Shown here: piece by piece, positions 1 to 64,000 of the stretch
How positions within the stretch are numbered: the stretch's first letter is position 1
Layout: the number at the start of each line of letters is the position of its first letter
NCBI RefSeq assembly: GCF_002854065.1
Contig: NZ_CP024154.1
Length of the DNA: 64,000 bases
Source of the DNA: Escherichia coli
GTDB taxonomy: Bacteria > Pseudomonadota > Gammaproteobacteria > Enterobacterales > Enterobacteriaceae
Strand: one strand, 5' to 3'
Made by a program: the position numbers and the translations under genes
The notes under the pieces: generated by a model
Database searches by the model: none
Seen by the model: the letters and a program-made list of their open reading frames with translations, nothing else
What the model was told of the DNA's origin: nothing

Positions 1-66
1 TATGCGGTCGCCCGGTAACAGGTGCGGCACGGCCTGATGGAGGCCGCATGTGAGAGGAGAATTCCC

Positions 67-993
67 ATGCCAAACTGGTGCTCGAATCGTATGTATTTTT
101 CTGGTGAACCGGCACAGATCGCTGAGATTAAACGACTGGCCAGCGGTGCAGTTACACCGCTTTATCGCCGCGCCACAAATGAAGGTATTCAGCTGTTTCT
201 GGCCGGAAGTGCCGGACTTCTGCAGACCACTGAAGATGTGTGGTTTGAACCGTGCCCCGGACTGACGGCTGCCGGACGTGGCGTTGTATCGCCGGAGAAT
301 ATCGCGTTCACCCGCTGGCTGACACACCTGCAGAACGGTGTACTGCTGGATGAGCAAAACTGCCTGATGCTGCATGAACTCTGGCTGCAGAGCGGTACTG
401 GCCAGCGTCGCTGGGAAGGATTACCGGACGATGTCAGGGATACCATCACCGCGCTTTTCACCGCAAAAAGAGGTGACTGGTGTGGCTTCTGGAGTAACGA
501 GGATGTATCGGTGTGGTGGAACCGTCTGTGTGACAACGTACTGCCGGAAAAAACCATGCCGTTTGACCTGCTGACGGTTCTGCCCACCCGCCTTGATGTT
601 GAAGTGAATGGCTTTAACGGTGGTGTTCTGAACGGTGTTCCTTCTGCATATCACTGGTATACCGAACAGTATGGCGTGAAGTGGCCTTGTGGGTATGACC
701 TGAATATCAGCAGTCAGGGAGACAACTTCATTCAGGTTGATTTCGACACGCCGTGGTGTCAGCCGGAAAGCGACGTTATTGCAGAATTAAGCCGCCGTTT
801 CAGCTGCACGCTGGAGCACTGGTATGCCGAACAGGGCTGTGATTTCTGTGGCTGGCAGTTGTATGAGCGCGGAGAGCTCGTTGATGTGCTGTGGGGGGAG
901 CTGGAATGGTCTTCCCCGACAGATGACGATGAGCTGCCGGAAGTCACCGGACCTGCGTGGATAGTCGACAATGTGGCGCATTATGGCGGATGA
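67..993 (+). CDS. conserved leading-region protein of unknown function (about 308 aa; ORF open from window start, preferred start ATG 67)
   Basis: Long ORF with SD-like GAGAGGAGAA about 8 nt upstream of ATG 67; Trp/Cys-rich acidic protein; no catalytic motif recognised. Confidence 0.5.
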   Translation: MPNWCSNRMYFSGEPAQIAEIKRLASGAVTPLYRRATNEGIQLFLAGSAGLLQTTEDVWFEPCPGLTAAGRGVVSPENIAFTRWLTHLQNGVLLDEQNCLMLHELWLQSGTGQRRWEGLPDDVRDTITALFTAKRGDWCGFWSNEDVSVWWNRLCDNVLPEKTMPFDLLTVLPTRLDVEVNGFNGGVLNGVPSAYHWYTEQYGVKWPCGYDLNISSQGDNFIQVDFDTPWCQPESDVIAELSRRFSCTLEHWYAEQGCDFCGWQLYERGELVDVLWGELEWSSPTDDDELPEVTGPAWIVDNVAHYGG

Positions 994-1378
994 AGTATGA
1001 CGGAGACGGGCGGGCAACCGCCCGTTTCTTTTCCGGTAAAGGATGTCGCCGTGCTCCTCTTTATTACTGCGCCGGCTGACGCGGCGCGGCATAAACGCTG
1101 CCTGTGGTCAGTGTCCCGCGTCCGGCCGGGCACGGGACGGGCGCTTTTACCGCTCCCGGCTGGCGTCGGTGACAGTGTACGCCAGCCTGTCGCCCTTTTC
1201 TGATGAACGCCCTTCAAGCCGCTTTCGCGGCATAACCTTGCCGTCAAACAGACGACGGCTGCGGTATTCCACGGTCGGCCTGACCCGTTACCGGACGCGG
1301 TGAACAGCCCACAGGCAGCGGGGAACGGGCACCACAGGGGTGCCCTCCCGGTGCCCTCTGTAAGAGAAGGAGTTTTGT

Positions 1379-2062
1379 ATGTCCCGTTTTGTCCTCGGTA
1401 ACTGCATCGATGTTATGGCCCGTATCCCTGATAACGCCATTGATTTCATCCTCACCGACCCGCCGTACCTCGTCGGTTTCCGTGACCGTTCCGGGCGCAC
1501 CATCGCTGGCGATAAAACCGATGAATGGCTGCAACCGGCCTGTAATGAAATGTACCGCGTACTCAAAAAAGATGCGCTGATGGTCAGCTTCTATGGCTGG
1601 AACCGCGTCGATCGCTTTGTGGCCGCCTGGAAAAATGCGGGATTCAGCGTGGTTGGTCACCTGGTCTTCACCAAAAACTACACATCGAAGGCCGCATATG
1701 TGGGCTATCGCCACGAATGCGCCTACATCCTGGCAAAAGGCCGTCCACGTCTGCCACAAAACCCGCTGCCGGACGTGCTGGGCTGGAAATATTCGGGCAA
1801 TCGCCATCACCCGACGGAAAAGCCCGTTACCAGCCTGCAACCGCTGATTGAGAGCTTCACACACCCGAACGCAATTGTGCTGGACCCGTTTGCAGGCAGC
1901 GGCTCAACCTGCGTCGCCGCCCTCCAGTCCGGACGCCGGTATATCGGTATCGAGCTGCTTGAGCAGTATCACCGTGCCGGGCAGCAACGCCTTGCCGCCG
2001 TGCAACGGGCCATGCAGCAGGGGGCCGCGAATGATGACTGGTTTATGCCGGAGGCTGCGTAA
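1379..2062 (+). CDS. orphan DNA methyltransferase (N6-adenine/N4-cytosine type)
   Basis: DPPY motif (ILTDPPYLVGF) followed by FAGSGST AdoMet-binding motif; SD AGAAGGAG upstream; no adjacent restriction endonuclease. Confidence 0.8.
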   Translation: MSRFVLGNCIDVMARIPDNAIDFILTDPPYLVGFRDRSGRTIAGDKTDEWLQPACNEMYRVLKKDALMVSFYGWNRVDRFVAAWKNAGFSVVGHLVFTKNYTSKAAYVGYRHECAYILAKGRPRLPQNPLPDVLGWKYSGNRHHPTEKPVTSLQPLIESFTHPNAIVLDPFAGSGSTCVAALQSGRRYIGIELLEQYHRAGQQRLAAVQRAMQQGAANDDWFMPEAA

Positions 2063-2284
2063 ATGAACTATGCCGGACACGAAAAACTGCGCGCCGAAGT
2101 GGCGGAGGTGGCCAATGCCATGTGCGACCTGCGTACAACCATGAATGAGATGGAGCAGCGGTACAGCTTTAATGCCGACACCCTGCCGGAACGTCTGGTG
2201 CGTCAGACGCTGTTTCGCGCAAACCGCCTCCTGATGGAGGCATATACCGAAATTCTGGAACTGGATGCGTGCTTTAAAGATTGA
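2063..2284 (+). CDS. hypothetical small protein (73 aa), start abuts the methyltransferase stop
   Basis: ATG immediately after the TAA of the upstream gene (TAAATG); ORF only. Confidence 0.4.
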   Translation: MNYAGHEKLRAEVAEVANAMCDLRTTMNEMEQRYSFNADTLPERLVRQTLFRANRLLMEAYTEILELDACFKD

Positions 2285-2297
2285 GAAGGAGACGAGA

Positions 2298-2732
2298 ATG
2301 TACGGAACATGCGAAACGCTATGCCGGGAGCTGGCAGCAAAGTATCCGGGAGACACGCCGCTGATGCTGGTTATCTGGTCCCCGGAAGAAATTCAGGCCC
2401 TCGCTGACGGAATGGATATTTCCCTGTCCGATCATGAAATCAGGACTGTCCTGGCGCGCCTGGAGGACATCCCGGAAGACCAGCGGACTGAATCCGGTAT
2501 TTCTTCCGGTGCGGCGATGGAGATTATCAAATACGTGAGCGAAAACCGCCAGGTGACCGTCCCTGCTGAACTGCTGGCGTCCCTGATTCAGACCGCTGAA
2601 CAGGCACTGTGGAAACGTGAGTGGGCCGCCCGTGATAACGGCCTCGCCGTTCCGGAATGCGTCACCCGCCGACAGGCGGTGGTTAATCAGGCCCGCGCCC
2701 TGCTGAAAAACAACACACGCGAAAACGACTGA
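2298..2732 (+). CDS. hypothetical leading-region protein (145 aa), paralog of ORF 4435-4857
   Basis: SD GAGAAGGAGA upstream of ATG 2298; shares MY.T..E and R.VTVPA motifs with the 4435 product. Confidence 0.55.
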   Translation: MYGTCETLCRELAAKYPGDTPLMLVIWSPEEIQALADGMDISLSDHEIRTVLARLEDIPEDQRTESGISSGAAMEIIKYVSENRQVTVPAELLASLIQTAEQALWKREWAARDNGLAVPECVTRRQAVVNQARALLKNNTREND

Positions 2733-2776
2733 TGTTATCGCCGCCTCCGGGCGGCGATACAGGGAGACCATGAATC

Positions 2777-3547
2777 ATGAACGAAACGCTGAATGCACTG
2801 ATTTGTCGCCACGCCCGTAACCTGCTGCTGGCGCAGGGCTGGCCGGAAGAGACGGATGTTGACCAGCGAAATCCGAACTATCCGGGCTGGATCAGCATTT
2901 ACGTGCAGCTGGATGCGCCCCGGCTGGCGACGTTACTCGTTAACCGCCACGATGGCGTGCTGCCGCCGCACCTGGCCTCCGCCATTCAGAAACTGACCGG
3001 AACCGTGGCGGAACTTGTACTGTCCGGCAGCCAGTGGCAGGCGCTGCCGGTACTTCCGGCAGACGGAACGCAGGTGTCTTTCCCGTATGCCGGTGAATGG
3101 CTGACGGAGGAAGAAATCAGGGCCGTTCTTGATGCGGTGCACGATGCGGTACGCAGTGTCAGTTGCCGGGTGGCAGAAGATGCGCGGCGTATCAGGGCGG
3201 CGCTGACCACAACCGGTCAGACGTTGCTGACCCGCCAGACGCGCCGCTTTCGCCTGGTTGTGAAGGAAAGCGATTACCCCTGCTGGCTCGATGAAGACGA
3301 CGAAAACCTGCCCGTGGTGCTCGATGCCATCCTGAACCGGGGCGCTCGTTTTTCGTCGGTGGAAATGTATCTGGTCAGTGAGTGTGTGGAGCATATCCTG
3401 TCCAGTGGGCTGGCCTGCGATGTGCTGCGTATACCTGATGAACCGTCCCGTCGCTGGTTTGACCGGGATATTCTGCGGGAGGTGGTCCTGGAAGCCCGGA
3501 CTGAAATCCGCAGCATGGCGGATGCACTGGCGAAAATCCGGAAATGA
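2777..3547 (+). CDS. hypothetical leading-region protein (256 aa)
   Basis: Long ORF with SD AGGGAGA upstream; no recognised motif. Confidence 0.5.
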
Positions 3548-3619
3548 TGACGCTGGCGGGGAAAAATCTCCGCCTTTTCCAGCCGGTCCCCGGAAAGAGC
3601 AAAAGGATGTCGCCGCAGG

Positions 3620-3945
3620 CTCCGCTTTACCCGGCCATGCGGGGCATGGCCTTGTGGGTTTTCAGTTATGTGGCCTCAGCGCCGTGTGCGGGCTGTGCCG
3701 TGCCTCCATCGTAGCCGGGCTTCTGCGGGCGGGTTGCAAGGTAAGGTGAACCGCTGCGGTCACCCGGTCCCTCCTTCCCGTCTGCCGTGATTTTCCGGTC
3801 GTTCACCCGCTCAGATTTCGCGGTCTCACCCTTCAACTCCCGTCAGCCGTGCGCGTCAGGCTGCGGCTTCCCTTGCGCCCTTGCAACCCTGCAGGCCCGG
3901 CAAAGATGGAGGCACGGCACCGCCCGGTGTCGCGGAATATGTGAA
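3620..3945 (+). repeat. repeat family A copy 1: about 330-bp hairpin-rich element, putative single-strand promoter (Frpo/ssi-like)
   Basis: About 95 percent identical to 10567-10892; contains perfect hairpin GGCCATGC-GGG-GCATGGCC; ends about 20 nt before the klcA start. Confidence 0.6.
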
Positions 3946-3962
3946 CAACGGAGGAAAACATC

Positions 3963-4388
3963 ATGCAATATGCGAAACCTGTCACTCTGAACGTTGAAGA
4001 GTGCGACCGTCTGTCTTTTCTGCCTTACCTGTTTGGCCTGGATTTTCTGTATGCCGAAGCGTCTGTATACGCGCTGGCGAAAAAAATGATGCCGGAATAT
4101 GAAGGCGGATTCTGGCACTTCATCCGCCTGCCGGACGGTGGCGGTTACATGATGCCGGATGGCGACCGTTTCCACATGGTGAACGGTGCAAACTGGTTTG
4201 ACCGTACCGTGAGTGCTGATGCCGCAGGCATCATCCTTACCTCCCTTGTGATTAACCGCCAGTTGTGGCTGTACCACGACAGCGGGGATGCAGGGTTGAC
4301 ACACCTGTACAGGATGCGTGATGCGCAGTTGTGGAGCCACATCGAATTTCACCCCGAATGCAACGCGATTTACGCGGCACTTGACTGA
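3963..4388 (+). CDS. klcA: anti-restriction protein, KlcA/ArdB family
   Basis: 141-aa protein with KlcA/ArdB-like sequence and size; SD GGAGGA upstream; leading-region context. Confidence 0.75.
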
Positions 4389-4434
4389 TTAACGGACGGG
4401 GCGGCAATGCCGCCCCTGTAAAGGAGACGAGAAC

Positions 4435-4857
4435 ATGTACTGTACTGTTAAAGAAATCATCCGCGATGTACTGGATACAGACGTGCCGGACAGTGAATGC
4501 GTTTTTGCCGTGGTGCTGACCCGTGGGGATGTGCGTCACATAGCCCGGGACTGGAACCTGTCAGACGATGAGCTGGAAACCGTCATGCAGCGGCTGGACG
4601 ATGCTTTTGTATATGGCGCATGTGACAGAGTTGTTTCCGATATTGTCAATGAACTGATGGAAGAAAAGCGCGCCAGCCGTCATGTGACAGTCCCGGCGGT
4701 GATGCTGGAAAAAGTGATGGCGCTGGCAGGTAGTGAAATGAAGCGCCTGTATGCCGTCGGGAGTGAGAACGGGGGCGACGGTGACGCATTCGTCAGGGAG
4801 GAACTCGAAGCAATGGACGTTGTGTTGCAGGCGCTGGACGGGGAGACGATGTCATGA
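4435..4857 (+). CDS. hypothetical leading-region protein (140 aa), paralog of ORF 2298-2732
   Basis: SD AAAGGAGA upstream; shared MY.T..E, LSD.E..TV..RL.D and R.VTVPA motifs with the 2298 product. Confidence 0.5.
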   Translation: MYCTVKEIIRDVLDTDVPDSECVFAVVLTRGDVRHIARDWNLSDDELETVMQRLDDAFVYGACDRVVSDIVNELMEEKRASRHVTVPAVMLEKVMALAGSEMKRLYAVGSENGGDGDAFVREELEAMDVVLQALDGETMS

Positions 4858-5045
4858 ATATCAGCACAGAAACCCGCGAAATTCTGCGTAATTACAGGGC
4901 CGTGATTAATGCGCGGCGTCGTGAAATGGGGCAGAAACCGCTCACCACCGCGCAGATTGTTGATGAAATCTGCGATTTTGTGGCGAATCAGCAGGCGGTT
5001 TTCCTGGGCGGTCACTACATCCTTCAGGGCAGCAGAAACAGGTGA
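4854..5045 (+). CDS. hypothetical small protein (63 aa), start overlaps upstream stop (ATGA)
   Basis: ORF with translational coupling only. Confidence 0.35.
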   Translation: MNISTETREILRNYRAVINARRREMGQKPLTTAQIVDEICDFVANQQAVFLGGHYILQGSRNR

Positions 5046-5248
5046 TACAGGGGCAGGCGGTGGAGGCCGCCTGTCAGCCCGCGCGAAAACCCCTGGCAGG
5101 CTGACGCCTGCCGGAAACGAGGGGGGCAGCGCCTGCGGCGCTGCCGGCCCGGCTTTCCGGTCAGAAGGTAGTGTATGGCTGTATGCAGGGAACAGGAGTG
5201 ATATTCCGTGACACTGTCACCGTTTCTGGCTGTCTTTTATTGCGCCCA

Positions 5249-5745
5249 CTTCGGCTCCCGGCTGCCTGGCGGCATCCGGTCGTCAGGCCCGACTCCGACG
5301 GGCAGCTGCTGGCGCACCCGCCAGTCTCCGCCGAACCCGCTGGCGCGGTTTCGGGCTGCCGCTACGGTCCGATGCGTGAAAACCCGGCTTGCAGCGACCG
5401 TTCCGGTCGCGCCGCCCCTGTCGCGCCGTGACCTGCGCTCCCTGCACACCTGACGGTGTGTGAGGAAACTGCGCCTGATGGCGCAGCAGTCCTCCCTCCT
5501 GCCGCCACTCCTGCGGCCTGTTTCCCGCTGTGGACTTTCCGGGGGGCAGACGTAACCCCCTCCCGTTCCATCTGTCCAGGGTGAGATGCACCGGCCACAA
5601 AATTTTTAGCCATGAACCCGGCAAAAAATTTTGCGTCCGCCCCCGGACAGCTGCCCCGTGAGGCGGTAAACGGGCCCCCATCGGAAAGGTCCACTGCGGG
5701 GAGAAACCCCTGTGAAGTGGACGGCAGGAGGAGCTTTCGCTCCTC
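5249..5745 (+). repeat. repeat family B copy 1: about 500-bp hairpin-rich element, putative single-strand promoter/ssi
   Basis: Near-identical to 11592-12090 and partially to 14681-15010; multiple perfect hairpins (GCGACCG-TTC-CGGTCGC, ACACC-TGAC-GGTGT); ends about 70 nt before ssb. Confidence 0.6.
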
Positions 5746-5814
5746 TGAAGGGGCACATGAACGTCCCGTCGCCGGTATCCGGTTTATCTCACATCTTTCA
5801 GTCAGGAGGTTCTT

Positions 5815-6342
5815 ATGAGTGCACGTGGTATCAACAAGGTCATCCTCGTCGGGCGTCTGGGCAATGATCCGGAAGTCCGTTACATCCCCAACGGGGGCGC
5901 AGTGGCAAACCTGCAGGTGGCTACGTCAGAAAGCTGGCGCGACAAACAGACGGGGGAAATGAAGGAACAGACGGAATGGCACCGCGTGGTGCTGTTCGGC
6001 AAGCTCGCGGAAGTGGCTGGCGAATATCTGCGCAAGGGCGCGCAGGTCTACATCGAGGGGCAACTCCGTACCCGTAGCTGGGAAGATAACGGTATCACCC
6101 GTTACGTCACTGAAATTCTTGTTAAGACCACGGGCACCATGCAGATGCTGGGGAGTGCACCACAGCAGAACGCTCAGGCGCAACCGAAGCCTCAGCAGAA
6201 TGGGCAGCCACAGAGTGCTGACGCGACGAAAAAAGGTGGCGCGAAAACGAAAGGCCGTGGACGTAAGGCCGCGCAGCCCGAGCCTCAGCCGCAAACGCCG
6301 GAGGGGGAGGATTACGGGTTTTCAGACGACATCCCGTTCTGA
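5815..6342 (+). CDS. ssb: plasmid single-stranded DNA-binding protein
   Basis: OB-fold SSB N-terminus ([18 protein letters not shown]), Gly/Gln/Pro-rich linker and acidic C-terminal DDIPF tail; SD AGGAGG. Confidence 0.92.
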
Positions 6343-6393
6343 TCGGGCTGACTGTGACAACCGCCCCGCCCTGTGCGGGGCATCACCGGAGAT

Positions 6394-6633
6394 ATGAGGA
6401 TGAGCGAATATTTCAGAATACTTCAGGGACTGCCGGACGGCTCCTTTACCCGCGAACAGGCGGAAGCCGTTGCCGCACAGTACCGGAACGTCTTTATCGA
6501 GGATGATCAGGGAACGCATTTTCGCCTGGTTGTCCGCAATAACAGTGGTCTGGTCTGGCGTACCTGGAATTTTGAGGACGGTGCCGGGTACTGGATGAAC
6601 CATGCCATCCGTGATTTCGGGATTCTTAAGTAA
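6394..6633 (+). CDS. hypothetical small leading-region protein (about 79 aa)
   Basis: ORF with ATG at 6394/6400 and purine-rich upstream sequence. Confidence 0.45.
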
Positions 6634-6691
6634 GAGAGGTGCCGGACGCGCGAACGTCCGGCAGGACATAAGCAATTATAAGGGGATGATT

Positions 6692-8650
6692 ATGCCTGTA
6701 ACGAAGTGTGAACCAGAAACCACCCGCAAAGCAAGCCGTAAATCTGCAAAAACGCAGGAAACTGTCCTGTCTGCCCTGCTGGCGCAGACGGAGGAAGTGA
6801 GCGTGCCGCTGGCCTCGCTGATTAAATCACCGCTGAATGTGCGCACGGTGCCGTATTCTGCGGAGTCCGTCAGCGAACTGGCTGAGTCCATTAAGGGCGT
6901 TGGCCTGTTGCAGAATCTGGTCGTGCATACTCTGCCTGGTGACCGTTACGGTGTCGCCGCAGGTGGTCGCCGACTGGCTGCACTCAACATGCTGGCAGAG
7001 CGTGGCATCATTCCGGCTGACTGGCCTGTCCGTGTGAAGGTCATTCCGCAGGAGCTGGCGACGGCGGCATCAATGACTGAAAACGGTCATCGTCGGGATA
7101 TGCACCCTGCTGAACAGATTGCCGGATTCCGCGCAATGGCGCAGGAAGGCAAAACACCTGCACAAATCGGTGATTTGCTGGGCTATTCACCCCGCCACGT
7201 TCAGCGAATGCTGAAACTGGCTGACCTTGCGCCTGTCATCCTCGATGCGCTGGCAGAAGACCGCATCACCACCGAACACTGTCAGGCGCTGGCGCTGGAG
7301 AACGACACCGCGCGTCAGGTGCAGGTGTTTGAAGCTGCCTGTCAGTCGGGATGGGGCGGAAAACCGGATGTGCGGGTTATCCGCAATCTGATTACGGAAA
7401 GTGAAGTGGCGGTGGCGGGGAACAGTAAATTCCGCTTCGTGGGGGCTGATGCCTTCTCGCCAGACGAACTGCGCACCGATTTGTTCAGCGACGACGAGGG
7501 TGGCTATGTGGACTGCGTGGCGCTCGATGCCGCCCTGCTGGAAAAACTCCAGGCTGTCGCAGAGTTCCTTCGGGAAGCCGAAGGCTGGGGATGGTGCGCC
7601 GGACGCATGGAGCCTGTCGGTGAGTGCCGTGAGGATGCCGGAACATACCGCAACCTGCCGGAGCCGGAAGCGGTGCTGACCGAGGCGGAAGAAGAACGTC
7701 TGAACGAACTGATGACGCGTTACGACGCGCTGGAAAACCAGTGTGAGGAATCTGACCTGCTGGAAGCAGAAATGAAGCTGATGCGCTGCATGGCGAAGGT
7801 CAGAGCGTGGACGCCGGAGATGCGTGCCGGAGGTGGCGTGGTGGTGTCCTGGCGTTATGGCAATGTGTGTGTCCAGCGTGGTGTGCAGTTGCGCAGTGAG
7901 GATGATGCGGCTGACGACGCTGACCGCACGGAACAGGTGCAGGAAAAAGCATCAGTGGAGGAAATCAGTCTGCCACTGCTGACGAAAATGTCTTCCGAAC
8001 GCACGCTGGCAGTCCAGGCAGCACTGATGCAGCAACCGGACAAATCCCTGACACTGCTGGCATGGACGCTCTGCCTGAATGTGTTTGGCAGCGGAGCGTA
8101 CAGTAAACCAGCACAAATCAGCCTGGAATGTAAACATTATTCGCTGACCAGCGATGCGCCATCGGGGAAGGAAGGTACCGCATTCATGGCGCTGATGGCA
8201 GAAAAAGCCCGTCTTGCTGCCCTGTTACCGGAGGGATGGTCACGGGACATGACGACATTCCTGTCACTCAGTCAGGAGGTGCTGTTATCCCTGCTGAGTT
8301 TCTGCACCGCATGCAGCCTTAACGGTGTCCAGACCCGTGAGTGTGGTCACACGTCACGCAGTCCGCTTGACACGCTGGAAACCGCTATCGGATTCCACAT
8401 GCGCGACTGGTGGCAGCCGACAAAAGCAAACTTCTTCGGACACCTGAAAAAGCCGCAGATTATCGCAGCTCTGAATGAGGCAGGACTGTCCGGTGCCGCA
8501 CGGGATGCGGAGAAGATGAAGAAAGGCGATGCGGCTGAACATGCAGAGTTCCACATGAAAGACAACTGCTGGGTGCCTGGCTGGATGTGTGCACCACGTC
8601 CACAGACGGATACCACTGAACGCACCGATAACCTGGCTGATGCCGCCTGA
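6692..8650 (+). CDS. ParB-like nuclease-domain protein (about 653 aa)
   Basis: N-terminal ParB/Srx-like region (LIKSPLNVR, GLLQNLVV, AGGRRLAAL, HRRDMHPAEQ); long acidic C-terminal extension; between ssb and psiB. Confidence 0.7.
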   Translation: MPVTKCEPETTRKASRKSAKTQETVLSALLAQTEEVSVPLASLIKSPLNVRTVPYSAESVSELAESIKGVGLLQNLVVHTLPGDRYGVAAGGRRLAALNMLAERGIIPADWPVRVKVIPQELATAASMTENGHRRDMHPAEQIAGFRAMAQEGKTPAQIGDLLGYSPRHVQRMLKLADLAPVILDALAEDRITTEHCQALALENDTARQVQVFEAACQSGWGGKPDVRVIRNLITESEVAVAGNSKFRFVGADAFSPDELRTDLFSDDEGGYVDCVALDAALLEKLQAVAEFLREAEGWGWCAGRMEPVGECREDAGTYRNLPEPEAVLTEAEEERLNELMTRYDALENQCEESDLLEAEMKLMRCMAKVRAWTPEMRAGGGVVVSWRYGNVCVQRGVQLRSEDDAADDADRTEQVQEKASVEEISLPLLTKMSSERTLAVQAALMQQPDKSLTLLAWTLCLNVFGSGAYSKPAQISLECKHYSLTSDAPSGKEGTAFMALMAEKARLAALLPEGWSRDMTTFLSLSQEVLLSLLSFCTACSLNGVQTRECGHTSRSPLDTLETAIGFHMRDWWQPTKANFFGHLKKPQIIAALNEAGLSGAARDAEKMKKGDAAEHAEFHMKDNCWVPGWMCAPRPQTDTTERTDNLADAA

Positions 8651-8704
8651 TGAACAACCACACCGCCCCGCCGGAGACGGGGCGGCAGCAAGGGAGATAC
8701 CGTG

Positions 8705-9139
8705 ATGAAAACTGAACTGACCCTGAATGTATTACAGACCATGAGTGCACAGGAATATGAAGATATCCGGGCTGCCGGAAGTGATGAACGCCGTGAGCTG
8801 ACACACGCCGTGATGCGGGAACTGGATGCGCCGGACAACTGGACGATGAATGGCGAGTACGGCAGCGAGTTCGGCGGCTTTTTCCCCGTCCAGGTCCGTT
8901 TCACGCCTGCCCACGAACGTTTTCACCTGGCGTTATGTTCACCGGGCGATGTCTCTCAGGTCTGGGTGCTGGTTCTGGTGAATGCCGGTGGTGAGCCGTT
9001 TGCGGTGGTTCAGGTGCAGCGGCGGTTTGCACCGGAAGCTGTCAGCCATTCACTGGCACTGGCGGCGTCACTGGATGCGCAGGGGTACAGCGTTAACGAC
9101 ATCATTCATATCCTGATGGCGGAAGGAGGTCAGGCATGA
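8705..9139 (+). CDS. psiB: plasmid SOS inhibition protein B
   Basis: 144-aa product; position immediately upstream of and overlapping psiA; SD AGGGAGA. Confidence 0.85.
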
Positions 9140-9855
9140 GCGCACGTTCACGGGCACTGATCCCCCTCAGCGCAGAACAACAGGCCGCCATGCAGGCGGT
9201 GGCTGTCACAGAACAACGTCGTCGTCAGGGACGCACACTTTCAGCATGGCCTTATGCCACCGCTTTCTTTCGCTGCCTGAATGGCAGTCGCCGGATTTCG
9301 CTGACCGATCTCCGCTTTTTTGCCCCTGCGCTGACGAAGGAGGAATTTCATGGCAACCGTCTCCTGTGGCTGGCTGCCGTGGATAAACTGATTGAAAGTT
9401 TTGGGGAAGTCTGTGTTCTTCCCCTGCCATCCGATGCGGGGCACCGTCTGTTCCCGTCCCTGCCTTTTCGTGAAGGTGAGCGTCGTCGTCAGAAAACCAC
9501 GCTGACAGAGCAGAAATACAGCCGCCAGCGGGAACGTGAGGCAGAACGACGGGAACTGGAATACCAGACATGTTTTGCTCAGGCGCAGATTGACCTTGCG
9601 TTTCATACTCCCGCCACGGTCGGAAGCTGGTTGTCCCGCTGGTCTGGTGTTGTTGAGGAGCATGATCTGGAAACGATTTTCTGGGGGTGGTGCGGGCGTT
9701 TTCCATCACTGTCATCATTTGACCGGTTTTTCTGGCAGGAGGAACCACTCTGGCGGCTGATTTTTGAAGCCGGTGAGGCCGGTCGTGGTGCACCGGTACA
9801 GGTACGTGCACTTGAGCAGTGGATGATCCCGAACAAGCTGGAGAACGTAATATGA
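9136..9855 (+). CDS. psiA: plasmid SOS inhibition protein A
   Basis: 239-aa product, start overlaps psiB stop (ATGA); typical psiB-psiA pair. Confidence 0.85.
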
Positions 9856-10448
9856 TGAAATCAGACGAAAAATACCAGGTTCCCGCGTGGATGCGACCTC
9901 TGTTGCCGTTGCTCTGCAACACCGGGGGGAACGATCCGGAAGAACTGCTGAATGATACAGAAACCACTGCCAGTGCGAATGTTGTCCGTTATGTACTGAT
10001 AGTTGCTGTGCGGTCGCAGGTTGATCTGCTGCAGCTTCTGTACAGGAAAGGGCTGTTGCGCACAGAGATACCAGGTGGCTTTTCACCGGAAGAAGCGCAG
10101 GCACTCCTGGATAATCTGGTGCGCAGCCATATCAGCAGGGCGCTGTCGGGCGAGCGAATGGCAGCCCGTGACAGAAATGCCGATCTGGCCTGGATTGGAC
10201 AGCAACTGGTCGATGCCGCCTGGTTTGTCCGTGCCACACTGGAAGCGCATGGGATGAGCGTCGGAAATGAGAGCCCCCCTGCTCCGCCGGAGACAATGCC
10301 GGACATACAGACACGGGAACTGGTTATGTTGATCAAGCGACTGGCATCATCGCTGAAAGCGGTGAAACCCGACAGTAGCGTGGTGCGTGAAGCGCAGGAC
10401 TGGCTGTGCGACAGAAAACTTGTGGATATCACAGATATTCTCCGGTGA
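9852..10448 (+). CDS. hypothetical leading-region protein (198 aa)
   Basis: ATG 9852 overlaps psiA stop; SD GGAGAA upstream; no recognised motif. Confidence 0.5.
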   Translation: MMKSDEKYQVPAWMRPLLPLLCNTGGNDPEELLNDTETTASANVVRYVLIVAVRSQVDLLQLLYRKGLLRTEIPGGFSPEEAQALLDNLVRSHISRALSGERMAARDRNADLAWIGQQLVDAAWFVRATLEAHGMSVGNESPPAPPETMPDIQTRELVMLIKRLASSLKAVKPDSSVVREAQDWLCDRKLVDITDILR

Positions 10449-10566
10449 ACCAGACATGTATATTTTACGCAGGGACACGCCGATCATGATCGTTTCATAT
10501 CAGGGGTGGTCTGGAGGTCATGCGGCGTGTCCTCTGCACTCGCCGGAATAAGGAAGTCGCCGGCGG

Positions 10567-10892
10567 CTCCGCTTTTACCCGGCCATGCGGGGCATGGCCT
10601 TGTGGGTTTTCAGTTATGTGGCCGCCGTGTCGTGTGCGGGCTGTGCCGTGCCTCCATCGTAGCCGGGCTTCTGCGGGCGGGATGCAAGGTAAGATGAACC
10701 GCTGCGGTCACCCGGTCCCTCCTTCCCGTCTGCCGTGATTTTCCGGTCGTTCACCCGCTCAGATTTCGCGGTCTCACCCTCCAACTCCCGTCAGCCGTGC
10801 GCGTCGGGCTGCGGCTTTCCTTGCGCCCTTGCATCCCTGCAGGCCCGGCAAAGATGGAGGCACGGCACCGCCCGGTGTCGCAGAACATGTGA
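10567..10892 (+). repeat. repeat family A copy 2, putative single-strand promoter
   Basis: About 95 percent identical to 3620-3945; ends immediately upstream of the ardA SD. Confidence 0.6.
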
Positions 10893-10909
10893 CTATGGAG
10901 GATTCGGGA

Positions 10910-11410
10910 ATGTCTGTTGTTGCACCTGCTGTATACGTTGGAACCTGGCACAAATACAACTGTGGAAGCATCGCCGGACGCTGGTTTGACCTGACCACGT
11001 TTGATGATGAGCGCGACTTTTTCGCCGCCTGCCGTGCTCTTCACCAGGATGAAGCCGATCCTGAACTGATGTTTCAGGATTATGAGGGATTCCCGGGGAA
11101 TATGGCCTCTGAATGTCATATCAACTGGGCCTGGGTTGAAGGCTTCCGCCGGGCACGGGATGAAGGCTGCGAAGAGGCTTATCGTCTCTGGGTGGATGAT
11201 ACCGGTGAGACGGATTTTGACAGCTTCCGCGATGCCTGGTGGGGCGAGGCTGACAGTGAGGAGGCTTTTGCGGTTGAGTTCGCCAGTGATACCGGCCTGC
11301 TGGCTGACGTGCCGGAGACGGTGGCGCTCTATTTTGACTATGAGGCGTATGCGCGGGATTTATTCCTGGACTCCTTCACCTTTATTGACGGTCATGTGTT
11401 CCGTCGGTGA
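10910..11410 (+). CDS. ardA: anti-restriction protein ArdA (DNA mimic)
   Basis: 166-aa highly acidic protein (MSVVAPAVYVGTWHKYNCGSIAGRWFDL...); SD GGAGGA; leading-region position. Confidence 0.88.
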   Translation: MSVVAPAVYVGTWHKYNCGSIAGRWFDLTTFDDERDFFAACRALHQDEADPELMFQDYEGFPGNMASECHINWAWVEGFRRARDEGCEEAYRLWVDDTGETDFDSFRDAWWGEADSEEAFAVEFASDTGLLADVPETVALYFDYEAYARDLFLDSFTFIDGHVFRR

Positions 11411-11591
11411 TTTACTCCCCCGCTCCGGCGGGGGTATGGCCTGCCAGGCCGCCGGAAAACCCTGGCAGGCTTACGCCTGCCTGAAATGCAGGAGGGCCGC
11501 GCCTGCGGCGCTGCCCTTCCTGCCCGTCATGGTGTGAGGCATTTTTCTGTTATGTCGTTTCTGTTGTTCTGATTTCCGGAGGCGGGGACAC

Positions 11592-12090
11592 CTTCGGCTC
11601 CCGGCTGCCTGGCGGCATCCGGTCGTCAGGCCCGACTCCGACAGGCAGCTGCTGGCGCACCCGCCAGTCTCCGCCGAACCCGCTGGCGCGGTTTCGGGCT
11701 GCCGCTACGGTCCGATGTCTGAAAAACCAGGCTTGCAGCGACCGTTCCGGTCGCGCCGCCCCTGTCGCGCCGGAAACGGCGCTCCCTGCACACCTGACGG
11801 TGTGTAAGGCCACTGCGCCTGATGGCGCAGTTGTCTGCCCTTCCGCCGCCCCCCCTGCGGCCTGTTTCCCCGCTGTGGACTTTCCGGGGGCTGAAGCGGC
11901 CACAACACGTTTCAGCCGTCCAGGGGAGAGATGTACCAGCCACAAAACTTTTTGCCGCAGGCGTCAAAAACTTTTGCGTCTGCCCCCGGACAACTGCCCC
12001 GTGCCGTGGCAGTCGCTGCCCTATCGGAAAGGTCCACTGCGGGGAGAAACCCCGAAGAAGTGGACGGCAGAAGGGGCTTTCGCCCCTCCG
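11592..12090 (+). repeat. repeat family B copy 2, putative single-strand promoter
   Basis: Near-identical to 5249-5745; ends about 50 nt before ORF 12143. Confidence 0.6.
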
Positions 12091-12142
12091 GGGGAGCAAC
12101 CGGTCGGCCCGGCGACCTGATTCAGCAGAAGGAGACGTTTTC

Positions 12143-12577
12143 ATGACAGTCAGCAGCACGATTTCCGTTTTTTGCCGCGACGGGGTGTTCCGTACCGTTT
12201 ACTGCCACCTGCACGGTGAGCCGACCTGGAACGGTCGCATCCTGCATACCCACTATGCCACTGGTCAGCAGGCCGAAGCCCTGGTTGAACACGGTGATAT
12301 CCGTTGCCTCGGTCCCCGTTGCGACAAACCCGCCGGGCATACGCTTCAGAACCCGGTGGACGGTGTGACGGCTTATTACGGACGTGACAGTGGTTTCCGG
12401 ATGGACAGTGAGGCGCGTGAGTACCGTTCTTTCAGGGAGGCCATCGCCACGGAAAGCACTGAAGAGGTGCGCTTCCATTATGTGTTCATCGACGGCTACT
12501 GGAAGGTGATGTACCGCACGCCGGAAGGCTGGAAGATGAAGTCGCTTGCGCTGGCACTGCGCCGCTGTCCGAAATGA
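12143..12577 (+). CDS. hypothetical protein (144 aa) directly downstream of repeat B2
   Basis: SD AAGGAG 7 nt upstream of ATG; Cys/His-containing; rho-independent terminator hairpin downstream (about 12579-12606). Confidence 0.55.
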   Translation: MTVSSTISVFCRDGVFRTVYCHLHGEPTWNGRILHTHYATGQQAEALVEHGDIRCLGPRCDKPAGHTLQNPVDGVTAYYGRDSGFRMDSEAREYRSFREAIATESTEEVRFHYVFIDGYWKVMYRTPEGWKMKSLALALRRCPK

Positions 12578-12669
12578 AAAAAAGGCAGGGCGATAAACCC
12601 TGCCTCTCTCCGCCGCTGCTTCCCGGCCAGGAAGAGCGGCAGTCATCAACAACATAAGGAGAAATATTT

Positions 12670-12936
12670 GTGAGACCATCAATTATCTTTGCAACGGCTG
12701 AATATGTAAAGCGTCTGCGTGAAGAGTGCCTGCGGGAGAATAAACCCCTGCACCGCCATACCCGCTTCAGACGTCAGGAGCTGGCACAGGATGAGATTAA
12801 CCCGGACGTCCTGGCGATGAGCAGTCATATCGCCAGACGCTGCAGTAAGCAGAAGCGGGTGCGTATCCCCGCGATGAAAGCCAGCGAATGGGGCCACCTG
12901 CTCCGCGCGCTTGAAATTGAGCGGGTCTGCCACTGA
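12670..12936 (+). CDS. hypothetical small basic protein (88 aa, GTG start)
   Basis: ORF only; Arg/Lys-rich. Confidence 0.3.
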   Translation: MRPSIIFATAEYVKRLREECLRENKPLHRHTRFRRQELAQDEINPDVLAMSSHIARRCSKQKRVRIPAMKASEWGHLLRALEIERVCH

Positions 12937-13000
12937 TTAACCCTTGCCGTCTGCCTGTGCAGGCGGCAGGATACGTTCAGACATCTCACCAGGAGGAACC

Positions 13001-13951
13001 GTGAGTAAGAAGAAAAACACCACAACGCCCACGCCGCATGATGCCGCGTTCCGGTCGTTCCTGGCGAATCCCGACGTTGCCAGGGATTTTCTGGAACTGC
13101 ATCTTCCTGCGGAGCACCGGCAGTTGTGCGACCTGTCCACGCTGAAGCTGGAACCCGCCACCTTTGTTGAGCCGGACCTGCATCAGTACGCCAGCGATAT
13201 CCTCTGGAGCGTGAAAACCACCGGGGGTGAAGATGGTTATGTTTATACGCTCATCGAGCACCAGAGCACAGAAAATCTGTACATGCCTTTTCGCATGTTA
13301 CGCTACAGTGTGGCGGCGATGCAGAGACATCTGGAGCAGCACAAAACGTTGCCACTGGTGATTCCGGTGCTGTTCTATCACGGTGAGCGCAGCCCGTACC
13401 CGTACAGCATGAACTGGCTGGACTGTTTTGAGAATCCGGCACTTGCGGCTAAAATATACACAAAGCCGTTTCCGCTGGTTGATATCACTGTCGTTGATGA
13501 CAATGAAATCATGAACCATCGCCGGATGGCCGCACTGACGCTGCTGATGAAGCATATCCGCCATCGTGACATGATGGAGCTGCTGGACAAACTCCCGCAG
13601 GTCATGGTGGAAATTTCAGATGAACAGGTGCGTGTTCTGATTCATTACATCGTTAACGCAGGGGACTCTGTATCACCGGAATTTATGCGGGCGCTGGCTG
13701 AGCGTCTGCCGCAGCATGAGGATAAACTGATGACTATCGCAGAACGTCTTGAGCAAAAAGGTCGCCAGGAAGGCAGGATGGAAGGACGCATGGAAGGACG
13801 CATGGAAGGACGCATGGAAGGACGCATGGAAGGAGCGCTTGAAAAAGCCCTGGCTATTGCGTGCCAGCTTCAGAAAATGGGGATGACGCCGGAGCAGATT
13901 AAGCAGGCTACCGGACTTTCCGATGACGAACTGAAGAACATCACTCACTGA
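13001..13951 (+). CDS. Rpn-family (YhgA-like, transposase_31) PD-(D/E)XK recombination-promoting nuclease
   Basis: N-terminal YhgA-like motifs (HDAAFRSF, ASDILW, YTLIEHQS); SD CAGGAGGA before GTG 13001; C-terminal tail carries (EGRM)n repeat; terminator hairpin at about 13963-13990. Confidence 0.75.
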   Translation: MSKKKNTTTPTPHDAAFRSFLANPDVARDFLELHLPAEHRQLCDLSTLKLEPATFVEPDLHQYASDILWSVKTTGGEDGYVYTLIEHQSTENLYMPFRMLRYSVAAMQRHLEQHKTLPLVIPVLFYHGERSPYPYSMNWLDCFENPALAAKIYTKPFPLVDITVVDDNEIMNHRRMAALTLLMKHIRHRDMMELLDKLPQVMVEISDEQVRVLIHYIVNAGDSVSPEFMRALAERLPQHEDKLMTIAERLEQKGRQEGRMEGRMEGRMEGRMEGRMEGALEKALAIACQLQKMGMTPEQIKQATGLSDDELKNITH

Positions 13952-14013
13952 TGAGAACCACAAAGCCCGGCAAAATGCCGGGTTTTTTTGTCAGCAGGAG
14001 CAGAGCAAACAGC

Positions 14014-14196
14014 ATGACGATTGCAGAACGTCTTATACAGAAAGGTTTCGACGAAGGTTTTAAGAAAGGTGCGCTTGAAGTGGCGCGGGAAGCAGCCTGC
14101 CGGCTGCGGGATATGGGCTGGACGCCGGAACGGATTCAGGAGGCAACCGGACTTTCCGGTGAAGAACTGAAAAAGCTGTTTCCTGATGAGCAGTAG
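14014..14196 (+). CDS. free-standing paralog of the Rpn C-terminal tail domain (60 aa)
   Basis: MTIAERLIQKG...TPERIQEATGLSGEELKKLF aligns with the Rpn tail MTIAERLEQKG...TPEQIKQATGLSDDELKNI; weak SD; hairpin terminator downstream. Confidence 0.45.
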   Translation: MTIAERLIQKGFDEGFKKGALEVAREAACRLRDMGWTPERIQEATGLSGEELKKLFPDEQ

Positions 14197-14226
14197 CCTG
14201 GCATTCTGCCAGGCTGTGAATCACGC

Positions 14227-14478
14227 TCACACATTCCCTGCCGTTTCCCCCAGTTCATTTTCCAGTCGCCTGATGATATCTGCCTTACGCATCCCCTGCA
14301 TGTGAGGCAGCAGGTCACGGACTGAAAGTGCCTGGGTGGTCCTCCAGACGGTGACATCCACCTGTTCCGCATTTTCCCAGGCGTGCCATGTTCTCTGTGT
14401 CACGCCAAATTCTCTGGCCGCTTTTTCGCGTGACCAGAGCATGCTTTTTCGCCAGATTCGCAGTTCCCAGCCGGTCAT
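14227..14478 (-). CDS. helix-turn-helix (XRE/Cro-like) transcriptional regulator (83 aa)
   Basis: HTH signature SREKAAREFGVTQRTWHAWE; AT-rich upstream region with GTGAA-N5-TTCAC inverted repeat. Confidence 0.55.
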   Translation of the reverse strand: MTGWELRIWRKSMLWSREKAAREFGVTQRTWHAWENAEQVDVTVWRTTQALSVRDLLPHMQGMRKADIIRRLENELGETAGNV

Positions 14479-14680
14479 AAAACACCTTTGAAAAAGTGAA
14501 AAAACTTCACTTTATTTTATCATCATAGTCACCAAGTCAGCGCGATAAATAAGAGTGAAAAAGTAAAGAAATTTCATTTTTTTTAGTTGTAGGTGTCGTG
14601 CTGTTTTCTCTGTTTTCACCTGTGCGGGAGTGGGCGTCAGTGACCACCACATGCCATTGTTGTGCCGTCGTTTTTCTTCA

Positions 14681-15010
14681 GTCGCGCCGGATGCGGCGCT
14701 CCCTGCACACCTGACGGTGTGTAAGGCCACTGCGCCTGATGGCGCAGCTGTCTCTGCCTGTCTGCCGCCGCACTGCGGCCTGTTCTCCGCAGACGGACTT
14801 TCCGGGGGTGCATACACGACCACATCCCGTTTCAGTCGTCCAGGGGAGAGATGTACCAGCCACAAAACTTTTTACCGCAGGCGTCAAAAACTTTTGCGTC
14901 TGCCCCCGGACAACTGCCCCGTGACGTGGTGAGCGTCCCCCGTCGGAAAGGTCCACTGCGGGGAAATCCCCGAAGACCCGGACGGCAGAAGGAGCTTCGC
15001 TCCTCCGGGA
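14681..15010 (+). repeat. repeat family B copy 3 (5'-truncated), putative single-strand promoter
   Basis: Matches the 3' two-thirds of copies B1/B2; ends about 45 nt before ORF 15057. Confidence 0.55.
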
Positions 15011-15056
15011 AATGACCTGGCTGACCCGGCAGTCGTGACGATGAGGAGACAATGTG

Positions 15057-15905
15057 ATGAATCAGACTTTACCCACTGCTGACCTGAATACTGCCGGCAC
15101 GACAGATGTTATTCTGTCTGTGGCTATCGACCGCATCATAGCGCAGCGTAACGAAGGTATTGCACTGTTCATGCAGGCGATGGAATGCCTGGCGACAGCG
15201 CGCAGGATTCTGCTCGATGCTTCCGGTGACATTTTTCTCTACGGGTTTGAAGACTGCGTGACTGACTCCGTTCGGTGCATGGATAAACCGGAAGAAGCAA
15301 AAAAGAATATCACCCGTCTTGCCGACCGGAAAATCTGGGATCGCCTGATGACGGATACTGGCATGTACACCTTCATGAGTTCATGCCAGCGTGATGAGTG
15401 GAACAGCCAGCTGATGAGCGACACCTGTCCTGAAATCACCCTGGACAATGTACTGGCAACTTTTCGCTATCTGAATGCCAGCAAGATGCGGACGTTTGAA
15501 CAGGGACTGATTGATGTCTGGCGGAAATTGTCATGGGATTACAGAACCAATAATCCCTGCCGTCTGGGCAAGAAAATCATTATTGAAAACCTGCTGTACC
15601 GCTGGAGTAACGGGCGTGTGACGCTGGACTGCAGCGGACGGGAGGCACTGGATGACCTGGTATGTCCGTTTTATCTACTGGAGGGACGCAACGTTCCTGA
15701 CTTCAGGAACAGCATCGGGGCGCAGTATGGTGAATATCTCGGGAACGGCGATAATGTCGGTAAGCTGTTAGAAGGGGAATATTTTACGGTGCGTGGCTAC
15801 CAGAAAGGGACCGTACACATTGTCTTTAAGCGTCCTGACCTTGTTGAAAAACTGAATGATATTATTGCACGGCATTATCCTGGTGCATTGCCGCCACGAG
15901 TCTGA
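15057..15905 (+). CDS. hypothetical protein (283 aa); oriT-proximal plus-strand gene of the leading region
   Basis: SD GAGGAG 7 nt upstream of ATG 15057; directly behind repeat B3; terminator hairpin at about 15911-15945. Confidence 0.55.
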   Translation: MNQTLPTADLNTAGTTDVILSVAIDRIIAQRNEGIALFMQAMECLATARRILLDASGDIFLYGFEDCVTDSVRCMDKPEEAKKNITRLADRKIWDRLMTDTGMYTFMSSCQRDEWNSQLMSDTCPEITLDNVLATFRYLNASKMRTFEQGLIDVWRKLSWDYRTNNPCRLGKKIIIENLLYRWSNGRVTLDCSGREALDDLVCPFYLLEGRNVPDFRNSIGAQYGEYLGNGDNVGKLLEGEYFTVRGYQKGTVHIVFKRPDLVEKLNDIIARHYPGALPPRV

Positions 15906-15989
15906 TTAAACAGAAAAGCCCTGGTATTTATGCCGGGGCTTTTTTTCTGTAATCATCATAATCTCAGAACACGATGTGACATTGTCACA

Positions 15990-16331
15990 TCAATTGTTGT
16001 TCATATCGATGCCATCTTTCCTGCCTGAATCTGTCTTTTTAGGTGCTGTTTTAGAGGAAGAACGGCGGGATGGTTTTTTCGATTCTGCTTCCCGAATAAT
16101 GTCACGAAGTGCTTTCTCTCCTACTTCATACCCTGCATTTTTGAGCGTGTCACGAACATCTGCCAGTGTATAACCCTTTGTCCTTACCAGGACAATGATG
16201 TCATCACGAATGGCATCAAGAAAATCACGCAATGTTTTCCGTTGAGCGGTGAGGTCCGGCAATTCCGATAAGGCAGCTTTTGCCAGCTGGATGTCATCAT
16301 CTGAGTAAAATTTTTTAGAAGCCATTGGCAC
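15990..16331 (-). CDS. hypothetical small basic protein next to oriT (possible DNA-binding protein)
   Basis: ORF of 113 aa with Lys/Arg/Ser-rich C-terminus; stop codon lies within a perfect 20-bp palindrome. Confidence 0.4.
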   Translation of the reverse strand: MPMASKKFYSDDDIQLAKAALSELPDLTAQRKTLRDFLDAIRDDIIVLVRTKGYTLADVRDTLKNAGYEVGEKALRDIIREAESKKPSRRSSSKTAPKKTDSGRKDGIDMNNN

Positions 16332-16439
16332 TTTCTCTCTGTTTTATGTTGAAGCCTGATTTTATCACCAAAACTGCCCCTGGCAGGGCTGCGCCCTGCC
16401 TCTGCCGTCTGCATAAGACTATGATGCACAAAAATAACA

Positions 16440-16545
16440 GGCTATAATTGACCGAAAAACGGGACAGGATGTGGGAATGTCGGACCGCGCACGCGCACTC
16501 AGACATTCCCCACCTGGTCAGGGCTTTGCCCCGACACCCCGGTAA
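16440..16545. other. oriT: origin of transfer (oriT) with inverted repeats, immediately upstream of nikA
   Basis: GGGAATGTC...GACATTCCC inverted repeat flanking a GC-rich core, plus GGTCAGGGCTTTGCCCCGAC; position and orientation relative to nikA-nikB and the leading region. Confidence 0.65.
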
Positions 16546-16555
16546 GGAGCAGACC

Positions 16556-16888
16556 ATGAGTGAGAAGAAAACCCGAACGGGCAGTGAGAACAGGAAGAGA
16601 ATTGTAAAATTCACGGCGAGATTCACGGAGGATGAGGCTGAAATCGTAAGAGAAAAAGCGGAGTCAAGTGGACAGACGGTTTCAACATTTATACGAAGCT
16701 CTTCACTGGATAAGGTGGTTAACTGCCGTACTGACGACCGTATGATTGATGAGATTATGCGTCTTGGCCGCCTTCAGAAGCATCTGTTTGTGGAGGGAAA
16801 ACGCACTGGTGATAAGGAGTATGCAGAGGTTCTTGTTGCCATTACTGAATATGTCAATGCTCTGCGAAGAGACTTAATGGGACGCTGA
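16556..16888 (+). CDS. nikA: relaxosome accessory protein NikA (ribbon-helix-helix)
   Basis: 110-aa product immediately upstream of the relaxase; SD AAGGAG. Confidence 0.85.
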   Translation: MSEKKTRTGSENRKRIVKFTARFTEDEAEIVREKAESSGQTVSTFIRSSSLDKVVNCRTDDRMIDEIMRLGRLQKHLFVEGKRTGDKEYAEVLVAITEYVNALRRDLMGR

Positions 16889-16899
16889 GATAACTGCTG

Positions 16900-19611
16900 A
16901 TGAATGCCATTATTCCGCACAAAAGACGTGACGGCAGGTCTTCCTTTGAAGACCTGATTGCGTACACGTCTGTGCGGGATGATGTGCAGGAAAATGAGCT
17001 CACAGAAGACAGCGAAATCAAGAGTGATGTCCCTCACCGCAACCGTTTCAGACGGCTTGTTGATTATGCAACACGCCTGCGTAACGAAAAATTTGTCTCC
17101 CTGATTGATGTGATGAAAGACGGCAGTCAGTGGGTAAATTTCTATGGCGTAACCTGTTTCCATAACTGCAATTCACTGGAAACAGCTGCTGAAGAGATGC
17201 AGTACAAGGCGGACAAAGCTGTTTTTTCCCGTAATGATACAGACCCCGTTTTCCACTACATTCTTTCCTGGCCTGCGCATGAAAGCCCGCGTCCTGAGCA
17301 GCTTTTTGACTGTGTGCGTCACACACTGAAATCTCTTGAACTCTCAAAACATCAGTACGTGGCTGCCGTTCATACGGACACGGATAATCTGCATGTGCAT
17401 GTTGCCGTGAATCGTGTACATCCTGAAACTGGTTATATTAACTGGCTTTCCTGGAGCCAGGAAAAACTCAGCCGTGCATGTCGTGAACTTGAACTTAAGC
17501 ACGGATTCGCGCCTGATAATGGCTGCTTTGTGCATGCACCCGGCAACCGTATTGTGCGCAAAACAGCGCTGGTACGTGAGCGCCGTAATGCCTGGCGACG
17601 CGGGAAAAAGCAGACGTTCAGGGAATATATTGCGCAGATGTCGATTGCCGGGCTGCGTGAAGAGCCCGCACAAGACTGGTTGTCTTTGCATAAACGGCTG
17701 GCCAGTGATGGTCTGTATATCACGATGCAGGAAGGGGAACTGGTGGTGAAGGATGGCTGGGACAGAGCGCGGGAAGGTGTTGCACTCAGTTCGTTCGGAC
17801 CGTCATGGACAGCTGAAAAACTGGGGCGGAAACTGGGGGAATATCAGCCTGTACCGACAGATATTTTCAGTCAGGTGGGGACACCCGGTCGTTATGATCC
17901 GGAAGCCATAAACGTTGATATCCGGCCGGAAAAAGTGGCAGAAACGGAGAGTCTGAAACAGTACGCCTGCCGTTATTTTGCCGAACGCTTACCGGAAATG
18001 GCGAGAAATGGTGAGCTGGAAAGTTGCCTGGATGTGCACAGAACTCTGGCAAAGGCTGGATTATGGATGGGGATCCAGCACGGGCATCTGGTACTGCATG
18101 ATGGATTTGATAAACAACAGACACCAGTACGTGCAGACAGTGTGTGGCCGTTAATGACGCTGGATTATATGCAGGATCTGGATGGTGGATGGCAGCCTGT
18201 ACCGAAGGATATTTTTACTCAGGTTATACCCGGAGAACGATTCCGGGGACGTAATCTTGGTACTCAGGCTGTCAGTGATTACGAATGGTATCGTATGCGG
18301 ATGGGGACAGGTCCACAGGGAGCAATAAAGCGCGAACTGTTTTCTGATAAGGAAAGTCTGTGGGGGTACACGACTGTTCAGTGTGAGTCGTTGATTGAAG
18401 ATATGATCGCGGGCGGGAATTTCAGCTGGCAGGCGTGCCATGAGATGTTTGCGCGTAAAGGGCTTATGTTGCAGAAACAGCATCATGGTCTTGTGATTGT
18501 GGATGCGTTTAATCATGAGCTCACACCAGTGAAGGCCAGCAGTATCCACCCGGATTTGACGTTATCCAGGGCTGAGCTGCAGGCAGGGCCATTTGAGATT
18601 GCAGGTGCAGATATATTTGAACGGGTGAAGCCTGAATGTCGCTACAATCCGGAACTTGCTGCCAGCGATGAAGTGGAACCCGGCTTCCGGCGCGATCCTG
18701 TACTGCGTCGTGAACGCCGTGAAGCCCGTGCAGCTGCGCGGGAAGATTTGCGCGCGCGTTATCTTGCATGGAAGGAGCACTGGCGTAAACCCGACTTACG
18801 TTACGGAGAACGGTTACGGGAAATTCATGCTGCCTGCCGTCGGCGCAAGGCGTATATCCGTGTGCAGTTCCGGGATCCACAATTGCGTAAGCTGCATTAC
18901 CATATTGCGGAAGTGCAGCGTATGCAGGCGCTGATCAGGCTGAAGGAGAGTGTGAAGGAAGAGCGGTTGTCACTGATTGCGGAGGGTAAGTGGTATCCTT
19001 TGTCCTACCGGCAGTGGGTGGAGCAACAGGCGGTACAGGGAGACAGAGCTGCATTATCACAGTTACGTGGCTGGGATTATCGTGATCGTCGCAAAGACAA
19101 GCGACGAACAACGAATGCCGACCGCTGCGTGATTCTCTGTGAACCGGGAGGAACTCCACTTTATGAAGACACTGGCGTTCTCGAAGCCCGTCTGCAGAAA
19201 GATGGCAGTGTGCGTTTTCGTGATCGGAGGAATGGCGAGTTAGTCTGTGTGGATTATGGGGACCGTGTGGTGTTCTACCATCATCAGGACAGAAATGAAC
19301 TGGTGGATAAGCTGAATCTGATTGCTCCTGTATTGTTTGATCGTGAGCCAGGAATGGGTTTTGAACCGGAAGGCTCATATCAACAGTTTAATGATGTATT
19401 TGCGGAAATGGTGGCCTGGCATAATGCAGCTGGAATAACCGGAAATGGACACTTTGTAATCAGCCGCCCGGATGTGGATTTACATCGTCAGCGTAGTGAA
19501 CAGTACTACCACGAATATATCAGGCAACAGAAAAGCATATCCGGGGGGCATGGCGCATCTTATGCTCCAGTTCAGGATAATGAGTGGACGCCACCATCAC
19601 CTGGAATGTAG
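16900..19611 (+). CDS. nikB: conjugative relaxase NikB (MobP family)
   Basis: 903 aa; histidine-triad motif HTDTDNLHVHVAVNRV in the N-terminal relaxase domain; follows nikA; terminator hairpin at about 19631-19664. Confidence 0.9.
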   Translation: MNAIIPHKRRDGRSSFEDLIAYTSVRDDVQENELTEDSEIKSDVPHRNRFRRLVDYATRLRNEKFVSLIDVMKDGSQWVNFYGVTCFHNCNSLETAAEEMQYKADKAVFSRNDTDPVFHYILSWPAHESPRPEQLFDCVRHTLKSLELSKHQYVAAVHTDTDNLHVHVAVNRVHPETGYINWLSWSQEKLSRACRELELKHGFAPDNGCFVHAPGNRIVRKTALVRERRNAWRRGKKQTFREYIAQMSIAGLREEPAQDWLSLHKRLASDGLYITMQEGELVVKDGWDRAREGVALSSFGPSWTAEKLGRKLGEYQPVPTDIFSQVGTPGRYDPEAINVDIRPEKVAETESLKQYACRYFAERLPEMARNGELESCLDVHRTLAKAGLWMGIQHGHLVLHDGFDKQQTPVRADSVWPLMTLDYMQDLDGGWQPVPKDIFTQVIPGERFRGRNLGTQAVSDYEWYRMRMGTGPQGAIKRELFSDKESLWGYTTVQCESLIEDMIAGGNFSWQACHEMFARKGLMLQKQHHGLVIVDAFNHELTPVKASSIHPDLTLSRAELQAGPFEIAGADIFERVKPECRYNPELAASDEVEPGFRRDPVLRRERREARAAAREDLRARYLAWKEHWRKPDLRYGERLREIHAACRRRKAYIRVQFRDPQLRKLHYHIAEVQRMQALIRLKESVKEERLSLIAEGKWYPLSYRQWVEQQAVQGDRAALSQLRGWDYRDRRKDKRRTTNADRCVILCEPGGTPLYEDTGVLEARLQKDGSVRFRDRRNGELVCVDYGDRVVFYHHQDRNELVDKLNLIAPVLFDREPGMGFEPEGSYQQFNDVFAEMVAWHNAAGITGNGHFVISRPDVDLHRQRSEQYYHEYIRQQKSISGGHGASYAPVQDNEWTPPSPGM

Positions 19612-19714
19612 GGATGAGGAGTGGATATTAAAAATCTTAACTTGTATTAGTTAAGATTTTCTTTGCTCTGACAGAGCTATGGTACTGAGATCTATATGGA
19701 TTGAGGAGCAATAT

Positions 19715-20110
19715 ATGGGGGTAAAGAAAATCGTTATGCTGGCTATTTTAGTCAGCTTTGTGGCGGGATGTGCGCCATTACATCCTTCAAATTGCCATAA
19801 AACTACAGCCCTGGGTAGTTGCAGTTCAGGACGTTGGGATGATCAGGATGAATGGGGGGAGCAGGCACGGGGAATCAGGGATGCAATTAATGCTAAACTT
19901 GATGATCCGCAAAAATGGAAAAGGAAAAAATGCAGGTTGCATATGGAATTCTCCCGGGATGGCACGGCGTTAAAAATATCAACCAGTAATGGCGATAAAG
20001 CCTATTGCGAAGCGATAAAGTCAGCAGCCCATAAAGCTAAATTCCCGGCCTTCAACAATCCGGAAGTTTATAGAGATTTTCAAAAATCCGGCTTTGACAT
20101 GCGCGGTTAG
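19715..20110 (+). CDS. putative lipoprotein (131 aa)
   Basis: Signal peptide with lipobox (LVSFVAGC); SD GAGGAG upstream. Confidence 0.5.
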   Translation: MGVKKIVMLAILVSFVAGCAPLHPSNCHKTTALGSCSSGRWDDQDEWGEQARGIRDAINAKLDDPQKWKRKKCRLHMEFSRDGTALKISTSNGDKAYCEAIKSAAHKAKFPAFNNPEVYRDFQKSGFDMRG

Positions 20111-20497
20111 CTCCACGACATATCTGTAGGGCTAACAGAAGACTGTCAGGTTGGCTGATTACTACACTGGAACCTGAGGTACTTTGCCTCAGGTTATGTT
20201 GACATACTCAAAAATAGATTCTTACATTATCCCGGTAACGGCGTCTTTCATCGGCCTGCCAGTTACCATCAATGGTATTGGTACCCTCATTCTTTCTGTC
20301 TGTGATGTTAATAAGGGCAAAATTAATCAGCATGTCTGGCAGGATCTGGGAATTCATACCAATATCCATAGAAGTGAATCTATTACGAACGTGGGGAACC
20401 CTGGCACCATTTTTTGTGCTGCCCATATTTGTTTTCATGTATAATTCATAATCAAAGCGTTCATCCTGATTTAGCTTAACTGATTAAAATCCGTAGA

Positions 20498-20791
20498 TTA
20501 TGATTTTATCAGTGTTGTGACTTTATTTATTATGGGGAGCTTACCCAGTATTTCGAAATTATCGGGAGAACACTTGTACCATCTGTTTGAGCCTGCAAGT
20601 ATTTCTCTGTCCCATCGTCTGACCCTCTCCCCGTTTCTGAGTATGCATATCATATAGTTTTCGGGCACCATCAGTGTCCGGGCTGCCAGAAGACTATTTT
20701 TAAACGTCAGGGAAGTGATATTGATATCTTCTCCGGAATTTTTACGATAAATAACAGACCATGAGTTTTTTTCCGGGCTACTAATACACAT
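20498..20791 (-). CDS. hypothetical protein (97 aa) in AT-rich spacer
   Basis: ORF only. Confidence 0.3.
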   Translation of the reverse strand: MCISSPEKNSWSVIYRKNSGEDINITSLTFKNSLLAARTLMVPENYMICILRNGERVRRWDREILAGSNRWYKCSPDNFEILGKLPIINKVTTLIKS

Positions 20792-20904
20792 TTATTGTAC
20801 CTCTGGTGATGGATTGAAATCCTGAATCCTCCGCTTACTATGGTGAGCGGAGGAGATTAATAATCGCGTAAAGGTTGTTATTAAAATCAGCCATACAGGT
20901 GTTA

Positions 20905-23208
20905 TCAGAATCTTTTTTTACGACTCTCTTGTTTTCCACCTGATGGTGTCTGAGCGACATTTTTTTTATGGGGCGGGGATGCAGTTAGATCCGGTACAGG
21001 TAACAGCATCTCCAGGGGGAGCAGAGTATTCAGAATCGCCTTCACTGAAGGTATATCTTCAGGACCAGAGTGTTCCTCTTCCGGACGATTCAGTGTGATA
21101 TAACATACCCGGCGTTCTTCCCTGGTTGTGTTATTGATAGTGTGCACAGCCTTTTTCCACAGTTCGTTTGCCCGGGATTCGATATCTGTATCATATTGCG
21201 GAAGCAGATCCAGTGATGTCTGCGCTGTTGCCAACCGGCGCTGGAATGTATCAATGATACGGTAAGGCTCTGTACGGTTTTTACGACGTTTACGGGATGG
21301 TTTTGCTGTCAGTACACCGATGATGCTGCTGACATGCTCCGGTGTGGGGAGCCTGCGCTGCACTGTCCTGGGGACGAGACGGCGGAGACGCTCCAGCCGG
21401 GGGGCTTCAACGGAAATATAGCGGTTGATGACCACCGGATCACTGTCGCAACTTTTCTCGCTGTCCGGAATATACACAGAGGCTGACGGCACCACATCCC
21501 CCTGGAAAACGGTAAAGAACTCACCGGCATTCAGTCTGATCAAATCCTGCACGTCGATTTTGCTTTCCATCTGGATGGTGATCTGGTTACCGTCCACCCA
21601 GGACTCACCCATCACACCATCGTGGCGCTGCAGGCTGCCCATTCTGGCCCGTGCCTCTTCACCGGCGGCATTTTTCACCGTTCTTGCCGTTTTGTCGTCA
21701 CTGACAATGCGTCCGGCGAATTTGGTGCCGGCGTTCTGCATCAGTGTGGCGGTGTTGGTGGCGGAGGTCTGCCCTTCAATTCGCTCCTGATCCTGCGCCG
21801 TCATTATCAGGGAAAACTCCAGTGAACGTACCTGGGTGGCCTCCACAGCAATGCGGTCTGTGTAGTAGGCACCGACTTCATCAAGGATACAGATATAGGG
21901 GAAGCTGCCTTTGTATTTTTTGACTTCCAGGGTCTGTGCATCTGTGCCTTCCAGCCGGTAGCCCAGGTCACGGGCGAGGAGCATGCTCTGCTGGGTGACG
22001 AACATACGACCGAGTGCCGACGTGGTATGAGCCGATGTGTCCAGTGCAGGGATCATCACAATCAGAATGCGGTCGCTGTGAATACTGTCGCGAATATCGA
22101 TGTCGCCGGCATCTGCCGCAAAGACGTCCCCGAAGGTTTCGGCAAAGGTTGTGAACGTTTCCGAGAACTGACCGGAGAGATAAGCATGCTGTTTACGGGG
22201 CTCCTCAGTCCAGGCTGACGGCGTTCTCACCAGTGACATATCGAATCCCGGGACATCCTGCAGGTAGTTTCGCAGTGGTGCGATAGCTTCTTCCGGCCAC
22301 TGGTCATCAAGGCCACGGCAATAGAGTTTTGCCATCCCTTCCAGCGTCATATGTTCCCGTAACATCTGCAGGGACATGGTTTTACCTTCCCGGACGCACC
22401 AGAATTTTGTGCCAAAGACCAGGGCCTTGTTCATGGCTATCGCCCGTGACTGCCATTCTCCCCCCTGAACGTTCTGGGGTAGCATGGACTGCATGGTTTC
22501 GGCGGTGAAGGCTTCTGTGCTGAATGCGAACGGGTTCCAGGTGTTTGACTGTGGGCGGGATTTTTCGCCGCTCTGAATGATTTCACTGCGGGATTTTCCG
22601 CCGTTCATGAAGTTGATGACTTCGATATCATCCTCCCTGCCAAAACGTCGGGAGAGATACCAGATTGTCCTCGTGGTATCGTTCTGTGCCTTTCCGTCAA
22701 CAAAGGTAAAGCCTCTTCCCCAGCAGAGCGGGTTGAGCAGCCAGGCAAAGGTGGTTTCTGTTTTACCGCCACCGGTGGTGGCAAAAAACATGACATGCCG
22801 GGTGAGGTCATCCATGCTCAGCCAGAGCTCACGACCGATATCGTTGATACGGCGGTAACCGACATAAAAAATCCCCCGGGCGGGGAATGTTTCATCCGCT
22901 TCATACTGAAACAGGGTGGGCCAGAAGCTGAAGAGGCTTCTCCTGACCTTTCTGTCCTGGGAGGGGTCATCAAGGCTGAGTGTCATGGGCATACGCAGGG
23001 GGCATCGCCAGCGTTGCAGCATGAATATCACGGAGGTGACCAGGGTGAACAGCAGGCAGACAGGAAGGGCCAGTGGCCATATCAGCGCCGTAATGATACT
23101 GCCGGCCAGACACAGACCAGTGATGTTCAGGTTATGCAGTGCATTCCACAACGGGTTTCCCCAGGCCGTGCGGTGTATGAGGTCAGGATTAACGTGGTGC
23201 TGGCTCAT
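20905..23208 (-). CDS. trbC: TrbC-like conjugation ATPase (putative type IV coupling protein) with N-terminal transmembrane segments
   Basis: 767-aa ORF; Walker A FATTGGGKTETTF; position downstream of trbB. Confidence 0.75.
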   Translation of the reverse strand: MSQHHVNPDLIHRTAWGNPLWNALHNLNITGLCLAGSIITALIWPLALPVCLLFTLVTSVIFMLQRWRCPLRMPMTLSLDDPSQDRKVRRSLFSFWPTLFQYEADETFPARGIFYVGYRRINDIGRELWLSMDDLTRHVMFFATTGGGKTETTFAWLLNPLCWGRGFTFVDGKAQNDTTRTIWYLSRRFGREDDIEVINFMNGGKSRSEIIQSGEKSRPQSNTWNPFAFSTEAFTAETMQSMLPQNVQGGEWQSRAIAMNKALVFGTKFWCVREGKTMSLQMLREHMTLEGMAKLYCRGLDDQWPEEAIAPLRNYLQDVPGFDMSLVRTPSAWTEEPRKQHAYLSGQFSETFTTFAETFGDVFAADAGDIDIRDSIHSDRILIVMIPALDTSAHTTSALGRMFVTQQSMLLARDLGYRLEGTDAQTLEVKKYKGSFPYICILDEVGAYYTDRIAVEATQVRSLEFSLIMTAQDQERIEGQTSATNTATLMQNAGTKFAGRIVSDDKTARTVKNAAGEEARARMGSLQRHDGVMGESWVDGNQITIQMESKIDVQDLIRLNAGEFFTVFQGDVVPSASVYIPDSEKSCDSDPVVINRYISVEAPRLERLRRLVPRTVQRRLPTPEHVSSIIGVLTAKPSRKRRKNRTEPYRIIDTFQRRLATAQTSLDLLPQYDTDIESRANELWKKAVHTINNTTREERRVCYITLNRPEEEHSGPEDIPSVKAILNTLLPLEMLLPVPDLTASPPHKKNVAQTPSGGKQESRKKRF

Positions 23209-24313
23209 TGTGATACTCCTCGCTATCTGTTGCTTTCAGGAAGAGGCGAACGGAAGTGGCGTCTTTCAGGATGCCGGACGGCAGGTGCCAGCCGGTATCT
23301 GATAACACCCAGGGGGTTCCGCCAAAACCGAACTGGCGGAAAGCCTGGTTATTGACATCGATGGCAGCACGTGCGGCGGTCAGACACTGTCCATCCTGTG
23401 CGGCCGGTGCATCGCCGGTGGGGGCCATACCACTGTCAGCGGAATACAGCTGATGCCATCCGGTCGCCCGTTTTTGTGAGTCCGGTTCACACAGCAGCGG
23501 AGCAGTCCGCTTTGTACTGGACTCCCCGCCAATCACGGAGACCGGATAAATCACCACGCTGAATTCCCGGGCCAGTTGCTTAAGCGCGGGTTCCAGCAGA
23601 CGGCAGTTGATGCATGCGGGGTCAAGGAAGGCGTACAGCGTGCGTTCATGACCAGTGGACAGGTTAATGGTGAACATCCCCCGGTCTGCGTTGCGTTTAA
23701 GTACTGTGGCCAGATTACGGCGGGCCTCAGCGGCCTGAACGTGTTGTTCTTCCGTCACTGCCGTCGGGGCGGGGGCAGAAGAAGGTTCCTGCTGTGTGGG
23801 AGCCGGGCGGGCCGGGATGCTGTTAACATGATGTTCCGTATGTGGGCGTGGTGTCTCTGTGTCGGTTACTGGTTCAGCTCTCCATTCCTGAGATGTAGGG
23901 TAAGCCAGCGTGGAAGGGGACTCTGCCTTCATCCAGTGGTAACCTGCAACTGTCGCCGGCAGAGCAATTCCGGCGATAAAGCCACACATCAGTGTCCGCC
24001 AGAAGCCATTTTTCCGGGAGGGATGTTTTCCTTTTCCGGCATATTCGGCATCCAGGCAGGCATCAATCGCTGAGAGCATTCTGCCGATGTGATGTCCGGG
24101 ACGTTCTGCATCAACGGTATCAACAAGCACCGTTTCAGTTATTTCGCGAAAAGGGGAACTGAAGGACAGGTGCATCAGCCTGTTATTACGGTTAATCAGT
24201 GCGCCCAGTTCTGTTACCGGCAGGATGGCAATCACCTCCCGATTACCGTCAGGGTACAGGGCGGTCAGGGACAGGTGTTTATTATTCAGTGTTGCAGTGT
24301 AGTGGATGGTCAT
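23189..24313 (-). CDS. trbB: TrbB-like thioredoxin-fold disulfide isomerase
   Basis: CxxC motif (DPACINCRLLEP) in C-terminal half; Pro/Thr-rich linker; trbA-trbB-trbC order. Confidence 0.7.
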   Translation of the reverse strand: MTIHYTATLNNKHLSLTALYPDGNREVIAILPVTELGALINRNNRLMHLSFSSPFREITETVLVDTVDAERPGHHIGRMLSAIDACLDAEYAGKGKHPSRKNGFWRTLMCGFIAGIALPATVAGYHWMKAESPSTLAYPTSQEWRAEPVTDTETPRPHTEHHVNSIPARPAPTQQEPSSAPAPTAVTEEQHVQAAEARRNLATVLKRNADRGMFTINLSTGHERTLYAFLDPACINCRLLEPALKQLAREFSVVIYPVSVIGGESSTKRTAPLLCEPDSQKRATGWHQLYSADSGMAPTGDAPAAQDGQCLTAARAAIDVNNQAFRQFGFGGTPWVLSDTGWHLPSGILKDATSVRLFLKATDSEEYHNEPAPR

Positions 24314-25635
24314 TGTTCTTTTTCCTTGTCGGCGGGATGCTGTTTTTCGGTGGTTTCGGTGGTTTCGGTGGTTTCGGTGGTTTCGGTGGTTTCGGTGGTT
24401 TCGGTGGTTTCGGTGGTTTCACCAGTGTCAGTGTCTTCGTCGTTATCATGGCGGCGGGGTATCACGTCATCCGTGAGTGACCAGCGGGTCCTGATCTGAC
24501 GTTTACGATCGCGATCTGGCTGAGGTTCGTCCCATATCAGGCCCAGCCCCAGCATGTCCCGTCGAAGCCCTTCAATGGCCTCTTCCACACAGGGTTCCGG
24601 GCAGGGGAGGCCGAGACGGCTGGCTTCATTTTCTGCCCGGGCAACGGCCACCACGCCGGCCCCTTCGATGAAGCCTTTTGTGGTGTTTGCCCGGTGAAGG
24701 GCATAGAAGAGCGTCCGGTCAACGCCCTTGAGCCACAGCCAGTTGGGGGGCGTCAGGCGCAAATCATGTGCGTAAAGCCAGACAAGACCGCTGCGAACGT
24801 AACGGTGCTGCCTGAGCCACTGTTGTGCGTCTTCTGTTTTTATGACCCGGATAAAGGCGTTTCTGGCCAGTGAATACACTGGCGTGCTGAAACGCCCCTG
24901 GTCCCGCTTGCTTTTGAGTCTGCAGGAGAGGTTGAGGTTATTCATCAGGGAAACAGCCGATTTCCGGTCCCCAAGGAAGAACTGCAGGCCAAAGACGGCA
25001 AAGAGTGCTTTTTCATGTGGAGCCATGTCTTTCCAGGTGGTCAGAGGCTGGCCCAGTTGCGCCATAAAGCACTGGCGCGTGGCCGCAACATCGAGCTGCA
25101 TGTTGCGGATAAGGTTGTTCTGCTCCACAAAGGCTTCGGGGGTTAGAGCGACACGGCGCTCGGGACGTTTTTGTCCGTGGAAGAGTCTGTTGCTGTCTCC
25201 GTCAGCCAGAACGGGGGCGATCGCCGGTGACAGTGATGAAAACAGATGTGGCAGCGTGTGGATATTCAGTGGTCTGCGGGTGAAGCGGGGCTGGGCCGGA
25301 TGCTGAAACCACATCCACAGAAAGCCGATCGTCATGGGAAGCAGAATCAGCCAGAGGATCCCCACGGTCTGTGACATGACATCCAGCCACTGGCTGAAAG
25401 TGATCGTTGCAGCGTTGTTGGCGGTGTTGGCCAGCAGGTTATAACGGGGGGCGGCAAAATGGTGAAAAGGCCCCCAGTCAGTCATCCCCCACATTGTGTG
25501 CAGGATCAGGCAGGTGGCAAAGACGATGTCGGGTAAAAAGAGCCAGATGAGAAGCGCAAAGAGCAGACATATGGTGCCAACGATATACCATATGTTCATC
25601 GGGTCTTCTGTTGTGGGGGAGTGTTGGTAAGACAC
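24310..25635 (-). CDS. trbA: TrbA-like membrane protein with C-terminal (TET)n repeat
   Basis: 441-aa ORF with N-terminal TM segments; identity assigned by position upstream of trbB; 9-bp in-frame tandem repeat at 24349-24420. Confidence 0.6.
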   Translation of the reverse strand: MSYQHSPTTEDPMNIWYIVGTICLLFALLIWLFLPDIVFATCLILHTMWGMTDWGPFHHFAAPRYNLLANTANNAATITFSQWLDVMSQTVGILWLILLPMTIGFLWMWFQHPAQPRFTRRPLNIHTLPHLFSSLSPAIAPVLADGDSNRLFHGQKRPERRVALTPEAFVEQNNLIRNMQLDVAATRQCFMAQLGQPLTTWKDMAPHEKALFAVFGLQFFLGDRKSAVSLMNNLNLSCRLKSKRDQGRFSTPVYSLARNAFIRVIKTEDAQQWLRQHRYVRSGLVWLYAHDLRLTPPNWLWLKGVDRTLFYALHRANTTKGFIEGAGVVAVARAENEASRLGLPCPEPCVEEAIEGLRRDMLGLGLIWDEPQPDRDRKRQIRTRWSLTDDVIPRRHDNDEDTDTGETTETTETTETTETTETTETTETTEKQHPADKEKEQ

Positions 25636-25779
25636 GAGGATTCCTCCATCGATAAATAGATAAATTTCGGGATGAGGCTGAGTGGAATTAATGCGAACAA
25701 TCGCCGGTAATGACCGGGCAGGGCTGAATTCAGCAGGGCATTTTCACAGGAACAGCAGAAGGTGGTGAGAGACAGGCAC

Positions 25780-25810
25780 AAAAAAGCCGACTGGTGAGGC
25801 CGGCTTTTTT
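25780..25810. terminator. bidirectional rho-independent terminator-like hairpin (copy 1 of a duplicated element)
   Basis: AAAAAAGCCG-ACTGGTGAG-GCCGGCTTTTTT. Confidence 0.5.
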
Positions 25811-26083
25811 GCGATCCCAGGGAGAGTGGGTGGCTCTGGCCCGGAGGAAGTCTCTTTTCAACTAACGTTACCAGAATATCGTTATATTCACCTGATCGCA
25901 ATCTGTTCGTTACAGTCTATTGTTCCGGGAGTAGCGATATCGCCTGAAACAAGTATAATCAGCAAGTTAGCCTTGTCTGGAGACTTACCTTCGCATCAAT
26001 CCATTTGCCGTATTTTCGTAAAATTCAACAGGAAATATTCAACGGGAGTGAGAGAACTGCTGTCCGGGGAGGAGGTACAGACG

Positions 26084-26117
26084 CAAAAAAACCGACTGGT
26101 GAGGCCGGTTTTTTTGC
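26084..26117. terminator. bidirectional terminator-like hairpin (copy 2)
   Basis: AAAAAAACCG-ACTGGTGAG-GCCGGTTTTTTT, nearly identical to copy 1. Confidence 0.5.
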
Positions 26118-26431
26118 GATTCCGGATCGAAGTTGGTAGCCCTGACCGGAAGATAACTGCCTATAACTGACTATGAAATAATACGGCTGAAATAATATTT
26201 CTGCAAGCACAGTATAAGTATATACTCGGTGTGTCAGCTTTGAGGCACGTTCTTTCCGGCATATCGTTCACCGGGATGAACAGGTTGCAAGTCCTGGCCA
26301 AAACATCAGGTGGTGCTGGTTTTGGTGCTCTGGCCGGAGAAGAACTGTCTATAACTGACACTATAGAAAACGTGGCGACAGGCAATGTAAGGGCAAACCA
26401 CGGTGTTCTTTCTCCATTGATGGAGAAGCGG

Positions 26432-26527
26432 ATGATTAACCTGTTAATCATCGTTCTCAGGGCGGTTGTTGCTGTGGCTAACGCAGTGATAGCTCTCCTG
26501 GAACTGATCCGGGAACTGGTTGACTGA
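26432..26527 (+). CDS. small hydrophobic peptide (31 aa), candidate type I toxin-like membrane peptide
   Basis: SD GGAGAA 5 nt upstream of ATG 26432; MINLLIIVLRAVVAVANAVIALLELIRELVD; hairpin terminator downstream. Confidence 0.35.
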   Translation: MINLLIIVLRAVVAVANAVIALLELIRELVD

Positions 26528-26546
26528 TAATCCCGGAAACGTACTT

Positions 26547-26577
26547 AAGGGCAGAGGGTCACCGCCTTCTGCCCTTT
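26547..26577. terminator. bidirectional hairpin between convergent small ORFs
   Basis: GGGCAGA-N12-TCTGCCC followed by T-run. Confidence 0.5.
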
Positions 26578-26589
26578 AACAAAATATGC

Positions 26590-26766
26590 TCAGGTTAAAA
26601 ATCGAAAACCTTCCTGCACTTCCTGTGCCTGTTCCCGTGAGTCAAACATGAGCCGGCTTTTACCCGGAACTCCCCAGGAAATATATTCTACATCCACCCA
26701 CCATTTTCCGTATTCTTCATACGGTCCGGATATCACTTTAGTGACAAATGCATCAACCAGGTTCAT
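26590..26766 (-). CDS. hypothetical small protein (58 aa) downstream of the nuclease gene
   Basis: SD AAAGGTG upstream of ATG; MNLVDAFVTKVISGPYEEYGKWWVDVEY...; below the ORF-track size cutoff. Confidence 0.35.
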   Translation of the reverse strand: MNLVDAFVTKVISGPYEEYGKWWVDVEYISWGVPGKSRLMFDSREQAQEVQEGFRFLT

Positions 26767-26915
26767 TTTTACACCTTTCTGTTATTCTGCTTATTACGAC
26801 CAGCAGACAGCAAATATTAAAAATAACGCGGCGGTAAAAATGGCAATTTTTTCCATGCTGTATTTTTGCCATTTATTTTCTTTGAAATGGTTTTTTTCTT
26901 CATATCAGCAAATAA

Positions 26916-27383
26916 TTATTTCTTATTCTGTTTTCTCCAGGTCCATGGTGGTACCGGATTTTTATCTGCCCATAATCCCCGCTTCAGGGCGCGGGCATCA
27001 CGCTGGAGCGGCGGGAGAGTATAGTCATTATTGTAGTCCGGGTACACCCAGGCAGCGCCGTTACGGACCTGCCAGCGATTTGCTTCTGTGCCGTCAGCGG
27101 TATAGACCCGGCCGAGAATACGGCCATACCTGTCTGTCTGCGCGTATTGCACGGTTACGGGCTTTCCGGCCACCAGGTCCTTCAGCTGAGTGGCTGACCA
27201 GCGTCCAAAGGGCTGTTTCTTTTCCGGTGCATCAATATTAGCCAGACGGACCCTGACAGGCTTTTTGTCCTGTAATATTTCCAGCGTATCACCATCAAGA
27301 ACGCGGATGACGTGCCCCTGAATCTGTGCGGCACAGAGAGAAGCGGAAAAAATAATGGTGAGTGAAAAGATATATTTTATCAT
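26916..27383 (-). CDS. secreted thermonuclease (staphylococcal nuclease-like) family protein
   Basis: Signal peptide; SNase-like motifs (VIRVLDGDTLEI, RLANIDAPE, YGRILGRVY). Confidence 0.8.
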   Translation of the reverse strand: MIKYIFSLTIIFSASLCAAQIQGHVIRVLDGDTLEILQDKKPVRVRLANIDAPEKKQPFGRWSATQLKDLVAGKPVTVQYAQTDRYGRILGRVYTADGTEANRWQVRNGAAWVYPDYNNDYTLPPLQRDARALKRGLWADKNPVPPWTWRKQNKK

Positions 27384-27484
27384 TTCATCGTCTCCTTTTT
27401 ATTTATGAAAACAGGTGCAATTAATATTGCGAAATAATAACGTTCAGGTGTTTTTTTTTGGCAGTGTGATACTTCACGCAGGGC

Positions 27485-28165
27485 ATGAATTCCAGTACGC
27501 TGATATCCGTGATGATACGGCAACAGATATCCGGTGACGGTATGCAGGAACATATTGATTATCAGATTGAGAAATATCAGTTCAGGGCCAGGAATGAGTC
27601 ACCGCGACTGATGCGCCAGTGGGAAGATGTCATGCGTGAATGCCGTGATACCGGAGCAGGAGCCAGGGAGCGGCTGCGGATTGCCTTACTTAATGTTGAT
27701 TATGTGACCAGTTTTGAACTGCCGTTTCGTCTGCTGTTAACCCGGACACCGCAGATGATTGACAGCGTGCGGCGGGAATGGCAGCTCAGCCAGAAAAAAG
27801 TCGTATTCAATGAGCGGCAGCGGGGATGTGTATACAGTCTGCAGAATGACTTATCCGGCGTGCCGGATAGCTTCAGTTACAGTCTTGCGACGCGAATACG
27901 GCGGGTGGACAGCTATGGCATGACGACGCGTTGTTTCACTGATATAGCCGGGCAGGTTAAAGCCCCGACAGCACGGCTGAAACTGGCGCTGGAAAGCGGG
28001 TTAATTGTCACCGCGCTGGATGGTCTGTTCTGGCTTGGTATTCAACGTATTGCCGCAGATGTGCAGCGGCTGCGTCAGTCCGGAATGACAATCATCACCC
28101 GGGATGTTGAGGTCTCAGACTCGCTGACCGGAACCACACGGGTTGTTTCCGGGTACAGCCTTTGA
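27485..28165 (+). CDS. hypothetical protein (up to 226 aa), possible DNA-binding protein
   Basis: ORF; several candidate starts; C-terminal region resembles a winged-helix fold by composition only. Confidence 0.4.
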   Translation: MNSSTLISVMIRQQISGDGMQEHIDYQIEKYQFRARNESPRLMRQWEDVMRECRDTGAGARERLRIALLNVDYVTSFELPFRLLLTRTPQMIDSVRREWQLSQKKVVFNERQRGCVYSLQNDLSGVPDSFSYSLATRIRRVDSYGMTTRCFTDIAGQVKAPTARLKLALESGLIVTALDGLFWLGIQRIAADVQRLRQSGMTIITRDVEVSDSLTGTTRVVSGYSL

Positions 28166-28366
28166 TTTATGCAACAAAGTATCGCAGCGTCGAATATGAG
28201 CTATGGCCAGATTTTTGTTAATCGTGGTTGTTGCAACATGTAAGGCGAATGACCACACTATTCTGGCACGCTCGTAATCATGCTGAAATTCTGCTTCCTG
28301 TCCTGCCGTGATGAGTTCCGACCAGGACATACGGCGAAGTGTATGTCTGTCAGTAATATCCGTCAT
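28115..28366 (-). CDS. hypothetical small protein (83 aa)
   Basis: ORF whose start overlaps the stop of the upstream gene (ATGA); last gene of a three-gene minus-strand cluster. Confidence 0.4.
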   Translation of the reverse strand: MTDITDRHTLRRMSWSELITAGQEAEFQHDYERARIVWSFALHVATTTINKNLAIAHIRRCDTLLHKSKAVPGNNPCGSGQRV

Positions 28367-28578
28367 GAGCTCTCAGCCTCCTCCTTCGTATTTCCGTCAG
28401 AAACACAAACGCCCCGCAGAGAAAATTCGCCAACATTCTCCTTTTTAATGGCGCGCAATGCATCGCGGCAGGCCCGTTCGGTATGAAAGGCCTGGCTGTG
28501 CACCGCCAGTGTGGGCTGACGGGCATCACCGGAAGAGACATTAAAGGGCGATGAAAGCCAGAAAATCAGTAGCCACAT
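28363..28578 (-). CDS. hypothetical small protein with N-terminal hydrophobic segment (71 aa)
   Basis: ORF only. Confidence 0.4.
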   Translation of the reverse strand: MWLLIFWLSSPFNVSSGDARQPTLAVHSQAFHTERACRDALRAIKKENVGEFSLRGVCVSDGNTKEEAESS

Positions 28579-28581
28579 GCG

Positions 28582-28965
28582 TCACACCTCGTCCTTTTTA
28601 TGCGGGTATCTGGACAGAATATTGAGCGCCTGTAATGGCGCTTCATGCATTTCACGGATACAACGGGCATCGGTGATATTTTCCCGGTAATGTGTGGTTT
28701 CCAGCATCATATGATGCATATGGAGCATCCGGGCCAGGGCTGCGCGGAGTTCTTCAATATGTTGTTCATGGGAATGCTGGCGGGGCTGTATCCGGCAGAG
28801 AGGGATAACCTCCACATCATCCGGGTGCGCGCGAAGCCACGCGTCAGTGACTGCAATGTCGTCAGTGTAAAACCATGTGCCGGATGTCCCGTTGGCCAGA
28901 AAACGCATTTTCCAGGCTTCTGGGGTGGCGGTTGTGTTGTTATCTTTCATGGTGCCACCACTCAT
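28582..28965 (-). CDS. hypothetical protein (about 122-127 aa), His-rich
   Basis: ORF only; first gene of the three-gene cluster. Confidence 0.45.
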   Translation of the reverse strand: MSGGTMKDNNTTATPEAWKMRFLANGTSGTWFYTDDIAVTDAWLRAHPDDVEVIPLCRIQPRQHSHEQHIEELRAALARMLHMHHMMLETTHYRENITDARCIREMHEAPLQALNILSRYPHKKDEV

Positions 28966-29240
28966 TCAACAGGCTTAATGCTGTCCAGGCGCAGTCTGCT
29001 CAGACTGCCGTGGCTGCCACAGCGGCGTCCAGTGCTTTTGCTGTAGCACTCCTGCCCCCTGATACACCATGCCGTTGGCGTTTCGTAGAGGCTGACACGT
29101 CGGGTTTTATCTTTAATGATGAGAAGCCCGGTGTGAGTTTTTGTCTTTTTCATCGGTGGGGTACAAACGCAGAGATTTTGTTGTCATCAGTTTTTGCCTG
29201 CAGAGGCCTGAAAAGACAGCGTTTTCAGGCCCTGTTCAGG

Positions 29241-29483
29241 TTAGTGAATATTCTTGCCTGGCCTTTCGGCAATATCAATCCCCTGAAGTTGCATGGATAT
29301 CCCATGCCCATTGAGCATCTGGCTGTCCATGGAATTGATACCGCATGTCATCATCAGGTTGTAACAAAGCGTACTCAGCATGGTGAGCGCCTCTTCTGAG
29401 GATTTACAATGTGTATTCATAAGGGCCAGAAACTGCTCAACAACATCCGGGTTAATGCTGGTACTGTGTATTTCATCCTTCAT
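29241..29483 (-). CDS. hypothetical small protein (80 aa)
   Basis: SD AAGGA 6 nt upstream of ATG 29483. Confidence 0.4.
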   Translation of the reverse strand: MKDEIHSTSINPDVVEQFLALMNTHCKSSEEALTMLSTLCYNLMMTCGINSMDSQMLNGHGISMQLQGIDIAERPGKNIH

Positions 29484-29664
29484 GATGTGTCCTTGTTTTT
29501 TATTATTTTGCATTTCAGAAAATAACACGATGCCTGCAGCCCGGAAAACAGATGTGTGCACACGTAGTCACTTTCCGGCTTTATTTCTGTCCCTGACACA
29601 AAATACGTGGTGGCATGAAAAGGATTGTGGCGGACAGGAAAACGATTAGAATAGCGGCGGGCGC

Positions 29665-29958
29665 TTGAGGCTGTATGCCGAAAGCGTTTTGTGGACGGCA
29701 TGTAGCAGAAAGCCCCAGGCGATTTTTTTATCAATCAACCCAGGGCCCACTGTAATGCCTCAACAACATTATAGTAGCCCGATGACGGCCGAAAGGCAAT
29801 GGAGGGGCTGCGATGCCACAACGAACGTTTTTAATGATGTTAATCGTCGTCTGTGTGACGATACTGTGTTTTGTCTGGATGGTGAGGGATTCGCTTTGCG
29901 GATTTCGTATCGAGCAGGGAAATACGGTGCTTGTGGCAACGTTAGCCTACGAAGTTAA
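29665..29958 (+). CDS. pndC: pndC (mok-like) overlapping leader reading frame of the pnd locus
   Basis: Reading frame that overlaps and ends inside pndA in a different frame, as in hok/mok loci. Confidence 0.5.
   Translation: MRLYAESVLWTACSRKPQAIFLSINPGPTVMPQQHYSSPMTAERQWRGCDATTNVFNDVNRRLCDDTVFCLDGEGFALRISYRAGKYGACGNVSLRS
29690..29780 (-). ncRNA. pndB: expected position of PndB (Sok-like) antisense RNA; not delimited from sequence
   Basis: Placed by analogy to hok/sok architecture only. Confidence 0.25.
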
Positions 29959-29965
29959 ACGTTAA
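29813..29965 (+). CDS. pndA: PndA, Hok-family type I toxin (50 aa)
   Basis: MPQRTFLMMLIVVCVTILCFVWMVRDSLCGFRIEQGNTVLVATLAYEVKR; hairpin terminator at about 29975-30005. Confidence 0.85.
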   Translation: MPQRTFLMMLIVVCVTILCFVWMVRDSLCGFRIEQGNTVLVATLAYEVKR

Positions 29966-30102
29966 CGGGCAACACGGCGGCAGGACATCTGCCGCCGGAT
30001 TGTTGCGAAGGCTGACCTCAATGCGCCTTGTTTGTCTTTTTTACCGGACGACTGCTGGTTGCTGCTGTCCGGCAGCTATTATTTTTTCCGTCCTGTGCGT
30101 CA

Positions 30103-31689
30103 TCAATTATGACAGTCGCTCTCATTTGGTTGTCTCTGGTTAGATGTATTATTAGATATTTTCGGGGTAATTCGATAAAAGTTATCCACTTCAGCACCAG
30201 ACTGAATGATATATGCAATAAGATCTAAACGATGAATCTCGTATCGTGTACGTAACTCCATCATTTCACGCCATGCTAAAATCCTTGATGTTTTCAGTTC
30301 AGCCTCTATAAGTTTCCATGTGTTTGTTGAGATGGCATGTTCTTCCAGCTGACGTAACGAGAACCTATCACTAATGACCAACCATCCCCATCCTCGAGTA
30401 TGTGCCCATTTGCGACCTGCATTACTTTTTATTCTCGTGAGACTCAAGGTCATTCGGTCTGTTGGCTTCACTTCCATAAGTAGGCACCGACCATCAACTG
30501 TCGCAATGAGTAAATCTGGATAGTATTTTTTTGATTTGTTTTTAAAACAATATGGAATAGAAAATGGTTGTTCTTGATAGAAAAGAACCTGATCGCAACA
30601 TTCTAATAGATTCATTATTTTAAACTCAAGCCCTGATTCGTACTGGACTGTACGACCTAATTTTTGAGAGTAAAAGAATCCAGATATGTCAGTATCATTA
30701 ACCGCTCTCTGTGAACATAGCTGTTCTACGGGGGGAGGAGGTGCGATATATTTTGGCCAATGTGTATTGTCTAGCCATTTACTGAATATGAACTCAACTC
30801 TTTCTTTCTTGATTCGGGCTCTTTCCTGAGCGTGAGCGTGTGCTAATTCTGCTCTTCGTTCACGTAACTTCTGCTTTTGTAATTGTGATATTAATGAGAG
30901 CGAATTTTTTATTTCATCTCGTCTTGCTTTAGGAATGCCTGCGGCAAAAATGATGAATTTGGCGGCTAACTCAGAGGATGTAACGAAATCCCGATGAACA
31001 ATACGATAAATCCATACTGCTATATCATATGGTGAATTACCTATTGAGTTAATAAGGGCTTTAAGGCAAGCTCCAGGTGTCCCTTCATAGCGAGATTTAG
31101 CAGCTAGTAAGCCAAGGGCTCGTTCCTGAAGTTGTCTTACCCTTTCACGGGAAATTCCTAATTTGACGGCAATATCTGCCAGAGAATGAGGTGAATCATC
31201 TGTGCCGAGTCGCATTAGAAGAATATATTGATGTCGTTTATTAGATAAACTTTCGATAGCAGAATGAATTAGCATAATGACATCATGTTCATCGGCTATA
31301 TAATCTTTAAAATCTGTATTGGGTTGGCAGAGGGGGAGTGGGGTATTTTGTTTAAAACTATTCTTTTGTATTTCAACTTTATCATGAGCAATTGTTTTTG
31401 CAGTGCTCAATGATATTAAATTATTGATGATACTATTGTGTTCTTGGCGAGGAATCTTGTTGAAGTAATTGCTGAGGTCATTCACCGTGTTTATATCGTT
31501 GAACTCAAGAAACTCAGAAGGAAGCAGGCGTTTGATTGCTCCACGTATTCCCCCGGACGATCGTTGATGTGTTTGAGTAAGTTTTTTTAGCGAGACGCCC
31601 TCCGCTATGGATACGAGAAGACGCTGTAACTCTTCAGTATTCCATGGAGTACCATGTCGTGCTGGAAAATTGCTGCGGGATTCAGACAT
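30103..31689 (-). CDS. 528-aa protein with N-terminal HTH domains and C-terminal PD-(D/E)XK-like nuclease motif, in AT-rich DNA
   Basis: Sigma-70 region-4-like HTH (SLADIAVKLGISRERVRQLQERALGLL); Myb/GcrA-like N-terminus (PWNTEELQRL); C-terminal YYPD...LLMEVKP. Confidence 0.55.
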   Translation of the reverse strand: MSESRSNFPARHGTPWNTEELQRLLVSIAEGVSLKKLTQTHQRSSGGIRGAIKRLLPSEFLEFNDINTVNDLSNYFNKIPRQEHNSIINNLISLSTAKTIAHDKVEIQKNSFKQNTPLPLCQPNTDFKDYIADEHDVIMLIHSAIESLSNKRHQYILLMRLGTDDSPHSLADIAVKLGISRERVRQLQERALGLLAAKSRYEGTPGACLKALINSIGNSPYDIAVWIYRIVHRDFVTSSELAAKFIIFAAGIPKARRDEIKNSLSLISQLQKQKLRERRAELAHAHAQERARIKKERVEFIFSKWLDNTHWPKYIAPPPPVEQLCSQRAVNDTDISGFFYSQKLGRTVQYESGLEFKIMNLLECCDQVLFYQEQPFSIPYCFKNKSKKYYPDLLIATVDGRCLLMEVKPTDRMTLSLTRIKSNAGRKWAHTRGWGWLVISDRFSLRQLEEHAISTNTWKLIEAELKTSRILAWREMMELRTRYEIHRLDLIAYIIQSGAEVDNFYRITPKISNNTSNQRQPNESDCHN

Positions 31690-31962
31690 GATTTTATCTT
31701 TATGTTTTCTAGGTACTGCCTTGAGTGTGTGGATATGATAATTATTTATAATGATATTGTTATCTTTTATAGATAACTGATATGCAGAATTGTATTGATT
31801 TTGTCTACAGTGGGCAAGACAGTGCTAAGAATTTGTGGGGAAAACATAGAGACTCCATGCGGCGTCCTGAGATAGACGGCAGACAGGCATTCTGCCTGAA
31901 AAGAAAAAGCCGGTTCAGAGAAAACCGGCTGACGGATTATCGTCTAACAGTTGATAGCTACC

Positions 31963-32610
31963 TCAAAATACTTCTGCAACAGGAACACCGGCAACTTTTT
32001 CCCACTCTTTAACCCGATACCGGATCATCTGTGGGAAACGTTCCTTGTACTCATATCCACGTGCAGCCATGGTGTGCATGGTGTTGGCCAGCGTCCTTGA
32101 TGAGATGCCGGAGATTTCCAGTGGGATCATCGGCAGACTCACATATGTAGTGTGGATTTCCAGCTTGCCGTCTTCAGCAACCGTGCGGGTAAAGTTGTGA
32201 ATATCCAGACCAATCACATCCATCACATTGTTCGGATAAATGCGCACATACAGCATGGTGCCGTTTTTAATGTCGATCCCGAAATAACAACTCTTCGAGA
32301 ATGACAGTTGCTCATAATCGCTGGTTGGAGCAAAGTGACAGCTTTCTTTTATCTGCTGAACAACCTGCTGGACTTTCTTTTTTTTCGCTCTGGTTCTCAG
32401 ATATAGCCAGAGTAATGGGAGAATTATTAATGCCCAGCATCCATATGCAAAAATAAAATCCATTGTTTGAGATAAGGCTGAATCATGAACAATTAGTGTT
32501 CCGAAAAAAGCATAAAATAATAAGCATGGTATGCCAAATATGAAATACGCATTGCGAACAAGGTAATAATATGGCCACCAGGAAGGATATCTGCTTTTTG
32601 TTGTACTCAT
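31963..32610 (-). CDS. putative entry-exclusion inner-membrane protein (ExcA-like by position)
   Basis: 215-aa ORF with N-terminal TM segments directly downstream of the traY-like gene; AT-rich. Confidence 0.5.
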   Translation of the reverse strand: MSTTKSRYPSWWPYYYLVRNAYFIFGIPCLLFYAFFGTLIVHDSALSQTMDFIFAYGCWALIILPLLWLYLRTRAKKKKVQQVVQQIKESCHFAPTSDYEQLSFSKSCYFGIDIKNGTMLYVRIYPNNVMDVIGLDIHNFTRTVAEDGKLEIHTTYVSLPMIPLEISGISSRTLANTMHTMAARGYEYKERFPQMIRYRVKEWEKVAGVPVAEVF

Positions 32611-32697
32611 AATAAACCCCCATATTCACCTGAATATATTTTAATCTCTTCAGGTGAATATGGCAATAGTGTTTTATTGGTTTTTCGATATTTTTAT

Positions 32698-34857
32698 TTA
32701 TTGTTTTATTCCGTCTTTATCATCTCCATTAACATTTTTCAGTTTTTCTTCACGAACGCCAGGTGTTCTGCGCATATTGGTATTACCTCCGGCAATAATA
32801 TCTTTGACTGAAGAAACCATATTCCCCAGCATATTAACGCCGTCACGTCCGCCCAGAAAATTAATTACATGGTCAGGCAGATAAGCCTGAAGCGCAAAAA
32901 CGGCTGCAACCAGTGTGGTACAGACTCGGGCATAAATCAGCAAAAATCCAGCGATGCTGAATAACCCCGTAAGGGAGTCCGCCTGCACATTAACCAGAGC
33001 CGCGCCAAACAACGCATTCAGAATGGTGCCGCCGGCCACGATGGCGACCGATGCAAAAAAGAATCCGAACACCATCAGCAGCGGTCTGATCATGCTGTCT
33101 ATCAGGTAGATGTAACCGTAAGCAGCCCGGCTTCCCCTGTCCTGGCTTGTTCCCAGATGGGTGGCGGCCCACAGGGGGCCAGCAGCACATCCAATCAGTA
33201 CGCTGACTATCCAGTTGCCGATGCCGGTCATCCAGAAGATAAACGGGATAAACGGCAGGTAAATGGATAACGAAAAGCCGGCACAGAACAGCAAAAACAG
33301 CAGGAAGTAGAGTGGTGGTGCGGATGCTTCCAGAAAAGCCTTTGCGGCGTCAGATAATCCGCTGACGGCATTGACCAGTCGACCAAAAACGGAGTTGCTG
33401 CCGGCTGTGGAAAGTACCCTGACGGTGGTATAACCCGCCCATATGCTTTCAGTAATACCCATAGTGTAATCACCGATATTTTTCATTTTTATCAGTGGAT
33501 TTAGTTGGTCCGAGGATGTTCCTGTTCCAGATAAGGATGTCGCAATTTTGTCTGCAAAATTTTCACCCGACCATACTTTCATTATTATGCTTTTAGGTTC
33601 AGCGGCTTCCGCTGTTCTGTATTCAGTTGATGAAGTGTTTGTTCCCAGTGCAGGAGTATATGGTGAATTCTGCAGCTGTGCCTGGTAAGCCCCCTTGACT
33701 TCCTTCAGGAATTCCGTATCCCCGGCTTCGCCCAGTGACGAGACGCCACTCACGGTAGGGGCGCGGTTGGCCAGGTCTTCCAGTCGCTGGTTGGCGGTGG
33801 CAAAGGTCTGGTACCAGGCACCCAGGGCAACCCAGCCGTAGGTGGTCAGGTAGGATTTCAGCTGCTCCCTGCGCTCAGTTTCTGCGTTATCTGCCGGCAA
33901 CGCCTTCTGCACCGTTTCTTCATACCGGTTGGCTGCCTTCTGAATACGGCTTTCAATATCCGGCAGGTTGCCGTTACCCGTGTCGCGCCGGGTCCGGTAT
34001 GCCGACACAAATTCCTGCGCCGCGCTGTCCAGGTCACGGAGCATGGTATCCATGGCGGAGCGTTGTGCCGTCAGAACCCCCTGATATTCCGTTTCAATGA
34101 AGGGATTGAAAAAATGGGCCAGCGCGGACTGCTTGTTACTGCCGTTTCCTTTCACGGAGAGACTCACACTCCCGCAGGTGGCGCTGCCATTTGAGACGGT
34201 GACGGTATATCTGCCATTCTCTGTCCGTGAGGATTCGCTCATGGGCGGCGTTGATGAACGTGCGGTACGGTTAAAGTCATCGAGGCCCGTATTCATGGCG
34301 TGTTTGCACAGTTCCATCTCCAGAATTCCCCGTGCTGCCGTGCGGGTGGAGACATGTACTGGCTGTACGGTCATTGAATAGTCTTCAGCAATGTTTTCTG
34401 CCGCTGTCTGAACCATGATATTGGCGGAACCGATGCCCATGATGGATGCGCCCCACAGCATGACCAGTTGCGCCAGACTCCAGCCGGAAGCGGTGGGCAC
34501 AATCATCAAAAATCCACTCACGACACTGAGTATGCCGACGACGTCCCGTCCGTTGTTAAAGACACTGCCCTGGTGTCCCGTGCGGACAGCATGACGGATA
34601 CCAATAAACAGAAACCAGACTATCCCCATCGTGGCGATAATTGCGTTAAACACCATGAACAGGTTGCCAATGATGGTGTTGCTGCTGGCTGTCAGGGGAT
34701 TTGTGACCACATCACCAAAAATGGTGACCAGTGCCTGGCGCGACAGGTCATCCGGATTGGTGGCGGCACTCACAATGTCCTGATAGGTGACGAAAGCCTG
34801 TGCAGGTACGGCAGCCAGCGCCAGACCTGCACTCAGTGCTCTGGGTATGATTTTCAC
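32698..34857 (-). CDS. traY: TraY-like polytopic inner-membrane conjugation protein (DotA-like)
   Basis: 719 aa with signal peptide and multiple TM segments; gene order. Confidence 0.65.
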   Translation of the reverse strand: MKIIPRALSAGLALAAVPAQAFVTYQDIVSAATNPDDLSRQALVTIFGDVVTNPLTASSNTIIGNLFMVFNAIIATMGIVWFLFIGIRHAVRTGHQGSVFNNGRDVVGILSVVSGFLMIVPTASGWSLAQLVMLWGASIMGIGSANIMVQTAAENIAEDYSMTVQPVHVSTRTAARGILEMELCKHAMNTGLDDFNRTARSSTPPMSESSRTENGRYTVTVSNGSATCGSVSLSVKGNGSNKQSALAHFFNPFIETEYQGVLTAQRSAMDTMLRDLDSAAQEFVSAYRTRRDTGNGNLPDIESRIQKAANRYEETVQKALPADNAETERREQLKSYLTTYGWVALGAWYQTFATANQRLEDLANRAPTVSGVSSLGEAGDTEFLKEVKGAYQAQLQNSPYTPALGTNTSSTEYRTAEAAEPKSIIMKVWSGENFADKIATSLSGTGTSSDQLNPLIKMKNIGDYTMGITESIWAGYTTVRVLSTAGSNSVFGRLVNAVSGLSDAAKAFLEASAPPLYFLLFLLFCAGFSLSIYLPFIPFIFWMTGIGNWIVSVLIGCAAGPLWAATHLGTSQDRGSRAAYGYIYLIDSMIRPLLMVFGFFFASVAIVAGGTILNALFGAALVNVQADSLTGLFSIAGFLLIYARVCTTLVAAVFALQAYLPDHVINFLGGRDGVNMLGNMVSSVKDIIAGGNTNMRRTPGVREEKLKNVNGDDKDGIKQ

Positions 34858-34931
34858 GGTAACTCCGGAACCGAAGGGGATGCCCGGGCATCAGCCCCCG
34901 GAATGAGGAAAAGAAATTGCAGACCGGACAG

Positions 34932-35501
34932 TCAGTACTGCCGGTGGGTAATGGCCAGCCATGTGGCCTGTTTCCAGCCGTGCCGGGCCTGCAGGTAATC
35001 GGGGAATGTGCCCTGTTCGTCCTCGCTGACCCGACGTTCATTCAGCTGCCAGAGGCGGTATGACGCAATCAGGGCTTTTGAGGCACACAGTGCTGCAATG
35101 GTACTCATCAGTAACAGGCAGACCAGGATACGTATCAGGGTGATGACCGGCAGTGCGGTGGCCGCAAGGGCCATACCACACAGCAGAAGTACCGGTATCA
35201 TCATCAGCCAGAATCCTGTCCGCCAGAACATCCTGCGACGTCGCAGACGCCGGTCCAGTTCGTCGACCGTCAGTCCGCTGGCCCTGACCGCTTCCTCCCA
35301 GGTCATACAGACCGGACTCTCCGGTTGCCGGTCGGGCATGAGGCGCTTCAGGCGCGTTTTATGCTGGTCCAGCATATGGCGGCAGCTGCGCAGCATCCAG
35401 CGGGTTTCGGCCAGTGGTGCGAACAGATTTATCCCTATATCACCGATGCGGCGGAGACGGGGGGCCGGTTTTTTTTCGTCGATGCTGTTGTCGTCTTTCA
35501 T
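34932..35501 (-). CDS. TraX-like membrane protein
   Basis: 189 aa; TM segments; gene order. Confidence 0.5.
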   Translation of the reverse strand: MKDDNSIDEKKPAPRLRRIGDIGINLFAPLAETRWMLRSCRHMLDQHKTRLKRLMPDRQPESPVCMTWEEAVRASGLTVDELDRRLRRRRMFWRTGFWLMMIPVLLLCGMALAATALPVITLIRILVCLLLMSTIAALCASKALIASYRLWQLNERRVSEDEQGTFPDYLQARHGWKQATWLAITHRQY

Positions 35502-36703
35502 CTTACGCTCCCCTGGCTCATGGCCTGTGACAGTTCGCCAAGGCGCTGTCCGTAATACTGCCGTGCGGCCAGCGCAAGTTGCTGCCCGGCGATAACGTTA
35601 CCCTGACGAATCTGCTCTTTCAGATCGTTCATCTGCCAGTTCAGCAGGGCGGTGGTGCGCAGCAGCTCACGGAGAAGGTTATCGCCTTCCATGCCCTGCA
35701 GATCCTGCTGCCAGTCGGTGTTGGCATACCGTCTGCCGGCTTCAAAGGCCTCAAACTCCCGCTGGCTCATGTGGCCACGGGTGCGGGCTTCTGATGATGC
35801 GGTCCGGTCAAAATATGCCGCAGCTGACGGTGACTGCAGGGCTTCAGTCAGTGCCCCACGGGTGGCTTCATTAGGGGTACTGTCAGCAATCAGTGACAGC
35901 TGCGGATGAGAGGCGGCATCGATGATGCCGTTGTATTCATTCTGCAGGCCCACATACGTGCGCCCGGTCTGTGTGCCCACTTCTCCTTTCCCCGGGGCAC
36001 GACCCGCTGACGGTCTGGCGGTGTTTTTCATATAAGCCGTCGCAGCATCAATCTGTTTCTGATCCCAGGTGAGAGCGGCCGGGGTATCTGCTGTGCCTGC
36101 GCCCTGATAGAGCGATCGTACCTGGCTGTCTCCGCCCGGCAGATCGCCCACGGCAGGGCAGACATCAGTTCCGCCAAAGCGGGCATACTCCGCTTCCGTG
36201 CAGTAACCGGCGTGGATGCCGGCACTGTCATACGCCTCGCGGACCGGGGAGTCCGCAGCCCGGGAGAGACGTTCCCGGATGGGTTTACTGCTGACCCCTC
36301 CCCCCTGACTCAGACGTGCCGCTGCAGACGCTGCTGCCCGGCGGCTTTCTGCTGCAATGCCGGACGCGGATTCACTGCAGATGGAGTCCGGCACGCTGAA
36401 GCTTTTCCTGGCCTCCTCGAGGCGGTGTGTTTCATTACTGAATATCATCTGCTGACGGGTGGCCTGCCCGTCCTGGGCAATGACGGTGGCCAGTTTTTCT
36501 GAGTTCTGGGTGATGGCTGTGCCGGTGGCCGTCTGCATACGGACCATTTCCTCCATGATGCCCTGTATGGTGGCCAGCTCCGGCATGATCTGTCGGGTGA
36601 CCGGCTGACTGGACACAACATTCACAGAGTAGGCATGGGTGGCAGGGATAACCGCACAGCCTACAAGGAGTGCAAGCAGTGTGGTTGCAGATTGTCTTTG
36701 CAT
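35498..36703 (-). CDS. TraW-like secreted/lipoprotein component
   Basis: Signal peptide (LLALLVGCAVIPATHA); SD GGAGAA before ATG 36703; gene order. Confidence 0.55.
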   Translation of the reverse strand: MQRQSATTLLALLVGCAVIPATHAYSVNVVSSQPVTRQIMPELATIQGIMEEMVRMQTATGTAITQNSEKLATVIAQDGQATRQQMIFSNETHRLEEARKSFSVPDSICSESASGIAAESRRAAASAAARLSQGGGVSSKPIRERLSRAADSPVREAYDSAGIHAGYCTEAEYARFGGTDVCPAVGDLPGGDSQVRSLYQGAGTADTPAALTWDQKQIDAATAYMKNTARPSAGRAPGKGEVGTQTGRTYVGLQNEYNGIIDAASHPQLSLIADSTPNEATRGALTEALQSPSAAAYFDRTASSEARTRGHMSQREFEAFEAGRRYANTDWQQDLQGMEGDNLLRELLRTTALLNWQMNDLKEQIRQGNVIAGQQLALAARQYYGQRLGELSQAMSQGSVR

Positions 36704-37281
36704 TCTTTTTTCTCCGTTTTCGGGGGATACAGGATGTCTGGTACGCGATGACTGAGTGATTCCGGCAGCGGAGCCAGCGGGAAACACTGGAAGCGGCGCG
36801 TGATCCATCCCTGACGGTTACGGTTATCGATGAGCGTGAAGGTACGACGCTTCACGCGTTTCAGTGTCGGGGTGTCGCTTTCCATGACCGGCCAGTCTCC
36901 GGCTGTGAGTGCCGGTGTGCCGGGGACATCCGGCCACAGCCAGGTGTTGTCAGACATCAGCGCAGTGAGTGGTGCGGGCAGAAGCCAGTGAATGACATGC
37001 TGTATATCAAAAGGCGGTCGCTCCGGCACGTTAACCTGCCAGGTGGCCGTTGTTATCAGCGTGCCTGTCTCTCCGGGCAGGGCCAGGCGAATACCACTCA
37101 TCTCCCCGTCAGCCCGTCTGTCACTGGCAAAAATGACCCGGGGATTGGGGGACGGTCGCAGTGTGAAGCAGGCGGACGGCAGGGTGAAGCTGAAACTGTC
37201 ACCGTCCACGCGCAGTGTTTTCAGGAAGACCTGTCCCCGGGCAGGACGCCGGCAGCGGGGGGTGATATGAATGCTGTACAT
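36661..37281 (-). CDS. TraV-like protein
   Basis: 206-aa ORF, start coupled to the traU stop. Confidence 0.5.
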   Translation of the reverse strand: MYSIHITPRCRRPARGQVFLKTLRVDGDSFSFTLPSACFTLRPSPNPRVIFASDRRADGEMSGIRLALPGETGTLITTATWQVNVPERPPFDIQHVIHWLLPAPLTALMSDNTWLWPDVPGTPALTAGDWPVMESDTPTLKRVKRRTFTLIDNRNRQGWITRRFQCFPLAPLPESLSHRVPDILYPPKTEKKECKDNLQPHCLHSL

Positions 37282-40200
37282 CAGAGGTTATATCCCTGCT
37301 TACGGATGAGTTCTGCTGCCAGCTCATGGATGACGTTTTCACTGTCATGTGTGCGGGCGCGGTGTTCTATCAGTGAGGTGGCTGAACCCCGGGGAAAGTG
37401 TTCGGCCAGGATCTGGCGTGCCCGCAGTGACCCCACCTCCTGCGTCAGCGCACGTCGCAGGGCGCTGTCTTTAGGAGAGGAGTTCAGTGCCCACAGCTCC
37501 AGTGGACCGAGGGTGAATTTCAGGATCCGGGCCAGCGTGCCGTTTTTTACACGGAACACAGCCAGTACCGGGACACCGCTGCCGTCCGGTGCGGCCCCTT
37601 CCGGCATTTTCAGGAAGCGCCGCAGTGTGACTTCCGGGACGCCAAAGTTATCCCGCAGGAACGGAATTTCGTCAGGGCGGTAACGCAGCAGCCACAGGGT
37701 GTTGGCGGATTTGAGCACGGCCGGAGGATAATGCTGCAGCAGCTGGGTGCTCAGCACCGTGCGTATCCCGAACTTACGCTGCTCCAGCTCCTGGGTGTCC
37801 AGGGCTTCCCAGATGAAGTTGATCCCTTTTGCATTGTGCAGTTCGTCATAGACTTTGGTCTTGACCTCCTGATCAAGCTGTTCAATGCGGCGGAAAATCA
37901 CCTCATGGTAGCGTGGGTCGAGATTTTTCCGTATTTCCTCCTGATACTGCGGCAGGACAAAATCCCCGCCGGCGATCTGCCCGGCCAGCAGATACATGAT
38001 ACCGGTGCGCAGACGTCCGGCAGGTGTCTTGTCCCCGGCCACATTGTTCAGATCAACGGCGACCACGCGGGTGTCGGGGCTGAGCATAAACCGGGTACAG
38101 CCGGACATCATCGGGTAGTCACTGTGTCCCTGATCGAGGGCACGGCGGATGTAGTCCAGCAACCGCTCTTCCGAGTTATCACGCTGAACGGTGCCGAACA
38201 CATCCCGGATGGACGGCTGTCCCAGCAGGGCGGACATTTCAGCCAGCAGGGGCATGGCCTGGTAGTGTGCCCGCTGGGCGGCGGGGATATTCCCTGCAAT
38301 ATGCAGCATGTCCCTGATTTCAAACCAGGTGGCGGCATTCCACCATCCGGCATCATGTTGTTCAGCGATGCCGCTCTCTTCCAGGGCGAGATCCACCAGG
38401 GGTTCCGTACCTGCGCGGTAAAGTCTGGGGTTATTCTCGCCATATTCCCGGAAGGCCAGGTCCACCAGGCTGCTGATGATTTGCCGGGTGTCGCCGGGAT
38501 TACAGGGCTGACCGGTGCCGGTATCCACACACAATGCACAGAGGACGGAGACCATGAAGTTCTTTTCCGGTGTGACGGGTTTTCTGGCCCCGTACATCAC
38601 ATCAAACAGGTTGCGGGTGTGGTCCGGGTCATTACTCAGAATGATCCCCACGGCTTCGTCCTTTCTCTGCTCAGGCAGGCTGTCACGGATAAGCTGTACC
38701 AGTCCCTGTGCACTGAATCCCTTGTCGATATAGGCAATGAAAGGGAGATTCTTCTGGGCTGAGGCTATCTGGATCTCCGACAGTGCGTTGATGAGTACCG
38801 ATTTGCCCAGACCGGGTGCGCCGGGTGTCAGCTCCGTGTGCTTGTTCTGTTGTGATGACGCCAGCGCCACCTCCCATGCAGAGCCGTCTTCGGTGTGCAT
38901 CATCAGATTTCCCTGTCCCCGCCAGACAGAGCCTGCCCTGTTCAGGGGAAACAGGGAAAGGGCGTGTGAAAGGGGCGGGTAAAGGGGGATCGGGCCGGAG
39001 CTGTGGGAGGCTGCCAGAACCGTGTTCACCCAGGCACGTCTCGGATCACCGAAGGTTGTGGTGGTGCCGCATACCCCCCAGCCTTCCAGCGCAGATTTCA
39101 GGAGAGCCTGGTTACGGGTACAGACTTCCCGGCTGTTTCCCCATGTGGTGGCAACAATGGTCATGATACAGACCGGATCATGCTTGTTGATGTCATTCAG
39201 CATCATTACCGAGTCATACATGGGCCGGAGAGGAGGAATAAAGCTGCTGTAGGTCAGCAGGGTTTTCTTGACCCCCAGCGCCTTCATGCCGTCGGGCATC
39301 AGATCCATCCGGATACGCCAGGGGATTGCACGGGGCACATCCCTGACCAGCTGGTTGAATGTCCGCAGATTCTGAGGGGGCAGGGTAATGGCGACCATAC
39401 CGTGCCAGAGCTCACCGGCCTGAATCAGGCTGCCGTGTGTTTCAGGCTGTGTGGTGAATAACTGCAGATTCAGCGACGGTGCGTGGAATACAGAGGTATC
39501 CCCGCCCTGTCGCCAGCCGGCAGGACGGGCATCTTCGGGCAGATGAGGCTGCCATACTGCCGGTGTACTGTTGCGCTCCAGTTGGCGGCGGATTTCCCGT
39601 CCCACTTCATGGATATCCATCAGGCGAATCAGCAGGCCATCAGAATCATGTGTCAGGGCCTGCTCCAGCGTGTCCAGTAAGGCGTCATGCCGTATTTTGA
39701 GGGCGGAAAGTGTCCAGCGCCAGGGATCCTGCGCAAAACGGGCTGGCGGAGCGTGTTCAGCTAGTTTCCTGACACGGGTCTGATGGTCCTTGCGATCGGT
39801 CCGGCTCAGCAGTTCTTCAGAGCTCCAGACGGTCAGCCAGCAGCGCTCCCGGACAAGCCAGGGGGTGAGTGTGGTGACTTTTTCATCCAGGACGTCCTGA
39901 AGCAGGATCCCCGTGCGTGCGATGGATTTTCGCTGGGGTAAGAGCATGGCTTCGATTTCATCCCTTCCACGCTCCGGATCGCGTTCGAAAACAAAACTGA
40001 TTTTGTGGCCGGAATTTTTCCAGGCCGTGTTCATTCGCTCAGCCAGTGCTGCAATCAGTGACTCCAGTGTCCCGGGGGCCGTCTGGTCCGGGTTTTCATC
40101 CATTTCTTTCAGGGCACCGCTGATTTCAAAGACGGAAAGGTAATACCCCTGTTTTGTGGTGGCAATGTAGGGGGCTTTCAGCCAGGGGCGGCGTTCGCGG

Positions 40201-40349
40201 TCCTGCTGGTCCAGACCGATGACGGTGTGCAGATCACAGTAATCGGGGAAGAATGCGGAAACGGAATACCGTGACAGGGTACTGATACAGTCTTCAATGG
40301 CAAAAATAATGCGGTTGATATTCATGGCAGAGGTGGCTCCGGAAGACAA
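37281..40349 (-). CDS. traU: TraU conjugation ATPase (DotO/IcmB-like)
   Basis: 1022 aa; Walker A GAPGLGKSVLINAL. Confidence 0.85.
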   Translation of the reverse strand: MSSGATSAMNINRIIFAIEDCISTLSRYSVSAFFPDYCDLHTVIGLDQQDRERRPWLKAPYIATTKQGYYLSVFEISGALKEMDENPDQTAPGTLESLIAALAERMNTAWKNSGHKISFVFERDPERGRDEIEAMLLPQRKSIARTGILLQDVLDEKVTTLTPWLVRERCWLTVWSSEELLSRTDRKDHQTRVRKLAEHAPPARFAQDPWRWTLSALKIRHDALLDTLEQALTHDSDGLLIRLMDIHEVGREIRRQLERNSTPAVWQPHLPEDARPAGWRQGGDTSVFHAPSLNLQLFTTQPETHGSLIQAGELWHGMVAITLPPQNLRTFNQLVRDVPRAIPWRIRMDLMPDGMKALGVKKTLLTYSSFIPPLRPMYDSVMMLNDINKHDPVCIMTIVATTWGNSREVCTRNQALLKSALEGWGVCGTTTTFGDPRRAWVNTVLAASHSSGPIPLYPPLSHALSLFPLNRAGSVWRGQGNLMMHTEDGSAWEVALASSQQNKHTELTPGAPGLGKSVLINALSEIQIASAQKNLPFIAYIDKGFSAQGLVQLIRDSLPEQRKDEAVGIILSNDPDHTRNLFDVMYGARKPVTPEKNFMVSVLCALCVDTGTGQPCNPGDTRQIISSLVDLAFREYGENNPRLYRAGTEPLVDLALEESGIAEQHDAGWWNAATWFEIRDMLHIAGNIPAAQRAHYQAMPLLAEMSALLGQPSIRDVFGTVQRDNSEERLLDYIRRALDQGHSDYPMMSGCTRFMLSPDTRVVAVDLNNVAGDKTPAGRLRTGIMYLLAGQIAGGDFVLPQYQEEIRKNLDPRYHEVIFRRIEQLDQEVKTKVYDELHNAKGINFIWEALDTQELEQRKFGIRTVLSTQLLQHYPPAVLKSANTLWLLRYRPDEIPFLRDNFGVPEVTLRRFLKMPEGAAPDGSGVPVLAVFRVKNGTLARILKFTLGPLELWALNSSPKDSALRRALTQEVGSLRARQILAEHFPRGSATSLIEHRARTHDSENVIHELAAELIRKQGYNL

Positions 40350-40549
40350 AATAAATCGCGGGCTGCAACTGTATTCAAATGGGAACGCTATGCGTGTAAG
40401 TTGTGCTGAGTGAGTATTGCTGTCAGGATGTTTTTTGCTGAGAATAGTGTAGTTTCCCCGGCAGGGAAATTTAAAGTCATGATTTGTCCTCCAGGTTATG
40501 TGTAATGTTTTCCGTTTTTAATATGTTTCTTGGGAAATGAGGAAATAGA

Positions 40550-41095
40550 GTGAAGGCTGAAAATAAAATATTAAATCTTTTTCATGCGACAACAATGAGC
40601 AGAGGCCTGCAAATAATAAAAGATGGGAAAATAAGAACTGATGCTCCTTCTGTTATATGCTGGTCGTTAGAGACGACACCAGGATGGATTTATTTATCGG
40701 ATCAACTTGATAATGCGGTGCATTGGGGGAATAAAATAGCATGCTTTTCAAAAGATGAATTATTTTTCTATATTTTCAGAGTTCAGGTTCAGGAAGAAAA
40801 TTGTTATCCTGATACAGATGATTTGCAATATGTGTCGTGGTTATCTCCTGAGGAGGCAGAAAACACAGACCTGTATACATGTCTTTCTCTTTGCCATTCC
40901 TGCCGAACTGACAAAGAACTGTATACAGGTTGTGAAATATCAGATTATGCAGTCCTTCCTGCAACAACACTGTATACTGACAATTCAGGACATCCTCAAT
41001 ATGATATTGTTAATACGCTTAAAAAACATATAGGCAAAGATGAGTATAATCAGTATGAATCACTTCGTCAGCGTATTGAATGGGTTTGTTTATAA
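40550..41095 (+). CDS. AT-rich orphan ORF (181 aa, GTG start) on the strand opposite to the tra operon
   Basis: SD GAGGAA 6 nt upstream of GTG 40550; markedly lower GC than flanking tra genes; no recognised motif. Confidence 0.45.
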   Translation: MKAENKILNLFHATTMSRGLQIIKDGKIRTDAPSVICWSLETTPGWIYLSDQLDNAVHWGNKIACFSKDELFFYIFRVQVQEENCYPDTDDLQYVSWLSPEEAENTDLYTCLSLCHSCRTDKELYTGCEISDYAVLPATTLYTDNSGHPQYDIVNTLKKHIGKDEYNQYESLRQRIEWVCL

Positions 41096-41451
41096 GTGAT
41101 CTTATTAAGGTGTACAACAATAGATTTTCTTCTTTTGTTTTGTATAAATACCGGAGGAATATAAAAGAAACGGAGACTGCAGAGACAGAGATGAAGTTGT
41201 TTTCCCCGTTTCCTTAATGAAAATTCAGTCAGGGGGGTGGCCGGATAATTATGCCGCGCACTTAATTCCCTGTTGAACTGAAGTATTCCGGCAATATTCA
41301 GCAGTACGCCGGCCAGCCTGCCGTCATCATCCCGCAGGAAACGACGGAGTAGCCGGTGCTCTTCTTTGGCGGTACTGTCAGCTTTTCCGGCCAGGTGTGC
41401 GTGGATGAGTGTTATAAGCGTCTCCGGGGATATGCGGTGAATTTTCATCAT
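41068..41451 (-). CDS. hypothetical tra-region protein (127 aa)
   Basis: ORF only; 3' end runs into AT-rich DNA. Confidence 0.4.
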   Translation of the reverse strand: MMKIHRISPETLITLIHAHLAGKADSTAKEEHRLLRRFLRDDDGRLAGVLLNIAGILQFNRELSARHNYPATPLTEFSLRKRGKQLHLCLCSLRFFYIPPVFIQNKRRKSIVVHLNKITYKQTHSIR

Positions 41452-41852
41452 TCTTCTCCTGATTTTGTCGGGGGTACACCCGGATAAATAAACTGCTGGC
41501 GGCGAATGAAAAAATCACAGAAGGGCATATCCGGTAATTCCGGGAGACCGGACACGGCAATATCCATCCATGAGAGATAGTTATCGACGCTCACTGTGAC
41601 GGTGATGCTGTTATGGGTACGGGATCTTTCATGAATTTCTGCAGCCAGAAAGAGCAGCCAGCCGCCGTTAAATGCCGGGTGGCGGAGAATGAACCGGGCA
41701 ATCTCTTTTTCATCTCCGTCAGGCGGAATATCGTCAGTCAGCGTCCGGATAATAAAGCGCCGGAATGCATCTGCGGAAAACTGATATCCGGCAGTGAGGG
41801 TATCCATTTTTTGTTCCTCTGTCAGTTGGGGCCGGCAGAACGTCACCGGCAC
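41448..41852 (-). CDS. hypothetical tra-region protein (134 aa or shorter)
   Basis: ORF coupled to the downstream gene. Confidence 0.4.
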   Translation of the reverse strand: MPVTFCRPQLTEEQKMDTLTAGYQFSADAFRRFIIRTLTDDIPPDGDEKEIARFILRHPAFNGGWLLFLAAEIHERSRTHNSITVTVSVDNYLSWMDIAVSGLPELPDMPFCDFFIRRQQFIYPGVPPTKSGEE

Positions 41853-41861
41853 CGGTGTGTG

Positions 41862-42680
41862 TCACATGACGTACTTTTTATCAGGAAACGAATCCGGCAG
41901 CAGAATGAGCGCCACCCCGTCCATTTTCTCCCTCAACGTTTTACGCTGTGCCGGCGGCCAGCGGCGCAGGGCATCAGCAAAATCCGCCGGACGCCAGGTG
42001 CGGAATTTCTCCTCAACGGCCAGACGGTTCTGTACCAGGGCATTCAGGACTGCCCGTCCCTGCCTGACCCGCTGACGGTTATCGCTGAAAATCTCCTGCA
42101 GTGCCCGCGCATTGAGGGCAACCACCGAGGCCGGATGCAAATCGGGGAGCCAGACCATCACTCCCTGTGCGGCAGCATAGCCGTTCAGACAGTGCCAGGC
42201 ATGGCAGAAGGCACAGAGATGAAAGGGCGGGCCTTCCGGCTGCAGCAGGTCACTTTCATTTTCGCTGAGTGCATCCGTTGTGACGATTTGCGACTTTTCC
42301 ACATGACGCAGGGCCAGTCGCCTGGCCGACAGGCGGGCCTGTGCCAGGGACCGCTCCGCATCCTGCAGGGTTCGGGTGTGTTTCTTTTTTTCGTCAGCGT
42401 TTTCCGGTACCGGACGTTTTTTCAGGCGCATCACCCGGGTGAGGTTTTTTTCCAGCAGGACGACCGTATCCCGGCAGGTGTCAGCCATCTGCTGTAATGG
42501 CCATGAATCTTCCAGAATGAAGCGGTGGGTGACGGTCCTGCGACAGCAGGGGCAGCGTCCCTCTGTTGAGAGCACTGGCGGTGGTAACAGGGCTTCACCG
42601 CTGAATACCGTGTCCGGTTGCGGGAGCGGGAAAAGCCATCGTTCCCGGACCGGGGCGATGAGTGGCGGGGTCTTTTTCAT
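41862..42680 (-). CDS. TraT-like protein (by position), Cys-rich
   Basis: 272-aa ORF. Confidence 0.45.
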   Translation of the reverse strand: MKKTPPLIAPVRERWLFPLPQPDTVFSGEALLPPPVLSTEGRCPCCRRTVTHRFILEDSWPLQQMADTCRDTVVLLEKNLTRVMRLKKRPVPENADEKKKHTRTLQDAERSLAQARLSARRLALRHVEKSQIVTTDALSENESDLLQPEGPPFHLCAFCHAWHCLNGYAAAQGVMVWLPDLHPASVVALNARALQEIFSDNRQRVRQGRAVLNALVQNRLAVEEKFRTWRPADFADALRRWPPAQRKTLREKMDGVALILLPDSFPDKKYVM

Positions 42681-42879
42681 ACGCTTTTCTCTCTGTATAC
42701 AGGGTGACGGCAGCCAGAATCAGTGCTGCTATAGCGGTGGAGTAACACTCTGCAAACACAAACTCCTGATTATCCCGGTTGTCGCGGGCAATCACGTTGC
42801 CGTGCTCTGTTCTGAGCAGGGTGAAAGGGGGTAGCTCACAGGACATGGTCTGGTCCTCCTCATTGTGTGAAGACGGCAC
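42595..42879 (-). CDS. TraS-like small membrane protein (by position)
   Basis: ORF with TM segment. Confidence 0.35.
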   Translation of the reverse strand: MPSSHNEEDQTMSCELPPFTLLRTEHGNVIARDNRDNQEFVFAECYSTAIAALILAAVTLYTERKAYEKDPATHRPGPGTMAFPAPATGHGIQR

Positions 42880-42902
42880 CGGTTTCCCGGTGCCTTTGCG
42901 GA

Positions 42903-43301
42903 TTAACTGATTGAAACCGGAGAAAGACCGAGCGTTTTCTGTCCGCTGCCCATCAGTTCCGGTACGACGGCAAGGCAGACGCCGACCAGAATTGACAGCA
43001 GGCAGGCCAGCCCTGCACCGGGTTTTTTACCGATTTGTTTGAGGCCAAGCAGGCCGCCGATAAAGAGCACCAGGCCAATAACCTGACCGATAGCCACAAA
43101 CGAACTGCTGGAGCCTCTGGCACCATCGCCAACGGTTTTAATCATATCGAAGAGGGTATTTGCCATTGCGGTGTGGGGCAGCAGCATCACGGGAAGCAGC
43201 AGTAACAGGCGTACCAGCCGGTCACGGCAGGCCATCAGGCATAACTGAACATAAACAGATGCAGCGCGCAGACGCGCCGCCATGGCACGAAGTCGTGACA
43301 T
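42903..43301 (-). CDS. TraR-like membrane protein (by position)
   Basis: SD AAGGAG before ATG 43301; TM segments. Confidence 0.5.
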   Translation of the reverse strand: MSRLRAMAARLRAASVYVQLCLMACRDRLVRLLLLLPVMLLPHTAMANTLFDMIKTVGDGARGSSSSFVAIGQVIGLVLFIGGLLGLKQIGKKPGAGLACLLSILVGVCLAVVPELMGSGQKTLGLSPVSIS

Positions 43302-43347
43302 AGTGTCTCCTTTATTAACAGATTGATTTACTGAAAAAATACAGGGG

Positions 43348-43878
43348 TCAGAAGGCGATACCGAGGCTTGCCAGAGTGGCATCGATAACCCGGTCGTTGA
43401 AAACCAGCAGAACGCCGGCCACAAACTTGACGTTCCCTTTACTGATGGATTCACTGGCGCTCAGGGCGGTGTGCCCGTCCAGCAGTGATTTGCGCCAGAT
43501 GGATATGCCGTTCATGACAAAACCGACGCCGGCCAGTTTTGCCAGTGAGAGAATGGCATTGACGGCACCGGCAGCGGCACCAAAGGAGCCCGGCTGCACG
43601 TATGCGATGGGGGCGAAAGAATCTGCCCTGAAGCCCATCTGGGTACCACCGGCATTGATCATTGAGGGCAGACTGACCAGCATGCCGCAGATGAAGATAC
43701 CGGCAATAAATTTTCCCGGTCCCATACTGCGACGTCCTTCTGCCCGGGCGCGCATCAGATGACCGATAAGGCCGATAATCCCCAGCAGCTCTCCCCAGGT
43801 AAAGAGAAACTCCATGCCTGCACTGAAAATACCGCTGGCAAAGTTCTCTATGGCTGTCAGGGCATCAATGCTCATCAT
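43348..43878 (-). CDS. TraQ-like inner-membrane protein (by position)
   Basis: 176 aa, multiple TM segments. Confidence 0.5.
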   Translation of the reverse strand: MMSIDALTAIENFASGIFSAGMEFLFTWGELLGIIGLIGHLMRARAEGRRSMGPGKFIAGIFICGMLVSLPSMINAGGTQMGFRADSFAPIAYVQPGSFGAAAGAVNAILSLAKLAGVGFVMNGISIWRKSLLDGHTALSASESISKGNVKFVAGVLLVFNDRVIDATLASLGIAF

Positions 43879-44588
43879 CGTAATGTACCGGCAGAGGTGA
43901 TGACTGCCCGGCTGGACGGGTCAATCCGGGTGATGGTGATGTTTCCCAGACTGTCGCCTTCCCGTACTGCCCAGGCACTGCCCTGCCAGCGGATCCAGGC
44001 CATGCCTTTCTCCACCGACATGATTTTCATGCCCTGCAGAGGTGAAGGCAGGGTTTTCGCAGGCTGTCTGTTATTCCCGGTCGGGGCTGGCAGTGCTCCC
44101 TGCATCTGTAGGGTATGCACCTGCTTACGGGTCTCCTCAAGCAACTGACGGGTTTCCTGTGCCCAGGCCTCATCCTTCTGAATGGCGTTACTGAGGGTGG
44201 TGATACTGTCCTTCAGCATGGTCAGGGTGCGCCGGATTTCCTCATCCCGTCTGTCCAGCTCTGCTTTCAGATCACGGGCAAGTTGCTGCATGTCTGCCTG
44301 TGGGGTAACCGGCGGTGCGGGCATGTTGTTTCCGCTCCCGGACTCCGTCATGGTCATGGGCTCTGCCCAGCTCTCAGCAGCGGGCGGTGTGACAGCAAAG
44401 CCTGCATCTGCAGGGGGCTCTGAGGGTGTCCGCAGAAACTTGTACCAGATGGCGACCAGGATGATGAGGGCACAGCCGGCCCAGACCGGCAGGCTGTATC
44501 CCATATACTGGCGTTTCAGGAAGGATTTGCCGGATGCCGGTGCCGTCGTTTCGCCAAAGCTGCCGGGATCTTCATGTTCGTTTTTCAT
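43875..44588 (-). CDS. TraP-like protein (by position)
   Basis: 237 aa, one TM segment and coiled-coil-like region. Confidence 0.5.
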   Translation of the reverse strand: MKNEHEDPGSFGETTAPASGKSFLKRQYMGYSLPVWAGCALIILVAIWYKFLRTPSEPPADAGFAVTPPAAESWAEPMTMTESGSGNNMPAPPVTPQADMQQLARDLKAELDRRDEEIRRTLTMLKDSITTLSNAIQKDEAWAQETRQLLEETRKQVHTLQMQGALPAPTGNNRQPAKTLPSPLQGMKIMSVEKGMAWIRWQGSAWAVREGDSLGNITITRIDPSSRAVITSAGTLR

Positions 44589-45916
44589 GGATAACTTTCC
44601 TGTTGTATGCCGTAGCGTTGCTGCATTTCATTCTGTTTACGGAGGACCGCCGCCCGGATCCTGTCAGAGGCCTGGTGCTCTGCCTCCGCCTGGGTGAGCG
44701 GACGTCCGGAGGAGGGGGACTCAGAAGGGGCAGTGCCGGAGGACGGCGTACTGATATCGTTGCTCATGACCGGCTCAACAAACAGAATGGAGACGACCTC
44801 GCCCCGTGATACTGTCACCTGACGGTAAGGTTCGCTCTCTGCCTGGCGGGTCAGCAGCTGGCTGCCCCGTTCGGCCATGCCACCTGCAATGACGCCGGCC
44901 AGCGCCTCTCCATCAGGCATTCCCACCCTGCCGGTAATACTGCCGTAGTTTCCCTGAAGGATCTGTGTGTTGGCGTCTTTGTAAAGACTTCCGACATTGC
45001 CCACCCCGCCAAGTACGGACGGCAGAACGATGTGCTTAAACCAGCGGTGGTTCACGTCGCTGGCCACGGTTGACATTCCTGTTCGTTCATTCAGGGCATA
45101 TGCATTGACCTTCAGAAACATGCCCCGCCACATCATCCGGTCAAAGTGGATATCCATTCCCTGACCTGCGAGTCTGGCGTCCTGGCTGTAGAGAACGGCT
45201 CCGGCCCATGGCCCGGCAGGTACGGAGGCCACCACGCGGGAGACCGCATTGTCAGAGTCCACTGCGGTGTCGATGTAAGCCGGTACGCGGGTCAGTGCCG
45301 GTATCAGCTGGATCCCCTGACGTGTAGCCGGTGTTGCCAGACTCGTCTCCTGCAGACGGGGATGCTGTGATGTAACGGTACCGGACGGTGACGCATGAGG
45401 GGCTGTCCCGGGCGCGCCGGTGGTGCTCCACATGGCTGCTGCCACTATCGGTGGCCGGGCATCCTGATGCTGTGTGTTGATACGGGCAAGCAGTTTCTGT
45501 AATGCCTCACGCCGTTTTTCCCGGGCCGTCTGATCTTCCTGAGGAGGGGATGCGTTTTGCCCGGAAGTGCCTGACTGATCATCGGGGGGATTATCCCTTT
45601 TCTGATCGTTTCCGGTATCGGTATCCAGTCCCCGGGGCAGACTGGCGATAAACGTCTCGTTATTACGTAACGCTTCTGCAGCACCACGTTCATTGTCAGC
45701 CCGCAGTAAATCCCGGTAGTGCTGTGTCTCCATCACGTTCCGTCCGCCGCCGGACGTTGTGCTGTTGATATTGACTGACGAGAGCGATGCAGCGTTTTCG
45801 GGGGACAGCCAGGTGAGCAGCAGGTATCCGCCCCCGATAATAATCACGCCCCCCATAACCAGCAGGGCTGACAGCTTTTTGCCGGATTTTGCGGCTGTGT
45901 CCTGTTCTTCGCTCAT
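44585..45916 (-). CDS. TraO-like (DotG/VirB10-like) channel protein
   Basis: 443 aa; N-terminal TM segment, Pro/Gln-rich linker, conserved C-terminal domain. Confidence 0.6.
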   Translation of the reverse strand: MSEEQDTAAKSGKKLSALLVMGGVIIIGGGYLLLTWLSPENAASLSSVNINSTTSGGGRNVMETQHYRDLLRADNERGAAEALRNNETFIASLPRGLDTDTGNDQKRDNPPDDQSGTSGQNASPPQEDQTAREKRREALQKLLARINTQHQDARPPIVAAAMWSTTGAPGTAPHASPSGTVTSQHPRLQETSLATPATRQGIQLIPALTRVPAYIDTAVDSDNAVSRVVASVPAGPWAGAVLYSQDARLAGQGMDIHFDRMMWRGMFLKVNAYALNERTGMSTVASDVNHRWFKHIVLPSVLGGVGNVGSLYKDANTQILQGNYGSITGRVGMPDGEALAGVIAGGMAERGSQLLTRQAESEPYRQVTVSRGEVVSILFVEPVMSNDISTPSSGTAPSESPSSGRPLTQAEAEHQASDRIRAAVLRKQNEMQQRYGIQQESYP

Positions 45917-45919
45917 GAT

Positions 45920-46894
45920 TTACTCCAGTTCCGGGGTGACGTGAACGGACTGACCATTCACGGAGAAGGTGAGTAAGGGGGTCACCGGCAGTTTCCACAG
46001 CCGCGTACCATCAGCCGATGCCAGCGTCTGTTCAAATTCATCCCGCAGCATGGCCCGTGAGCGCACGAGAAGATCATCGCCGTGTTGCCAGATGGTGGTG
46101 TCCGGGACGTTACCGGAGAATTTCAGGCGGCGGATGGCGGGATCATCCGGTGGCACACCGTCCAGAAAGGCCTGCAGAGTGGCGTCATGCAGGGCAATTT
46201 TTTCTGACGGTATGGACACCACCGGGTTGGCAGGTCCCTGCCGGGGAATGCGCAGATCCAGACGACTGTCGATTTCCTGACTCAGGGTAGTGGTGTCTGT
46301 TTCACCACTGGTGATATTCAGGATGACCGGTACAGACAATCCTTTGAGATAGACCGTCACATTCCCGGCAGCCCAGGCGCGCAGGGGGGTGACGGACACC
46401 ATATTGCCGTTGAACTGCACGTCAAAGTGACCGGGCGCAGCGTTATAGGGCGGATCCGACTGTGGCCACGGACTGCCGTTGACGTCAGTGAAGGTCACCA
46501 CGCTGACGTTATGCAGAGCGGTACGGACAAGGGGCAGGCTGGCCCCCGGAGACAGATTCACCGTGAGGGAACTGATACGGGGCACCACACTGGTGAGCGG
46601 GGCACTGATGGCCCGTTCGTTATCGGCCATTATCCCACGGAGTTCACGAATTTCACCGGCATTCAGGGGAGAATCCAGCGATGCGCCTTCCTGTACAAGA
46701 GCAGCGCCGGGAGGCGGCAGGTTTCCCGGGAGTTGTGCGGCTGGCGGGGGACCGCCTGCCGGGGTGTTCCCGGTTGCCTGTGCGGTCTTTCCGCCGGTCT
46801 GCGGGCTTCGTGCATTTTTCCAGCCCGGGTTATCTGCAGCTGTGACAGTGCCGCACACAATAAGCAGTGCGCCAATAAGATGATGTATGTGCAT
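45920..46894 (-). CDS. TraN-like secreted protein (by position)
   Basis: Signal peptide after ATG 46894 (MHIHHLIGALLIVCGTVTA). Confidence 0.55.
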   Translation of the reverse strand: MHIHHLIGALLIVCGTVTAADNPGWKNARSPQTGGKTAQATGNTPAGGPPPAAQLPGNLPPPGAALVQEGASLDSPLNAGEIRELRGIMADNERAISAPLTSVVPRISSLTVNLSPGASLPLVRTALHNVSVVTFTDVNGSPWPQSDPPYNAAPGHFDVQFNGNMVSVTPLRAWAAGNVTVYLKGLSVPVILNITSGETDTTTLSQEIDSRLDLRIPRQGPANPVVSIPSEKIALHDATLQAFLDGVPPDDPAIRRLKFSGNVPDTTIWQHGDDLLVRSRAMLRDEFEQTLASADGTRLWKLPVTPLLTFSVNGQSVHVTPELE

Positions 46895-46904
46895 GATATG
46901 AGTC

Positions 46905-47600
46905 TCAGATTCCTGCTGCGGCGTTACGGGAAACCATCTGGCTGATTTCCATGCCGCCGGGTTTGATGCGGGGGTCAACGCGCCGGACAGTGATTTCAAA
47001 GGTGAAGGCCTGTTCGGGGCGGGTGCTGGTCTGACCGACCAGGCGCATCCTGACCGGATACTGGAATTTCCAGAACCAGACGCCGTTCTCCATCTGTCCC
47101 TGGTTGACCAGGGTACCTGCCCCGATAGTGGTTGTGAGGTTAAATTTCTCCTTTTTAATAGTGTCGAGAATGTTCGAGGCCTGAAGGGCATTCACATAGC
47201 CGGCAAAGCCGGCTTCGGAAAAGCGGGGGGCCTGTGTCGTGATTTGTTTTCGGTAGTGGACAAAATCGAGATTGAAGGCTTCGCTCAGCGTCATGCTGCC
47301 AAAGTTCATGACGTCGCTCTGACTCCAGGCCGGCTGGCTGGTTGGTGCCAGACGGACCAGTCGGCCATTGTCAGTGGCAAAGTATTCGCGCGTCACGCCG
47401 GTGGCATGCCAGTACTGTATGCCATTAGCCACCAGGCTGATGCAGAGTGCTGCGCCGCTGTACAGCAACGCCCTGACCAGACCGGGTACCAGCGCGGCCC
47501 GTTGTTCTGACTGTGCGATGGTTCTGAGCACGGGGTTATAAATATCTCCGCTGTTATCCGCTTCCGGTGAGACAGGGGAGGTGGGTTGTGCTTCGCTCAT
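46905..47600 (-). CDS. TraM-like membrane protein (by position)
   Basis: 231 aa with TM segment. Confidence 0.55.
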   Translation of the reverse strand: MSEAQPTSPVSPEADNSGDIYNPVLRTIAQSEQRAALVPGLVRALLYSGAALCISLVANGIQYWHATGVTREYFATDNGRLVRLAPTSQPAWSQSDVMNFGSMTLSEAFNLDFVHYRKQITTQAPRFSEAGFAGYVNALQASNILDTIKKEKFNLTTTIGAGTLVNQGQMENGVWFWKFQYPVRMRLVGQTSTRPEQAFTFEITVRRVDPRIKPGGMEISQMVSRNAAAGI

Positions 47601-47611
47601 GGTGCTCCTGT

Positions 47612-47962
47612 TCAGAGGTTGTAGTCTTTCCAGGGGTCGATATTCCCCGGAAGATGGTCATTCACCCGATCCACGACGGCATCACAGACCTGGTTTTCCA
47701 GGTCGCGGAGGAGCTTGTCCAGGCTGGGGAACTGCGGAAGAGTGATACTGATGTCCTTGATGCGGGACAGGCAGGACTGCAGGGAGGAGGCGACGTCATT
47801 CTCCCGCTGTGACCATGCCTGGCTGGCTGTGCGCGCCCGCTCCCAGGCGGCTCTGCTGCCGGCTTCGGCAGCGGCCCCCGCCCGGCAGGTGGCGGCACCT
47901 GCCACCGGTGATGCCAGGGTGATGCCGGTCAGTATGACCAGCAGCGTTTTTTTCATGTTCAT
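47612..47962 (-). CDS. TraL-like small secreted protein (by position)
   Basis: Signal peptide; SD AAGGA before ATG 47962. Confidence 0.5.
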   Translation of the reverse strand: MNMKKTLLVILTGITLASPVAGAATCRAGAAAEAGSRAAWERARTASQAWSQRENDVASSLQSCLSRIKDISITLPQFPSLDKLLRDLENQVCDAVVDRVNDHLPGNIDPWKDYNL

Positions 47963-47978
47963 GGTCGTCCTTACCGGC

Positions 47979-50900
47979 TCATCGGCCGGGGCTGTGGGAT
48001 TGTGCCTGTTGCAGAGTTTTTTCCTGCCTGTCCTCCGCCTTTTGGCTGTCAGACCACTCTTTCCAGGTCTGCTCAAAACCCAGAGAGCGGAAAAGCTTGT
48101 CCGGTTGCTCTTCCGGTTTGTGGATGGCGGCAAACAACGGGGAGTCCTGTTGCTTCAGGTGAAACTGCATTATTTGTGGGGACGGACGCTGATGATTATT
48201 CTCATCATGGTTAACAGCTTCACCGTAACCGGCAAACTGCAGACCGTTATCCGTCAGGGCATTGATAACCAGCTGACGGTTGTCAGCTGACGGGGTGGCC
48301 AGTGCCGGGTAAAGGGTGCCGTTCAGGCGGACCACGCCCTGCAGATGATCATCTGCGCTGTGGACCAGCAGAAGATTCAACTGACGATTGTCCTTATCGG
48401 CAGAGGCGATGGCTGGTATCAGTTCATTGGGGGCATTACCAGCGAGGGGGAGTCGCATTGATTGATCCTGAGGTGCTGATGCAGGTTGCCTGTCTTCACC
48501 AATGTACAGATTATTGGGAGGATTTTTGGGGGAGCGAACTTCCTGCATTATCTGTGGCCAGTGTTGTTGCATCTGTAACATCACCTGGCTGAATGTTGCC
48601 ATCGGAAACTCCAGGGTATGCTGACCCGCATGAGGTTGGTCATTATTAACGGTAATGCCGTTACTGACCGGGGTTATGGCCCAGATATTACGGATACGAT
48701 CCCGCGTTTCACCGGACAGCCGGAATGTTTCTCTCGCCTGCAGTGTCAGTGTGACGGGGTCACCCTTCTGATGGTTTTTGACCAGTTCTTCCAGGCCGTT
48801 TCCCCAGTATTCCCGTTTGCCACTGCGGTTGGTGAGCTCCACAAAAAAGCAGCGCCCTTTTCCGGGCGCATACTCTTTTTCTCCGTAGTTTGTCAGGACG
48901 GCAGTCACACTTTCACCGGGGCTGAGCTTGCCGGGCGGCTCTTCCACCGGTGTGTCGGGTTGCTGCGGCTGTGCACTGACAGGGGCTTTTTCTGGCGCAG
49001 ACGACGGGGCGGCGGGGTGTTCCGGTCTGTCGGCCCGGGGGGCTTCAGCTTTTGCCGTGACCGGCGCTTCCGGATGCGGTGTTTCAGCCGTACTGCCTGC
49101 TGTTTGTTCAGCCTCTGCCTTCGGTGACACAGGGGGGGCCGGTTGGGCCATTGTTGTCTCTTCCGGTGACTGGCGGTTGAGTTCCGGCGTGGGTCTGTGG
49201 GTGACAATGGCATCATGCGCCATCTCTTTTTCCTTGCGGAGTTTTTCCAGTGCTGCCCGCTGGGCCGGGAGTTTCATGCGAACCTTGATGTCGTATTCGA
49301 CAATCAGCTGCATGGCTTTTTGCTTAAAGGCATCACTGCCGGTCAGCTCGATAACGCCGCCATAGAAGTTGGTGGCCACAGCAAGGGCAGCCAGGACCTT
49401 TTTGTCATCCGCGCTGGCGCCATCCACCATTTCGAGACAGTAGAGTCTGTCCAGGAAGGCGGGTTCACCGTCAACGCTGTAGAGCGCAGTCCTGTCGGGA
49501 AACTCTTTGTGTGTAAGATTTTTAAGGATCTCGTCCAGGTTGTGCCGCTGCGGACTGTCGGGACGGCGGGGTGCAAAGATAATCGTGTCCGGTTCCGCTG
49601 ACGATGTGTCTTCCGGGCTGGTTTCCGGTGGTGATGGTGGTGCGACCTCCTCTGTTGCTGTTTCAGCCTCCGTGGGCTTTTTCTCCTGAATAACGGAAGG
49701 TTCTGAGGTGCGTGATTTCACACCGGTCAGAAAACGGCGCAGACGGCTGAAAAGCGATGGCGTTTCAGGGCGGGCTGCTTCATTCGCTGTGCTGGTCTCA
49801 GTGGCGGACACAAGACGCTCTTCCTGCAGTTTATCTTCAGCCGTCGGTTCAGCGGTGGCCTGCCGGACTGGCTGAGTTTCTGCAGGTTCAGAAGGTGAGG
49901 CTGTTTCTGCTGTGCCGGTGTTGTGAACAGCAACCGTGGCATCGGCATTGAGCTCCTCAGCGGGTGCGTTCCTGTTGTCATCGGTGATGTCAGAGGAGTG
50001 CTCTGCGCCGGTCTCAGCGGCAGACGCAACGCTCTTTTCCTGTGCTTTATCTTCTGCCGTCAGTTCAGTGGTCACCTGCTGAACTGGCCGCATCCCGGCC
50101 GGTTCAGAAACTGTATTTGTCTCCGCGTTGTCGGTGTTGTGAACAGTGGGGGCCCCCGGAGTGTCAGCGTTGAGATCTTCCGCAAATGCGCTCCAGTCGT
50201 CAGCGCTGGCCATGGAAACCTGCACTTGTTCTTCAGACTGCGTTGTGGTGGTGTGCTGTGTCCCGGCCGCGTCGGAGAGGGAGGTTTCCGGTGTGTCTTC
50301 ACTCCGGGGATGTTCTTCTGCCTGCGTGCTCTGGTTGTCAGCGGTGGTGGCAGAGGCATTTTCTTCACCGGTATCAGCGGTAGCCACAGAGGCATTTTCT
50401 TCTCTGGTATCGGCAGCGGAAACAACGTTCTCGTGTGGTTTATCTTCTGCGGTCGGTTCAGTGGTTGCCTGCTGCACGGACTGCATCCCGGCAGGTTCAG
50501 GAAGCGTTCCTGTTTCTGCTGTGTCGCTGTTGTGAGCGGTGTCTGTACCTGTGGCGTCTGTATTGAGGTCTTCCTGGTCGCCAGCGGTAGGCACAGAGGT
50601 ATTCTCTGTGCCGGTATCAGCGGCAGACGCAATATTCTCCAGTGGTTTATCCGGGGATAACGTCTCCGCAGTTACTGATTGCAGGGATGCATAGGCGGCA
50701 TAGTCATCTTCATATGCCTGGTTTTCTGTATCGTCGGAGTGGGTGTCATAAGGCGTATCCTGTGTCGCCAGCTCCGTTTCCGGGGCTGTGCTCTGTCTGT
50801 TTTCAGGGGACATTTGTGGCTTCTCATCTTTTACCGGTGTGAATATCAGGTTGTCGATCACGACAGCCTCACGATGGTCGGCAGTGTCACTGTTGGGTGT

Positions 50901-52040
50901 GGGGATACCGATATGTTTTAACTGTGCATTCATGGCATTCTGAAAGTTGTCCCGTCCCCGGCTGGCGTCCAGGTCATTGAAATCGGTCAGTCCCTGTGCT
51001 TTTTCCGCCTCCGTAAAGGCCGGAATAATGACTTCGCCATTCGTGACTTCTGCGGCCTTTGTTGCACTAAAAACCCCTTTGTTAATTTCCCGTTGATGAT
51101 CGTTGTCGGCACAGAAGACAAAGGGGCTGTCAGTCCAGATTTGGCGGGCATTTTCTGCCACGGCAATCATATTGCTGGCATCAACTGTCATCAGAACCGG
51201 AAGGCCGGTTGCTTCGTGCAGGGAGGCTGCAGTAGCGTAACCTTCCGCAAATAACAGGGGGCGGCCATTTTCCGGGGTTCCGAAGGTGAACCAGTTGCCG
51301 GTTTTCTCGGAGTCTTTCAGAATGCGGGCATCCTTCCCGCCGGTGACCGGAATACGCTGGTACGAACGTATTTCTCCCCGGCCGTTGCTGAAGGGAATAA
51401 CCAGCTCATTTTTATTGTTCAGCCGCACGCCAGGCGCGGCCCGGATGCCCTTGCGCGTCAGGTATTCATGTGCTGTTGCCTGTGGCAACCTGTTAATATA
51501 GGAGCGGGCATAGCCGGCCTGTTTGTTATACTGTTGCTGCAGTTTACGTGCGTTATCATCGCGCTGTTGCTGAGCGAATGCCCGCAGATGCAGTCTGGCC
51601 AGAGGATCGTGTTGTTCTCCGCCGGAAAATACCCAGTTTGTGGGACTGTCATCGGCGCTCCGGTAGTCGCGGTACCAGCCGGCGGGACGACCATCAAGAT
51701 AGGCCCTGTATGCGCCACTTTTGGCCCCTTTTTTGTCATCCCGGGTGGCCACTCTGTGTATGGCTCCGTCCATCTGTGGCAATCCCTGAATAACCAGCCC
51801 GGCGTTTTCCAGGACCTGAGCAAATTCAGTGACCGGATCGCCGGCATCCATCGACAGTTCCTGTGGCCGGGGTAACCAGCGCTCCAGCAGTGAAAGTTCG
51901 GTACCCGCCCGGGCATACCAGAGCTTTTTTTCTGGATCCCATGCGACAGCTTTGCGGCCATTTAACGGGGGAACCGCATTTTTTACGGCTTCTGTCTCCT
52001 CAGGCGGGACAGCAAGCCAGGTTCGATATCTGGACTTCAT
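47979..52040 (-). CDS. sogL: Sog DNA primase (SogL), transferred with the DNA during conjugation
   Basis: 1353 aa; N-terminal primase/Toprim-like region (EGYATAASLHEATGLPVLMTVDASN); long acidic repeat-containing linker. Confidence 0.85.
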   Translation of the reverse strand: MKSRYRTWLAVPPEETEAVKNAVPPLNGRKAVAWDPEKKLWYARAGTELSLLERWLPRPQELSMDAGDPVTEFAQVLENAGLVIQGLPQMDGAIHRVATRDDKKGAKSGAYRAYLDGRPAGWYRDYRSADDSPTNWVFSGGEQHDPLARLHLRAFAQQQRDDNARKLQQQYNKQAGYARSYINRLPQATAHEYLTRKGIRAAPGVRLNNKNELVIPFSNGRGEIRSYQRIPVTGGKDARILKDSEKTGNWFTFGTPENGRPLLFAEGYATAASLHEATGLPVLMTVDASNMIAVAENARQIWTDSPFVFCADNDHQREINKGVFSATKAAEVTNGEVIIPAFTEAEKAQGLTDFNDLDASRGRDNFQNAMNAQLKHIGIPTPNSDTADHREAVVIDNLIFTPVKDEKPQMSPENRQSTAPETELATQDTPYDTHSDDTENQAYEDDYAAYASLQSVTAETLSPDKPLENIASAADTGTENTSVPTAGDQEDLNTDATGTDTAHNSDTAETGTLPEPAGMQSVQQATTEPTAEDKPHENVVSAADTREENASVATADTGEENASATTADNQSTQAEEHPRSEDTPETSLSDAAGTQHTTTTQSEEQVQVSMASADDWSAFAEDLNADTPGAPTVHNTDNAETNTVSEPAGMRPVQQVTTELTAEDKAQEKSVASAAETGAEHSSDITDDNRNAPAEELNADATVAVHNTGTAETASPSEPAETQPVRQATAEPTAEDKLQEERLVSATETSTANEAARPETPSLFSRLRRFLTGVKSRTSEPSVIQEKKPTEAETATEEVAPPSPPETSPEDTSSAEPDTIIFAPRRPDSPQRHNLDEILKNLTHKEFPDRTALYSVDGEPAFLDRLYCLEMVDGASADDKKVLAALAVATNFYGGVIELTGSDAFKQKAMQLIVEYDIKVRMKLPAQRAALEKLRKEKEMAHDAIVTHRPTPELNRQSPEETTMAQPAPPVSPKAEAEQTAGSTAETPHPEAPVTAKAEAPRADRPEHPAAPSSAPEKAPVSAQPQQPDTPVEEPPGKLSPGESVTAVLTNYGEKEYAPGKGRCFFVELTNRSGKREYWGNGLEELVKNHQKGDPVTLTLQARETFRLSGETRDRIRNIWAITPVSNGITVNNDQPHAGQHTLEFPMATFSQVMLQMQQHWPQIMQEVRSPKNPPNNLYIGEDRQPASAPQDQSMRLPLAGNAPNELIPAIASADKDNRQLNLLLVHSADDHLQGVVRLNGTLYPALATPSADNRQLVINALTDNGLQFAGYGEAVNHDENNHQRPSPQIMQFHLKQQDSPLFAAIHKPEEQPDKLFRSLGFEQTWKEWSDSQKAEDRQEKTLQQAQSHSPGR

Positions 52041-52103
52041 GTCGTTCTCCGGGGATTAAAGATGAGGGCGTTGTGATACGCCGGGATGATGAACAAAAGA
52101 GGG

Positions 52104-52394
52104 TTATTCCGTTCCGCGCCATTCACGGGGTAATTCTGTGCGATGCCGGTACCACCAGGGACGGCCTGACGCCTGTTTACCCTGCACCAGGCTGTACAGA
52201 CGCCGGCAGAGCGTCCGGACAGTCCATCCTGAGTACCCCAGGAGCACAAAAAACAGCAGAATGCCGCTGCACACCCAGAATGTTGTTTTTGACGGATACG
52301 GAAACAGCAGCAGGTAAATCATGGTAAACGGCAACGGGACACCATAAATATTCAGTGGCGGAGTGACATCCCGCCAGAAGCCTTCGCGTTTCAT
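52104..52394 (-). CDS. TraK-like small membrane protein (by position)
   Basis: 96-aa ORF coupled to traJ. Confidence 0.45.
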   Translation of the reverse strand: MKREGFWRDVTPPLNIYGVPLPFTMIYLLLFPYPSKTTFWVCSGILLFFVLLGYSGWTVRTLCRRLYSLVQGKQASGRPWWYRHRTELPREWRGTE

Positions 52395-53539
52395 TTGGGG
52401 AATTCTCCGGCCGGGATGAAGAGCGCAGCTTCTGATGCCTCAATGCTGCCCGTCTGATACATGGTCAGAACCTGATCCCGTATCCGCCGTTTTTCCTTGC
52501 GAATGATTTCATCAATGTAATGCCCCCATGTCGCATGGGACTGCCGGGAGAGCGTATCACGCAGTTCGTCAGTTATGACGATGTATTCCCGGACGGCCTG
52601 TCTGCCACCGTCATTTGTTCTGACCAGGACCTGCACCAGAATGAACTGCACCAGGGAAAGGGTGGCGGCTGCCATTGAATCCCTGATTTCCGGTGGAAAT
52701 AACCCCAGCAGCCGGGCAAAGGTTTCACCGGGTGATTTGGTGTGCATGGTGCCGATGCAGAAGTGACCGGTGTTACCTGCCTGGACGGCTGCATCTGCCG
52801 TTTCATAATCCCTGATTTCACCGATACCGATGATGTCCGGGTTACGGCGAACGGCAGAGCGAAGTCCTGCCGCAAAACTTTCCACATCACGCCCGATTTC
52901 GGCCTGATGGGGTGGCAGAAGGTCATTCTCTCCCCCCAGAATGTATTCCACCGGATCTTCATAGGTCACCGTTTTGCGGTCGGGGAAATGCGTCTGAATG
53001 TAGCGGTACAGTGCCGCTGCCAGTGTGGATTTACCGGAGCCGGTCTCTCCGCAGATGAAACCCAGACCGGTTTTCCGGAGCATGGCATCCAGCAGGTCCG
53101 GTTCAATATTCATGGTGAGGATGTCCGGAATATCGGACGGGATCACCCGCATGGTGACGGAGATTACTTTTTCTTCTGTTGCTGATGTTCCCTGAATCAG
53201 ATGACAGCGCAGGCGAACACGCTGCCCCCGTTGCAGACCGTAGCGACCGGAGGCATCACCGCTGACCTGAATGGTACGGTCCACGGGATGACCGGACAGC
53301 ACCCGGGGAAGGACTTCCCGTCCAAACAATTCATCACTCAGCGCCATCATGATGGAGGACGGCAGAGGATGTGCGGACGAACGTACCCGCCGTCCAAAGC
53401 GACTGACAGATACCGGTGAGCCGCCTGTCAGATCGATATCACTGACGCGGTGTCGGGCACACCAGGCAAAAAAATAGCGAAACTCTTCGGCCGTGAAACG
53501 GGCGAAAGGGAATGTGCCGAACTCATCGGGTAATTTCAT
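52391..53539 (-). CDS. traJ: TraJ conjugation ATPase (DotB/PilT/VirB11-like)
   Basis: Walker A GETGSGKST; 382 aa. Confidence 0.85.
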   Translation of the reverse strand: MKLPDEFGTFPFARFTAEEFRYFFAWCARHRVSDIDLTGGSPVSVSRFGRRVRSSAHPLPSSIMMALSDELFGREVLPRVLSGHPVDRTIQVSGDASGRYGLQRGQRVRLRCHLIQGTSATEEKVISVTMRVIPSDIPDILTMNIEPDLLDAMLRKTGLGFICGETGSGKSTLAAALYRYIQTHFPDRKTVTYEDPVEYILGGENDLLPPHQAEIGRDVESFAAGLRSAVRRNPDIIGIGEIRDYETADAAVQAGNTGHFCIGTMHTKSPGETFARLLGLFPPEIRDSMAAATLSLVQFILVQVLVRTNDGGRQAVREYIVITDELRDTLSRQSHATWGHYIDEIIRKEKRRIRDQVLTMYQTGSIEASEAALFIPAGEFPK

Positions 53540-54359
53540 CGGGGGCTCCTTCCGTGCTGACGACCGGACGCCAGCGTGATTTCTGCAGGGTGAATTCCGC
53601 GTGTGTCTTCAGACGGCGGACGTGGTCTCCGGTGATGAGTTTCCTGCCGTTACCGGTGACGGTCTGCCGCTGTTCAGTCACATCCGGGCGTGTGATCATG
53701 CCCTGACGCCAGAGCAGGGCATAAAGCATCATTCCCCGGTAATCCCGGGTCAGGCGTTTCTGGTTGGCTTCCAGGGTGAGGTCAGCGTTGTCACGGCCTT
53801 CCTGCCAGCCCTGGCGGAGTGCGTTTTCCCAGAGTCTGCGCTGTGCGCGGTCTTCCGGTACAACACGGCCCTCAGTTCCCGGGGTGGCGGTAGTGGAAAG
53901 CCCCCGCAGAAGCCAGTCACGCCAGCCCGGCGGGTTACTGACAAAACGTTCGGGGCGCAGGATGGTCCAGACACGGGACGCGGTTCTTATCTGGTCAGGC
54001 TGAATGTGAGCAACATCCTGCGCTTCATCAATAACAGGGGGTAGCCAGCCTTCCCTGCTGATAAGGGGACGGAAGTCATACAGGGCATTCAGTGTACTTT
54101 CCCGGGCATTCAGTGCCTGAATCAGTTCCCATGAGCGCTGTGCTTTTCCGCCACGGAATCCCAGCGTTCGTCCGGCGTCCGTGAGCATCTGGCGACGGGT
54201 GTCTGAAATGCCGTCATCCTGGTTGTCAGTGGGCGTCAGCCATGCCCGGAGATCCGGCGGTGGTAAATTGCCTGCCATACCGGCAGGGGGGCGATGGTGC
54301 TGTCCGGCACAGCCTGCCAGCAGGAGCCCGGACAGCAGGAGACAGACCTGTTTTTTCAT
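53523..54359 (-). CDS. TraI-like lipoprotein (DotC-like)
   Basis: Lipobox LLLAGCAG; 278 aa. Confidence 0.6.
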   Translation of the reverse strand: MKKQVCLLLSGLLLAGCAGQHHRPPAGMAGNLPPPDLRAWLTPTDNQDDGISDTRRQMLTDAGRTLGFRGGKAQRSWELIQALNARESTLNALYDFRPLISREGWLPPVIDEAQDVAHIQPDQIRTASRVWTILRPERFVSNPPGWRDWLLRGLSTTATPGTEGRVVPEDRAQRRLWENALRQGWQEGRDNADLTLEANQKRLTRDYRGMMLYALLWRQGMITRPDVTEQRQTVTGNGRKLITGDHVRRLKTHAEFTLQKSRWRPVVSTEGAPDEITR

Positions 54360-54814
54360 TTTTTCTCCGTTGGCATATAGGAAAGATGTAAACGCCCGGC
54401 TGACTGTGAGAGGACTGCCCGCCAGGCAGTCTGGGCCTCTGTGAGACGAAGGGCATCAGCGAAGGTCATATCGCGTACATGGAGTGAGACGGGCAGGGGA
54501 AGACGCACGCCGCTGTAACTGAACTGTTGTCCGCGCAGACGGGCCAGCTCGCTCAGGAGCTCCAGAGCATCGCCTTCCCAGTCAAAGGAAACCCGCCCGC
54601 TGTGAGCCTGCAGGCTGCCTCCGGGCTGGCGGGAAGGCAGGGCTGCAGAATACGTGCCCTGCTCCCACAACTGATACTGTGCATGTCGTGTGACAGCGAC
54701 TTCAGAAGCTGCACCGTACTTCCTGGCCGGTGCGGTATTATCCGGGGGAAGATGACAGCCGCTCAGACAGAGCATGGCAACTCCCCCTGCAAGGGTGATA
54801 CGTTTTTTTTGCAT
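54356..54814 (-). CDS. TraH-like lipoprotein
   Basis: Lipobox LCLSGCHL; 152 aa. Confidence 0.55.
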   Translation of the reverse strand: MQKKRITLAGGVAMLCLSGCHLPPDNTAPARKYGAASEVAVTRHAQYQLWEQGTYSAALPSRQPGGSLQAHSGRVSFDWEGDALELLSELARLRGQQFSYSGVRLPLPVSLHVRDMTFADALRLTEAQTAWRAVLSQSAGRLHLSYMPTEKK

Positions 54815-54917
54815 GGTTTTATCCGGAAAATAATGAACAGGACTGGCGGTGAGTGGCCAGAAGAGCGGAAACGAGCAGATTCAGGTCAGAAGCCCCGGGC
54901 GTCCCGGGGCGTGATAA

Positions 54918-56120
54918 TCAGAAGGTGAACTGTAACTGAGCAATGGCACCGTAGTTGTTGTCGGTGCCCACGAGGCCGGCGACATCAATGTGAATCACAT
55001 CAAACGGTGAGAGCCCAATCCCGGCAGTGAATGCACTGCCGTTGTTGCTGGCCAGATTCTGGCGGTAACCGGTACGTAACTGTGCCCATTTCCAGGCATT
55101 AAACTCAGCACCTACGGCGGCAAACTGACGTTTGCTGTCTGATGTGAAGCCGCTGGCCGGGGTCAGATCCACATCCAGTGCCGTGGTGAACATGTCGTTG
55201 TGCCATGATACGCCGGTTGTTACCTGCGGACGGATCCTGAAGGTTTCAGTGACACCATGTACCTCTTTGGTCTCAATGCTGCGTGGGATCAGGTTCTGTG
55301 CGACCAGACCCAGCGTCCAGTTGTCATCCAGGTCCATGCTGGCACCGATATCAGCGTTAATACCGTTTTGGGTGTTGTGGTAACGGTCACCTTTGAATGC
55401 GCTGCTGTCATAGTTTTTGATCAGCGTATTGTAGTTAAACAGGTCAACACGCTGGAATTTTGGTGTGAAGCCCAGTGACCATTTTTGTCCGGCCGTTTCC
55501 AGTTCAGTGGCCAGCGCAACGCCCACATCGGTGATCAGTGCGGCACGGGCAAAAGCCTGTGAGGTCAGTCTGTTTTTATCCACATCCTGGCTGCCACTGT
55601 CTGCAATGCTTTCCAGATAGTTCAGGTCGGCATCGCTGACTTTACCGTCGACGCTGACAGTCCCGAGCGTTTTCAGCATCAGTGCAGCAGCGAGGGTATC
55701 ACCGGGAAGGGCCGCCACAGCAGATACCCCGGCCTGTGCGCTGGCATGGGTGTTCCGGAAGTCCTGCAGTCTCTCTTTCAGGCGGGCCGCTGTCTGCGGT
55801 ACCCCGGAGTGGCTGTCGACGGCACGGTCGAAGGCTTTCCAGTCATCGCTGATTTTGTCGGCGTTGTCGGCGATATTACCCGGATCGGACAGCTGCGCAC
55901 CCACGGACGGAAGCAGAAGACTGAAGTCATCTTTTGCACCGGATTTTGTCAGCAGTGCCGGGTTTGCCAGTGGGGCCACACCATAGTGAGAGGAGGCAAC
56001 CCCCGTTCCTCCCATCGCATCATTGCGGGCTTCAAAATATGACGTTGCTGCAGTCGAATTAAAGGAAAATAAAACGGCAGACGCGATGAGAGTACGGGTA
56101 ATATGCTTTTTCATCATCAT
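54918..56120 (-). CDS. outer-membrane beta-barrel protein (TraF/TraG-like by position)
   Basis: Signal peptide; C-terminal aromatic residue (QLQFTF) typical of outer-membrane proteins. Confidence 0.55.
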   Translation of the reverse strand: MMMKKHITRTLIASAVLFSFNSTAATSYFEARNDAMGGTGVASSHYGVAPLANPALLTKSGAKDDFSLLLPSVGAQLSDPGNIADNADKISDDWKAFDRAVDSHSGVPQTAARLKERLQDFRNTHASAQAGVSAVAALPGDTLAAALMLKTLGTVSVDGKVSDADLNYLESIADSGSQDVDKNRLTSQAFARAALITDVGVALATELETAGQKWSLGFTPKFQRVDLFNYNTLIKNYDSSAFKGDRYHNTQNGINADIGASMDLDDNWTLGLVAQNLIPRSIETKEVHGVTETFRIRPQVTTGVSWHNDMFTTALDVDLTPASGFTSDSKRQFAAVGAEFNAWKWAQLRTGYRQNLASNNGSAFTAGIGLSPFDVIHIDVAGLVGTDNNYGAIAQLQFTF

Positions 56121-56221
56121 TTCAGTTTCCTGTATTGAGGTATTTTGGGTATAACAACAGAGGGCACGGCTGTGCCATTAAAAACAGTTGGTGTATTATT
56201 CCAGTTTATTGCTCAGTATTA

Positions 56222-57043
56222 TTACCAGGGGGATAACGGAACCCTGAATAACGCAGTGGGTAATATTTTTCCTGTTATCAGATATTCTGCCTGTGCCGGA
56301 GTGAGTGTTACGGCGCGAACAGGGATATCCGGAGATATTTTTCGGGCCATCTGAAACCAGCCTTCTTTTTCTATATCCATTCTGGCCGGATATAACGAAA
56401 GTACCGGATAAATAATGGTGTTATTAATTTCTTTTTTCTGCCTGAGCAGAACGCCGCAATATTCTCCGGAATGCGTTCCGGCAAACGGAAAACCATGCCA
56501 GAGAATAATGTCCATATTCTCGCGGGCTGAAATAATCCTGCAGAATATCTCCTGTGTGGCTGGCCAGTCTCCCGGACGATACAGTGGATAATGCACCCTG
56601 CCGTTCAGCCATTCCGGACTGAGATAAAACCAGTCAGCCAGTGCTGCAAGAATCTCCCCGGTCAGATAGTCAGTGAGTCTGTCCGGCTCCCGGAAGACGG
56701 CAGGGCGGATATTCCAGGGGGCCAGTAATGCAGCCATCGTTGTTGCGCTGATATCATGTGCCTGCATGATGTGCTCCATCCTGCTGAGAAGACGGCGGAC
56801 GATGTTATCTGCAGGAAGAAACATTTCACTTAACGCGTCTTCGACCAGGATACGCGTCAGGTCAGAGACGGAAAGAGAAAGCTGTTCGCTCATGATACCA
56901 AGGGCATCCCTGACTCCCTGCGGATAACGAACCTGCAGGGGTGTGGACTGCAGCTGGCGATGACTGAGCAGGCATTCGCAAATTCGCTCCCTGTCCAGGG
57001 AGAGCATCATACGGGCGGCAATACCTGTGCTGTCAGTTTTCAT
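56222..57043 (-). CDS. hypothetical protein (273 aa), TraE-like by position
   Basis: ORF; no tyrosine-recombinase motifs. Confidence 0.4.
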   Translation of the reverse strand: MKTDSTGIAARMMLSLDRERICECLLSHRQLQSTPLQVRYPQGVRDALGIMSEQLSLSVSDLTRILVEDALSEMFLPADNIVRRLLSRMEHIMQAHDISATTMAALLAPWNIRPAVFREPDRLTDYLTGEILAALADWFYLSPEWLNGRVHYPLYRPGDWPATQEIFCRIISARENMDIILWHGFPFAGTHSGEYCGVLLRQKKEINNTIIYPVLSLYPARMDIEKEGWFQMARKISPDIPVRAVTLTPAQAEYLITGKILPTALFRVPLSPW

Positions 57044-57515
57044 TTCACCTCCATGCGGGTCAGCGTGTTTTGTTCATAAATTGAGTCTAAAGAGAGTGTT
57101 TTTTAAACGGAAGCGAGTTATTTCGATCGTTATGATCGAGTGTGTTTCAAGAGTGTTTGCAACTCTGTTTTAAGGGCGAATGAAAAGGATTCGGACAGGA
57201 GGTGACTGAGCATGCTGGCATGAGATATTGCCAGTCCCCGGGTTTCTGCACGGGTTTCAAGGTCGAAATCGTGCAGTGTCACGACAAACAGCCCGTTTCT
57301 GCACCCGACAGTTGCAGGGTAGGGAACAAAATAAGGGGAAATTTTGCTGGTCTGTTTACGCCTGGCATCGAGTTTGCTGACCAGCTGATATGCCCGGAGA
57401 TTTATTTCATTTGCCGTGCCAGTGGGAGCGTCATATCAAATCATCTCCAGACCAACACAAAATTACGCCTGTGGTAACGGTGTTTTCTCTGTGTATGCCT
57501 ATCAGATGTGAGTCC

Positions 57516-58877
57516 CTAGCTGGCTTTAACAATGTAGTTGAATGCAATGTTTTTGGGACGCATTTCTGTGGTACTCCCCTGTGCCCAGTATGGCATACCA
57601 CTATGATGCCCTTTCAGCCATCCGCCACGTTCGTGATAGACGCCTGATTGATCGGCCTGATAACTCAGGAGCTGTCTGTTCCGATCACCATCAAGTCCCT
57701 TCCCGTTATCCCAGCCACGGATAAAAACACCGCGCAGATCGGGTAACTTACAGCTAGGATAAGCACGGGCAAGCTGAGGATACCGGGAACAGGAAAACGA
57801 CTGGCCGTTCATCAACAGATAGCCTTGTGGAGGAGTGGCAGATGGCCACGGGATAGGGCTTCCCACAGGGTAGGATTCAAAGCCAACCCACACACCGGAT
57901 TGGCACGAAAGTATTGCCCCTTTGCTGTCGCGGCCTACAAGTCCATCTGGTGAACACTTTGTATTTGCTACGGCTGTTTTATCCAGCTGTAAATACTCAC
58001 CTGTGGAAAGGCGACCGTCAGACCGGACTGTCCCCCCACTGACTTTTCCTCCTTTGATTTCCCCTGTGGTTATAATTCCTTTACCACCGACTGCGCGTAT
58101 CCACTGGCTGTCTGTCATCGTAAAACCGCCACCATAGGTGATGTTCTTCCAGCCTTTATCATTTTTGGTGATTAACCAGCCGTTTTCGCTTGTAACATCA
58201 CCTTTCAGTGTTGCACTTTGTCCATTGACGTTTCCTGCATTGTTCAGGTTGTTCCCTCCCATATTGATGGCCGTGTTCATCTGGTTCAGCTCCGGTCGTC
58301 CCGGTACCTGAAAGCGATACAGGCGATCGCTTTCCTGCAGGTCATCACCCATCATTACGATGGCGATGTGCCCGCCATTGCAGCTGAGTCCATAGTCGCC
58401 GGGTTTATCTGTCCATCCACCAAAAACACCGGTTGCTGTGCCATTTTTTCCTATAAATCCGCCCAGACCGGGGAGCAGGCTGGCGATACTGCGCAGGGCA
58501 TCGTCTTTGATATTCTCCCCTCCGGTGGAGCAGGTCAGGGCCTCCAGACGACCGGTACTCGTGTTACGACGGATGCCGGTGGTATAACTCTGCCCAAAGG
58601 GCGAGCGGTTAAGACCCTTCAGATATCCTTTCCGGATTAACTCATCCGCCGTGAAGGTGGCAGGAAGCGTTCCGCTATGCAGGCGGGCATTGTTATCGGC
58701 GATGTAGGTCCTGGCTGCAGTATTGTAGGCATCTGCATGAAATGCGGCGCTCTGGTTGCGCATTTCATTCAGGTAGTCTTCAATGTAAGACCAGAACAGC
58801 GGCATGAGCAGGCTGATGACAACCAGTCCTCCCAGAATTTCAAGAAGTGCAAAACCTTTATCGTTGTCTTTTTGCAT
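57516..58877 (-). CDS. pilV: PilV thin-pilus minor pilin/adhesin
   Basis: Prepilin-like N-terminus (KGFALLEILGGLVVISLL); SD GGAGGGA before ATG 58877; shufflon-type site within the 3' part. Confidence 0.8.
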   Translation of the reverse strand: MQKDNDKGFALLEILGGLVVISLLMPLFWSYIEDYLNEMRNQSAAFHADAYNTAARTYIADNNARLHSGTLPATFTADELIRKGYLKGLNRSPFGQSYTTGIRRNTSTGRLEALTCSTGGENIKDDALRSIASLLPGLGGFIGKNGTATGVFGGWTDKPGDYGLSCNGGHIAIVMMGDDLQESDRLYRFQVPGRPELNQMNTAINMGGNNLNNAGNVNGQSATLKGDVTSENGWLITKNDKGWKNITYGGGFTMTDSQWIRAVGGKGIITTGEIKGGKVSGGTVRSDGRLSTGEYLQLDKTAVANTKCSPDGLVGRDSKGAILSCQSGVWVGFESYPVGSPIPWPSATPPQGYLLMNGQSFSCSRYPQLARAYPSCKLPDLRGVFIRGWDNGKGLDGDRNRQLLSYQADQSGVYHERGGWLKGHHSGMPYWAQGSTTEMRPKNIAFNYIVKAS

Positions 58878-58894
58878 AGTCGTTCCCTCCGGTA

Positions 58895-59521
58895 TTACCA
58901 AAGGCCACCGGGATAAAAAGTAAATGCGTACTGTGACGCGCAGAGAAACGGCCCAAAGGGAAGTTCTCTGGTAATGCGTCGTTGTCCGTTACACCACAGA
59001 TAAAGTAAGGCTCCGCCTGCTGCCGTTGCGACAATCCAGGGGATGTCTCCCGGCGGGGACCAGATGGCAATACCGGCAATCAGAAAAACATCGCCCAGGC
59101 CTATGGTTTCTGTTTTCCTGCGGTAAGAGGTGTATTGCCTGAACAGAAGCAACAGCAGGAACCAGAACCCTGCACTGCACAGGCCTGTCAGCCAGTCTCC
59201 CTGCCAGAGACGAAATGCGCTGCCGCTTATCAGATACATGATGGTGAAGGGCCGGGGAAGACGGCAGGATGCAGCATCCGTCAGGGTCATCAGTGTCATA
59301 CATCCGGTCATTATCGTCATAAACAGCACCCCGACAGCGCTGTCATTCTGATAAAGACGCAGGATAATGGCGGCAGCTGCAAGCATCCCGCTCATCAGCG
59401 CCAGCCCATGGTGAGGGGGGCGGGCATTCATCCGGGAGAGTCGATAGCGACTCATCTGAACGGCCAGACACTGTATTACCACGGTTATGGCGACCAGCAG
59501 TGCCGGGATTATCTGGAGCAT
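58895..59521 (-). CDS. pilU: PilU prepilin peptidase (A24 family)
   Basis: 208-aa polytopic membrane protein between pilT and pilV. Confidence 0.75.
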   Translation of the reverse strand: MLQIIPALLVAITVVIQCLAVQMSRYRLSRMNARPPHHGLALMSGMLAAAAIILRLYQNDSAVGVLFMTIMTGCMTLMTLTDAASCRLPRPFTIMYLISGSAFRLWQGDWLTGLCSAGFWFLLLLLFRQYTSYRRKTETIGLGDVFLIAGIAIWSPPGDIPWIVATAAGGALLYLWCNGQRRITRELPFGPFLCASQYAFTFYPGGLW

Positions 59522-59536
59522 GGCAGTTCTCCCGGA

Positions 59537-60022
59537 CTAACGTCCCTGCATGTAAGCGCTGTAAATCTGCCGGGCGTATTTCATCCGGCGGTGAGTGTTA
59601 CTTTTACTGAAGCCGGCGTTATAACTGCCGAGGCATTCCCAGTTTACGCCGCATCGCTGAAAATGCCGGGCGAGGATCCATGCTCCGGTCTGAATATTCA
59701 GGCAGACATTATTCAACAGATCTTTCTCACTCCGGATAATGCCCATTTTTTTCAGCCCGGGAATATGTGTGGAGTTAATCTGCATTATCCCGTAATCGGT
59801 ACTGATAATTTTTCCTCTGTCATTCCTGTTATGATTAATGGCCCGGGGATTCAGACTGCTTTCCCTGCGGGCAATAATTTTGAGTAATCCTGGATCAATG
59901 GAATAACGTTTTCCGGCGGTAATAAAACAACGATCATATTGTTTGTCCTGTGGGGATGCCTGTGCGGAAGGAAGTGAGCATAACAGTGAAAAAATCACTG
60001 TCAGGATAAATAACCTGTTCAT
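59537..60022 (-). CDS. pilT: PilT lytic transglycosylase
   Basis: Signal peptide and SLT-like motif (GIMQINSTH). Confidence 0.8.
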   Translation of the reverse strand: MNRLFILTVIFSLLCSLPSAQASPQDKQYDRCFITAGKRYSIDPGLLKIIARRESSLNPRAINHNRNDRGKIISTDYGIMQINSTHIPGLKKMGIIRSEKDLLNNVCLNIQTGAWILARHFQRCGVNWECLGSYNAGFSKSNTHRRMKYARQIYSAYMQGR

Positions 60023-60066
60023 ACAGTGACCTTAAATAAAGCGCCCGGGCGGGCGCTGATGAATGA

Positions 60067-60603
60067 TTAACTGTTGGTTTCCAGTTTGATAGTAGTTTTA
60101 TCTGCGTTACATACTGTAGACGGGTCAACTTTATTCGTCACATTGCCGTTGATTTTTGTAAACATGGATGAACTGCGCAGGCTGGTGACCAGATCAATAC
60201 AGTTTTTCTTCGGCACATTGCTGGATTCAATAACGTAGGAGTATTTATCTGAACTGACTTTGATGGTTACCGCACCACCCCAGGCATTTTTCGCCTTATT
60301 ACCACCGGCGATCATATCGGCAGGCAGGCCACCACTTTCGGTCAGGATTTTGACGTAGTCAGTACCTGTATACTGCCCCTGGAATTTCTGGGCTTTCATT
60401 TTGGTGGCGATTGTCTGCAGGTTTTTGAGTTCCTTCTGGTTGTCTGAAGAGGACAGGGTATCGGACATCAGTCCCATCACGGCACCAATAACAATGGCAG
60501 CGACGACCAGAACACCGAGAACTTCCAGCAGGGTCATGCCTTTATCATCGTTCTGAAGGTGACGAATATTATGTTCTGAATACGAAGAGGTTATGACGCT
60601 CAT
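60067..60603 (-). CDS. pilS: PilS type IV (thin pilus) major prepilin
   Basis: Leader followed by G/MTLLEV and hydrophobic helix. Confidence 0.85.
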   Translation of the reverse strand: MSVITSSYSEHNIRHLQNDDKGMTLLEVLGVLVVAAIVIGAVMGLMSDTLSSSDNQKELKNLQTIATKMKAQKFQGQYTGTDYVKILTESGGLPADMIAGGNKAKNAWGGAVTIKVSSDKYSYVIESSNVPKKNCIDLVTSLRSSSMFTKINGNVTNKVDPSTVCNADKTTIKLETNS

Positions 60604-60664
60604 ATTAGCTCCTGAGATTGGTAAAACAGAATTTGGATCGAGGGGAATATAAAGGATGCTGTGT

Positions 60665-61759
60665 TTACTGCTTCAGCATGTCACTGATGCCGTAAATGGC
60701 ACTGACCATATTGATGATGAAGAGAAATACCAGCAGACCTGATATAGCAGTAATAATAATGCCGCTTTTTCTGACATTCTTTTTTGCTTCTTCCAGCCAG
60801 CGGTCTGCATAAAGCGCCATACTGGCAACACTGTCCTCCCTTTCTGAATTTAAAAGAAGATTATTCACACAGGATTTTGACGGAAAGTCATAACCACAGT
60901 TTTTCATGGCCAGTGCCAGTGACTGACCGGATAAGACATTTTTTCTGATAGCACTTATTCGTGATTTTAACCATCGGTTATGTTCTGCATGTTTTTCTAT
61001 TCTGGTAAGGGCATGAGATAAAGGAATATTTATCTGCAGCATGGATGAAATATTAAAAAGGTAATTCACGCCATGGAAAGTCTGATACAGGGACCATGGC
61101 GGGATGCGATCAAGATACCGTCGTCGGGGACCGGTATACAGACTGAATGACATCCTGATGAGAATTGCCAGCAGCAGCAGTCCTGCCAGCAGCCACAAAC
61201 CATAACCGATAACCAGTCCGGAGGATTTGGCCAGAATGACCATCTGTACTGACCAGCGTTCTTCCGGTGCAAAGGCGCTGATCATCGGAATAACCCGGGT
61301 ATGAACGTTATACATATTCACCACACAGAGTGTCAGCAGGATGAGCGGATAGAGGCAGACACTCACCAGACTGCTAATCATCTCCTGTCGTCCTTTTGCC
61401 GTTTTGACGACCTGAAACATGGCTTCAGCGATATCACCTCGTTCTTCACCGTTACGGATCAGGGCAATTTCATCTTTGGGTACCCAGTCCTTCAGGGCCG
61501 GAGAGAGCTGACCACTGCTGCGTATGCTGGCGATACAGTCTGTCGCCAGAAAATACAGGCCGGACTGCCCTTTCTTTTTACCAAAATCCGTTTCCACATC
61601 GCAGATGAACTCCAGTGCCCGCATAACCGGTGTGCCGTCCCGGATCATGCCTGCAAGGGACTCGTAAAACGTAGTCCGCCTGAACGTCTTTTTGCCCAGC
61701 CAGCGGTTAAGGCCGGACAGTTCCAGTTCCGTATTGTTGAGTCTTTCCAGAATTTTCAT
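60665..61759 (-). CDS. pilR: PilR inner-membrane platform protein (GspF/PilC-like)
   Basis: 364 aa polytopic protein downstream of the pilQ ATPase. Confidence 0.8.
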   Translation of the reverse strand: MKILERLNNTELELSGLNRWLGKKTFRRTTFYESLAGMIRDGTPVMRALEFICDVETDFGKKKGQSGLYFLATDCIASIRSSGQLSPALKDWVPKDEIALIRNGEERGDIAEAMFQVVKTAKGRQEMISSLVSVCLYPLILLTLCVVNMYNVHTRVIPMISAFAPEERWSVQMVILAKSSGLVIGYGLWLLAGLLLLAILIRMSFSLYTGPRRRYLDRIPPWSLYQTFHGVNYLFNISSMLQINIPLSHALTRIEKHAEHNRWLKSRISAIRKNVLSGQSLALAMKNCGYDFPSKSCVNNLLLNSEREDSVASMALYADRWLEEAKKNVRKSGIIITAISGLLVFLFIINMVSAIYGISDMLKQ

Positions 61760-61760
61760 A

Positions 61761-63269
61761 TCAGTGCAGCAGCGTATAGCTGTCCTCGTCTACAGGGGAT
61801 ATGTAATGCGCAGCCAGCGGATCGACCTGACCACTGTTGATTTTGCCCAGCAGGTGCTGATTTCGTGTCATACCGCCGAGCTCCCGGTGCCAGTAGGTTT
61901 TTGCCTCAATCCGGCCTTTTTCCCGGTAAATCTGGAAAAACTTCGCATCCGGGGAAATCACTTCTGCAATGACGGTCCGGCCGTTCACTCCACGCCAGCA
62001 GTGTGGGCAGCCGTTATGGTTACGAAGATACACGGCATCGGGCTGGCAGAAGTTTTCCACCAGGCGTCGTTCTTCATCCGTCCGGGAGCTCTCCACCTCA
62101 TGCCAGGGGAGGCGGCAGTGGGGACATATCACCTGAACCAGACGCTGGCTGAGCAGGCCGATAAATAACTGCGGATCTGCAATCATCCTTGCCTGAACGC
62201 CCTCCATTTCCAGACGCTCAAGAATATTTATCGGGTCGTTAGCATGAAGGGTGGTCAGCATCAGGTGACCGGTCATGGCGGCTTTTATCGCCGTGATGGC
62301 GGAGGCATGGTCACGTATCTCCCCGTTCAGGATAGCGTCAGGATCAAGGCGCAGGGCGGACTTAACAGAATCGACCCAGCCCTGAGCGGTATCCATAACG
62401 GCCGTCTGAATTGCACCGGGGATACGCCCCTCTGGTGGTGATTCTATTGTGAACAGACGTCGCCGGGGGAGCAGGATCCCTCCGGTATCGTTGAAGCCAT
62501 ACTGTTCCAGATAGGCGGCAGAAGCCGTCCTCAGCGTGGTGGATTTTCCGGAACCGGTGGGGCCAGAGAGGATCACGATGCCCTCCGGTCGCTGCAGCAT
62601 CCTTCGGACAGCGCGCTCCTGCTCAGGGTGATACCCCAGCATACTGAATGTCGGTATATGCTGACTGTCATCCTTGATCAGACGCAGTACGGCATAGAGT
62701 CCGCCCACACACGGATAGTGGGAGTAGCGCGCACCAAACAGTCCGGCCAGTTTCAGGAATCTTTCAGCCAGACGGGCATCCTGGGGGACACCGGGATCAA
62801 ACTGTGTTCCCTTTATGACGTCAGTCATTCCGGAATAGGTGGCCCCCAGTAATTCCAGCCCCTCATCTTTTCTGACGATATCGAGCAGCTCCAGCTCTCC
62901 GTGGACACGGGCCTCCAGATACGTGAAATCCGTACTGTCACGCCCCGGCGTGATGTGAAGATCTGAGGCGCTGAGGGTGGCCGCATGGCTGATATACCCG
63001 AGCATTTTTTGCTGTACGGGGTTAATTCCGTTTTCCACCCCGGAAATGACCGTCTCCTGCCTGAGTCGGGCGATCACATCAAGTGTGGTGAACTCAAACG
63101 GGGATACTTTACCCGGATAGCGGGAGCACAGGCGGGTCAGATAATCCTGGACGGCACGAAGGTGTTTTTTTCCTTCCACCACTCTGACATGAATTTGTCC
63201 TGTTTTATCTGTATCAACAACCACGTATTCCAGAATGTCATCAGGTGGCTGGTCTGCAGGTGCCAGCAT
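61761..63269 (-). CDS. pilQ: PilQ pilus assembly ATPase (GspE/PilB family)
   Basis: Walker A SGPTGSGKSTTL; tetracysteine motif (CPHC...CPHC). Confidence 0.85.
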   Translation of the reverse strand: MLAPADQPPDDILEYVVVDTDKTGQIHVRVVEGKKHLRAVQDYLTRLCSRYPGKVSPFEFTTLDVIARLRQETVISGVENGINPVQQKMLGYISHAATLSASDLHITPGRDSTDFTYLEARVHGELELLDIVRKDEGLELLGATYSGMTDVIKGTQFDPGVPQDARLAERFLKLAGLFGARYSHYPCVGGLYAVLRLIKDDSQHIPTFSMLGYHPEQERAVRRMLQRPEGIVILSGPTGSGKSTTLRTASAAYLEQYGFNDTGGILLPRRRLFTIESPPEGRIPGAIQTAVMDTAQGWVDSVKSALRLDPDAILNGEIRDHASAITAIKAAMTGHLMLTTLHANDPINILERLEMEGVQARMIADPQLFIGLLSQRLVQVICPHCRLPWHEVESSRTDEERRLVENFCQPDAVYLRNHNGCPHCWRGVNGRTVIAEVISPDAKFFQIYREKGRIEAKTYWHRELGGMTRNQHLLGKINSGQVDPLAAHYISPVDEDSYTLLH

Positions 63270-63371
63270 AAAATCTCCTTACGGGCAGCGGTACCCGGAA
63301 ACGATTTTTTTGTGATTAAGGGCCGGGGGAATAATCTGTTCCGACAGCCGGCTGTAAATGGCGGCACTGAG

Positions 63372-63830
63372 TCAGGGTTGTAGTGTTGTTCTGATACCAT
63401 TTTGTTCAAGGACAACACTGTCAGTGGTGATCTTTTCCACGCGGAATGTGGTGCCGGGAATGTGTTGCCCTTCTTTTACATCAGCAGTTTGTCCGCCCGG
63501 CAGTTGTATCCTGGCGGTTATCTGGGGGTGAACTCCGGATATCTCTGTCAGCCGGGGAATACCGGTAATGGGGGCAGGGGTATCTGTCGTGACGGCTGAA
63601 CTGCTTTCCTGTGAATGCACAGGCTCAGCTGGTTCTCCCTGCTCCAGGGTTCTGAGTTCATGTCGCACCTTTTCTCTTGCCAGCATGGCTTCATACAGTG
63701 CAGTTTCTTCCTGAATCTGTTCCACCTGGAGTTGCCGGTTATTCTGTTGCATGTTGCTGATGGTGCTGGCCGCGACCGTTGTCGGCAGGATCAGGACGGA
63801 AAGCAGAAGAGCTTTTGTTTTACTGGACAT
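63372..63830 (-). CDS. pilP: PilP-like pilus biogenesis protein
   Basis: 152 aa with signal peptide; position upstream of pilQ. Confidence 0.6.
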   Translation of the reverse strand: MSSKTKALLLSVLILPTTVAASTISNMQQNNRQLQVEQIQEETALYEAMLAREKVRHELRTLEQGEPAEPVHSQESSSAVTTDTPAPITGIPRLTEISGVHPQITARIQLPGGQTADVKEGQHIPGTTFRVEKITTDSVVLEQNGIRTTLQP

Positions 63831-63999
63831 AATATTTACCTGTGAATTGATAACGGAAACGACCCTCTTCCAGTTGCCTTGTTACGGAGATAAAACGGAC
63901 GGAGGGTTCACTGAAATGCTCTGCCACCTGGTGCGCCGGAAGTGTCGTCAGTATCTGCAGGTCATACTCCTTCCAGGGGGGCTGGATGGTATTTCCGTC
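63820..63999 (-). CDS. 3' end of upstream pil gene (pilO-like), partial at window edge
   Basis: Open frame to the window end; stop overlaps the pilP start (ATGTCCAGTAA). Confidence 0.45.
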   Translation of the reverse strand, partial: DGNTIQPPWKEYDLQILTTLPAHQVAEHFSEPSVRFISVTRQLEEGRFRYQFTGKYYVQ

Positions 64000-64000
64000 T

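Follow-up and report, generated by a model that had tools for sequence, protein, structure and literature searches.

Is the Hok-like reading frame that lies between trbA and excA on this plasmid part of an intact addiction module, how far does that module extend, and does it help to keep the plasmid in its host? These questions are raised by a first-pass annotation of the window (the whole 64,000-nucleotide stretch of Escherichia coli DNA analysed here), which placed an intact pndCA killing locus of the Hok family at 29665-30005. Our results make it very probable that the stretch 29625-30033 carries pnd of the R16 type in intact form, a type I toxin-antitoxin module of the Hok family, which would work by the mechanism described for hok/sok of R1 and for pnd on plasmid R483. 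As such, it is an already known and ordinary module of I-complex conjugative plasmids.

Identity and extent of the locus

The toxin gene occupies the centre of the locus:

29813..29965, plus strand: pndA, Hok/Gef-family toxin gene of 50 aa, with the Shine-Dalgarno sequence GGAGG at 29801-29805

Its product, MPQRTFLMMLIVVCVTILCFVWMVRDSLCGFRIEQGNTVLVATLAYEVKR, matches the Pfam family HOK_GEF (PF01848) with an E-value of 1.3e-12 and 47.5 bits (cut-off 22). With LMMLIVVCVTILCFVWMV and RDSLC, it has both features of the family, an N-terminal hydrophobic helix and a conserved SLC motif. PndA also scores against the NCBIfam models HokA (66.7, curated cut-off 89) and Hok (41.5, curated cut-off 73), too low to pass in either case, and the exact protein is public under two names, 'Protein PndA' (PNDA1_ECOLX) and 'Hok/Gef family protein'. 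When the gene was compared with reference pndA sequences, the CDS proved to be that of R16 pndA over 153/153 nt and without a frameshift, so that both the intact locus and the 50-aa Hok-type toxin claimed earlier are borne out.

The RNA evidence agrees with the protein evidence. With 124.7 bits and an E-value of 5e-28, the Rfam model RF01794 aligns from end to end (1-157) with 29659-29815 of the plus strand. Although this model is named 'sok antitoxin', it is a sense-strand model whose consensus runs from tac (GGGUGCUUGAG) to the toxin AUG; therefore, the match annotates the leader of the toxin mRNA and not the antisense gene. Finally, a 551-bp region around pnd is 100% identical in many plasmid records, including pCT (NC_014477). 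The number of plasmid records matching the locus ranges from 1,888 (for the 551-bp region) to 1,980; of the former, almost all are conjugative plasmids from Escherichia, Salmonella or Shigella. The Rfam score and the 100% identical plasmid records place the features of pnd far beyond chance, and at the sequence level the identity and intactness of the locus are supported by protein, RNA-model and whole-locus comparisons alike.

The interval originally proposed does contain the locus but is too short at both ends. Homology among pnd alleles extends from ~29623 to ~30030-30033, and the conserved unit, ~29625-30033, includes a promoter and the pairing of the two mRNA ends, tac and fbi. Left out of the earlier interval were the promoter (29625-29652), six nucleotides of the transcript start (29659-29664) and the fold-back element fbi (30017-30028). 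The transcript is delimited by the following features:

29625..29652, plus strand: putative pnd mRNA promoter, with the -35 hexamer TTGTGG at 29625-29630, a 16-nt spacer and the -10 hexamer TAGAAT at 29647-29652
29659..30033, plus strand: conserved body of the pnd mRNA, with +1 at 29659/29660, extending to just beyond fbi, as placed by the start of the Rfam leader and allele homology
29975..29997, plus strand: GC-rich 3′ stem-loop with a perfect 9-bp stem (29975-29983/29989-29997) and a 5-nt loop
30052..30088, plus strand: terminator-like hairpin followed by a T-run, found by a terminator scan, where the primary transcript may terminate

A generic promoter scan did not flag the pnd mRNA promoter in the window, where the -35 hexamer matches the consensus at 3/6 positions, and flagged the homologous TTGTTA-16-TAGAAT in the IncI1 plasmid pESBL. 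We infer the activity of this promoter, as well as that of the antisense promoter described below, from positional homology with flm of F and with the IncI1 alleles.

At the 3′ side, the first-pass annotation had noted a downstream terminator hairpin. The hairpin is there, at 29975-29997, but its role as a terminator does not stand. The full-length transcript must reach fbi at 30017-30028, which lies beyond the hairpin; thus, the hairpin is not its terminator, and the window allele has no T-run at this site. In F flm, the hairpin at the homologous position (GGCGGGC/GCCCGCC) stops just short of nt 361, and the flm fbi stops at nt 393. The mRNAs of hok are 361 nt long when processed and 398 nt when full-length. 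The flm positions fit these two lengths, which makes the pnd stem-loop more likely to be the protective end of a processed RNA. Its stem is invariant in seven pnd alleles and its loop is variable. Thus, the stem-loop is probably the protective 3′ structure of the processed, translatable pnd mRNA. The full-length transcript would end either in the U-rich tract 30029-30050, directly after fbi, or at the terminator at ~30088. The hairpin of the latter is lineage-specific, as it is located on an inserted segment encoding a TnsA-like protein and is absent in relatives lacking this segment. Taken to its farthest candidate end (29659-30088), the RNA has a minimum free energy (MFE) of -170.6 kcal/mol (z -5.97).

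Predicted antisense RNA and folding of the mRNA

Papers on pnd use the name pndB for the antisense RNA and pndC for the mok-like frame (PMC3562002, PMC7602700, PMC5330492). Accordingly, the earlier name pndCA fits the two reading frames but omits the antisense gene. The corresponding features in the window are:

29755..29958, plus strand: pndC, mok-like leader ORF of 67 aa in the -1 frame relative to pndA, with the stop codon TAA at 29956-29958
29771..29799, minus strand: predicted pndB promoter, with the -35 hexamer TTGCCT from 29799 to 29794, a 17-nt spacer and the -10 hexamer TACTAT from 29776 to 29771
29764..29702, minus strand: predicted PndB antisense RNA, the analogue of Sok, with ends placed from the promoter position and a hairpin

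The overlapping mok-like frame recognised in the first pass is real, except that it starts at the ATG at 29755 and not at 29665, a TTG start supplied by the ORF lister. This ATG is at the same position, followed by an open frame, in six of the seven alleles, and in the alignment with F flm it coincides with the ATG that is equivalent to that of mok. The exception is the allele of the IncI1 plasmid pPE13096 (NZ_MW077911.1), in which insertion of one T into the T-run equivalent to 29828-29832 shifts the frames of both pndA and pndC; the record annotates a shortened 'Hok/Gef' CDS alone. The extra T may represent either real decay or a sequencing error in a homopolymer.

With 8/12 consensus matches, the predicted pndB promoter stayed below the threshold of the generic promoter scan. 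At the aligned position, F flm has the antisense promoter TTGCGC-17-TATCCT, and in both pnd and flm the -35 hexamer precedes the toxin ATG by 14 nt. The pndB hexamers are invariant in the seven pnd alleles, with variation at three positions of the spacer. The predicted PndB, which we take to be ~63 nt long, has an unpaired 5′ tail of 12 nt and then a long hairpin with CUUUCU behind it (fold -24.9 kcal/mol, z -3.66), and it is complementary to the Shine-Dalgarno region and the start codon of pndC.

The elements of the mRNA fold, named here after the hok literature (PMC9841398), are as follows:

29659..29669, plus strand: tac, the 5′-terminal element of the mRNA, GGGCGCUUGAG, paired with 30017-30028 in the MFE structure
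29682..29688, plus strand: local complement of tac, AAGCGUU, forming a metastable 5′ hairpin in the MFE structure
29711..29716, plus strand: ucb or anti-Shine-Dalgarno box, AGCCCC, masking the pndC Shine-Dalgarno region AGGGC at 29742-29746
29749..29775, plus strand: target hairpin containing the pndC start codon, with the 9-nt loop CCUCAACAA at 29758-29766, which includes a YUNR-like CUCA
30017..30028, plus strand: fbi, CUCAAUGCGCCU, paired with tac in the MFE structure

The most informative of these structures is the pairing of the two mRNA ends. When the first 14 nt were given a free choice of partner within the mRNA, the best duplex was formed with the 3′ fbi site (-20.3 kcal/mol), and the extreme 3′ end was likewise the best partner in the other six pnd alleles, in F flm and in F srnB. 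The sequences involved differ, being GGGCGCUUGAG/CUCAAUGCGCC in the window, GGCGCUU/GAAGCGCC in flm and GGGUGUCUG/CAGACACCC in srnB. This change of sequence with preserved pairing is genuine covariation at the level of the family. The duplexes were computed for each sequence separately; when hok and srnB were aligned with pnd by MAFFT, the 3′ ends were misplaced, and pairs were not counted there.

In a nascent RNA of 102 nt and in the 3′-truncated RNA, tac is predicted thermodynamically to pair locally instead, 29660-29666 with 29682-29688 in the MFE structures. Another prediction of the same kind is that GCCC at 29712-29715 and GGGC at 29743-29746, the former within the AGCCCC motif common to F flm, are paired in all folds. 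The unconstrained MFE structure of the 3′-truncated mRNA contained no open tac-ucb form, and the pndC Shine-Dalgarno region stayed masked in it. In a constrained fold of the truncated mRNA, the tac-ucb form was 1.4 kcal/mol above the MFE, a modelled energy that fits the published refolding model and does not prove it.

The target hairpin forms a 9-bp helix in the MFE structure, and its stem is invariant in the seven alleles and its loop variable. The loop (29758-29766) spans the second and third codons of pndC, and the 5′ tail of the predicted PndB is complementary to it. Four loop haplotypes occur among the seven alleles (CCUCAACAA, CCUAGACAA, CAUGAACAA and CUUCGACAA), and their distribution crosses the IncK-type and IncI1-type allele backbones. 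Judged from these sequences, the incongruence could reflect either switching of PndB specificity or recombination. On a rather unlikely reading, specificity switching may leave co-resident I-complex plasmids unable to neutralise each other's toxins.

In the fold derived from the window, 96.9% of the cells across the seven pnd alleles hold standard pairs. Sixteen pairs show a change in one partner that still allows wobble pairing, and in the helix 29670-80/29696-706 four of 11 pairs vary and none is broken. Two-sided compensatory changes among the seven alleles numbered zero, and the shuffle control was uninformative for such one-sided variation. Since there are no two-sided changes and the fold was derived from one of the sequences compared (that of the window), the within-pnd alignment is weakly informative and neither proves nor refutes the fold. 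The structural weight rests on the cross-family comparison of tac and fbi and on the Rfam covariance-model score.

Plasmid setting and possible contribution to maintenance

If pnd of the window works as its relatives hok/sok of R1 and pnd of R483 do, the following sequence of events may be envisaged; by this analogy we infer the transcript ends, their processing, the coupling of pndC to pndA and the killing phenotype. The promoter at 29625-29652 would be constitutive and give a stable pnd mRNA of ~370-430 nt. In the nascent mRNA, tac would be locked in the local 5′ hairpin, and in the full-length mRNA it would be paired with fbi at the 3′ end. The ribosome-binding site of pndC would be hidden by ucb and the start of pndA buried in long-range helices, so that the RNA would be neither translated nor bound by the antisense RNA. 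Slow trimming of the 3′ end to the stem-loop at 29975-29997 would strip off fbi, leaving tac free to pair with ucb, and the pndC start region would become exposed. As long as the plasmid is present, short-lived PndB (~29764 to 29702, minus strand) would bind this region, block translation of pndC and, via coupling, of pndA, and the duplex would be degraded. Upon plasmid loss or a stop of transcription, PndB would decay first, pndC and PndA would be made, and PndA would damage the inner membrane by making it permeable.

The setting in which this would take place is, as judged from sequence identity, an IncK2/Z, pCT-like plasmid with an I-complex backbone and an IncB/K-type (R16) pnd allele. The window is 100% identical over 24 kb to plasmids typed as IncK2/Z, and the gene order in annotated identical plasmids is trbC, a DsbC-like (trbB-like) gene, trbA, dqlB, a small hypothetical gene, a thermonuclease gene, an HTH gene, three hypothetical genes, pndA, the gene for a 528-aa TnsA-like protein, excA and traY. 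With trbA, pnd and excA in this order, the placement of pnd between the trb and exc blocks made in the first pass is correct. The further suggestion that this position helps define an accessory slot needs to be modified: the variable slot itself lies between pnd and excA and begins at 30033/30034. In IncK2/Z relatives without the TnsA-like gene, the sequence follows that of the window as far as 30033 and rejoins it at 31875; in between, the window has a 1.84-kb segment (30034-31874) and these relatives have ~157 bp. It follows from the left junction that the slot starts directly after pnd.

Several neighbours of pnd deserve mention. The ORF at 30103..31689 on the minus strand encodes 528 aa with a TnsA-like endonuclease N-terminal domain and sigma-70 region 4. 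In pCT, this protein is known as pCT_066 and described as an 'unusual putative sigma factor', inactivation of which gave no phenotype. PADLOC returned a weak SspB-like match alone for this protein (E 4e-4). A divergent ORF upstream of pnd (29241-29483, minus strand) encodes a conserved hypothetical protein of 80 aa, for which Pfam, NCBIfam and PADLOC gave no match; its DNA is ~80% identical between the window and the TnsA-less IncK2/Z relatives, and pnd is less diverged. In one of these relatives (CP056818.1), a 162-nt 'antitoxin' CDS is annotated at 741-902 on the minus strand, opposite the last part of pndA and the 3′ UTR, and is probably an annotation artefact and not a protein antitoxin. 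The trbA-excA interval also holds a second type I toxin locus (26083-26527). It consists of dqlB at 26432..26527 on the plus strand, a DinQ-like ORF of 31 aa, and an Rfam match to the AgrB antisense RNA at 26083-26170 on the minus strand (47.7 bits vs a gathering score of 40). This locus may correspond to the additional, 'concealed' toxin system that was suspected in pESBL, and it might be one reason why deletion of pnd in pCT had no phenotype.

The experimental record on pnd as a known plasmid addiction module, as it was called in the first-pass annotation, is divided: the function holds for the family, but no effect on stability was seen in pCT, which is 100% identical to the window across the locus. 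In pCT, deletion of pndACB left stability unchanged over ~80 generations, and conjugation, growth, biofilm formation and competition were unchanged as well (competitive index 1.00; PMC4083329). Mapping of the published primers shows that the deletion covers 29754-29983 of the window, with a check amplicon of 29621-30106. On the other hand, inactivation of pnd in R64 led to rapid plasmid loss, as the work of Furuya & Komano is cited in PMC4083329. In the IncI1 plasmid pESBL, deletion of pnd alone was without phenotype and an effect appeared only when par and oriT were deleted too; the pnd deletion let plasmid-free cells survive, but some killing persisted without pnd, leading the authors to suspect another hidden toxin system (PMC7602700). 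As to the toxin itself, PndA of R483 is toxic, and the R16 PndA CDS could not be cloned unmutated (bioRxiv 10.1101/2025.08.07.668861). For the backbone of the window, killing of plasmid-free cells by this intact locus of a proven type would be expected by analogy.

These data leave considerable room, though less than an even chance, for the view that pnd is intact yet makes no measurable contribution to maintenance, being redundant or poorly activated and persisting as a selfish or hitch-hiking element. Redundancy could be provided by partitioning, conjugative re-acquisition or another toxin-antitoxin system. The null result in pCT, the need for a triple par/oriT/pnd mutant in pESBL together with the killing that continued without pnd, and the presence of dqlB with its AgrB-like RNA 3.3 kb upstream all agree with this view. 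However, pnd is strongly conserved, with 1,980 plasmid records, the toxin and leader frames are intact in six of seven alleles, and substitutions at paired positions are nearly all wobble-compatible. Moreover, the pCT assay is blind to post-segregational killing, because it spanned only ~80 generations and left partitioning and transfer intact. As an additional and rather unlikely explanation of the pCT result, the cassette inserted at 30033/30034, which brings a new terminator ~55 nt past fbi, may alter the 3′ end of the mRNA and the kinetics of its processing and so mute killing.

It is improbable, in our estimate, that pnd mainly senses a shut-off of transcription, as in phage abortive infection or rifampicin-like stress, and not plasmid loss. 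The mechanism does need only differential RNA decay after transcription has stopped, and hok/sok, which is reported to exclude phage T4, can be counted in favour of such a sensor. Furthermore, pnd loci were found as rifampicin-inducible killers, going by the title of Nielsen et al. 1991 as given in the bioRxiv preprint. Yet PADLOC has no model that matches PndA, and no defence-island context was seen, the neighbours being transfer genes. That the locus is a decayed, non-functional remnant has next to no probability: decay does occur in the family, as the frameshifts in pndA and pndC of pPE13096 suggest, and the mRNA -35 hexamer is weaker in the window (TTGTGG) than in IncI1 (TTGTTA), but the absence of a frameshift in the window CDS, its identity to the R16 reference and the presence of all RNA elements dismiss this reading.

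With an intact R16-type pnd addiction module on the window plasmid as the preferred reading, the result amounts to confirmation of a routine annotation. Its practical value lies elsewhere. Sequence databases give the label 'Hok/Gef family protein' alone and leave the RNA parts unannotated. The corrected boundaries, ~29625-30033 (or to 30088), should be useful for deleting or cloning pnd; the deletion made in pCT spared the promoter, tac and fbi. Curing strategies based on supplying PndB call for a check of the allele, as the predicted PndB is 7-9 positions off the sampled IncI1 versions.

Comparison with known pnd and Hok-family loci

The closest known system is pnd of the IncB plasmid R16, reportedly described by Sakikawa et al. 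in 1985 and 1989. R16 belongs to the same I-complex (IncB/K/Z) lineage as the window plasmid, and over the CDS, to which the comparison extends, the two pndA genes are identical down to 50/50 aa; the 3′ flank of the window, outside this CDS comparison, carries the TnsA-like insertion from 30034. In the R483 CDS, 10 nt and 4 aa differ from the window. Both reference CDSs were taken from supplement file 10 of bioRxiv 10.1101/2025.08.07.668861.

The IncI1 loci of R483, R64 and pESBL share the architecture of the window locus and are ~90% identical to it in nucleotide sequence over the stretch that begins with the promoter and includes fbi (window 29620-30027). This is the group in which pndA, pndB and pndC were reportedly characterised by Nielsen et al. 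1991, Nielsen & Gerdes 1995 and Furuya & Komano 1996. The tac element, the hexamers of the pndB promoter, the start of pndC and the stem of the 3′ stem-loop are as in the window. By contrast, three PndA residues differ from the window in the sampled IncI1 plasmids, the stretch predicted to encode PndB has 7-9 differences, some of them in the target loop, and the fbi base A30021 of the window is T in IncI1, where the tac-fbi duplex reaches -21.7 kcal/mol compared to -20.3 kcal/mol in the window. The sequences 3′ of fbi are unrelated.

Beyond pnd proper, srnB/srnC of F combines a Hok-family toxin with pairing of the mRNA ends in the same way, but it uses other tac and fbi sequences (GGGUGUCUG/CAGACACCC) and has no U-run after fbi. 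The toxins of hok/sok of R1 and flmA/B/C of F are divergent from PndA in sequence, although they belong to the same Pfam family. The pnd leader is ~25 nt shorter than that of hok/flm, and tac-fbi comprises 11 bp and one bulge in pnd compared to ~7 bp plus extras in flm. Despite these differences, the order of elements in pnd is the same as in hok/sok and flm: tac, its metastable partner, the AGCCCC ucb, the mok-type ORF, an antisense promoter (predicted in pnd) with a 17-nt spacer located 14 nt upstream from the toxin ATG, the toxin, the GC-rich stem-loop and fbi.

Follow-up and report, generated by a model that had tools for sequence, protein, structure and literature searches.

The window examined here, that is the whole 64-kb stretch of E. 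coli DNA, contains an intact open reading frame that starts with ATG and codes for a protein of 528 aa. The gene is flanked by a Hok/Gef-type pnd toxin gene on one side and by excA on the other (Table 1), and its host replicon is an IncK/B/O/Z (I-complex) plasmid. The PGAP call in the IncK2/Z plasmid CP088840.1 is identical to this open reading frame, with 100% identity over the 3-kb region searched. The gene is already known: the primers of the knockout reported by Cottell et al. in 2014 matched positions 31564-31603 and 30419-30458 with 0 mismatches, which identifies it as pCT_066 of the globally spread CTX-M-14 plasmid pCT. pCT_066 has been described as an “unusual putative sigma factor” of pCT and a regulatory role was proposed for it by Cottell et al. 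(PMC3377399, PMC4083329); its knockout left plasmid stability, conjugation, growth, biofilm and competition unaffected, and transfer of pCT to E. coli or Salmonella unchanged (PMC4083329). UniProt entries and several source annotations name the product sigma-32, sigma-70 or RpoS. No functional study of the family was found in the literature on proteins combining TnsA-like and sigma-region-4 domains, or on PF08722 in defence.

Table 1. Features of the 528-aa gene and its surroundings (positions in the window)
Feature	Position	Strand	Remarks
trbA	23873-25189		separate from the 528-aa gene
pnd toxin gene, Hok/Gef-type	29813-29965	+	neighbour of the 528-aa gene
Downstream junction	30028..30102		R64 homology (pnd region, 90% identity) stops at 30027 (blastn)
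Terminator-like hairpin, pnd side	30056-30078	+	terminator scan
528-aa gene	30103..31689	-	ATG start (ORF list)
Helical, winged-helix-like C-terminal domain	30190..30357	-	residues ~445-500
TnsA-type PD-(D/E)XK nuclease domain	30370..30702	-	residues ~330-440
K408 codon	30466-30468	-	predicted catalytic residue
E406 codon	30472-30474	-	predicted catalytic residue
D392 codon	30514-30516	-	predicted catalytic residue
E355 codon	30625-30627	-	predicted catalytic residue
E351 codon	30637-30639	-	predicted catalytic residue
Helical spacer	30769..31077	-	residues ~205-307; includes a helix of ~54 residues (254-307)
Sigma-70 region-4-like HTH	31090..31290	-	residues ~134-200
Recognition helix R181-E182-R183-V184-R185-Q186	31132-31149		within the sigma-70 region-4-like HTH
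Three-helix HTH, GcrA/Myb-like fold	31519..31662	-	residues ~10-57
Upstream intergenic stretch	31690-31962		273 bp, 38.8% GC
AT-rich upstream region (probable promoter region)	31690..31907	-	two weak sigma-70-like promoter matches: 31817-31789, 31763-31735
Intrinsic terminator-like hairpin	31908..31930	-	directly 3' of excA; 9-bp stem, 5 G-C pairs, then TTTTTCTTTTC
excA	31963-32610	-	neighbour of the 528-aa gene on the other side from pnd

The 528-aa gene has a GC content of 39.5% and a GC3 of 30.8%, against a mean of 54.0% for the window. Only 0.5% of segments of the same length (1587 bp) were as low in GC and each of these overlapped the gene, which thus marks the minimum of the window. Comparison of the window with the IncI1 plasmid R64 by blastn revealed that R64 does not carry the gene and that the slot differs. 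The preliminary description of a low-GC gene in an accessory slot was therefore accurate. An assignment of the open reading frame as a variant of trbA, from the trbA-pndC locus used in IncI1 typing, was considered and rejected, as trbA is a separate gene located ~5 kb away.

On the excA side, the intergenic stretch includes an intrinsic terminator-like hairpin that would set the gene apart from the traY-excA transcript, and the AT-rich region next to it is probably the gene's own promoter region. As the promoter matches agree at 9 of 12 positions per site and their number is not above shuffled expectation, we claim no mapped promoter for this gene. The search for inverted or direct terminal repeats flanking the gene gave chance-level matches only, and no tnsB, tnsC or tniQ is annotated in the window between 1 and 49 kb, in agreement with the earlier statement that the gene has no transposition partners. 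The suggestion of an addiction module is not supported, since no antitoxin or methyltransferase gene adjoins the gene in the annotated neighbourhood and the stability of pCT was unchanged in the knockout (PMC4083329).

Domain architecture of the 528-aa protein

The evidence for the GcrA/Myb-like module at the N-terminus is structural comparison, similarity of the protein to a Myb or GcrA domain at the sequence level being not significant. For the second HTH, Pfam Sigma70_r4 matched residues 150-193 (E 2.2e-8), comparison of the family profile with the PDB retrieved region 4 of the primary sigma factors SigA/RpoD (E 4e-16), and BLASTP aligned the protein with E. coli sigma70 region 4 (residues 554-605) at 35% identity, with RERVRQ lying opposite RERIRQ. 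Both HTH modules named in the preliminary description are thus borne out, by structural comparison and by the Sigma70_r4 match. More specifically, the sigma-4-like HTH keeps counterparts of sigma70 R554, R562, L573, R584, E585, R586, R588 and Q589, which we take to be the -35 contacts (Campbell et al. 2002). Residues R152, R160, L170, E182, R183, R185 and Q186 were at least 90% conserved among 132 members of the family, and the residues kept in this HTH follow the group-1 sigma pattern across phyla.

Pfam gave no match to Sigma70_r2 (region 2) in the 528-aa protein, and the best-scoring NCBIfam sigma models gave 25-31 bits where their cutoffs are 43-555 bits, so that none was reached. Lacking region 2, which contacts core polymerase and the -10 element, the protein is unable to serve as a sigma factor, and the label of “putative sigma factor” for pCT_066 is not supported. 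Overall, the protein is neither a sigma factor nor, with no tnsB/C and no element ends, a transposase subunit. The helical spacer that follows the sigma-4-like HTH has no Pfam match; its helices were taken from the secondary structure of an AlphaFold2 model, in which it has a pLDDT >90, and it could possibly act as an oligomerisation element.

The protein matched Pfam Tn7_TnsA-like_N, and genuine TnsA proteins aligned across the ES.LE, Y.PD and E.KP motifs. Residues E351, E355, D392, E406 and K408 were invariant in an alignment of 25 sequences ranging from Enterobacterales to Streptomyces and Archangium, and all of these except E351 were at least 90% conserved in the 132 cluster representatives. 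The restriction-endonuclease-like fold and the E/D...D...(E/Q)xK motif, two features of the PD-(D/E)XK superfamily, were both found in the 528-aa protein. The Pfam match, the TnsA alignment and the residue conservation bear out the TnsA-type PD-(D/E)XK fold that had been read from the sequence, and the catalytic motif is intact. Identification of the protein as a nuclease of TnsA type by fold, with HTH modules like those of the transcription machinery, removes the false lead of plasmid-encoded sigma control over host genes. Retention of the E...D...ExK set across phyla would be hard to explain other than by catalysis, and we infer that the protein would act as a nuclease, presumably with DNA as its substrate. 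Tn7 TnsA on its own is a poor nuclease and requires TnsB; activity of the partnerless 528-aa protein is therefore not guaranteed.

Family distribution and genomic neighbourhoods

A total of 440 clusters (50% identity) were matched at E<=1e-10, and the family ranges over at least six bacterial phyla, with members in Proteobacteria, Actinobacteria, Bacillales and Bacteroides. The sigma-4-like HTH, the spacer, the TnsA-like nuclease and the C-terminal domain make up a core common to the family, to which swapping N-terminal add-ons are joined: a GcrA-like HTH, an alpha-CTD, a Ser/Thr kinase, or none. The GcrA-like module is absent or replaced in many members, and an N-terminal domain resembling the RNA polymerase alpha-CTD was found in 10 of the 132 members, in one or two copies. 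A variable N-terminal module is a common pattern in conflict systems. The multi-domain architecture, kept across phyla with invariant catalytic and DNA-contact residues, points to long-term selection on the whole protein. Most matches to a profile of the nuclease domain were fragments, and none showed a new architecture. When genome contigs were scanned with a profile of the full-length alignment, the SRERVRQ segment drew true sigma factors; locus L015 was retained as a real relative and loci L016-L094 were disregarded.

The gene was present in 255 of 5,426 complete E. coli genomes (~5%), always on I-complex plasmids. It is rare in phages, with one full-length match in 50,697 phage records and two in 2.9 million viral contigs. 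Plasmids that keep just both ends of the gene (H63-H65) were considered as ancestral empty sites and rejected, since their deletions were caused by insertion of ISEcp1-blaCTX-M-14-IS903.

All-against-all BLASTP of the open reading frames within 6 kb of the gene at 12 loci revealed no neighbour gene common to the loci, and tnsB, tnsC and tniQ were absent from the sampled loci annotated with Pfam. The contexts came from 12 look-ups, longest contigs first; in this small sample, taken without a background control, 5 of the 11 loci outside the window were located beside known defence genes. In Pectobacterium, GajA (9e-269) and GajB (2e-230) lie directly upstream of the homologue and McrBC downstream, within an island bounded by an integrase. 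LmuB (1.6e-31) is adjacent in a Lamassu-type setting in Xanthomonas, which also has SIR2_2 and GmrSD, while brxA, brxB, brxC and pglX of a BREX system are ~3 kb away in Salmonella. Locus L099 contains ThsB (4e-132) together with GajA, HNH, PIN, a NACHT-like ATPase and an integrase, and on a Providencia plasmid the Borvo gene product BovA (2e-128) is encoded directly upstream, with par genes near. Further homologues are located in an accessory region beside integrases in a Mycobacterium abscessus prophage, and beside traM and anti-restriction genes in an F-like element. The contexts in Streptomyces, Archangium and an actinobacterial ESX/FtsK-type element are without defence genes, and the neighbours at the window locus, pnd and excA, are not defence genes.

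Proposed function and alternatives

The roles suggested in the preliminary description (defence, exclusion or addiction) find partial support. Defence against incoming DNA is the reading favoured by the genomic evidence, namely the lack of a partner gene, the defence contexts at 5 of 11 loci and the rarity in phages. We tentatively propose, with a confidence that stops somewhat short of probable, that the 528-aa protein is a stand-alone modular DNA endonuclease which attacks foreign DNA. Its DNA-binding modules (GcrA/Myb-like HTH, sigma-4 HTH and winged helix) are arranged around a cutting domain, cleavage would be carried out by the TnsA-type PD-(D/E)XK site formed by E351/E355, D392 and E406-x-K408, and the gene moves on its own between plasmids, integrative islands and defence islands. 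Most likely the protein would restrict or attack phage or rival-plasmid DNA entering plasmid-bearing cells. A function visible under challenge only would explain why no phenotype was seen in the pCT knockout. As a domain that recognises the -35 hexamer would find the host genome too, some control of the activity must be assumed.

The strong similarity to region 4 with all -35-contact residues kept, the resemblance of the N-terminus to the DNA-binding domain of GcrA and the alpha-CTD domains of some members could alternatively be accounted for by a transcription regulator or sigma competitor; a regulatory role was proposed by Cottell et al. (PMC3377399, PMC4083329). The HTHs of such a protein would contact promoter DNA or RNA polymerase and so change the transcription of plasmid or host genes, and its TnsA-like domain would be a mere scaffold for DNA binding or oligomerisation. 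We consider this unlikely: the catalytic set E...D...ExK is conserved across phyla, sigma region 2 is absent from the protein, there is no fixed neighbour gene to control, and the knockout changed neither growth, transfer nor biofilm (PMC4083329).

A factor processing the DNA of mobile elements, in service of conjugative elements and not directed against phage, was also weighed; this could be a structure-specific nuclease, for instance one resolving recombination or branched intermediates, or it could be a weapon in plasmid competition. Homologues are indeed carried by conjugative elements (I-complex plasmids, within the tra region; the F-like element; the Providencia plasmid; the ESX/FtsK element), and Pfam detected weak similarity to T7 endonuclease I (two members, E<=0.001) and to Hjc resolvases (two members, E<=0.1). 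Such a role is nevertheless improbable, given that the resolvase similarity of the 528-aa protein itself is below significance (E 0.005), that many homologues are found in chromosomes with no conjugation or transfer genes nearby, and that stability and transfer of pCT were unchanged in the knockout (PMC4083329).

Lastly, a selfish or decaying remnant that hitch-hikes with no benefit to its carrier, either a homing-type nuclease gene or a solo TnsA derivative that a Tn7-like element left behind or that escaped from one, would fit the real TnsA homology, the patchy distribution tied to mobile elements, the foreign GC content, the dispensability of the gene in pCT (PMC4083329) and the IS-disrupted or truncated copies on some plasmids. 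It is rather improbable as there are no tnsB/tnsC/tniQ genes or element ends, the TnsA_like_Actin score is 46.8 bits where 110 would be required, the whole architecture and the invariant residues recur in Proteobacteria, Actinobacteria, Bacillales and Bacteroides, matches span at least 80% of the gene in 206 of the 255 E. coli carrier genomes, and each replicon has one copy of the gene, without signs that it homes into a conserved target gene.

For the stand-alone endonuclease, one may further envisage that the sigma-4 and alpha-CTD modules are integrated decoys rather than devices for targeting DNA, likened to those of plant NLRs acting as guards, so that DNA cleavage would be triggered when a phage effector binds or modifies them, or when they dock to the beta flap of a hijacked polymerase. 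Phage take-over proteins bind or modify the polymerase at two surfaces, sigma region 4 and the alpha C-terminal domain: region 4 is the target of T4 AsiA, and R265 of alpha is ADP-ribosylated by T4 Alt and ModA. Since conservation of the modules is equally expected from plain promoter-like DNA binding (UP element and -35), the decoy is a minority reading to which we give little credence.

A nuclease repeatedly fused to copies of sigma region 4 and the alpha-CTD is an unusual architecture and may indicate promoter-directed cleavage or a sensor of RNA polymerase hijacking. With the TnsA-type domain identified, a gene without a knockout phenotype gains a concrete hypothesis, namely restriction of phages or plasmids for which D392, E406 and K408 would be required. 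Should the gene act in defence, it would represent a new single-gene system with members in at least six bacterial phyla, and immunity to phages or plasmids would be among the traits of epidemic resistance plasmids, a point that bears on plasmid ecology and phage therapy.

Comparison with known systems

An exc/trb regulator devoid of catalytic residues, the alternative raised in the preliminary description, is not supported at this locus: trbA and excA are both separate genes, R64 does not have the 528-aa gene, the catalytic residues are conserved and the knockout of pCT_066 left the frequency of conjugation from the donor unchanged. Compared with primary (group 1) sigma-70 factors (PF04545), region 4 is present in the 528-aa protein whereas regions 1-3 are absent, and in comparison with GcrA the sigma-binding C-terminal domain is absent.

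The PD-(D/E)XK domain is homologous to that of TnsA, which is the endonuclease subunit in heteromeric transposases of Tn7 and Tn7-like (CAST) elements (PF08722; PDB 1t0f, 1f1z, PseCAST TnsA). In contrast to TnsA, the 528-aa protein is encoded by a single gene in unrelated neighbourhoods, without tnsB/tnsC/tniQ and without transposon ends. It scored below the cutoff of NCBIfam TnsA_like_Actin (46.8 versus 110 bits), TnsA_C (PF08721) was undetected by Pfam, and it has ~330 extra N-terminal residues with two HTH modules.

Stand-alone Type IV and Type IIS-like nucleases, which join HTH or winged-helix readers to a PD-(D/E)XK core, likewise have separate recognition and cleavage modules in a single polypeptide and lack an accompanying methyltransferase gene, and genes of the present family lie alongside McrBC and GmrSD in defence islands. 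The 528-aa protein weakly matched BPTD_3080, a restriction endonuclease family (E 2.5e-4; 19 bits against a cutoff of 800), and differs from these nucleases in that no known modified-base-reading domain was found in it. In PADLOC-DB v2, which includes the PD-T4, PD-T7 and PD-lambda sets with the content of the PD-lambda-3 models unconfirmed, the full protein gave a marginal SspB match only (E 4e-4, residues 171-274) and the nuclease domains of three members gave no match at E<=10. PD-lambda-3 of E. coli acts by abortive infection (Vassallo et al.), and PD-lambda-3_A carries the TnsA-N name in the main text and tables of DefensePredictor, in which the 528-aa protein is not identifiably listed. 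Compared with the 528-aa protein by domain name, PD-lambda-3 illustrates that a TnsA-N-type PD-(D/E)XK nuclease can serve anti-phage immunity.

Position of the gene and its relation to known plasmids

The 528-aa open reading frame was confirmed as intact and starts with ATG, and the AT-rich composition ascribed to it in the preliminary description also held: at 39.5% GC (GC3 30.8%, against a window mean of 54.0%) it forms the lowest-GC stretch of the window, with 0.5% of equal-sized windows having a GC content as low, every one of them overlapping the gene. It is flanked by the Hok/Gef (pnd) gene on one side and by excA/traY on the other. With a terminator-like hairpin closing excA and an AT-rich stretch of 273 bp ahead of it, the gene looks like a transcription unit of its own; the number of promoter-like matches in this stretch was not above chance.

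This gene, which we call the sigma4-TnsA gene, is already known in the literature as pCT_066: the lambda-Red arms used for pCT_066 inactivation by Cottell et al. (2014) (PMC4083329) correspond to window positions 31564-31603 and 30419-30458 with 0 mismatches. [quoted passage not shown] Homologues were reported only on pO26vir, pO113, TP113 and pSERB1 (Cottell et al. 2011; PMC3377399). Identity with trbA was rejected, trbA being a separate gene.

The sigma4-TnsA gene was found in 314 plasmids of PLSDB, all at 95% identity or higher and with hosts that were nearly all E. coli or Shigella. Among complete E. coli genomes it was present in 255 of 5,426, and all of its places (260/260) were plasmid-borne. 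The IncI1 plasmid R64 is without it and has small ORFs in the corresponding interval; homology between the window and R64 ends just past pnd (30027) and picks up again in traY (32771), so that the gene fills a variable accessory slot. Disrupted copies were observed in a minority of I-complex plasmids (matches H45, H61-H65, H123-H129 and H152-H156), resulting from IS1 insertion or ISEcp1-blaCTX-M-14-IS903-linked deletion, or persisting as remnants of the N- or C-terminal part. The plasmids can thus dispense with the gene, which is now and then lost.

Elsewhere in the backbone, three hypothetical ORFs lie between traU and traT, which in R64 follow each other directly with nothing between; this suggests that the tra operon has another small accessory slot here. 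A segment with 74% identity to the R64 segment between pnd and excA (dqlB region) lies on the opposite side of pnd in the window, so that the pnd module and the DNA around it differ in arrangement from IncI1. The interval between trbA and pnd, which adjoin in R64, holds a thermonuclease (nuc) gene, a gene for a 207-aa HTH protein and four small hypothetical genes. [quoted passage not shown]

Features of the sigma4-TnsA protein (residues) and of the window (nucleotides)
Feature	Position	Basis or remark
N-terminal three-helix domain	residues 18-55	AlphaFold2 model
Linker helices, then disordered stretch	residues 102-122 (disordered)	AlphaFold2 model
Region-4 HTH	residues 134-198	AlphaFold2 model
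Sigma70_r4	residues 150-193	Pfam, E 2.2e-8
Helical spacer including helix of about 54 residues	residues 254-307 (helix)	AlphaFold2 model
Alpha/beta nuclease domain	residues about 330-440	AlphaFold2 model
Tn7_TnsA-like_N	residues 366-440	Pfam, E 1.8e-11
C-terminal helical domain	residues 445-500	AlphaFold2 model
sigma4-TnsA gene	30103-31689 (-)	
Terminator-like hairpin	31930-31908	end of excA
PndC-annotated CDS	12319-12753	leading region
trbA	23873-25189	
Segment resembling R64 dqlB region	26077-26782	
trbA-pnd interval	26916-29483	
Hypothetical ORFs between traU and traT	40550-41095 (+), 41068-41451 (-), 41448-41807 (-)	

Domain architecture and conserved residues

Pfam analysis of the full protein recovered both the sigma-70 region-4 HTH and the TnsA-type nuclease domain that had been proposed from sequence motifs, and nothing else significant, with sigma region 2 and TnsA_C both absent. 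Every match to the NCBIfam sigma and TnsA-like models fell far under the curated cutoff. The sigma factor reading was rejected because region 2 is absent. A Tn7-type transposase subunit was also rejected, since element ends and transposition partner genes (the latter already noted as missing) are absent and the model scores are sub-threshold. An AlphaFold2 model computed from 25 homologues was confident (mean pLDDT 87.9), the relative placement of the domains being uncertain (pTM 0.57).

Alignment of 25 full-length homologues from Enterobacterales, Xanthomonas, Streptomyces, Kitasatospora and Archangium showed E351, S352, E355, E373, Q374, P375, Y389, D392, E406 and K408 of the nuclease part to be invariant, together with E182, R183, R185 and Q186 of the HTH. 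Across 132 family representatives (50%-identity clusters), S352 was invariant, and E355, D392, E406 and K408 of the nuclease and R152, R160, L170, E182, R183, R185 and Q186 of the HTH were each at least 90% conserved. By BLASTP and PDB profile alignment, R152, R160 and L170 align to sigma70 R554, R562 and L573, and R181-E182-R183-V184-R185-Q186 to R584-E585-R586-I587-R588-Q589, sigma70 residues that we take to be the -35 hexamer contacts of Campbell et al. 2002. This pattern suggests that selection acts both on the catalytic site and on the surface with which the sigma-4 module would read DNA, and argues for a probably active nuclease whose ligand would be shared by very different bacteria.

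At E<=1e-3 an exhaustive phmmer search returned 2,062 cluster representatives (440 at E<=1e-10). Their conserved core spans approximately query residues 135-500, and the N-terminal module is missing from many members, which are 370-400 aa long. Foldseek against AFDB50 placed members in Actinobacteria, Bacillales, Bacteroides/Phocaeicola, Chloroflexi and alpha-proteobacteria; these were named by domain only (“sigma-32”, “sigma-70 region 4 domain”, “TnsA N-terminal”), and none was a characterised protein. Per-member Pfam scans found TnsA_N in 127 and Sigma70_r4 in 125 of the 132 representatives, an RNA polymerase alpha C-terminal domain (alpha-CTD) in 10 (best E 2.3e-15) and, in one (P0148), a Ser/Thr kinase and PEGA domain in place of the alpha-CTD. 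In a phmmer comparison with the E. coli alpha-CTD, five members (P0147, P0152, P0143, P0111 and P0125) showed an alpha-CTD-like domain in their first ~140 residues, two copies in P0152, with the R265 and N268 equivalents and the NLGKKS loop mostly retained. Sigma-4, spacer, nuclease and C-terminal domain thus make up a constant core, while the N-terminal module is exchanged: a GcrA-like HTH, an alpha-CTD, a kinase or none at all. Carriage by phages was rare (1 full-length match in 50,697 phage records and 2 in 2.9 million viral contigs).

Genomic neighbourhoods of homologues

When the ORFs lying up to 6 kb away were compared all-against-all across 12 loci, no conserved neighbour gene emerged, and the sigma4-TnsA gene is therefore a single-gene unit. 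In this small sample, which has no background control, the integrase-bounded Pectobacterium island places GajA (PADLOC 9e-269) and GajB (2e-230) immediately upstream of the homologue, with McrBC on its downstream side. The Xanthomonas homologue adjoins an LmuB-type SMC ATPase (1.6e-31), a SIR2_2 protein and GmrSD; in Salmonella, brxA, brxB, brxC and pglX lie at about 3 kb; locus L099 is an integrase island with GajA, ThsB (4e-132), PIN, HNH and a NACHT-like ATPase; and on a Providencia plasmid the gene directly follows Borvo BovA (2e-128). Further homologues were located in a Mangrovibacter integrase island adjoining smpB, on an F-like conjugative element alongside anti-restriction genes and a gene for a GIY-YIG nuclease, and in an accessory region adjoining integrases of a Mycobacterium abscessus prophage. 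No obvious association was seen in Streptomyces, Archangium, an actinobacterial ESX/FtsK element and one gamma-proteobacterial chromosome.

In the Pectobacterium island (L002), a three-gene block at 12150-17274 (734, 643 and 327 aa) separates the sigma4-TnsA gene from McrBC; it is also present in loci L003 and L102. It gave no Pfam match, and its sole PADLOC match was a weak ZorA/MotA-like one for the third protein (8e-6); the block may be an undescribed defence system. Two ORFs adjoining the sigma4-TnsA gene in the unrelated loci L097 (9160-9816, uncalled, upstream) and L099 (11786-12844, a called gene with Pfam HNH_2, downstream) are 29% identical across 115 aa (E 9e-11), a pairing not kept in other loci.

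Proposed function

The best-supported reading of the sigma4-TnsA protein is a stand-alone DNA endonuclease, an activity predicted from its sequence. A defence or restriction role against incoming DNA, to which we give slightly less than an even chance, would fit the single-gene behaviour, the association with mobile elements and defence islands, the rarity in phages and the swapping of N-terminal modules among members, and it would escape the assays done on pCT; PADLOC models gave no match to the sigma4-TnsA protein of the window. Most of the remaining probability is shared by a regulator, a selfish remnant and a function in mobile-element DNA processing. Since a module that reads -35-type sequences would also recognise promoters of the host, activity must be gated somehow in any DNA-targeting model. 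A minority reading takes the sigma-4 and alpha-CTD copies as decoys for RNA polymerase-hijacking phage proteins, which the data do not specifically favour over simple promoter-DNA binding. In the endonuclease reading, the cutting domain would be of TnsA/restriction-enzyme descent, with targeting or sensing supplied by HTH modules that resemble components of the transcription machinery.

Follow-up and report, generated by a model that had tools for sequence, protein, structure and literature searches.

ADP-ribosyltransferases (ARTs) with an H-Y-D active site are the commonest protein-modifying domains of polyvalent proteins, and they are predicted to be delivered into the recipient (PMC5512222, Iyer et al., 2017). 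In these proteins, the histidine lies in strand 1, the tyrosine in strand 2 and the aspartate in strand 5, and the genes are located in the conjugation loci of plasmids and conjugative transposons or in phages (PMC5512222). The window studied here, a stretch of 64,000 nucleotides of Escherichia coli DNA, is 100% identical to plasmid pRHBSTW-00321_4 (CP056607.1), which is typed as conjugative, IncK2/Z, MOBP and MPF_I. It carries a small gene whose product shares the H-Y-D configuration with ART-PolyVal (PF18760)/Tox-ART-HYD2. The encoding in conjugation loci or phages is also shared (for the window family, the tra operon in five MPF_I lineages, a pil operon in Rahnella and the vicinity of topoisomerase III genes in Firmicutes), and both are predicted to be conflict effectors. 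However, ART-PolyVal is a domain of giant multidomain proteins, whereas the window protein is free-standing, with 181 aa, and does not match the PF18760 profile. Moreover, its gene runs opposite to the transfer operon, at a long distance from oriT and the leading region; ardA, psiB and ssb are found between 3.6 and 11 kb of the window and nikAB between 16.5 and 19.6 kb.

Other ART families can be compared with the window protein. PARP and DUF3990 proteins represent the H-Y-E clade of the ADP-ribosyl clan. The LYHGT and G-x-YF motifs of one family member, P0092, align to LWHGS (H862) and GIYFAD (Y896) of PARP1, and several neighbours of the window protein in AFDB are named DUF3990 or PARP. However, the Pfam PARP match of P0092 (PF00644, 1.1e-6) is restricted to the N-terminal half (model positions 51-120 of 199) and the window protein itself stays below threshold; the family also lacks the regulatory and helical subdomains and has an Asp instead of the catalytic Glu. 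In DarT (DUF4433, PF14487), the acidic residue is a Glu, whereas the window family has an invariant Asp in a P-D-x-D-E motif. The window protein does not match DarT at E <=10, nor do its 68 relatives at E <=0.1, although UniProt nonetheless names the 99%-identical A0A075MAE3 a DUF4433 domain protein. Finally, the macrodomain (DarG) or NADAR partner of DarTG systems is not annotated beside the window gene, the neighbours of which are traU and p126, a gene for a protein with no recognisable domain. The annotation of the whole identical plasmid contains no macrodomain, ARH or NADAR protein.

Gene, protein family and predicted active site

The ART gene occupies positions 40550..41095 of the plus strand, from a GTG start codon to a TAA stop codon, and a Shine-Dalgarno-like GAGGAA (40539..40544, plus strand) is found 5 nt upstream of the GTG. 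The first-pass annotation had described this 181-aa ORF, its start signals and its antisense position in a minus-strand tra operon, all of which can be read in the sequence. The AT-rich character that it had attributed to the segment is also confirmed, the GC content being 0.34-0.38 over 40350-41250 and 0.55-0.63 in the flanks. The ORF alone has a GC content of 0.361 and a GC3 of 0.258, as compared with 0.58 and 0.673 for traU. In identical plasmids, it bears the NCBI name hypothetical protein (WP_001390888.1 / QLW14246.1). Because it has homologues, a conserved set of motifs and a dN/dS of 0.17 (against the orthologue of 72% identity), the ORF goes beyond what chance would produce, and the comparison shows that it is a real gene under purifying selection. 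With respect to the remaining three orthologues, synonymous sites are saturated (pS 0.77-0.89).

A profile search of 1.84 billion representative proteins retrieved 174 relatives, 70 of them at E <=1e-10 and nearly all 160-200 aa in length. Domain fusions were not found in the family, and the longest relatives (200-247 aa) show no added domain in the alignment. Searches of Pfam, NCBIfam and PADLOC gave no match for the window protein itself, and in PHROGs only phrog_13493 was matched (E 2e-4), to which no function is assigned. Among 68 relatives compared with Pfam, one weakly matches DUF3990 (7.8e-4) and one weakly matches ART-PolyVal (E 0.009); for P0092, the E-value against PF18760 is 0.62. 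Sequence profile searches of the PDB gave no significant match, the best one being a chance-level match to the LFHGT motif of Tpt1. By tblastn, the ART protein has no match in 50,697 phage records, and a structure search of BFVD returned distant ART-fold relatives only, mainly phage G paralogues. The family, with its approximately 174 representatives, is uncharacterised: there is no curated family model and no studied member. Literature searches on this protein, or on ARTs as plasmid anti-defence factors, gave nothing specific.

No recognisable motif had been seen in the protein by the first-pass annotation. The alignment of 68 relatives nevertheless reveals an H-Y-D ADP-ribosyltransferase signature. 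The family motifs, L-[YF]-H-[GA]-T, G-[YFW]-[VI]-Y-L-[TS], A-x-[YH]-[YW]-G-N-K, L-x-P-D-x-D-E and S-x-R, are all retained in the window protein, and the conserved positions are H12, T14, T42, Y48, A56, D88, D90 and W178. Counted in this alignment, conservation reaches 65/68 for H12 (codon at 40583-40585, plus strand), 67/68 for Y48 (40691-40693), 68/68 for D88 (40811-40813) and 67/68 for D90 (40817-40819); the predicted active-site codons are those of H12, Y48 and D88, with D90 beside the last. With the same alignment as input, AlphaFold2 produced a model with a pLDDT of 95.0 and a pTM of 0.90, in which the split beta-sheet ART fold is present; with eight close sequences only, the pLDDT was 57 and the model was unusable. 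A Foldseek search of AFDB returned A0A075MAE3 together with relatives named DUF3990, PARP and DarT. Signature and predicted fold both indicate that the window protein belongs to the H-Y-[ED] clade of ARTs, as a free-standing member whose site is of the H-Y-D type. The predicted active site would comprise His12 in strand 1, Tyr48 in strand 2 and the invariant Asp88, located after a strand hairpin. We infer that Asp88 is the catalytic acid from its invariance and from its place after the hairpin in the strand order.

The locus, its alleles and its age

On the minus strand, the genes are arranged in the order traT (272 aa, 41862..42680), p119 (119 aa, 41448..41807), p126 (126 aa, 41068..41448) and traU (37281..40325), which codes for a DotO/IcmB-like ATPase of 1014 aa. 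The plus-strand ART gene lies between p126 and traU, and every gene neighbouring it is on the minus strand. Its earlier placement between traT and traU was right as to position but omitted p119 and p126, which also separate it from traT. The annotation of p126 is function-less, and its product has no match in Pfam, NCBIfam or PADLOC; the p119 product has none in Pfam. The last 28 nt of the ART gene overlap the 3' end of p126, tail-to-tail. On its other side, the gene is divergent to traU, the ATG of which is at 40325 (the traU frame of the mechanical ORF list runs out to a TTG at 40349). A spacer of 224 bp with a GC content of 0.42 (40326..40549) separates the two start codons and presumably houses the promoter of ART as well as the 5' leader of traU. 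A search for consensus sigma-70 sites found none in the spacer, the nearest plus-strand match (40282-40310) being inside traU. SOS control of the ART gene was ruled out by the missing CTGT-N8-ACAG site close to it, and a known RNA element at the locus was ruled out by the lack of any Rfam match at E <=1 in 39800-41800.

The gene was proposed earlier to be acquired cargo of deviant composition, and its distribution shows that it is an accessory gene and not a core tra gene. Megablast matches to the 3-kb region occur in 449 PLSDB plasmids, of which only about 74-75 contain the ORF segment, and the gene was found in 0 of about 1,400 IncI1-type plasmids. The segment is not conserved in all related backbones, nor does it code for a known Tra component. 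Among complete E. coli genomes, 77 of 5,426 carry it at >=99% identity, always on a plasmid and never on the chromosome, at one place per genome. Every copy for which the locus was read in detail (L001, L021-L024) lies between traU and p126.

Alignment with pTMSA1088, pPK8261 and pLH50 delimits a variable segment, at approximately 40346..41060, between plasmids with and without the ART gene. IncK2/Z plasmids of the ART-minus type have some 150 bp of unrelated sequence instead of the ART segment, and homology of both alleles resumes at the traU ribosome-binding region and at the p126 stop codon. The locus thus has two alleles and not a clean insertion. Neither direct nor inverted repeats flank the variable segment, and it has no IS hallmarks. 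A cargo borne by a transposon or an IS was ruled out on these grounds and from the common location of all copies read in detail. The simple insertion of an acquired gene, as first envisaged, is not supported, in view of the missing repeats, the two alleles and the recurrence of the same position in at least five diverged MPF_I lineages. The p126 gene is present in 230 PLSDB plasmids, 73 times at >=95% identity and 145 times at 90-95%; the first number equals the count of ART-plus records, as a comparison of totals and not of record lists. In the two ART-minus plasmids examined, p126 is 91.3-93.7% identical. The identity classes of p126, alongside the presence of ART, point to an old dimorphism.

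The contents of the traT-traU interval, of which traT forms the upstream limit, vary further. In IncI1 and IncI-gamma/K1 plasmids, traT is directly ahead of traU with an 89-nt spacer, and p119, p126 and ART are all missing. A Shigella IncK2/Z plasmid with the same TraU protein accession has different genes at the ART position. In IncK2 CMY-2 plasmids, ISEcp1-blaCMY-2 is found at the traT-traU position (PMC5350095), as was also seen in the plasmid comparison. Given these differing contents, the interval is a hypervariable cargo slot. Most IncK2/Z plasmids have lost ART alone, and IncI1 plasmids are without the whole islet.

Four other diverged MPF_I elements (L005, L006-8, L009-10 and L018) have an ART orthologue in this antisense position and, together with the window locus, make at least five MPF_I lineages. 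The orthologues are 173-183 aa long, with 41-72% identity, and those of L005 and L006 also have a GTG start. In all five lineages, ART is on the plus strand of a minus-strand operon, with a tail overlap of 6-28 nt with the p126 orthologue. In the orthologous loci, the next upstream gene is at 56-282 bp, with zero to two extra genes before traU; the spacers equivalent to 40326..40549 have this same range of lengths and are not alignable. Across three lineages, identities are 71, 54 and 41% for ART, 59, 46 and 31% for p126, 61, 46 and 33% for p119, and 54, 75 and 62% for TraU, so that ART divergence tracks that of p126 and p119. The p119 orthologue of L018 is 37% identical (E 9e-23). On MPF_I plasmids, ART never occurs without p119/p126, which do occur without ART. 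Each lineage has p119, p126 and ART lower in GC3 than traU and traT (over the lineages, 0.26-0.51 for ART, 0.42-0.57 for p119 and 0.66-0.84 for traT/traU, with 0.67-0.84 for traU).

Since ART has kept its position across no fewer than five diverged MPF_I lineages and has diverged in step with its neighbours, it is an old resident that was repeatedly lost and not a recent arrival. By the same comparison, p119-p126-ART is an old low-GC accessory islet, with p119 as its first gene and ART as its last. The low GC of this islet has been kept well past the amelioration time, which could reflect either selection for a high AT content or recurrent replacement by sequences of AT-rich origin. That a low GC3 is retained beside high-GC3 neighbours despite saturated synonymous sites constitutes an evolutionary puzzle.

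Outside MPF_I plasmids, the family is found in varied contexts. A relative on a Rahnella plasmid (28-35% identity) is again antisense and tail-overlapping, this time between a pilM-like gene and the gene of the PilN secretin in a thin-pilus operon. The Paenibacillus and metagenomic relatives lie directly downstream of a topoisomerase III gene in conjugative elements of Firmicute type. One relative is on an integrase/relaxase element, and another in a phage-like plasmid of Bacillus (205 kb), where it is surrounded by small genes of the same orientation, YopX and ParB/Srx genes among them. One follows a TIR/AbiTii gene at a distance of 32 nt, within a genuine defence island, and one is a chromosomal orphan. 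Most contexts of the family are conjugation or mobility modules and not defence islands. No conserved partner gene was found across ten ART contexts, and p126 was ruled out as a universal partner, the neighbour of the Rahnella relative being unrelated.

The 30-codon ORF ahead of traU

A minus-strand ORF of 30 codons in the mechanical ORF list (40388..40480, ATG at 40480) lies in the spacer and, as had been reported, is preceded by a Shine-Dalgarno motif, GGAGGA at 40492-40487, 6 nt before the ATG. The first-pass annotation had also proposed that it encodes a leader peptide. The ORF could be translated as such a peptide, or as a translational ramp, and control traU over a long untranslated spacer. 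In favour of this idea, the Shine-Dalgarno motif, its 6-nt spacing and the ATG make good start signals, the tra transcript of ART-plus plasmids crosses about 740 untranslated nt before traU, and an ATG ORF of at least 30 aa with a Shine-Dalgarno-like 5-mer arises in 1.7% of random 300-nt sequences of like composition. It should be noted that such ORFs, locally unusual, are yet expected a few times by chance in a 64-kb window.

However, the ORF forms part of the segment that differs between the alleles, and sister plasmids that lack ART, although their traU is the same or nearly so, do not have it. L005, L006 and L009, including the orthologous locus of 72% identity, likewise show no equivalent ORF, and the 56-86-bp spacers of some orthologous loci leave no room for it. 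Only two SNPs affect it among five related plasmids, at 40407 (Q25L) and 40465 (P6S), and both are non-synonymous. Between the ORF and traU, no terminator-like site was detected and the RNA structure has no excess stability (fold z-score 0.32); the region of the ORF has no Rfam match. Finally, the ORF stops 62 nt ahead of the traU ATG, a gap that argues against coupling. A leader-peptide role, which is unsupported, is thus very improbable; the ORF may be translated.

Proposed role of the ART gene

By analogy with the H-Y-D ARTs of polyvalent proteins, it can be proposed that the gene encodes a plasmid-borne conflict enzyme, that is, a small single-domain NAD+-dependent ADP-ribosyltransferase within the p119-p126-ART islet. 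We give this reading a probability of roughly 0.45. The enzyme would take ADP-ribose from NAD+ and attach it to a macromolecule of the resident or entered cell, either a protein or a nucleic acid. That the protein is catalytically active, what kind of target it has, in which direction the conflict goes and how the gene is expressed are all points that we infer. As to direction, an effector acting on the host or the recipient is preferred, tentatively, because the H-Y-D polyvalent ARTs of conjugation loci are similar and because most contexts of the family are conjugation or mobility modules. Such an effector would help the plasmid to establish or persist and would be a solo counterpart of the polyvalent H-Y-D ART domains.

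Expression of ART would be separate from that of the transfer genes, as suggested by its own start signals and by its head-on orientation to the tra operon. It is probably weak, since the gene starts with GTG, is rich in AT and meets convergent transcription. Two observations do not favour an effector. The distance from oriT and the leading region implies late entry into the recipient, unlike that of typical plasmid anti-defence genes, and the orientation opposite to the tra genes gives no obvious reason to expect expression together with the secretion machinery.

Nearly as good is the possibility that ART is a defence or abortive-infection toxin, which would be latent, either because it is expressed at a low level or because p119 and/or p126 neutralise it, and activated by a phage or a rival element. 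In this case, the enzyme would act in the manner of DarT and CmdT by ADP-ribosylating an essential protein, DNA or RNA, and protect the plasmid-bearing population. The DarT-like fold, the low-expression design, the family member found beside a TIR gene in a defence island and the strict association of ART with p119/p126 on MPF_I plasmids are all consistent with this possibility. The last two of these features agree no less well with a defence toxin that has an antidote than with an effector. The arrangement also recalls type II toxin-antitoxin systems, in that p126 and ART are tail-to-tail in all MPF_I lineages; in contrast to such systems, the two genes are convergent and not co-transcribed, and no partner is shared in other contexts. 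Also against a toxin, no PADLOC model is matched by ART, p126, p119 or TraT, and the annotation of the plasmid includes no macrodomain or other ADP-ribose hydrolase. The products of p119 and p126 are domain-less and their genes do not accompany the family members outside MPF_I plasmids, the gene next to the Rahnella relative being unrelated. The ten contexts have no partner in common and are mostly conjugation or mobility modules. The early guess of a toxin, an abortive-infection protein or an exclusion factor remains a live option insofar as the superfamily is rich in toxins and conflict effectors. In a rather unlikely variant, p119-p126-ART would be a three-gene toxin/antidote module, the persistent low GC of which results from selection for xenogeneic silencing.

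A more specific form of the effector reading, which we consider rather unlikely, is that ART is a protein effector of the type IVB conjugation of the plasmid. Injected into the recipient together with the DNA or before it, the protein would ADP-ribosylate a defence protein or a nucleic acid there. It would then be made in the donor from a promoter in the traU divergent region and passed to the T4BSS like the Sog primase, which is encoded in the neighbourhood on the same plasmid and has a polyvalent-protein LPD7 domain; p119 and p126 would possibly serve as adaptor or chaperone. If true, ART would be the first enzymatic anti-defence effector of an I-complex plasmid, and the presence of the islet inside a secretion operon, and not in the leading region, would be explained.

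Quite improbable is a non-catalytic ART-fold protein that binds NAD+ or an ADP-ribose-derived molecule, either as a sponge for an immune signal or as an accessory subunit of the T4BSS similar to IcmQ. IcmQ, from the Legionella Dot/Icm T4BSS, likewise combines an ART-like fold with a location in a T4BSS gene cluster. However, it consists of an N-terminal helical domain that binds the membrane and IcmR and of a C-terminal ART-like NAD+-binding domain, an architecture that the window protein fails to show. An enzyme similar to Arr, the rifampin ADP-ribosyltransferase, that would inactivate an antibiotic or a toxic metabolite as resistance cargo is least likely of all, as neither the window protein nor any of the 68 relatives has an Arr Pfam match, the family is found in conjugation modules, phage-like plasmids and a defence island and not in integrons or resistance islands, and the host plasmid carries no other resistance gene (annotation of the identical plasmid).

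The enzyme class and the theme are known, but no member of the family has been studied, and its antisense placement in type IVB transfer operons is unusually stable. Among E. coli from food animals and humans, plasmids of the I complex, IncK2/Z included, are important vehicles of blaCMY-2 and ESBL genes. A selected accessory enzyme gene in their transfer operon likely affects the recipient range, the resistance of the host to phages or rival plasmids, or the cost of the plasmid. The existence of ART-plus and ART-minus alleles on near-identical backbones offers a natural isogenic comparison, which makes the role of the gene directly testable. The ART family recurs in conjugation modules of Proteobacteria and Firmicutes, and identifying the target of ART would add to the few bacterial conflict systems based on ADP-ribosylation (DarT, CmdT, AcrIF11, Alt/Mod).

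Cargo carried between traT and traU

Comparison of the window with loci L002, L003, L005, L018, L027, L028 and L029 shows that the traT-traU interval of I-complex plasmids (window 40326-42680) is a hypervariable cargo slot. In IncI1/Igamma plasmids, the traT-traU junction is compact, with a spacer of 89 nt. IncK2/Z plasmids of the ART-minus allele carry there only the small genes p119 and p126, and in the window these two are accompanied by the gene of the predicted stand-alone ADP-ribosyltransferase-fold protein (ART). One Shigella IncK2/Z plasmid has two unrelated genes at this place, coding for 208 and 94 aa, and the IncK2 CMY-2 plasmids have ISEcp1-blaCMY-2-blc-sugE. As to the diverged MPF_I lineages with ART orthologues, the slot contains a PLD-like nuclease gene and a 235-aa gene in L005, and a 206-aa gene in L018.

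Composition of the ART gene and its association with p119 and p126

The ART gene (window 40550-41095, plus strand) was compared with its orthologues in L005 (5001-5525), L006 (5001-5522), L010 (6001-6537) and L018 (4521-5057). Across lineages, its GC3 ranges from 0.26 to 0.51, vs 0.67 to 0.84 for the adjoining traU, and synonymous sites are saturated between ART lineages (pS 0.77-0.89). By these sequence comparisons, the deviant composition of the ART gene has undergone no amelioration despite the long time span. In each of the five lineages, p119 and p126 have a low GC3 as well.

The p126 and p119 genes (window 41068-41807, minus strand) are two small conserved genes with orthologues in L005, L006, L010 and L018. 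Scans against Pfam, NCBIfam, PADLOC and PHROG gave no match for either of them. About 155 plasmids have p119/p126 without ART, and no case of ART without p119/p126 was found among MPF_I plasmids. It can be proposed that p119 and p126 may be partners of ART, acting as antidote, adaptor or regulator. Alternatively, the co-occurrence of p119/p126 with ART may reflect a nested history alone.

Two more distant contexts of the ART family were observed. On a Rahnella sikkimica plasmid (CP019065.1; L011 6001-6549), an ART relative with 28-35% identity is inserted in a plasmid thin-pilus operon, where it separates the PilN secretin gene from a pilM-like gene; it is antisense and has a tail overlap of 23 nt. 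This locus is a second, independent instance of the antisense-in-conjugation-operon layout. On the chromosome of Paenibacillus sp. 481 (L013 4938-6513), a family member is found 32 nt 3' of a CAP12-PCTIR TIR/AbiTii-domain gene, within an island that also contains a Lit-like peptidase U49 gene and an AbiJ/Abi_C gene. There, the TIR and ART genes may form a two-gene defence pair.

Start codons and sequence motifs in the window

Longest-ORF and annotated starts disagree for traU and p119 (longest-ORF spans 37281-40349 and 41448-41852, respectively). For traU, TTG 40349 is a possible start and ATG 40325 the annotated one. The latter is favored because a CCGGAG motif, located about 11 nt upstream of ATG 40325, is kept in both the ART-plus and the ART-minus alleles. 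For p119, GTG 41852 (134 aa) is possible and 41807 (119 aa) is annotated.

The ART coding region contains an imperfect inverted repeat (40869-40889/40910-40930; 21 nt, 86% complementary, 20 nt apart), overlapped by a direct repeat, ACA[CA]AGA[CA]CTGTATACA[TG]GT, that codes for the repeated peptide D/E-L-Y-T. One consensus promoter-like site (41043-41071, minus strand) is located in the 3'-terminal part of the ART gene and directed towards traU; a transcript starting from it would be fully antisense to the ART mRNA. Another (40282-40310, plus strand) lies within the first traU codons and is directed towards the ART gene. In total, the region has 6 promoter-like sites vs 3.3 +/- 1.9 by chance, that is, no excess.

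With at most one mismatch allowed, 39 CTGT-N8-ACAG sites were observed in the whole window vs 22.8 +/- 4.5 in shuffles, none of which reached 39. The sole exact site is at 61780-61795, and this window-wide scan found none near the ART gene. Finally, a sister record labels the product of the large Sog primase gene (window 47979 onward) an LPD7 protein (large polyvalent-protein-associated domain 7). Thus, the plasmid already codes for a protein of the polyvalent type, for which delivery into recipients is predicted.

Follow-up and report, generated by a model that had tools for sequence, protein, structure and literature searches.

The window (the whole 64,000-nucleotide stretch of Escherichia coli DNA that was analysed) carries at 47979..52040 the sog gene of an IncK2/Z plasmid, encoding a SogL of 1353 aa; the gene and all of the features described below lie on the minus strand. 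It was identified from the list of open reading frames, from CDS identity (the "DNA primase" CDS of CP056607.1, an IncK2/Z, MPF_I plasmid, is 100% identical to it) and from alignment to SogL. By its sequence, the 1353-aa ORF is a Sog-type conjugative primase of the MPF_I transfer operon; its naming as a SogL primase in the first-pass annotation was borne out by the EGYATA primase motif (aa 266-271, 51228..51245), by the traK and traL neighbours, and by alignment to SogL from end to end outside the linker. EGYATA, a motif that marks I/P-type plasmid primases, was invariant in 6/6 aligned Sog proteins. The flanking traK-like and traL-like genes were read from the annotation of the identical plasmid CP056607.1, and IncI-type records are arranged likewise. 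The SogL proteins of LC567071.1 and HG428759.1 aligned with the window protein at both terminal parts, the linker excepted; the SogS portion shares 49% identity with IncI1-type SogL, and megablast matched both ends of the gene in 1341 IncI-type records. The NCBIfam search of the window protein gave no match, and neither the N-terminal 409 aa nor the C-terminal 554 aa found a credible relative when searched by sequence against the PDB. For ColIb-P9 and R64, work referenced in PMC6112013 has established both primase activity and entry of the protein into the recipient cell; transposon data for IncI plasmids have shown no more than that the SogS-coding part is required (PMC4288162, PMC10286972).

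Two Pfam domains were found on either side of the protein centre: DUF5710 at aa 6-57 (51870..52025; PF18974, E 1.2e-8, 38.2 bits against a curated cut-off of 27) and LPD7 at aa 852-935 (49236..49487; PF18821, E 1.4e-9, 34.9 bits against a curated cut-off of 26.5). A second low-complexity linker, rich in P (23%), A (21%) and E (13%), occupies aa 961-1035 (48936..49160), and the FTPV-style anchor segment that holds it exceeds its IncI1 SogL counterpart by 24 aa. The putative start of the shorter product SogS is an in-frame ATG (M410, 50811..50813) that aligns with M412 of a 1254-aa SogL; starts of the M412 type yield the 843/844-aa SogS of R64 and pESBL (PMC6112013, PMC4288162). SogS would here be expressed from M410 as a product of 944 aa. 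Every K/Z allele examined had ATG or GTG at this putative start and a purine-rich stretch lying 7-12 nt before it, and the repeat region described next sets in about 40 residues (~125 nt) downstream of the start codon.

Self-comparison revealed an array of diverged units arranged head to tail at aa 452-760 (49761..50687). Where three repeats of roughly 210 bp had been proposed from a reading of the letters, the repeats themselves stood, while their number and size had to be revised to three full units and one partial unit of 201, 393, 216 and 117 nt. Based on blastn self-matches and unit alignments, unit 1 spans aa 452-518 (67 aa, 50487..50687), unit 2 aa 519-649 (131 aa, 50094..50486) and unit 3 aa 650-721 (72 aa, 49878..50093); unit 4 (aa 722-760, 39 aa, 49761..49877) comprises the head half only, and was placed by a match to the head HMM (aa 723-754, E 1e-18) and by alignments. 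Unit 2 is of double length because it contains an insert of about 59 aa, which includes a 36-nt mini-duplication (DTREENASVATA / DTGEENASATTA; 50340..50411) detected as three repeat families (D2, D3, D5) spaced by 36 nt. The units abut without a spacer and the period is not uniform. The junction motif quoted earlier, EPAGM.VQQ.TTE.TAEDK, was indeed present at the boundaries of units 1/2 and 2/3, with a degenerate copy at the boundary of units 3/4. Paralogous blocks were 38-63% identical in amino acids; the units are old, diverged and unequal in length.

The claim of significant internal repetition in the middle of the gene was upheld. Comparison of the gene with itself by blastn gave off-diagonal matches across gene nt 1390-2254 (window 49787-50651) at 69-77% identity, with E-values of 1.8e-26, 9e-24 and 1.4e-21, and a repeat search recovered a 164-nt family in three copies (49802-49965, 50018-50181 and 50411-50574). 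Local protein alignments of the units, scored against a baseline of 1000 composition-preserving shuffles, gave z = 7.4-11.3 for five of the six pairs, and z = 4.4 for unit 1 against the partial unit 4. Tandem Repeats Finder at a minimum score of 30 reported no array, which is explained by the strong divergence of the copies and by their indels; blastp of the window protein against itself gave the diagonal only, and the protein was further compared by the unit-by-unit alignments against shuffles and by a fragment-against-whole scan. Pfam held no repeat family matching the ~70-residue units. A literature search on sog or primase repeats in I-complex, IncK and IncK2 plasmids retrieved no description of repeats and no experiment on the linker.

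The array is strongly biased in composition: A (16.5%), T (16.2%), E (12.6%), S (8.7%) and D (7.8%) make up 62% of aa 452-760, the net charge of these 309 aa is -51, and hydrophobic residues account for 11% as against 26-27% in the flanking domains. Together with the Pfam domains, this composition agrees with its description as an acidic region in the middle of the protein, with the primase part on one side and the LPD7/C-terminal part on the other. In an AF2 model of the SogS portion, the linker had pLDDT values of 25-35 with just two short helices, compared with 50-73 for the folded parts; the model gives only weak evidence for disorder because it was poor everywhere (mean pLDDT 36, from a 6-sequence alignment). 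Flexibility or disorder of the linker is thus suggested by composition, relaxed constraint and a low-confidence model taken together.

Close relatives carry 2.5, 3.5 or 4.5 units in proteins of 1222-1463 aa, and the indels are always in register. The segment from FTPV to SLFSRLR ranged from 231 to 472 aa across alleles, with every other segment constant in length, and so the earlier suggestion of repeat expansion was confirmed. In a complete IncK2/Z plasmid with the 1463-aa, 4.5-unit allele, the long unit was duplicated; the 1338-1343-aa alleles were without one copy of the 36-nt mini-duplication. Deletion alleles had lost exactly 216 and 393 nt, with junctions at CTGAGACC (8 nt) and GCAGAAGATAAA (12 nt), which are common to neighbouring units; this microhomology at two junctions indicates that expansion and contraction do occur. 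Among complete plasmids of PLSDB (60 of 443 records sampled), the 3.5-unit span was found in 59/60 and copy-number variants made up about 1/60. The dominance of the 3.5-unit form may reflect selection on length. The same architecture was common to alleles whose linker DNA is only ~81% identical, and is therefore old.

Constraint on the repeats is relaxed, with dN/dS of 0.46-0.98 as compared with 0.03-0.18 in the primase, in LPD7 and in most C-terminal comparisons. Against IncI1 SogL the linker was saturated and unalignable, while both protein ends aligned. Head and tail blocks of the paralogous units gave dN/dS values of 0.15-0.44 in eight of nine comparisons (0.78 for H3 against H4) at dS of ~1, and ~0.32 when pooled (dN ~0.31, dS ~0.95); these blocks were picked for alignability, which biases the ratio downward. 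At larger divergence the orthologous ratio was also below 1 (0.41 in the blocks, 0.67 in the rest of the region). Since the blocks are better kept in protein than at synonymous sites, and since the orthologous ratio is below 1, the peptide is not free to drift, and this hints that the linker is more than a spacer.

Three short segments of the linker and its borders were also compared. The acidic-aromatic peptide YEDDYAAYASL (aa 443-453, 50682..50714), here called the Y motif, lies directly before unit 1, and similar peptides (EEYENYSAYQEL, GEYDDFRAYEEMM) were seen by eye in the otherwise unalignable linkers of IncI1 SogL and P0123; a strict regex for it did not match the window protein itself, and the Y motif therefore rests on by-eye alignment. 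The W motif ADDWSAFAEDLNA (aa 613-625, 50166..50204) lies inside the unit-2 insert, at one of the two helices predicted by AF2 (with low confidence). Its regex matched the window lineage, IncI1 SogL (KDWREFEAEL), P0123 (DDWNAFAEDL) and P0132 (QDWQHFEEEM), compared with 0.01 proteins expected by chance; we regard the conserved DDWxAFAEDL as a candidate, and as the single lead in the linker worth following. The basic amphipathic segment SLFSRLRRFLTG (aa 762-773, 49722..49757) closes the acidic linker, served as an alignment anchor kept in all alleles, and was also predicted by AF2, at low confidence, to be helical.

We consider it probable (about 0.68) that the repeats form a disordered acidic spacer that arose through old duplications of a ~70-aa unit and whose length is still altered by slippage or short-homology recombination. 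In SogL the spacer would act as a tether between the N-terminal primase part and the LPD7/C-terminal part, and in the shorter SogS it would make up the N-terminal ~350 residues. Such slippage or recombination among diverged units would insert or delete whole units in frame, and Sog would tolerate the change in length because the segment acts mainly through its length, flexibility and negative charge and not through a fold.

Two other accounts of the repetition were weighed. One is that the repeats are an artefact of a low-complexity acidic region, as the strong bias of the region and the null result of Tandem Repeats Finder would allow. We rejected it, and give it next to no credence: composition-preserving shuffles never reached the observed scores, blastn E-values extended to 1e-26, the equally biased IncI1 linker gave no self-matches in the same test, and alleles differ by unit-sized indels in register. 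The other is that the repetition serves the DNA or RNA (as iterons, a recombination site or an element for SogS translation) and that the protein repeats are a by-product, a proposal to which the detectability of the repeats in DNA and their onset ~125 nt past the putative SogS start lend some colour. The copies are, however, 69-77% identical without long exact cores (the longest identities at the two mapped junctions being 8-12 nt), every allele indel keeps the frame, and divergence is greatest at synonymous sites (dS ~0.95, dN ~0.31), which is the opposite of nucleotide-level constraint; a DNA-level element was rejected on the last ground and is, in our estimation, highly improbable. Open reading frames on other frames or the other strand of the repeat region (49923-50660, plus; 50072-50632, minus) were likewise rejected as genes, being by-products of the biased composition.

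It is also conceivable, if unlikely, that the units are functional modules, i.e., multivalent short linear motifs that dock a partner, with copy number tuning avidity. Candidate motifs would be the unit head (..VQQ.TTEPTAEDK..), the unit tail (EDLNAD...HNTD.AET...EPAG) and the DDWxAFAEDL helix; candidate partners would be the I-type secretion machinery or coupling protein, single-stranded-DNA-binding proteins, or the basic DNA-binding surface of Sog itself. The low paralogue dN/dS of the heads and tails despite dS of ~1, the retention of the architecture across diverged alleles, the conservation of the W motif in four divergent linkers, the helix predicted at it by AF2, and the fact that the unit doubled in the 4.5-unit allele is the one bearing the W motif all speak for such modules. 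Against them, neither IncI1 SogL nor any of the distant relatives, which do the same job, has the head and tail motifs; natural alleles exist without one unit, and the 1222-aa P0044 allele is without the W motif; and the choice of blocks biases dN/dS down, the orthologous value in the blocks being little under that elsewhere. A further elaboration, in which the array is no passive spacer but a tunable segment of the exported Sog proteins for multivalent docking or DNA mimicry, strikes us as improbable. The DDWxAFAEDL helix, possibly with head and tail peptides, would then bind a basic surface (the ssDNA-binding region of Sog, the I-type coupling/secretion apparatus or a recipient protein would be candidates), and the number of units (2.5-4.5) would determine how efficiently Sog is exported or DNA is protected during conjugation.

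On balance, the repeat region gives the impression of a common kind of spacer that tolerates changes in length, rather than of a new system, and a specialist would find none of these results on the sog repeats surprising. Their use is practical in part: sog is a core transfer gene of the I-complex plasmids (IncI1, K, B/O, Z), by which ESBL and AmpC resistance genes are disseminated, and a length-polymorphic middle has consequences for plasmid typing, core-gene alignment and short-read assembly; the polymorphism accounts for the many primase annotations of different length (1222-1463 aa). The analysis also marks out the parts of Sog under constraint, and puts forward DDWxAFAEDL as a candidate site of interaction, open to test, in a protein whose role apart from priming is still little understood.

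The closest known systems are SogL and SogS of IncI1 R64 and ColIb-P9, which share with the window sog the position in the tra operon, the N-terminal part with DUF5710 and EGYATA, LPD7 and the 321-aa C-terminus, the aligned internal in-frame start, and an acidic centre of several hundred residues, the sequence of which is not homologous. Between the same anchors, the IncI1-type SogL (1254-1267 aa) has ~303 aa of linker devoid of repeats, of self-matches and of matches to the unit HMMs, as compared with 362 aa and 3.5 units in the window protein; and in the window plasmid traK and sog are not separated by a nuc gene. The unusual length had been attributed to the repeats, and this was correct in part: the linker contributes 59 of the 99 residues extra to IncI1, two other low-complexity segments add 18 and 24 aa, and since the repeat-free IncI1 linker is already ~300 aa long, the repeats explain only part of the excess. 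Nor is 1353 aa exceptional, because the Sog-like proteins examined (of at least 900 aa) span 913 to 1649 aa.

The LPD7 "polyvalent" proteins of conjugative elements, including the IncM/L Pri primase, have in common with the window Sog the layout DUF5710-linker-LPD7-C-terminal part. Many contain repeats upstream of LPD7 (for example P0210, ~7 x 33 aa; P0126, ~5 x 32 aa; P0214, ~4.5 x 30 aa) whose sequence and period bear no relation to those of the ~70-aa unit. The ~70-aa unit itself, judged by the unit HMMs, occurs only in the IncK/B/O/Z-type sog lineage. Of 51 distant Sog-like proteins, about 20 (~40%) have their own unrelated internal repeats, located upstream of LPD7 in 6/6 checked and between DUF5710 and LPD7 in 4/6; growth of repeats upstream of LPD7 has thus taken place repeatedly in this family of exported polyvalent proteins. 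More generally, the head-to-tail units, low complexity, relaxed constraint, unit-number polymorphism and short-homology in-frame junctions of the window sog are those of variable-number in-frame repeats in disordered linkers and stalks. The window units differ from that class in being old, diverged and unequal, with rare copy-number variants, and in belonging to a protein that is cytoplasmic, is not a surface protein and, according to the IncI1 Sog literature, is exported to the recipient cell.

The repeat region lies in an open reading frame of 1353 residues (47979-52040, minus strand), the product of which carries an EGYATA motif (aa 266-271), which we take to be typical of I/P-type plasmid primases, along with Pfam matches to DUF5710 (aa 6-57) and LPD7 (aa 852-935). 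Alignment with annotated SogL of IncI-type plasmids covers the N-terminal ~410 and the C-terminal ~590 residues; the middle gave no alignment with these proteins. The frame is 100% identical to a "DNA primase" coding sequence, flanked by traK-like and traL-like genes, of E. coli plasmid pRHBSTW-00321_4 (CP056607.1; IncK2/Z replicon, MOBP relaxase, MPF_I transfer system). Motif, domains, gene neighbors and the alignment of both ends together justify, on sequence grounds, naming it sog, an already known gene of I-complex plasmids. A nuc gene (EDTA-resistant nuclease) lies between traK and sogL in IncI1-type plasmids (HG428759.1, 479-1030); within the window's IncK2/Z plasmid nuc is absent from the traK-sog junction (52040-52391) and sog directly follows traK.

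We examined the repetition at the DNA and protein levels. Off-diagonal blastn self-matches of sog were restricted to gene nt 1390-2254 (window 49787-50651), at 69-77% identity (E = 1.8e-26, 9e-24 and 1.4e-21), and a repeat search of the DNA gave a 164-nt family of three copies with 216- and 393-nt spacings; Tandem Repeats Finder missed the sog linker repeats. The first-pass annotation had placed three repeats of ~210 bp here: the repetition is real, but it comprises three full units and a partial one with unequal periods, all on the minus strand, i.e., U1 (aa 452-518, 67 aa; 50487-50687), U2 (aa 519-649, 131 aa; 50094-50486), U3 (aa 650-721, 72 aa; 49878-50093) and partial U4 (aa 722-760, 39 aa; 49761-49877). 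U2 is a normal unit broken by an insert of ~59 aa that includes a 36-nt mini-duplication (50340-50411, minus strand). For five of the six unit pairs, local alignment scores exceeded those of 1000 composition-preserving shuffles by 7.4-11.3 standard deviations, and U1 versus partial U4 gave z = 4.4; these scores, and an IncI1-type linker free of internal repeats, excluded a compositional artefact. Two frames overlapping the repeats (49923-50660, plus strand, 245 aa; 50072-50632, minus strand, 186 aa) most probably arise from the skewed, repetitive composition rather than being genes.

Residues 452-760 are rich in A, T, E, S and D, with a net charge of -51 and a hydrophobic share of 11% versus 26-27% in the flanking domains. 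Comparison with three other K/Z-type alleles gave a dN/dS of 0.46-0.98 in the repeats; values were 0.03-0.18 in the primase and LPD7 parts and in most comparisons of the C-terminal part. Set against IncI1-type SogL, the linker shows saturation and cannot be aligned. The SogS portion was modelled with AF2 from a six-sequence alignment; the model, poor overall (mean pLDDT 36), left the linker at pLDDT 25-35 (folded parts, 50-73) and essentially without secondary structure, its sole helices being DDWSAFAEDLN (aa 613-623) and SLFSRLRRFL (aa 763-772). Jointly, these properties point to an intrinsically disordered acidic linker.

The number of units does vary. Among 120 close relatives of 1222-1463 aa, HMMs of the unit head (H) and tail (T) resolved plans of 2.5 units (HT-HT-H, 1222-1284 aa), 3.5 units (HT-HT-HT-H, 1322-1355 aa) and 4.5 units (HT-HT-HT-HT-H, 1405-1463 aa), with length change restricted to the segment between the FTPV and SLFSRLR anchors (231-472 aa) and other segments constant. 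The 1463-aa allele of the complete IncK2/Z plasmid NZ_CP080167.1 has the long insert-bearing unit duplicated (88% identity over 592 nt). DNA-level mapping of two deletion alleles showed losses of exactly 216 nt, with crossover within a shared octamer, CTGAGACC, and exactly 393 nt, within a shared 12-mer, GCAGAAGATAAA; such short microhomologies suggest that units are lost by slippage or by recombination at short homologies, and we infer that they are too short for k-mer assembler artefacts. Unit-number variants are rare: 59 of 60 records, spaced evenly among 443 linker-matching PLSDB records, had the 3.5-unit span. This plan is old, as it is common to alleles whose linker DNA is only ~81% identical.

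Synonymous divergence across sog was strongly mosaic against three other alleles. One of these differed from the window's sog by dS 0.22 in the primase part and 0.014 in the C-terminal part, and that of NZ_MW390523.1 by 0.018 in the repeats and 0.27 in the C-terminal part, which indicates probable recombination among the sog genes of distinct I-complex plasmids. Within the C-terminal domain of the NZ_MW390523.1 allele 15 residues are wholly different (window aa ~1083-1097, ~48750-48794; ERSPSSPGKPEWVR versus ETFRLSGETRDRIR) amid near-identical sequence; this resembles the outcome of two mutually compensating frameshifts or of a small patch replacement.

The sog gene of R64 yields SogL (1255 aa) and, via an in-frame restart, SogS (844 aa) (PMC6112013). 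From the pESBL coordinates (PMC4288162), the SogS start, M412 of the 1254-aa SogL, aligns with M410 here (50811-50813); at this putative start two K/Z alleles have ATG and two have GTG, with a purine-rich stretch upstream. If M410 is used, the repeats would begin ~40 residues into a putative 944-aa SogS, forming an N-terminal tail there and an internal tether in SogL. The HG428759.1 sogL (1084-4887, 1267 aa) was deposited with a GTG start 12 codons upstream of the ATG of other records (1254/1255 aa), an inconsistency that inflates apparent length differences between records.

The suggestion that repeats make the protein unusually long held in part. IncI1-type SogL showed neither internal repeats at E < 1e-3 nor a unit-HMM match, yet its linker already measures ~303 aa, versus 362 aa here between the same anchors; the rest of the excess is split between two further low-complexity segments (+18 and +24 aa). 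The +24-aa segment surrounds a second linker between the LPD7 region and C-terminal domain (aa 961-1035, 48936-49160; P 23%, A 21%, E 13%). Searching 1.84 billion representative proteins supplied 51 Sog-like ones with 900 aa or more for examination, and these span 913-1649 aa. About 20 of them carry their own internal repeats, upstream of LPD7 in all six checked and, given a DUF5710 match in four of these, between the two domains there. Such repeats are unrelated to our units in sequence and period (P0210, about 7 copies of 33 aa; P0126, about 5 of 32 aa; P0214, about 4.5 of 30 aa), so repeats have grown in this linker repeatedly and independently within the family. The ~78-aa repeats of the distant 1423-aa protein P0124 (aa 440-742; e.g., ELDAATLVQNAGADPAYREGLLSALAQDAGDLQLNGQPVDAAAFAE) lack a low-complexity composition and seem helical; some members may thus hold a folded repeat domain in place of a disordered spacer.

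We consider the repeat linker, with a probability of roughly two in three, to be a flexible, negatively charged, length-tolerant spacer, its repeat structure being a by-product of the lengthening and shortening of such segments. The main rival, in which the units, or short motifs embedded in them, would function as docking sites, draws on a pooled dN/dS of ~0.32 (dS ~0.95) between paralogous head/tail blocks, orthologous dN/dS still being 0.41-0.67, and on an acidic-aromatic motif in the U2 insert, DDWSAFAEDL (50166-50204, minus strand, aa 613-625), kept in otherwise unalignable linkers as KDWREFEAEL (IncI1 SogL of HG428759.1, aa 535-544) and, in the distant Sog-like proteins P0123 and P0132, DDWNAFAEDL (aa 609-618) and QDWQHFEEEM (aa 508-517). 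The pattern [DEKQ][DE]W..F.[AE][DE][LM] occurs in four mutually unalignable linkers (window lineage, IncI1, P0123 and P0132), with 0.01 proteins expected by chance. AF2 places a low-confidence helix there, and the peptide is a candidate for a short linear motif that mediates interaction. Yet IncI1 SogL does the same job without the unit motifs, and natural alleles lack one unit or even this motif, leaving docking the less likely reading. A DNA-level role for the repeats is unlikely because divergence is greatest at synonymous sites. A second acidic-aromatic peptide, YEDDYAAYASL (50682-50714, minus strand, aa 443-453), resembles EEYENYSAYQEL of IncI1 SogL and GEYDDFRAYEEMM of P0123 by eye only, since a strict regex missed the window copy; it precedes the DDW-type motif here and in P0123 and follows it in IncI1.

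In-frame repeats that vary in number within a disordered linker are a phenomenon of a known kind; the searchable literature yielded no description of these sog repeats, so their anatomy and polymorphism appear to be undocumented detail. The one lead meriting experiment is the conserved DDWxAFAEDL motif, carried by a protein that is exported to the recipient cell and has a non-primase role besides. The R64-type SogL of IncI1 plasmids resembles the window protein at both ends, but its linker is repeat-free, unlike the 3.5 units found here.
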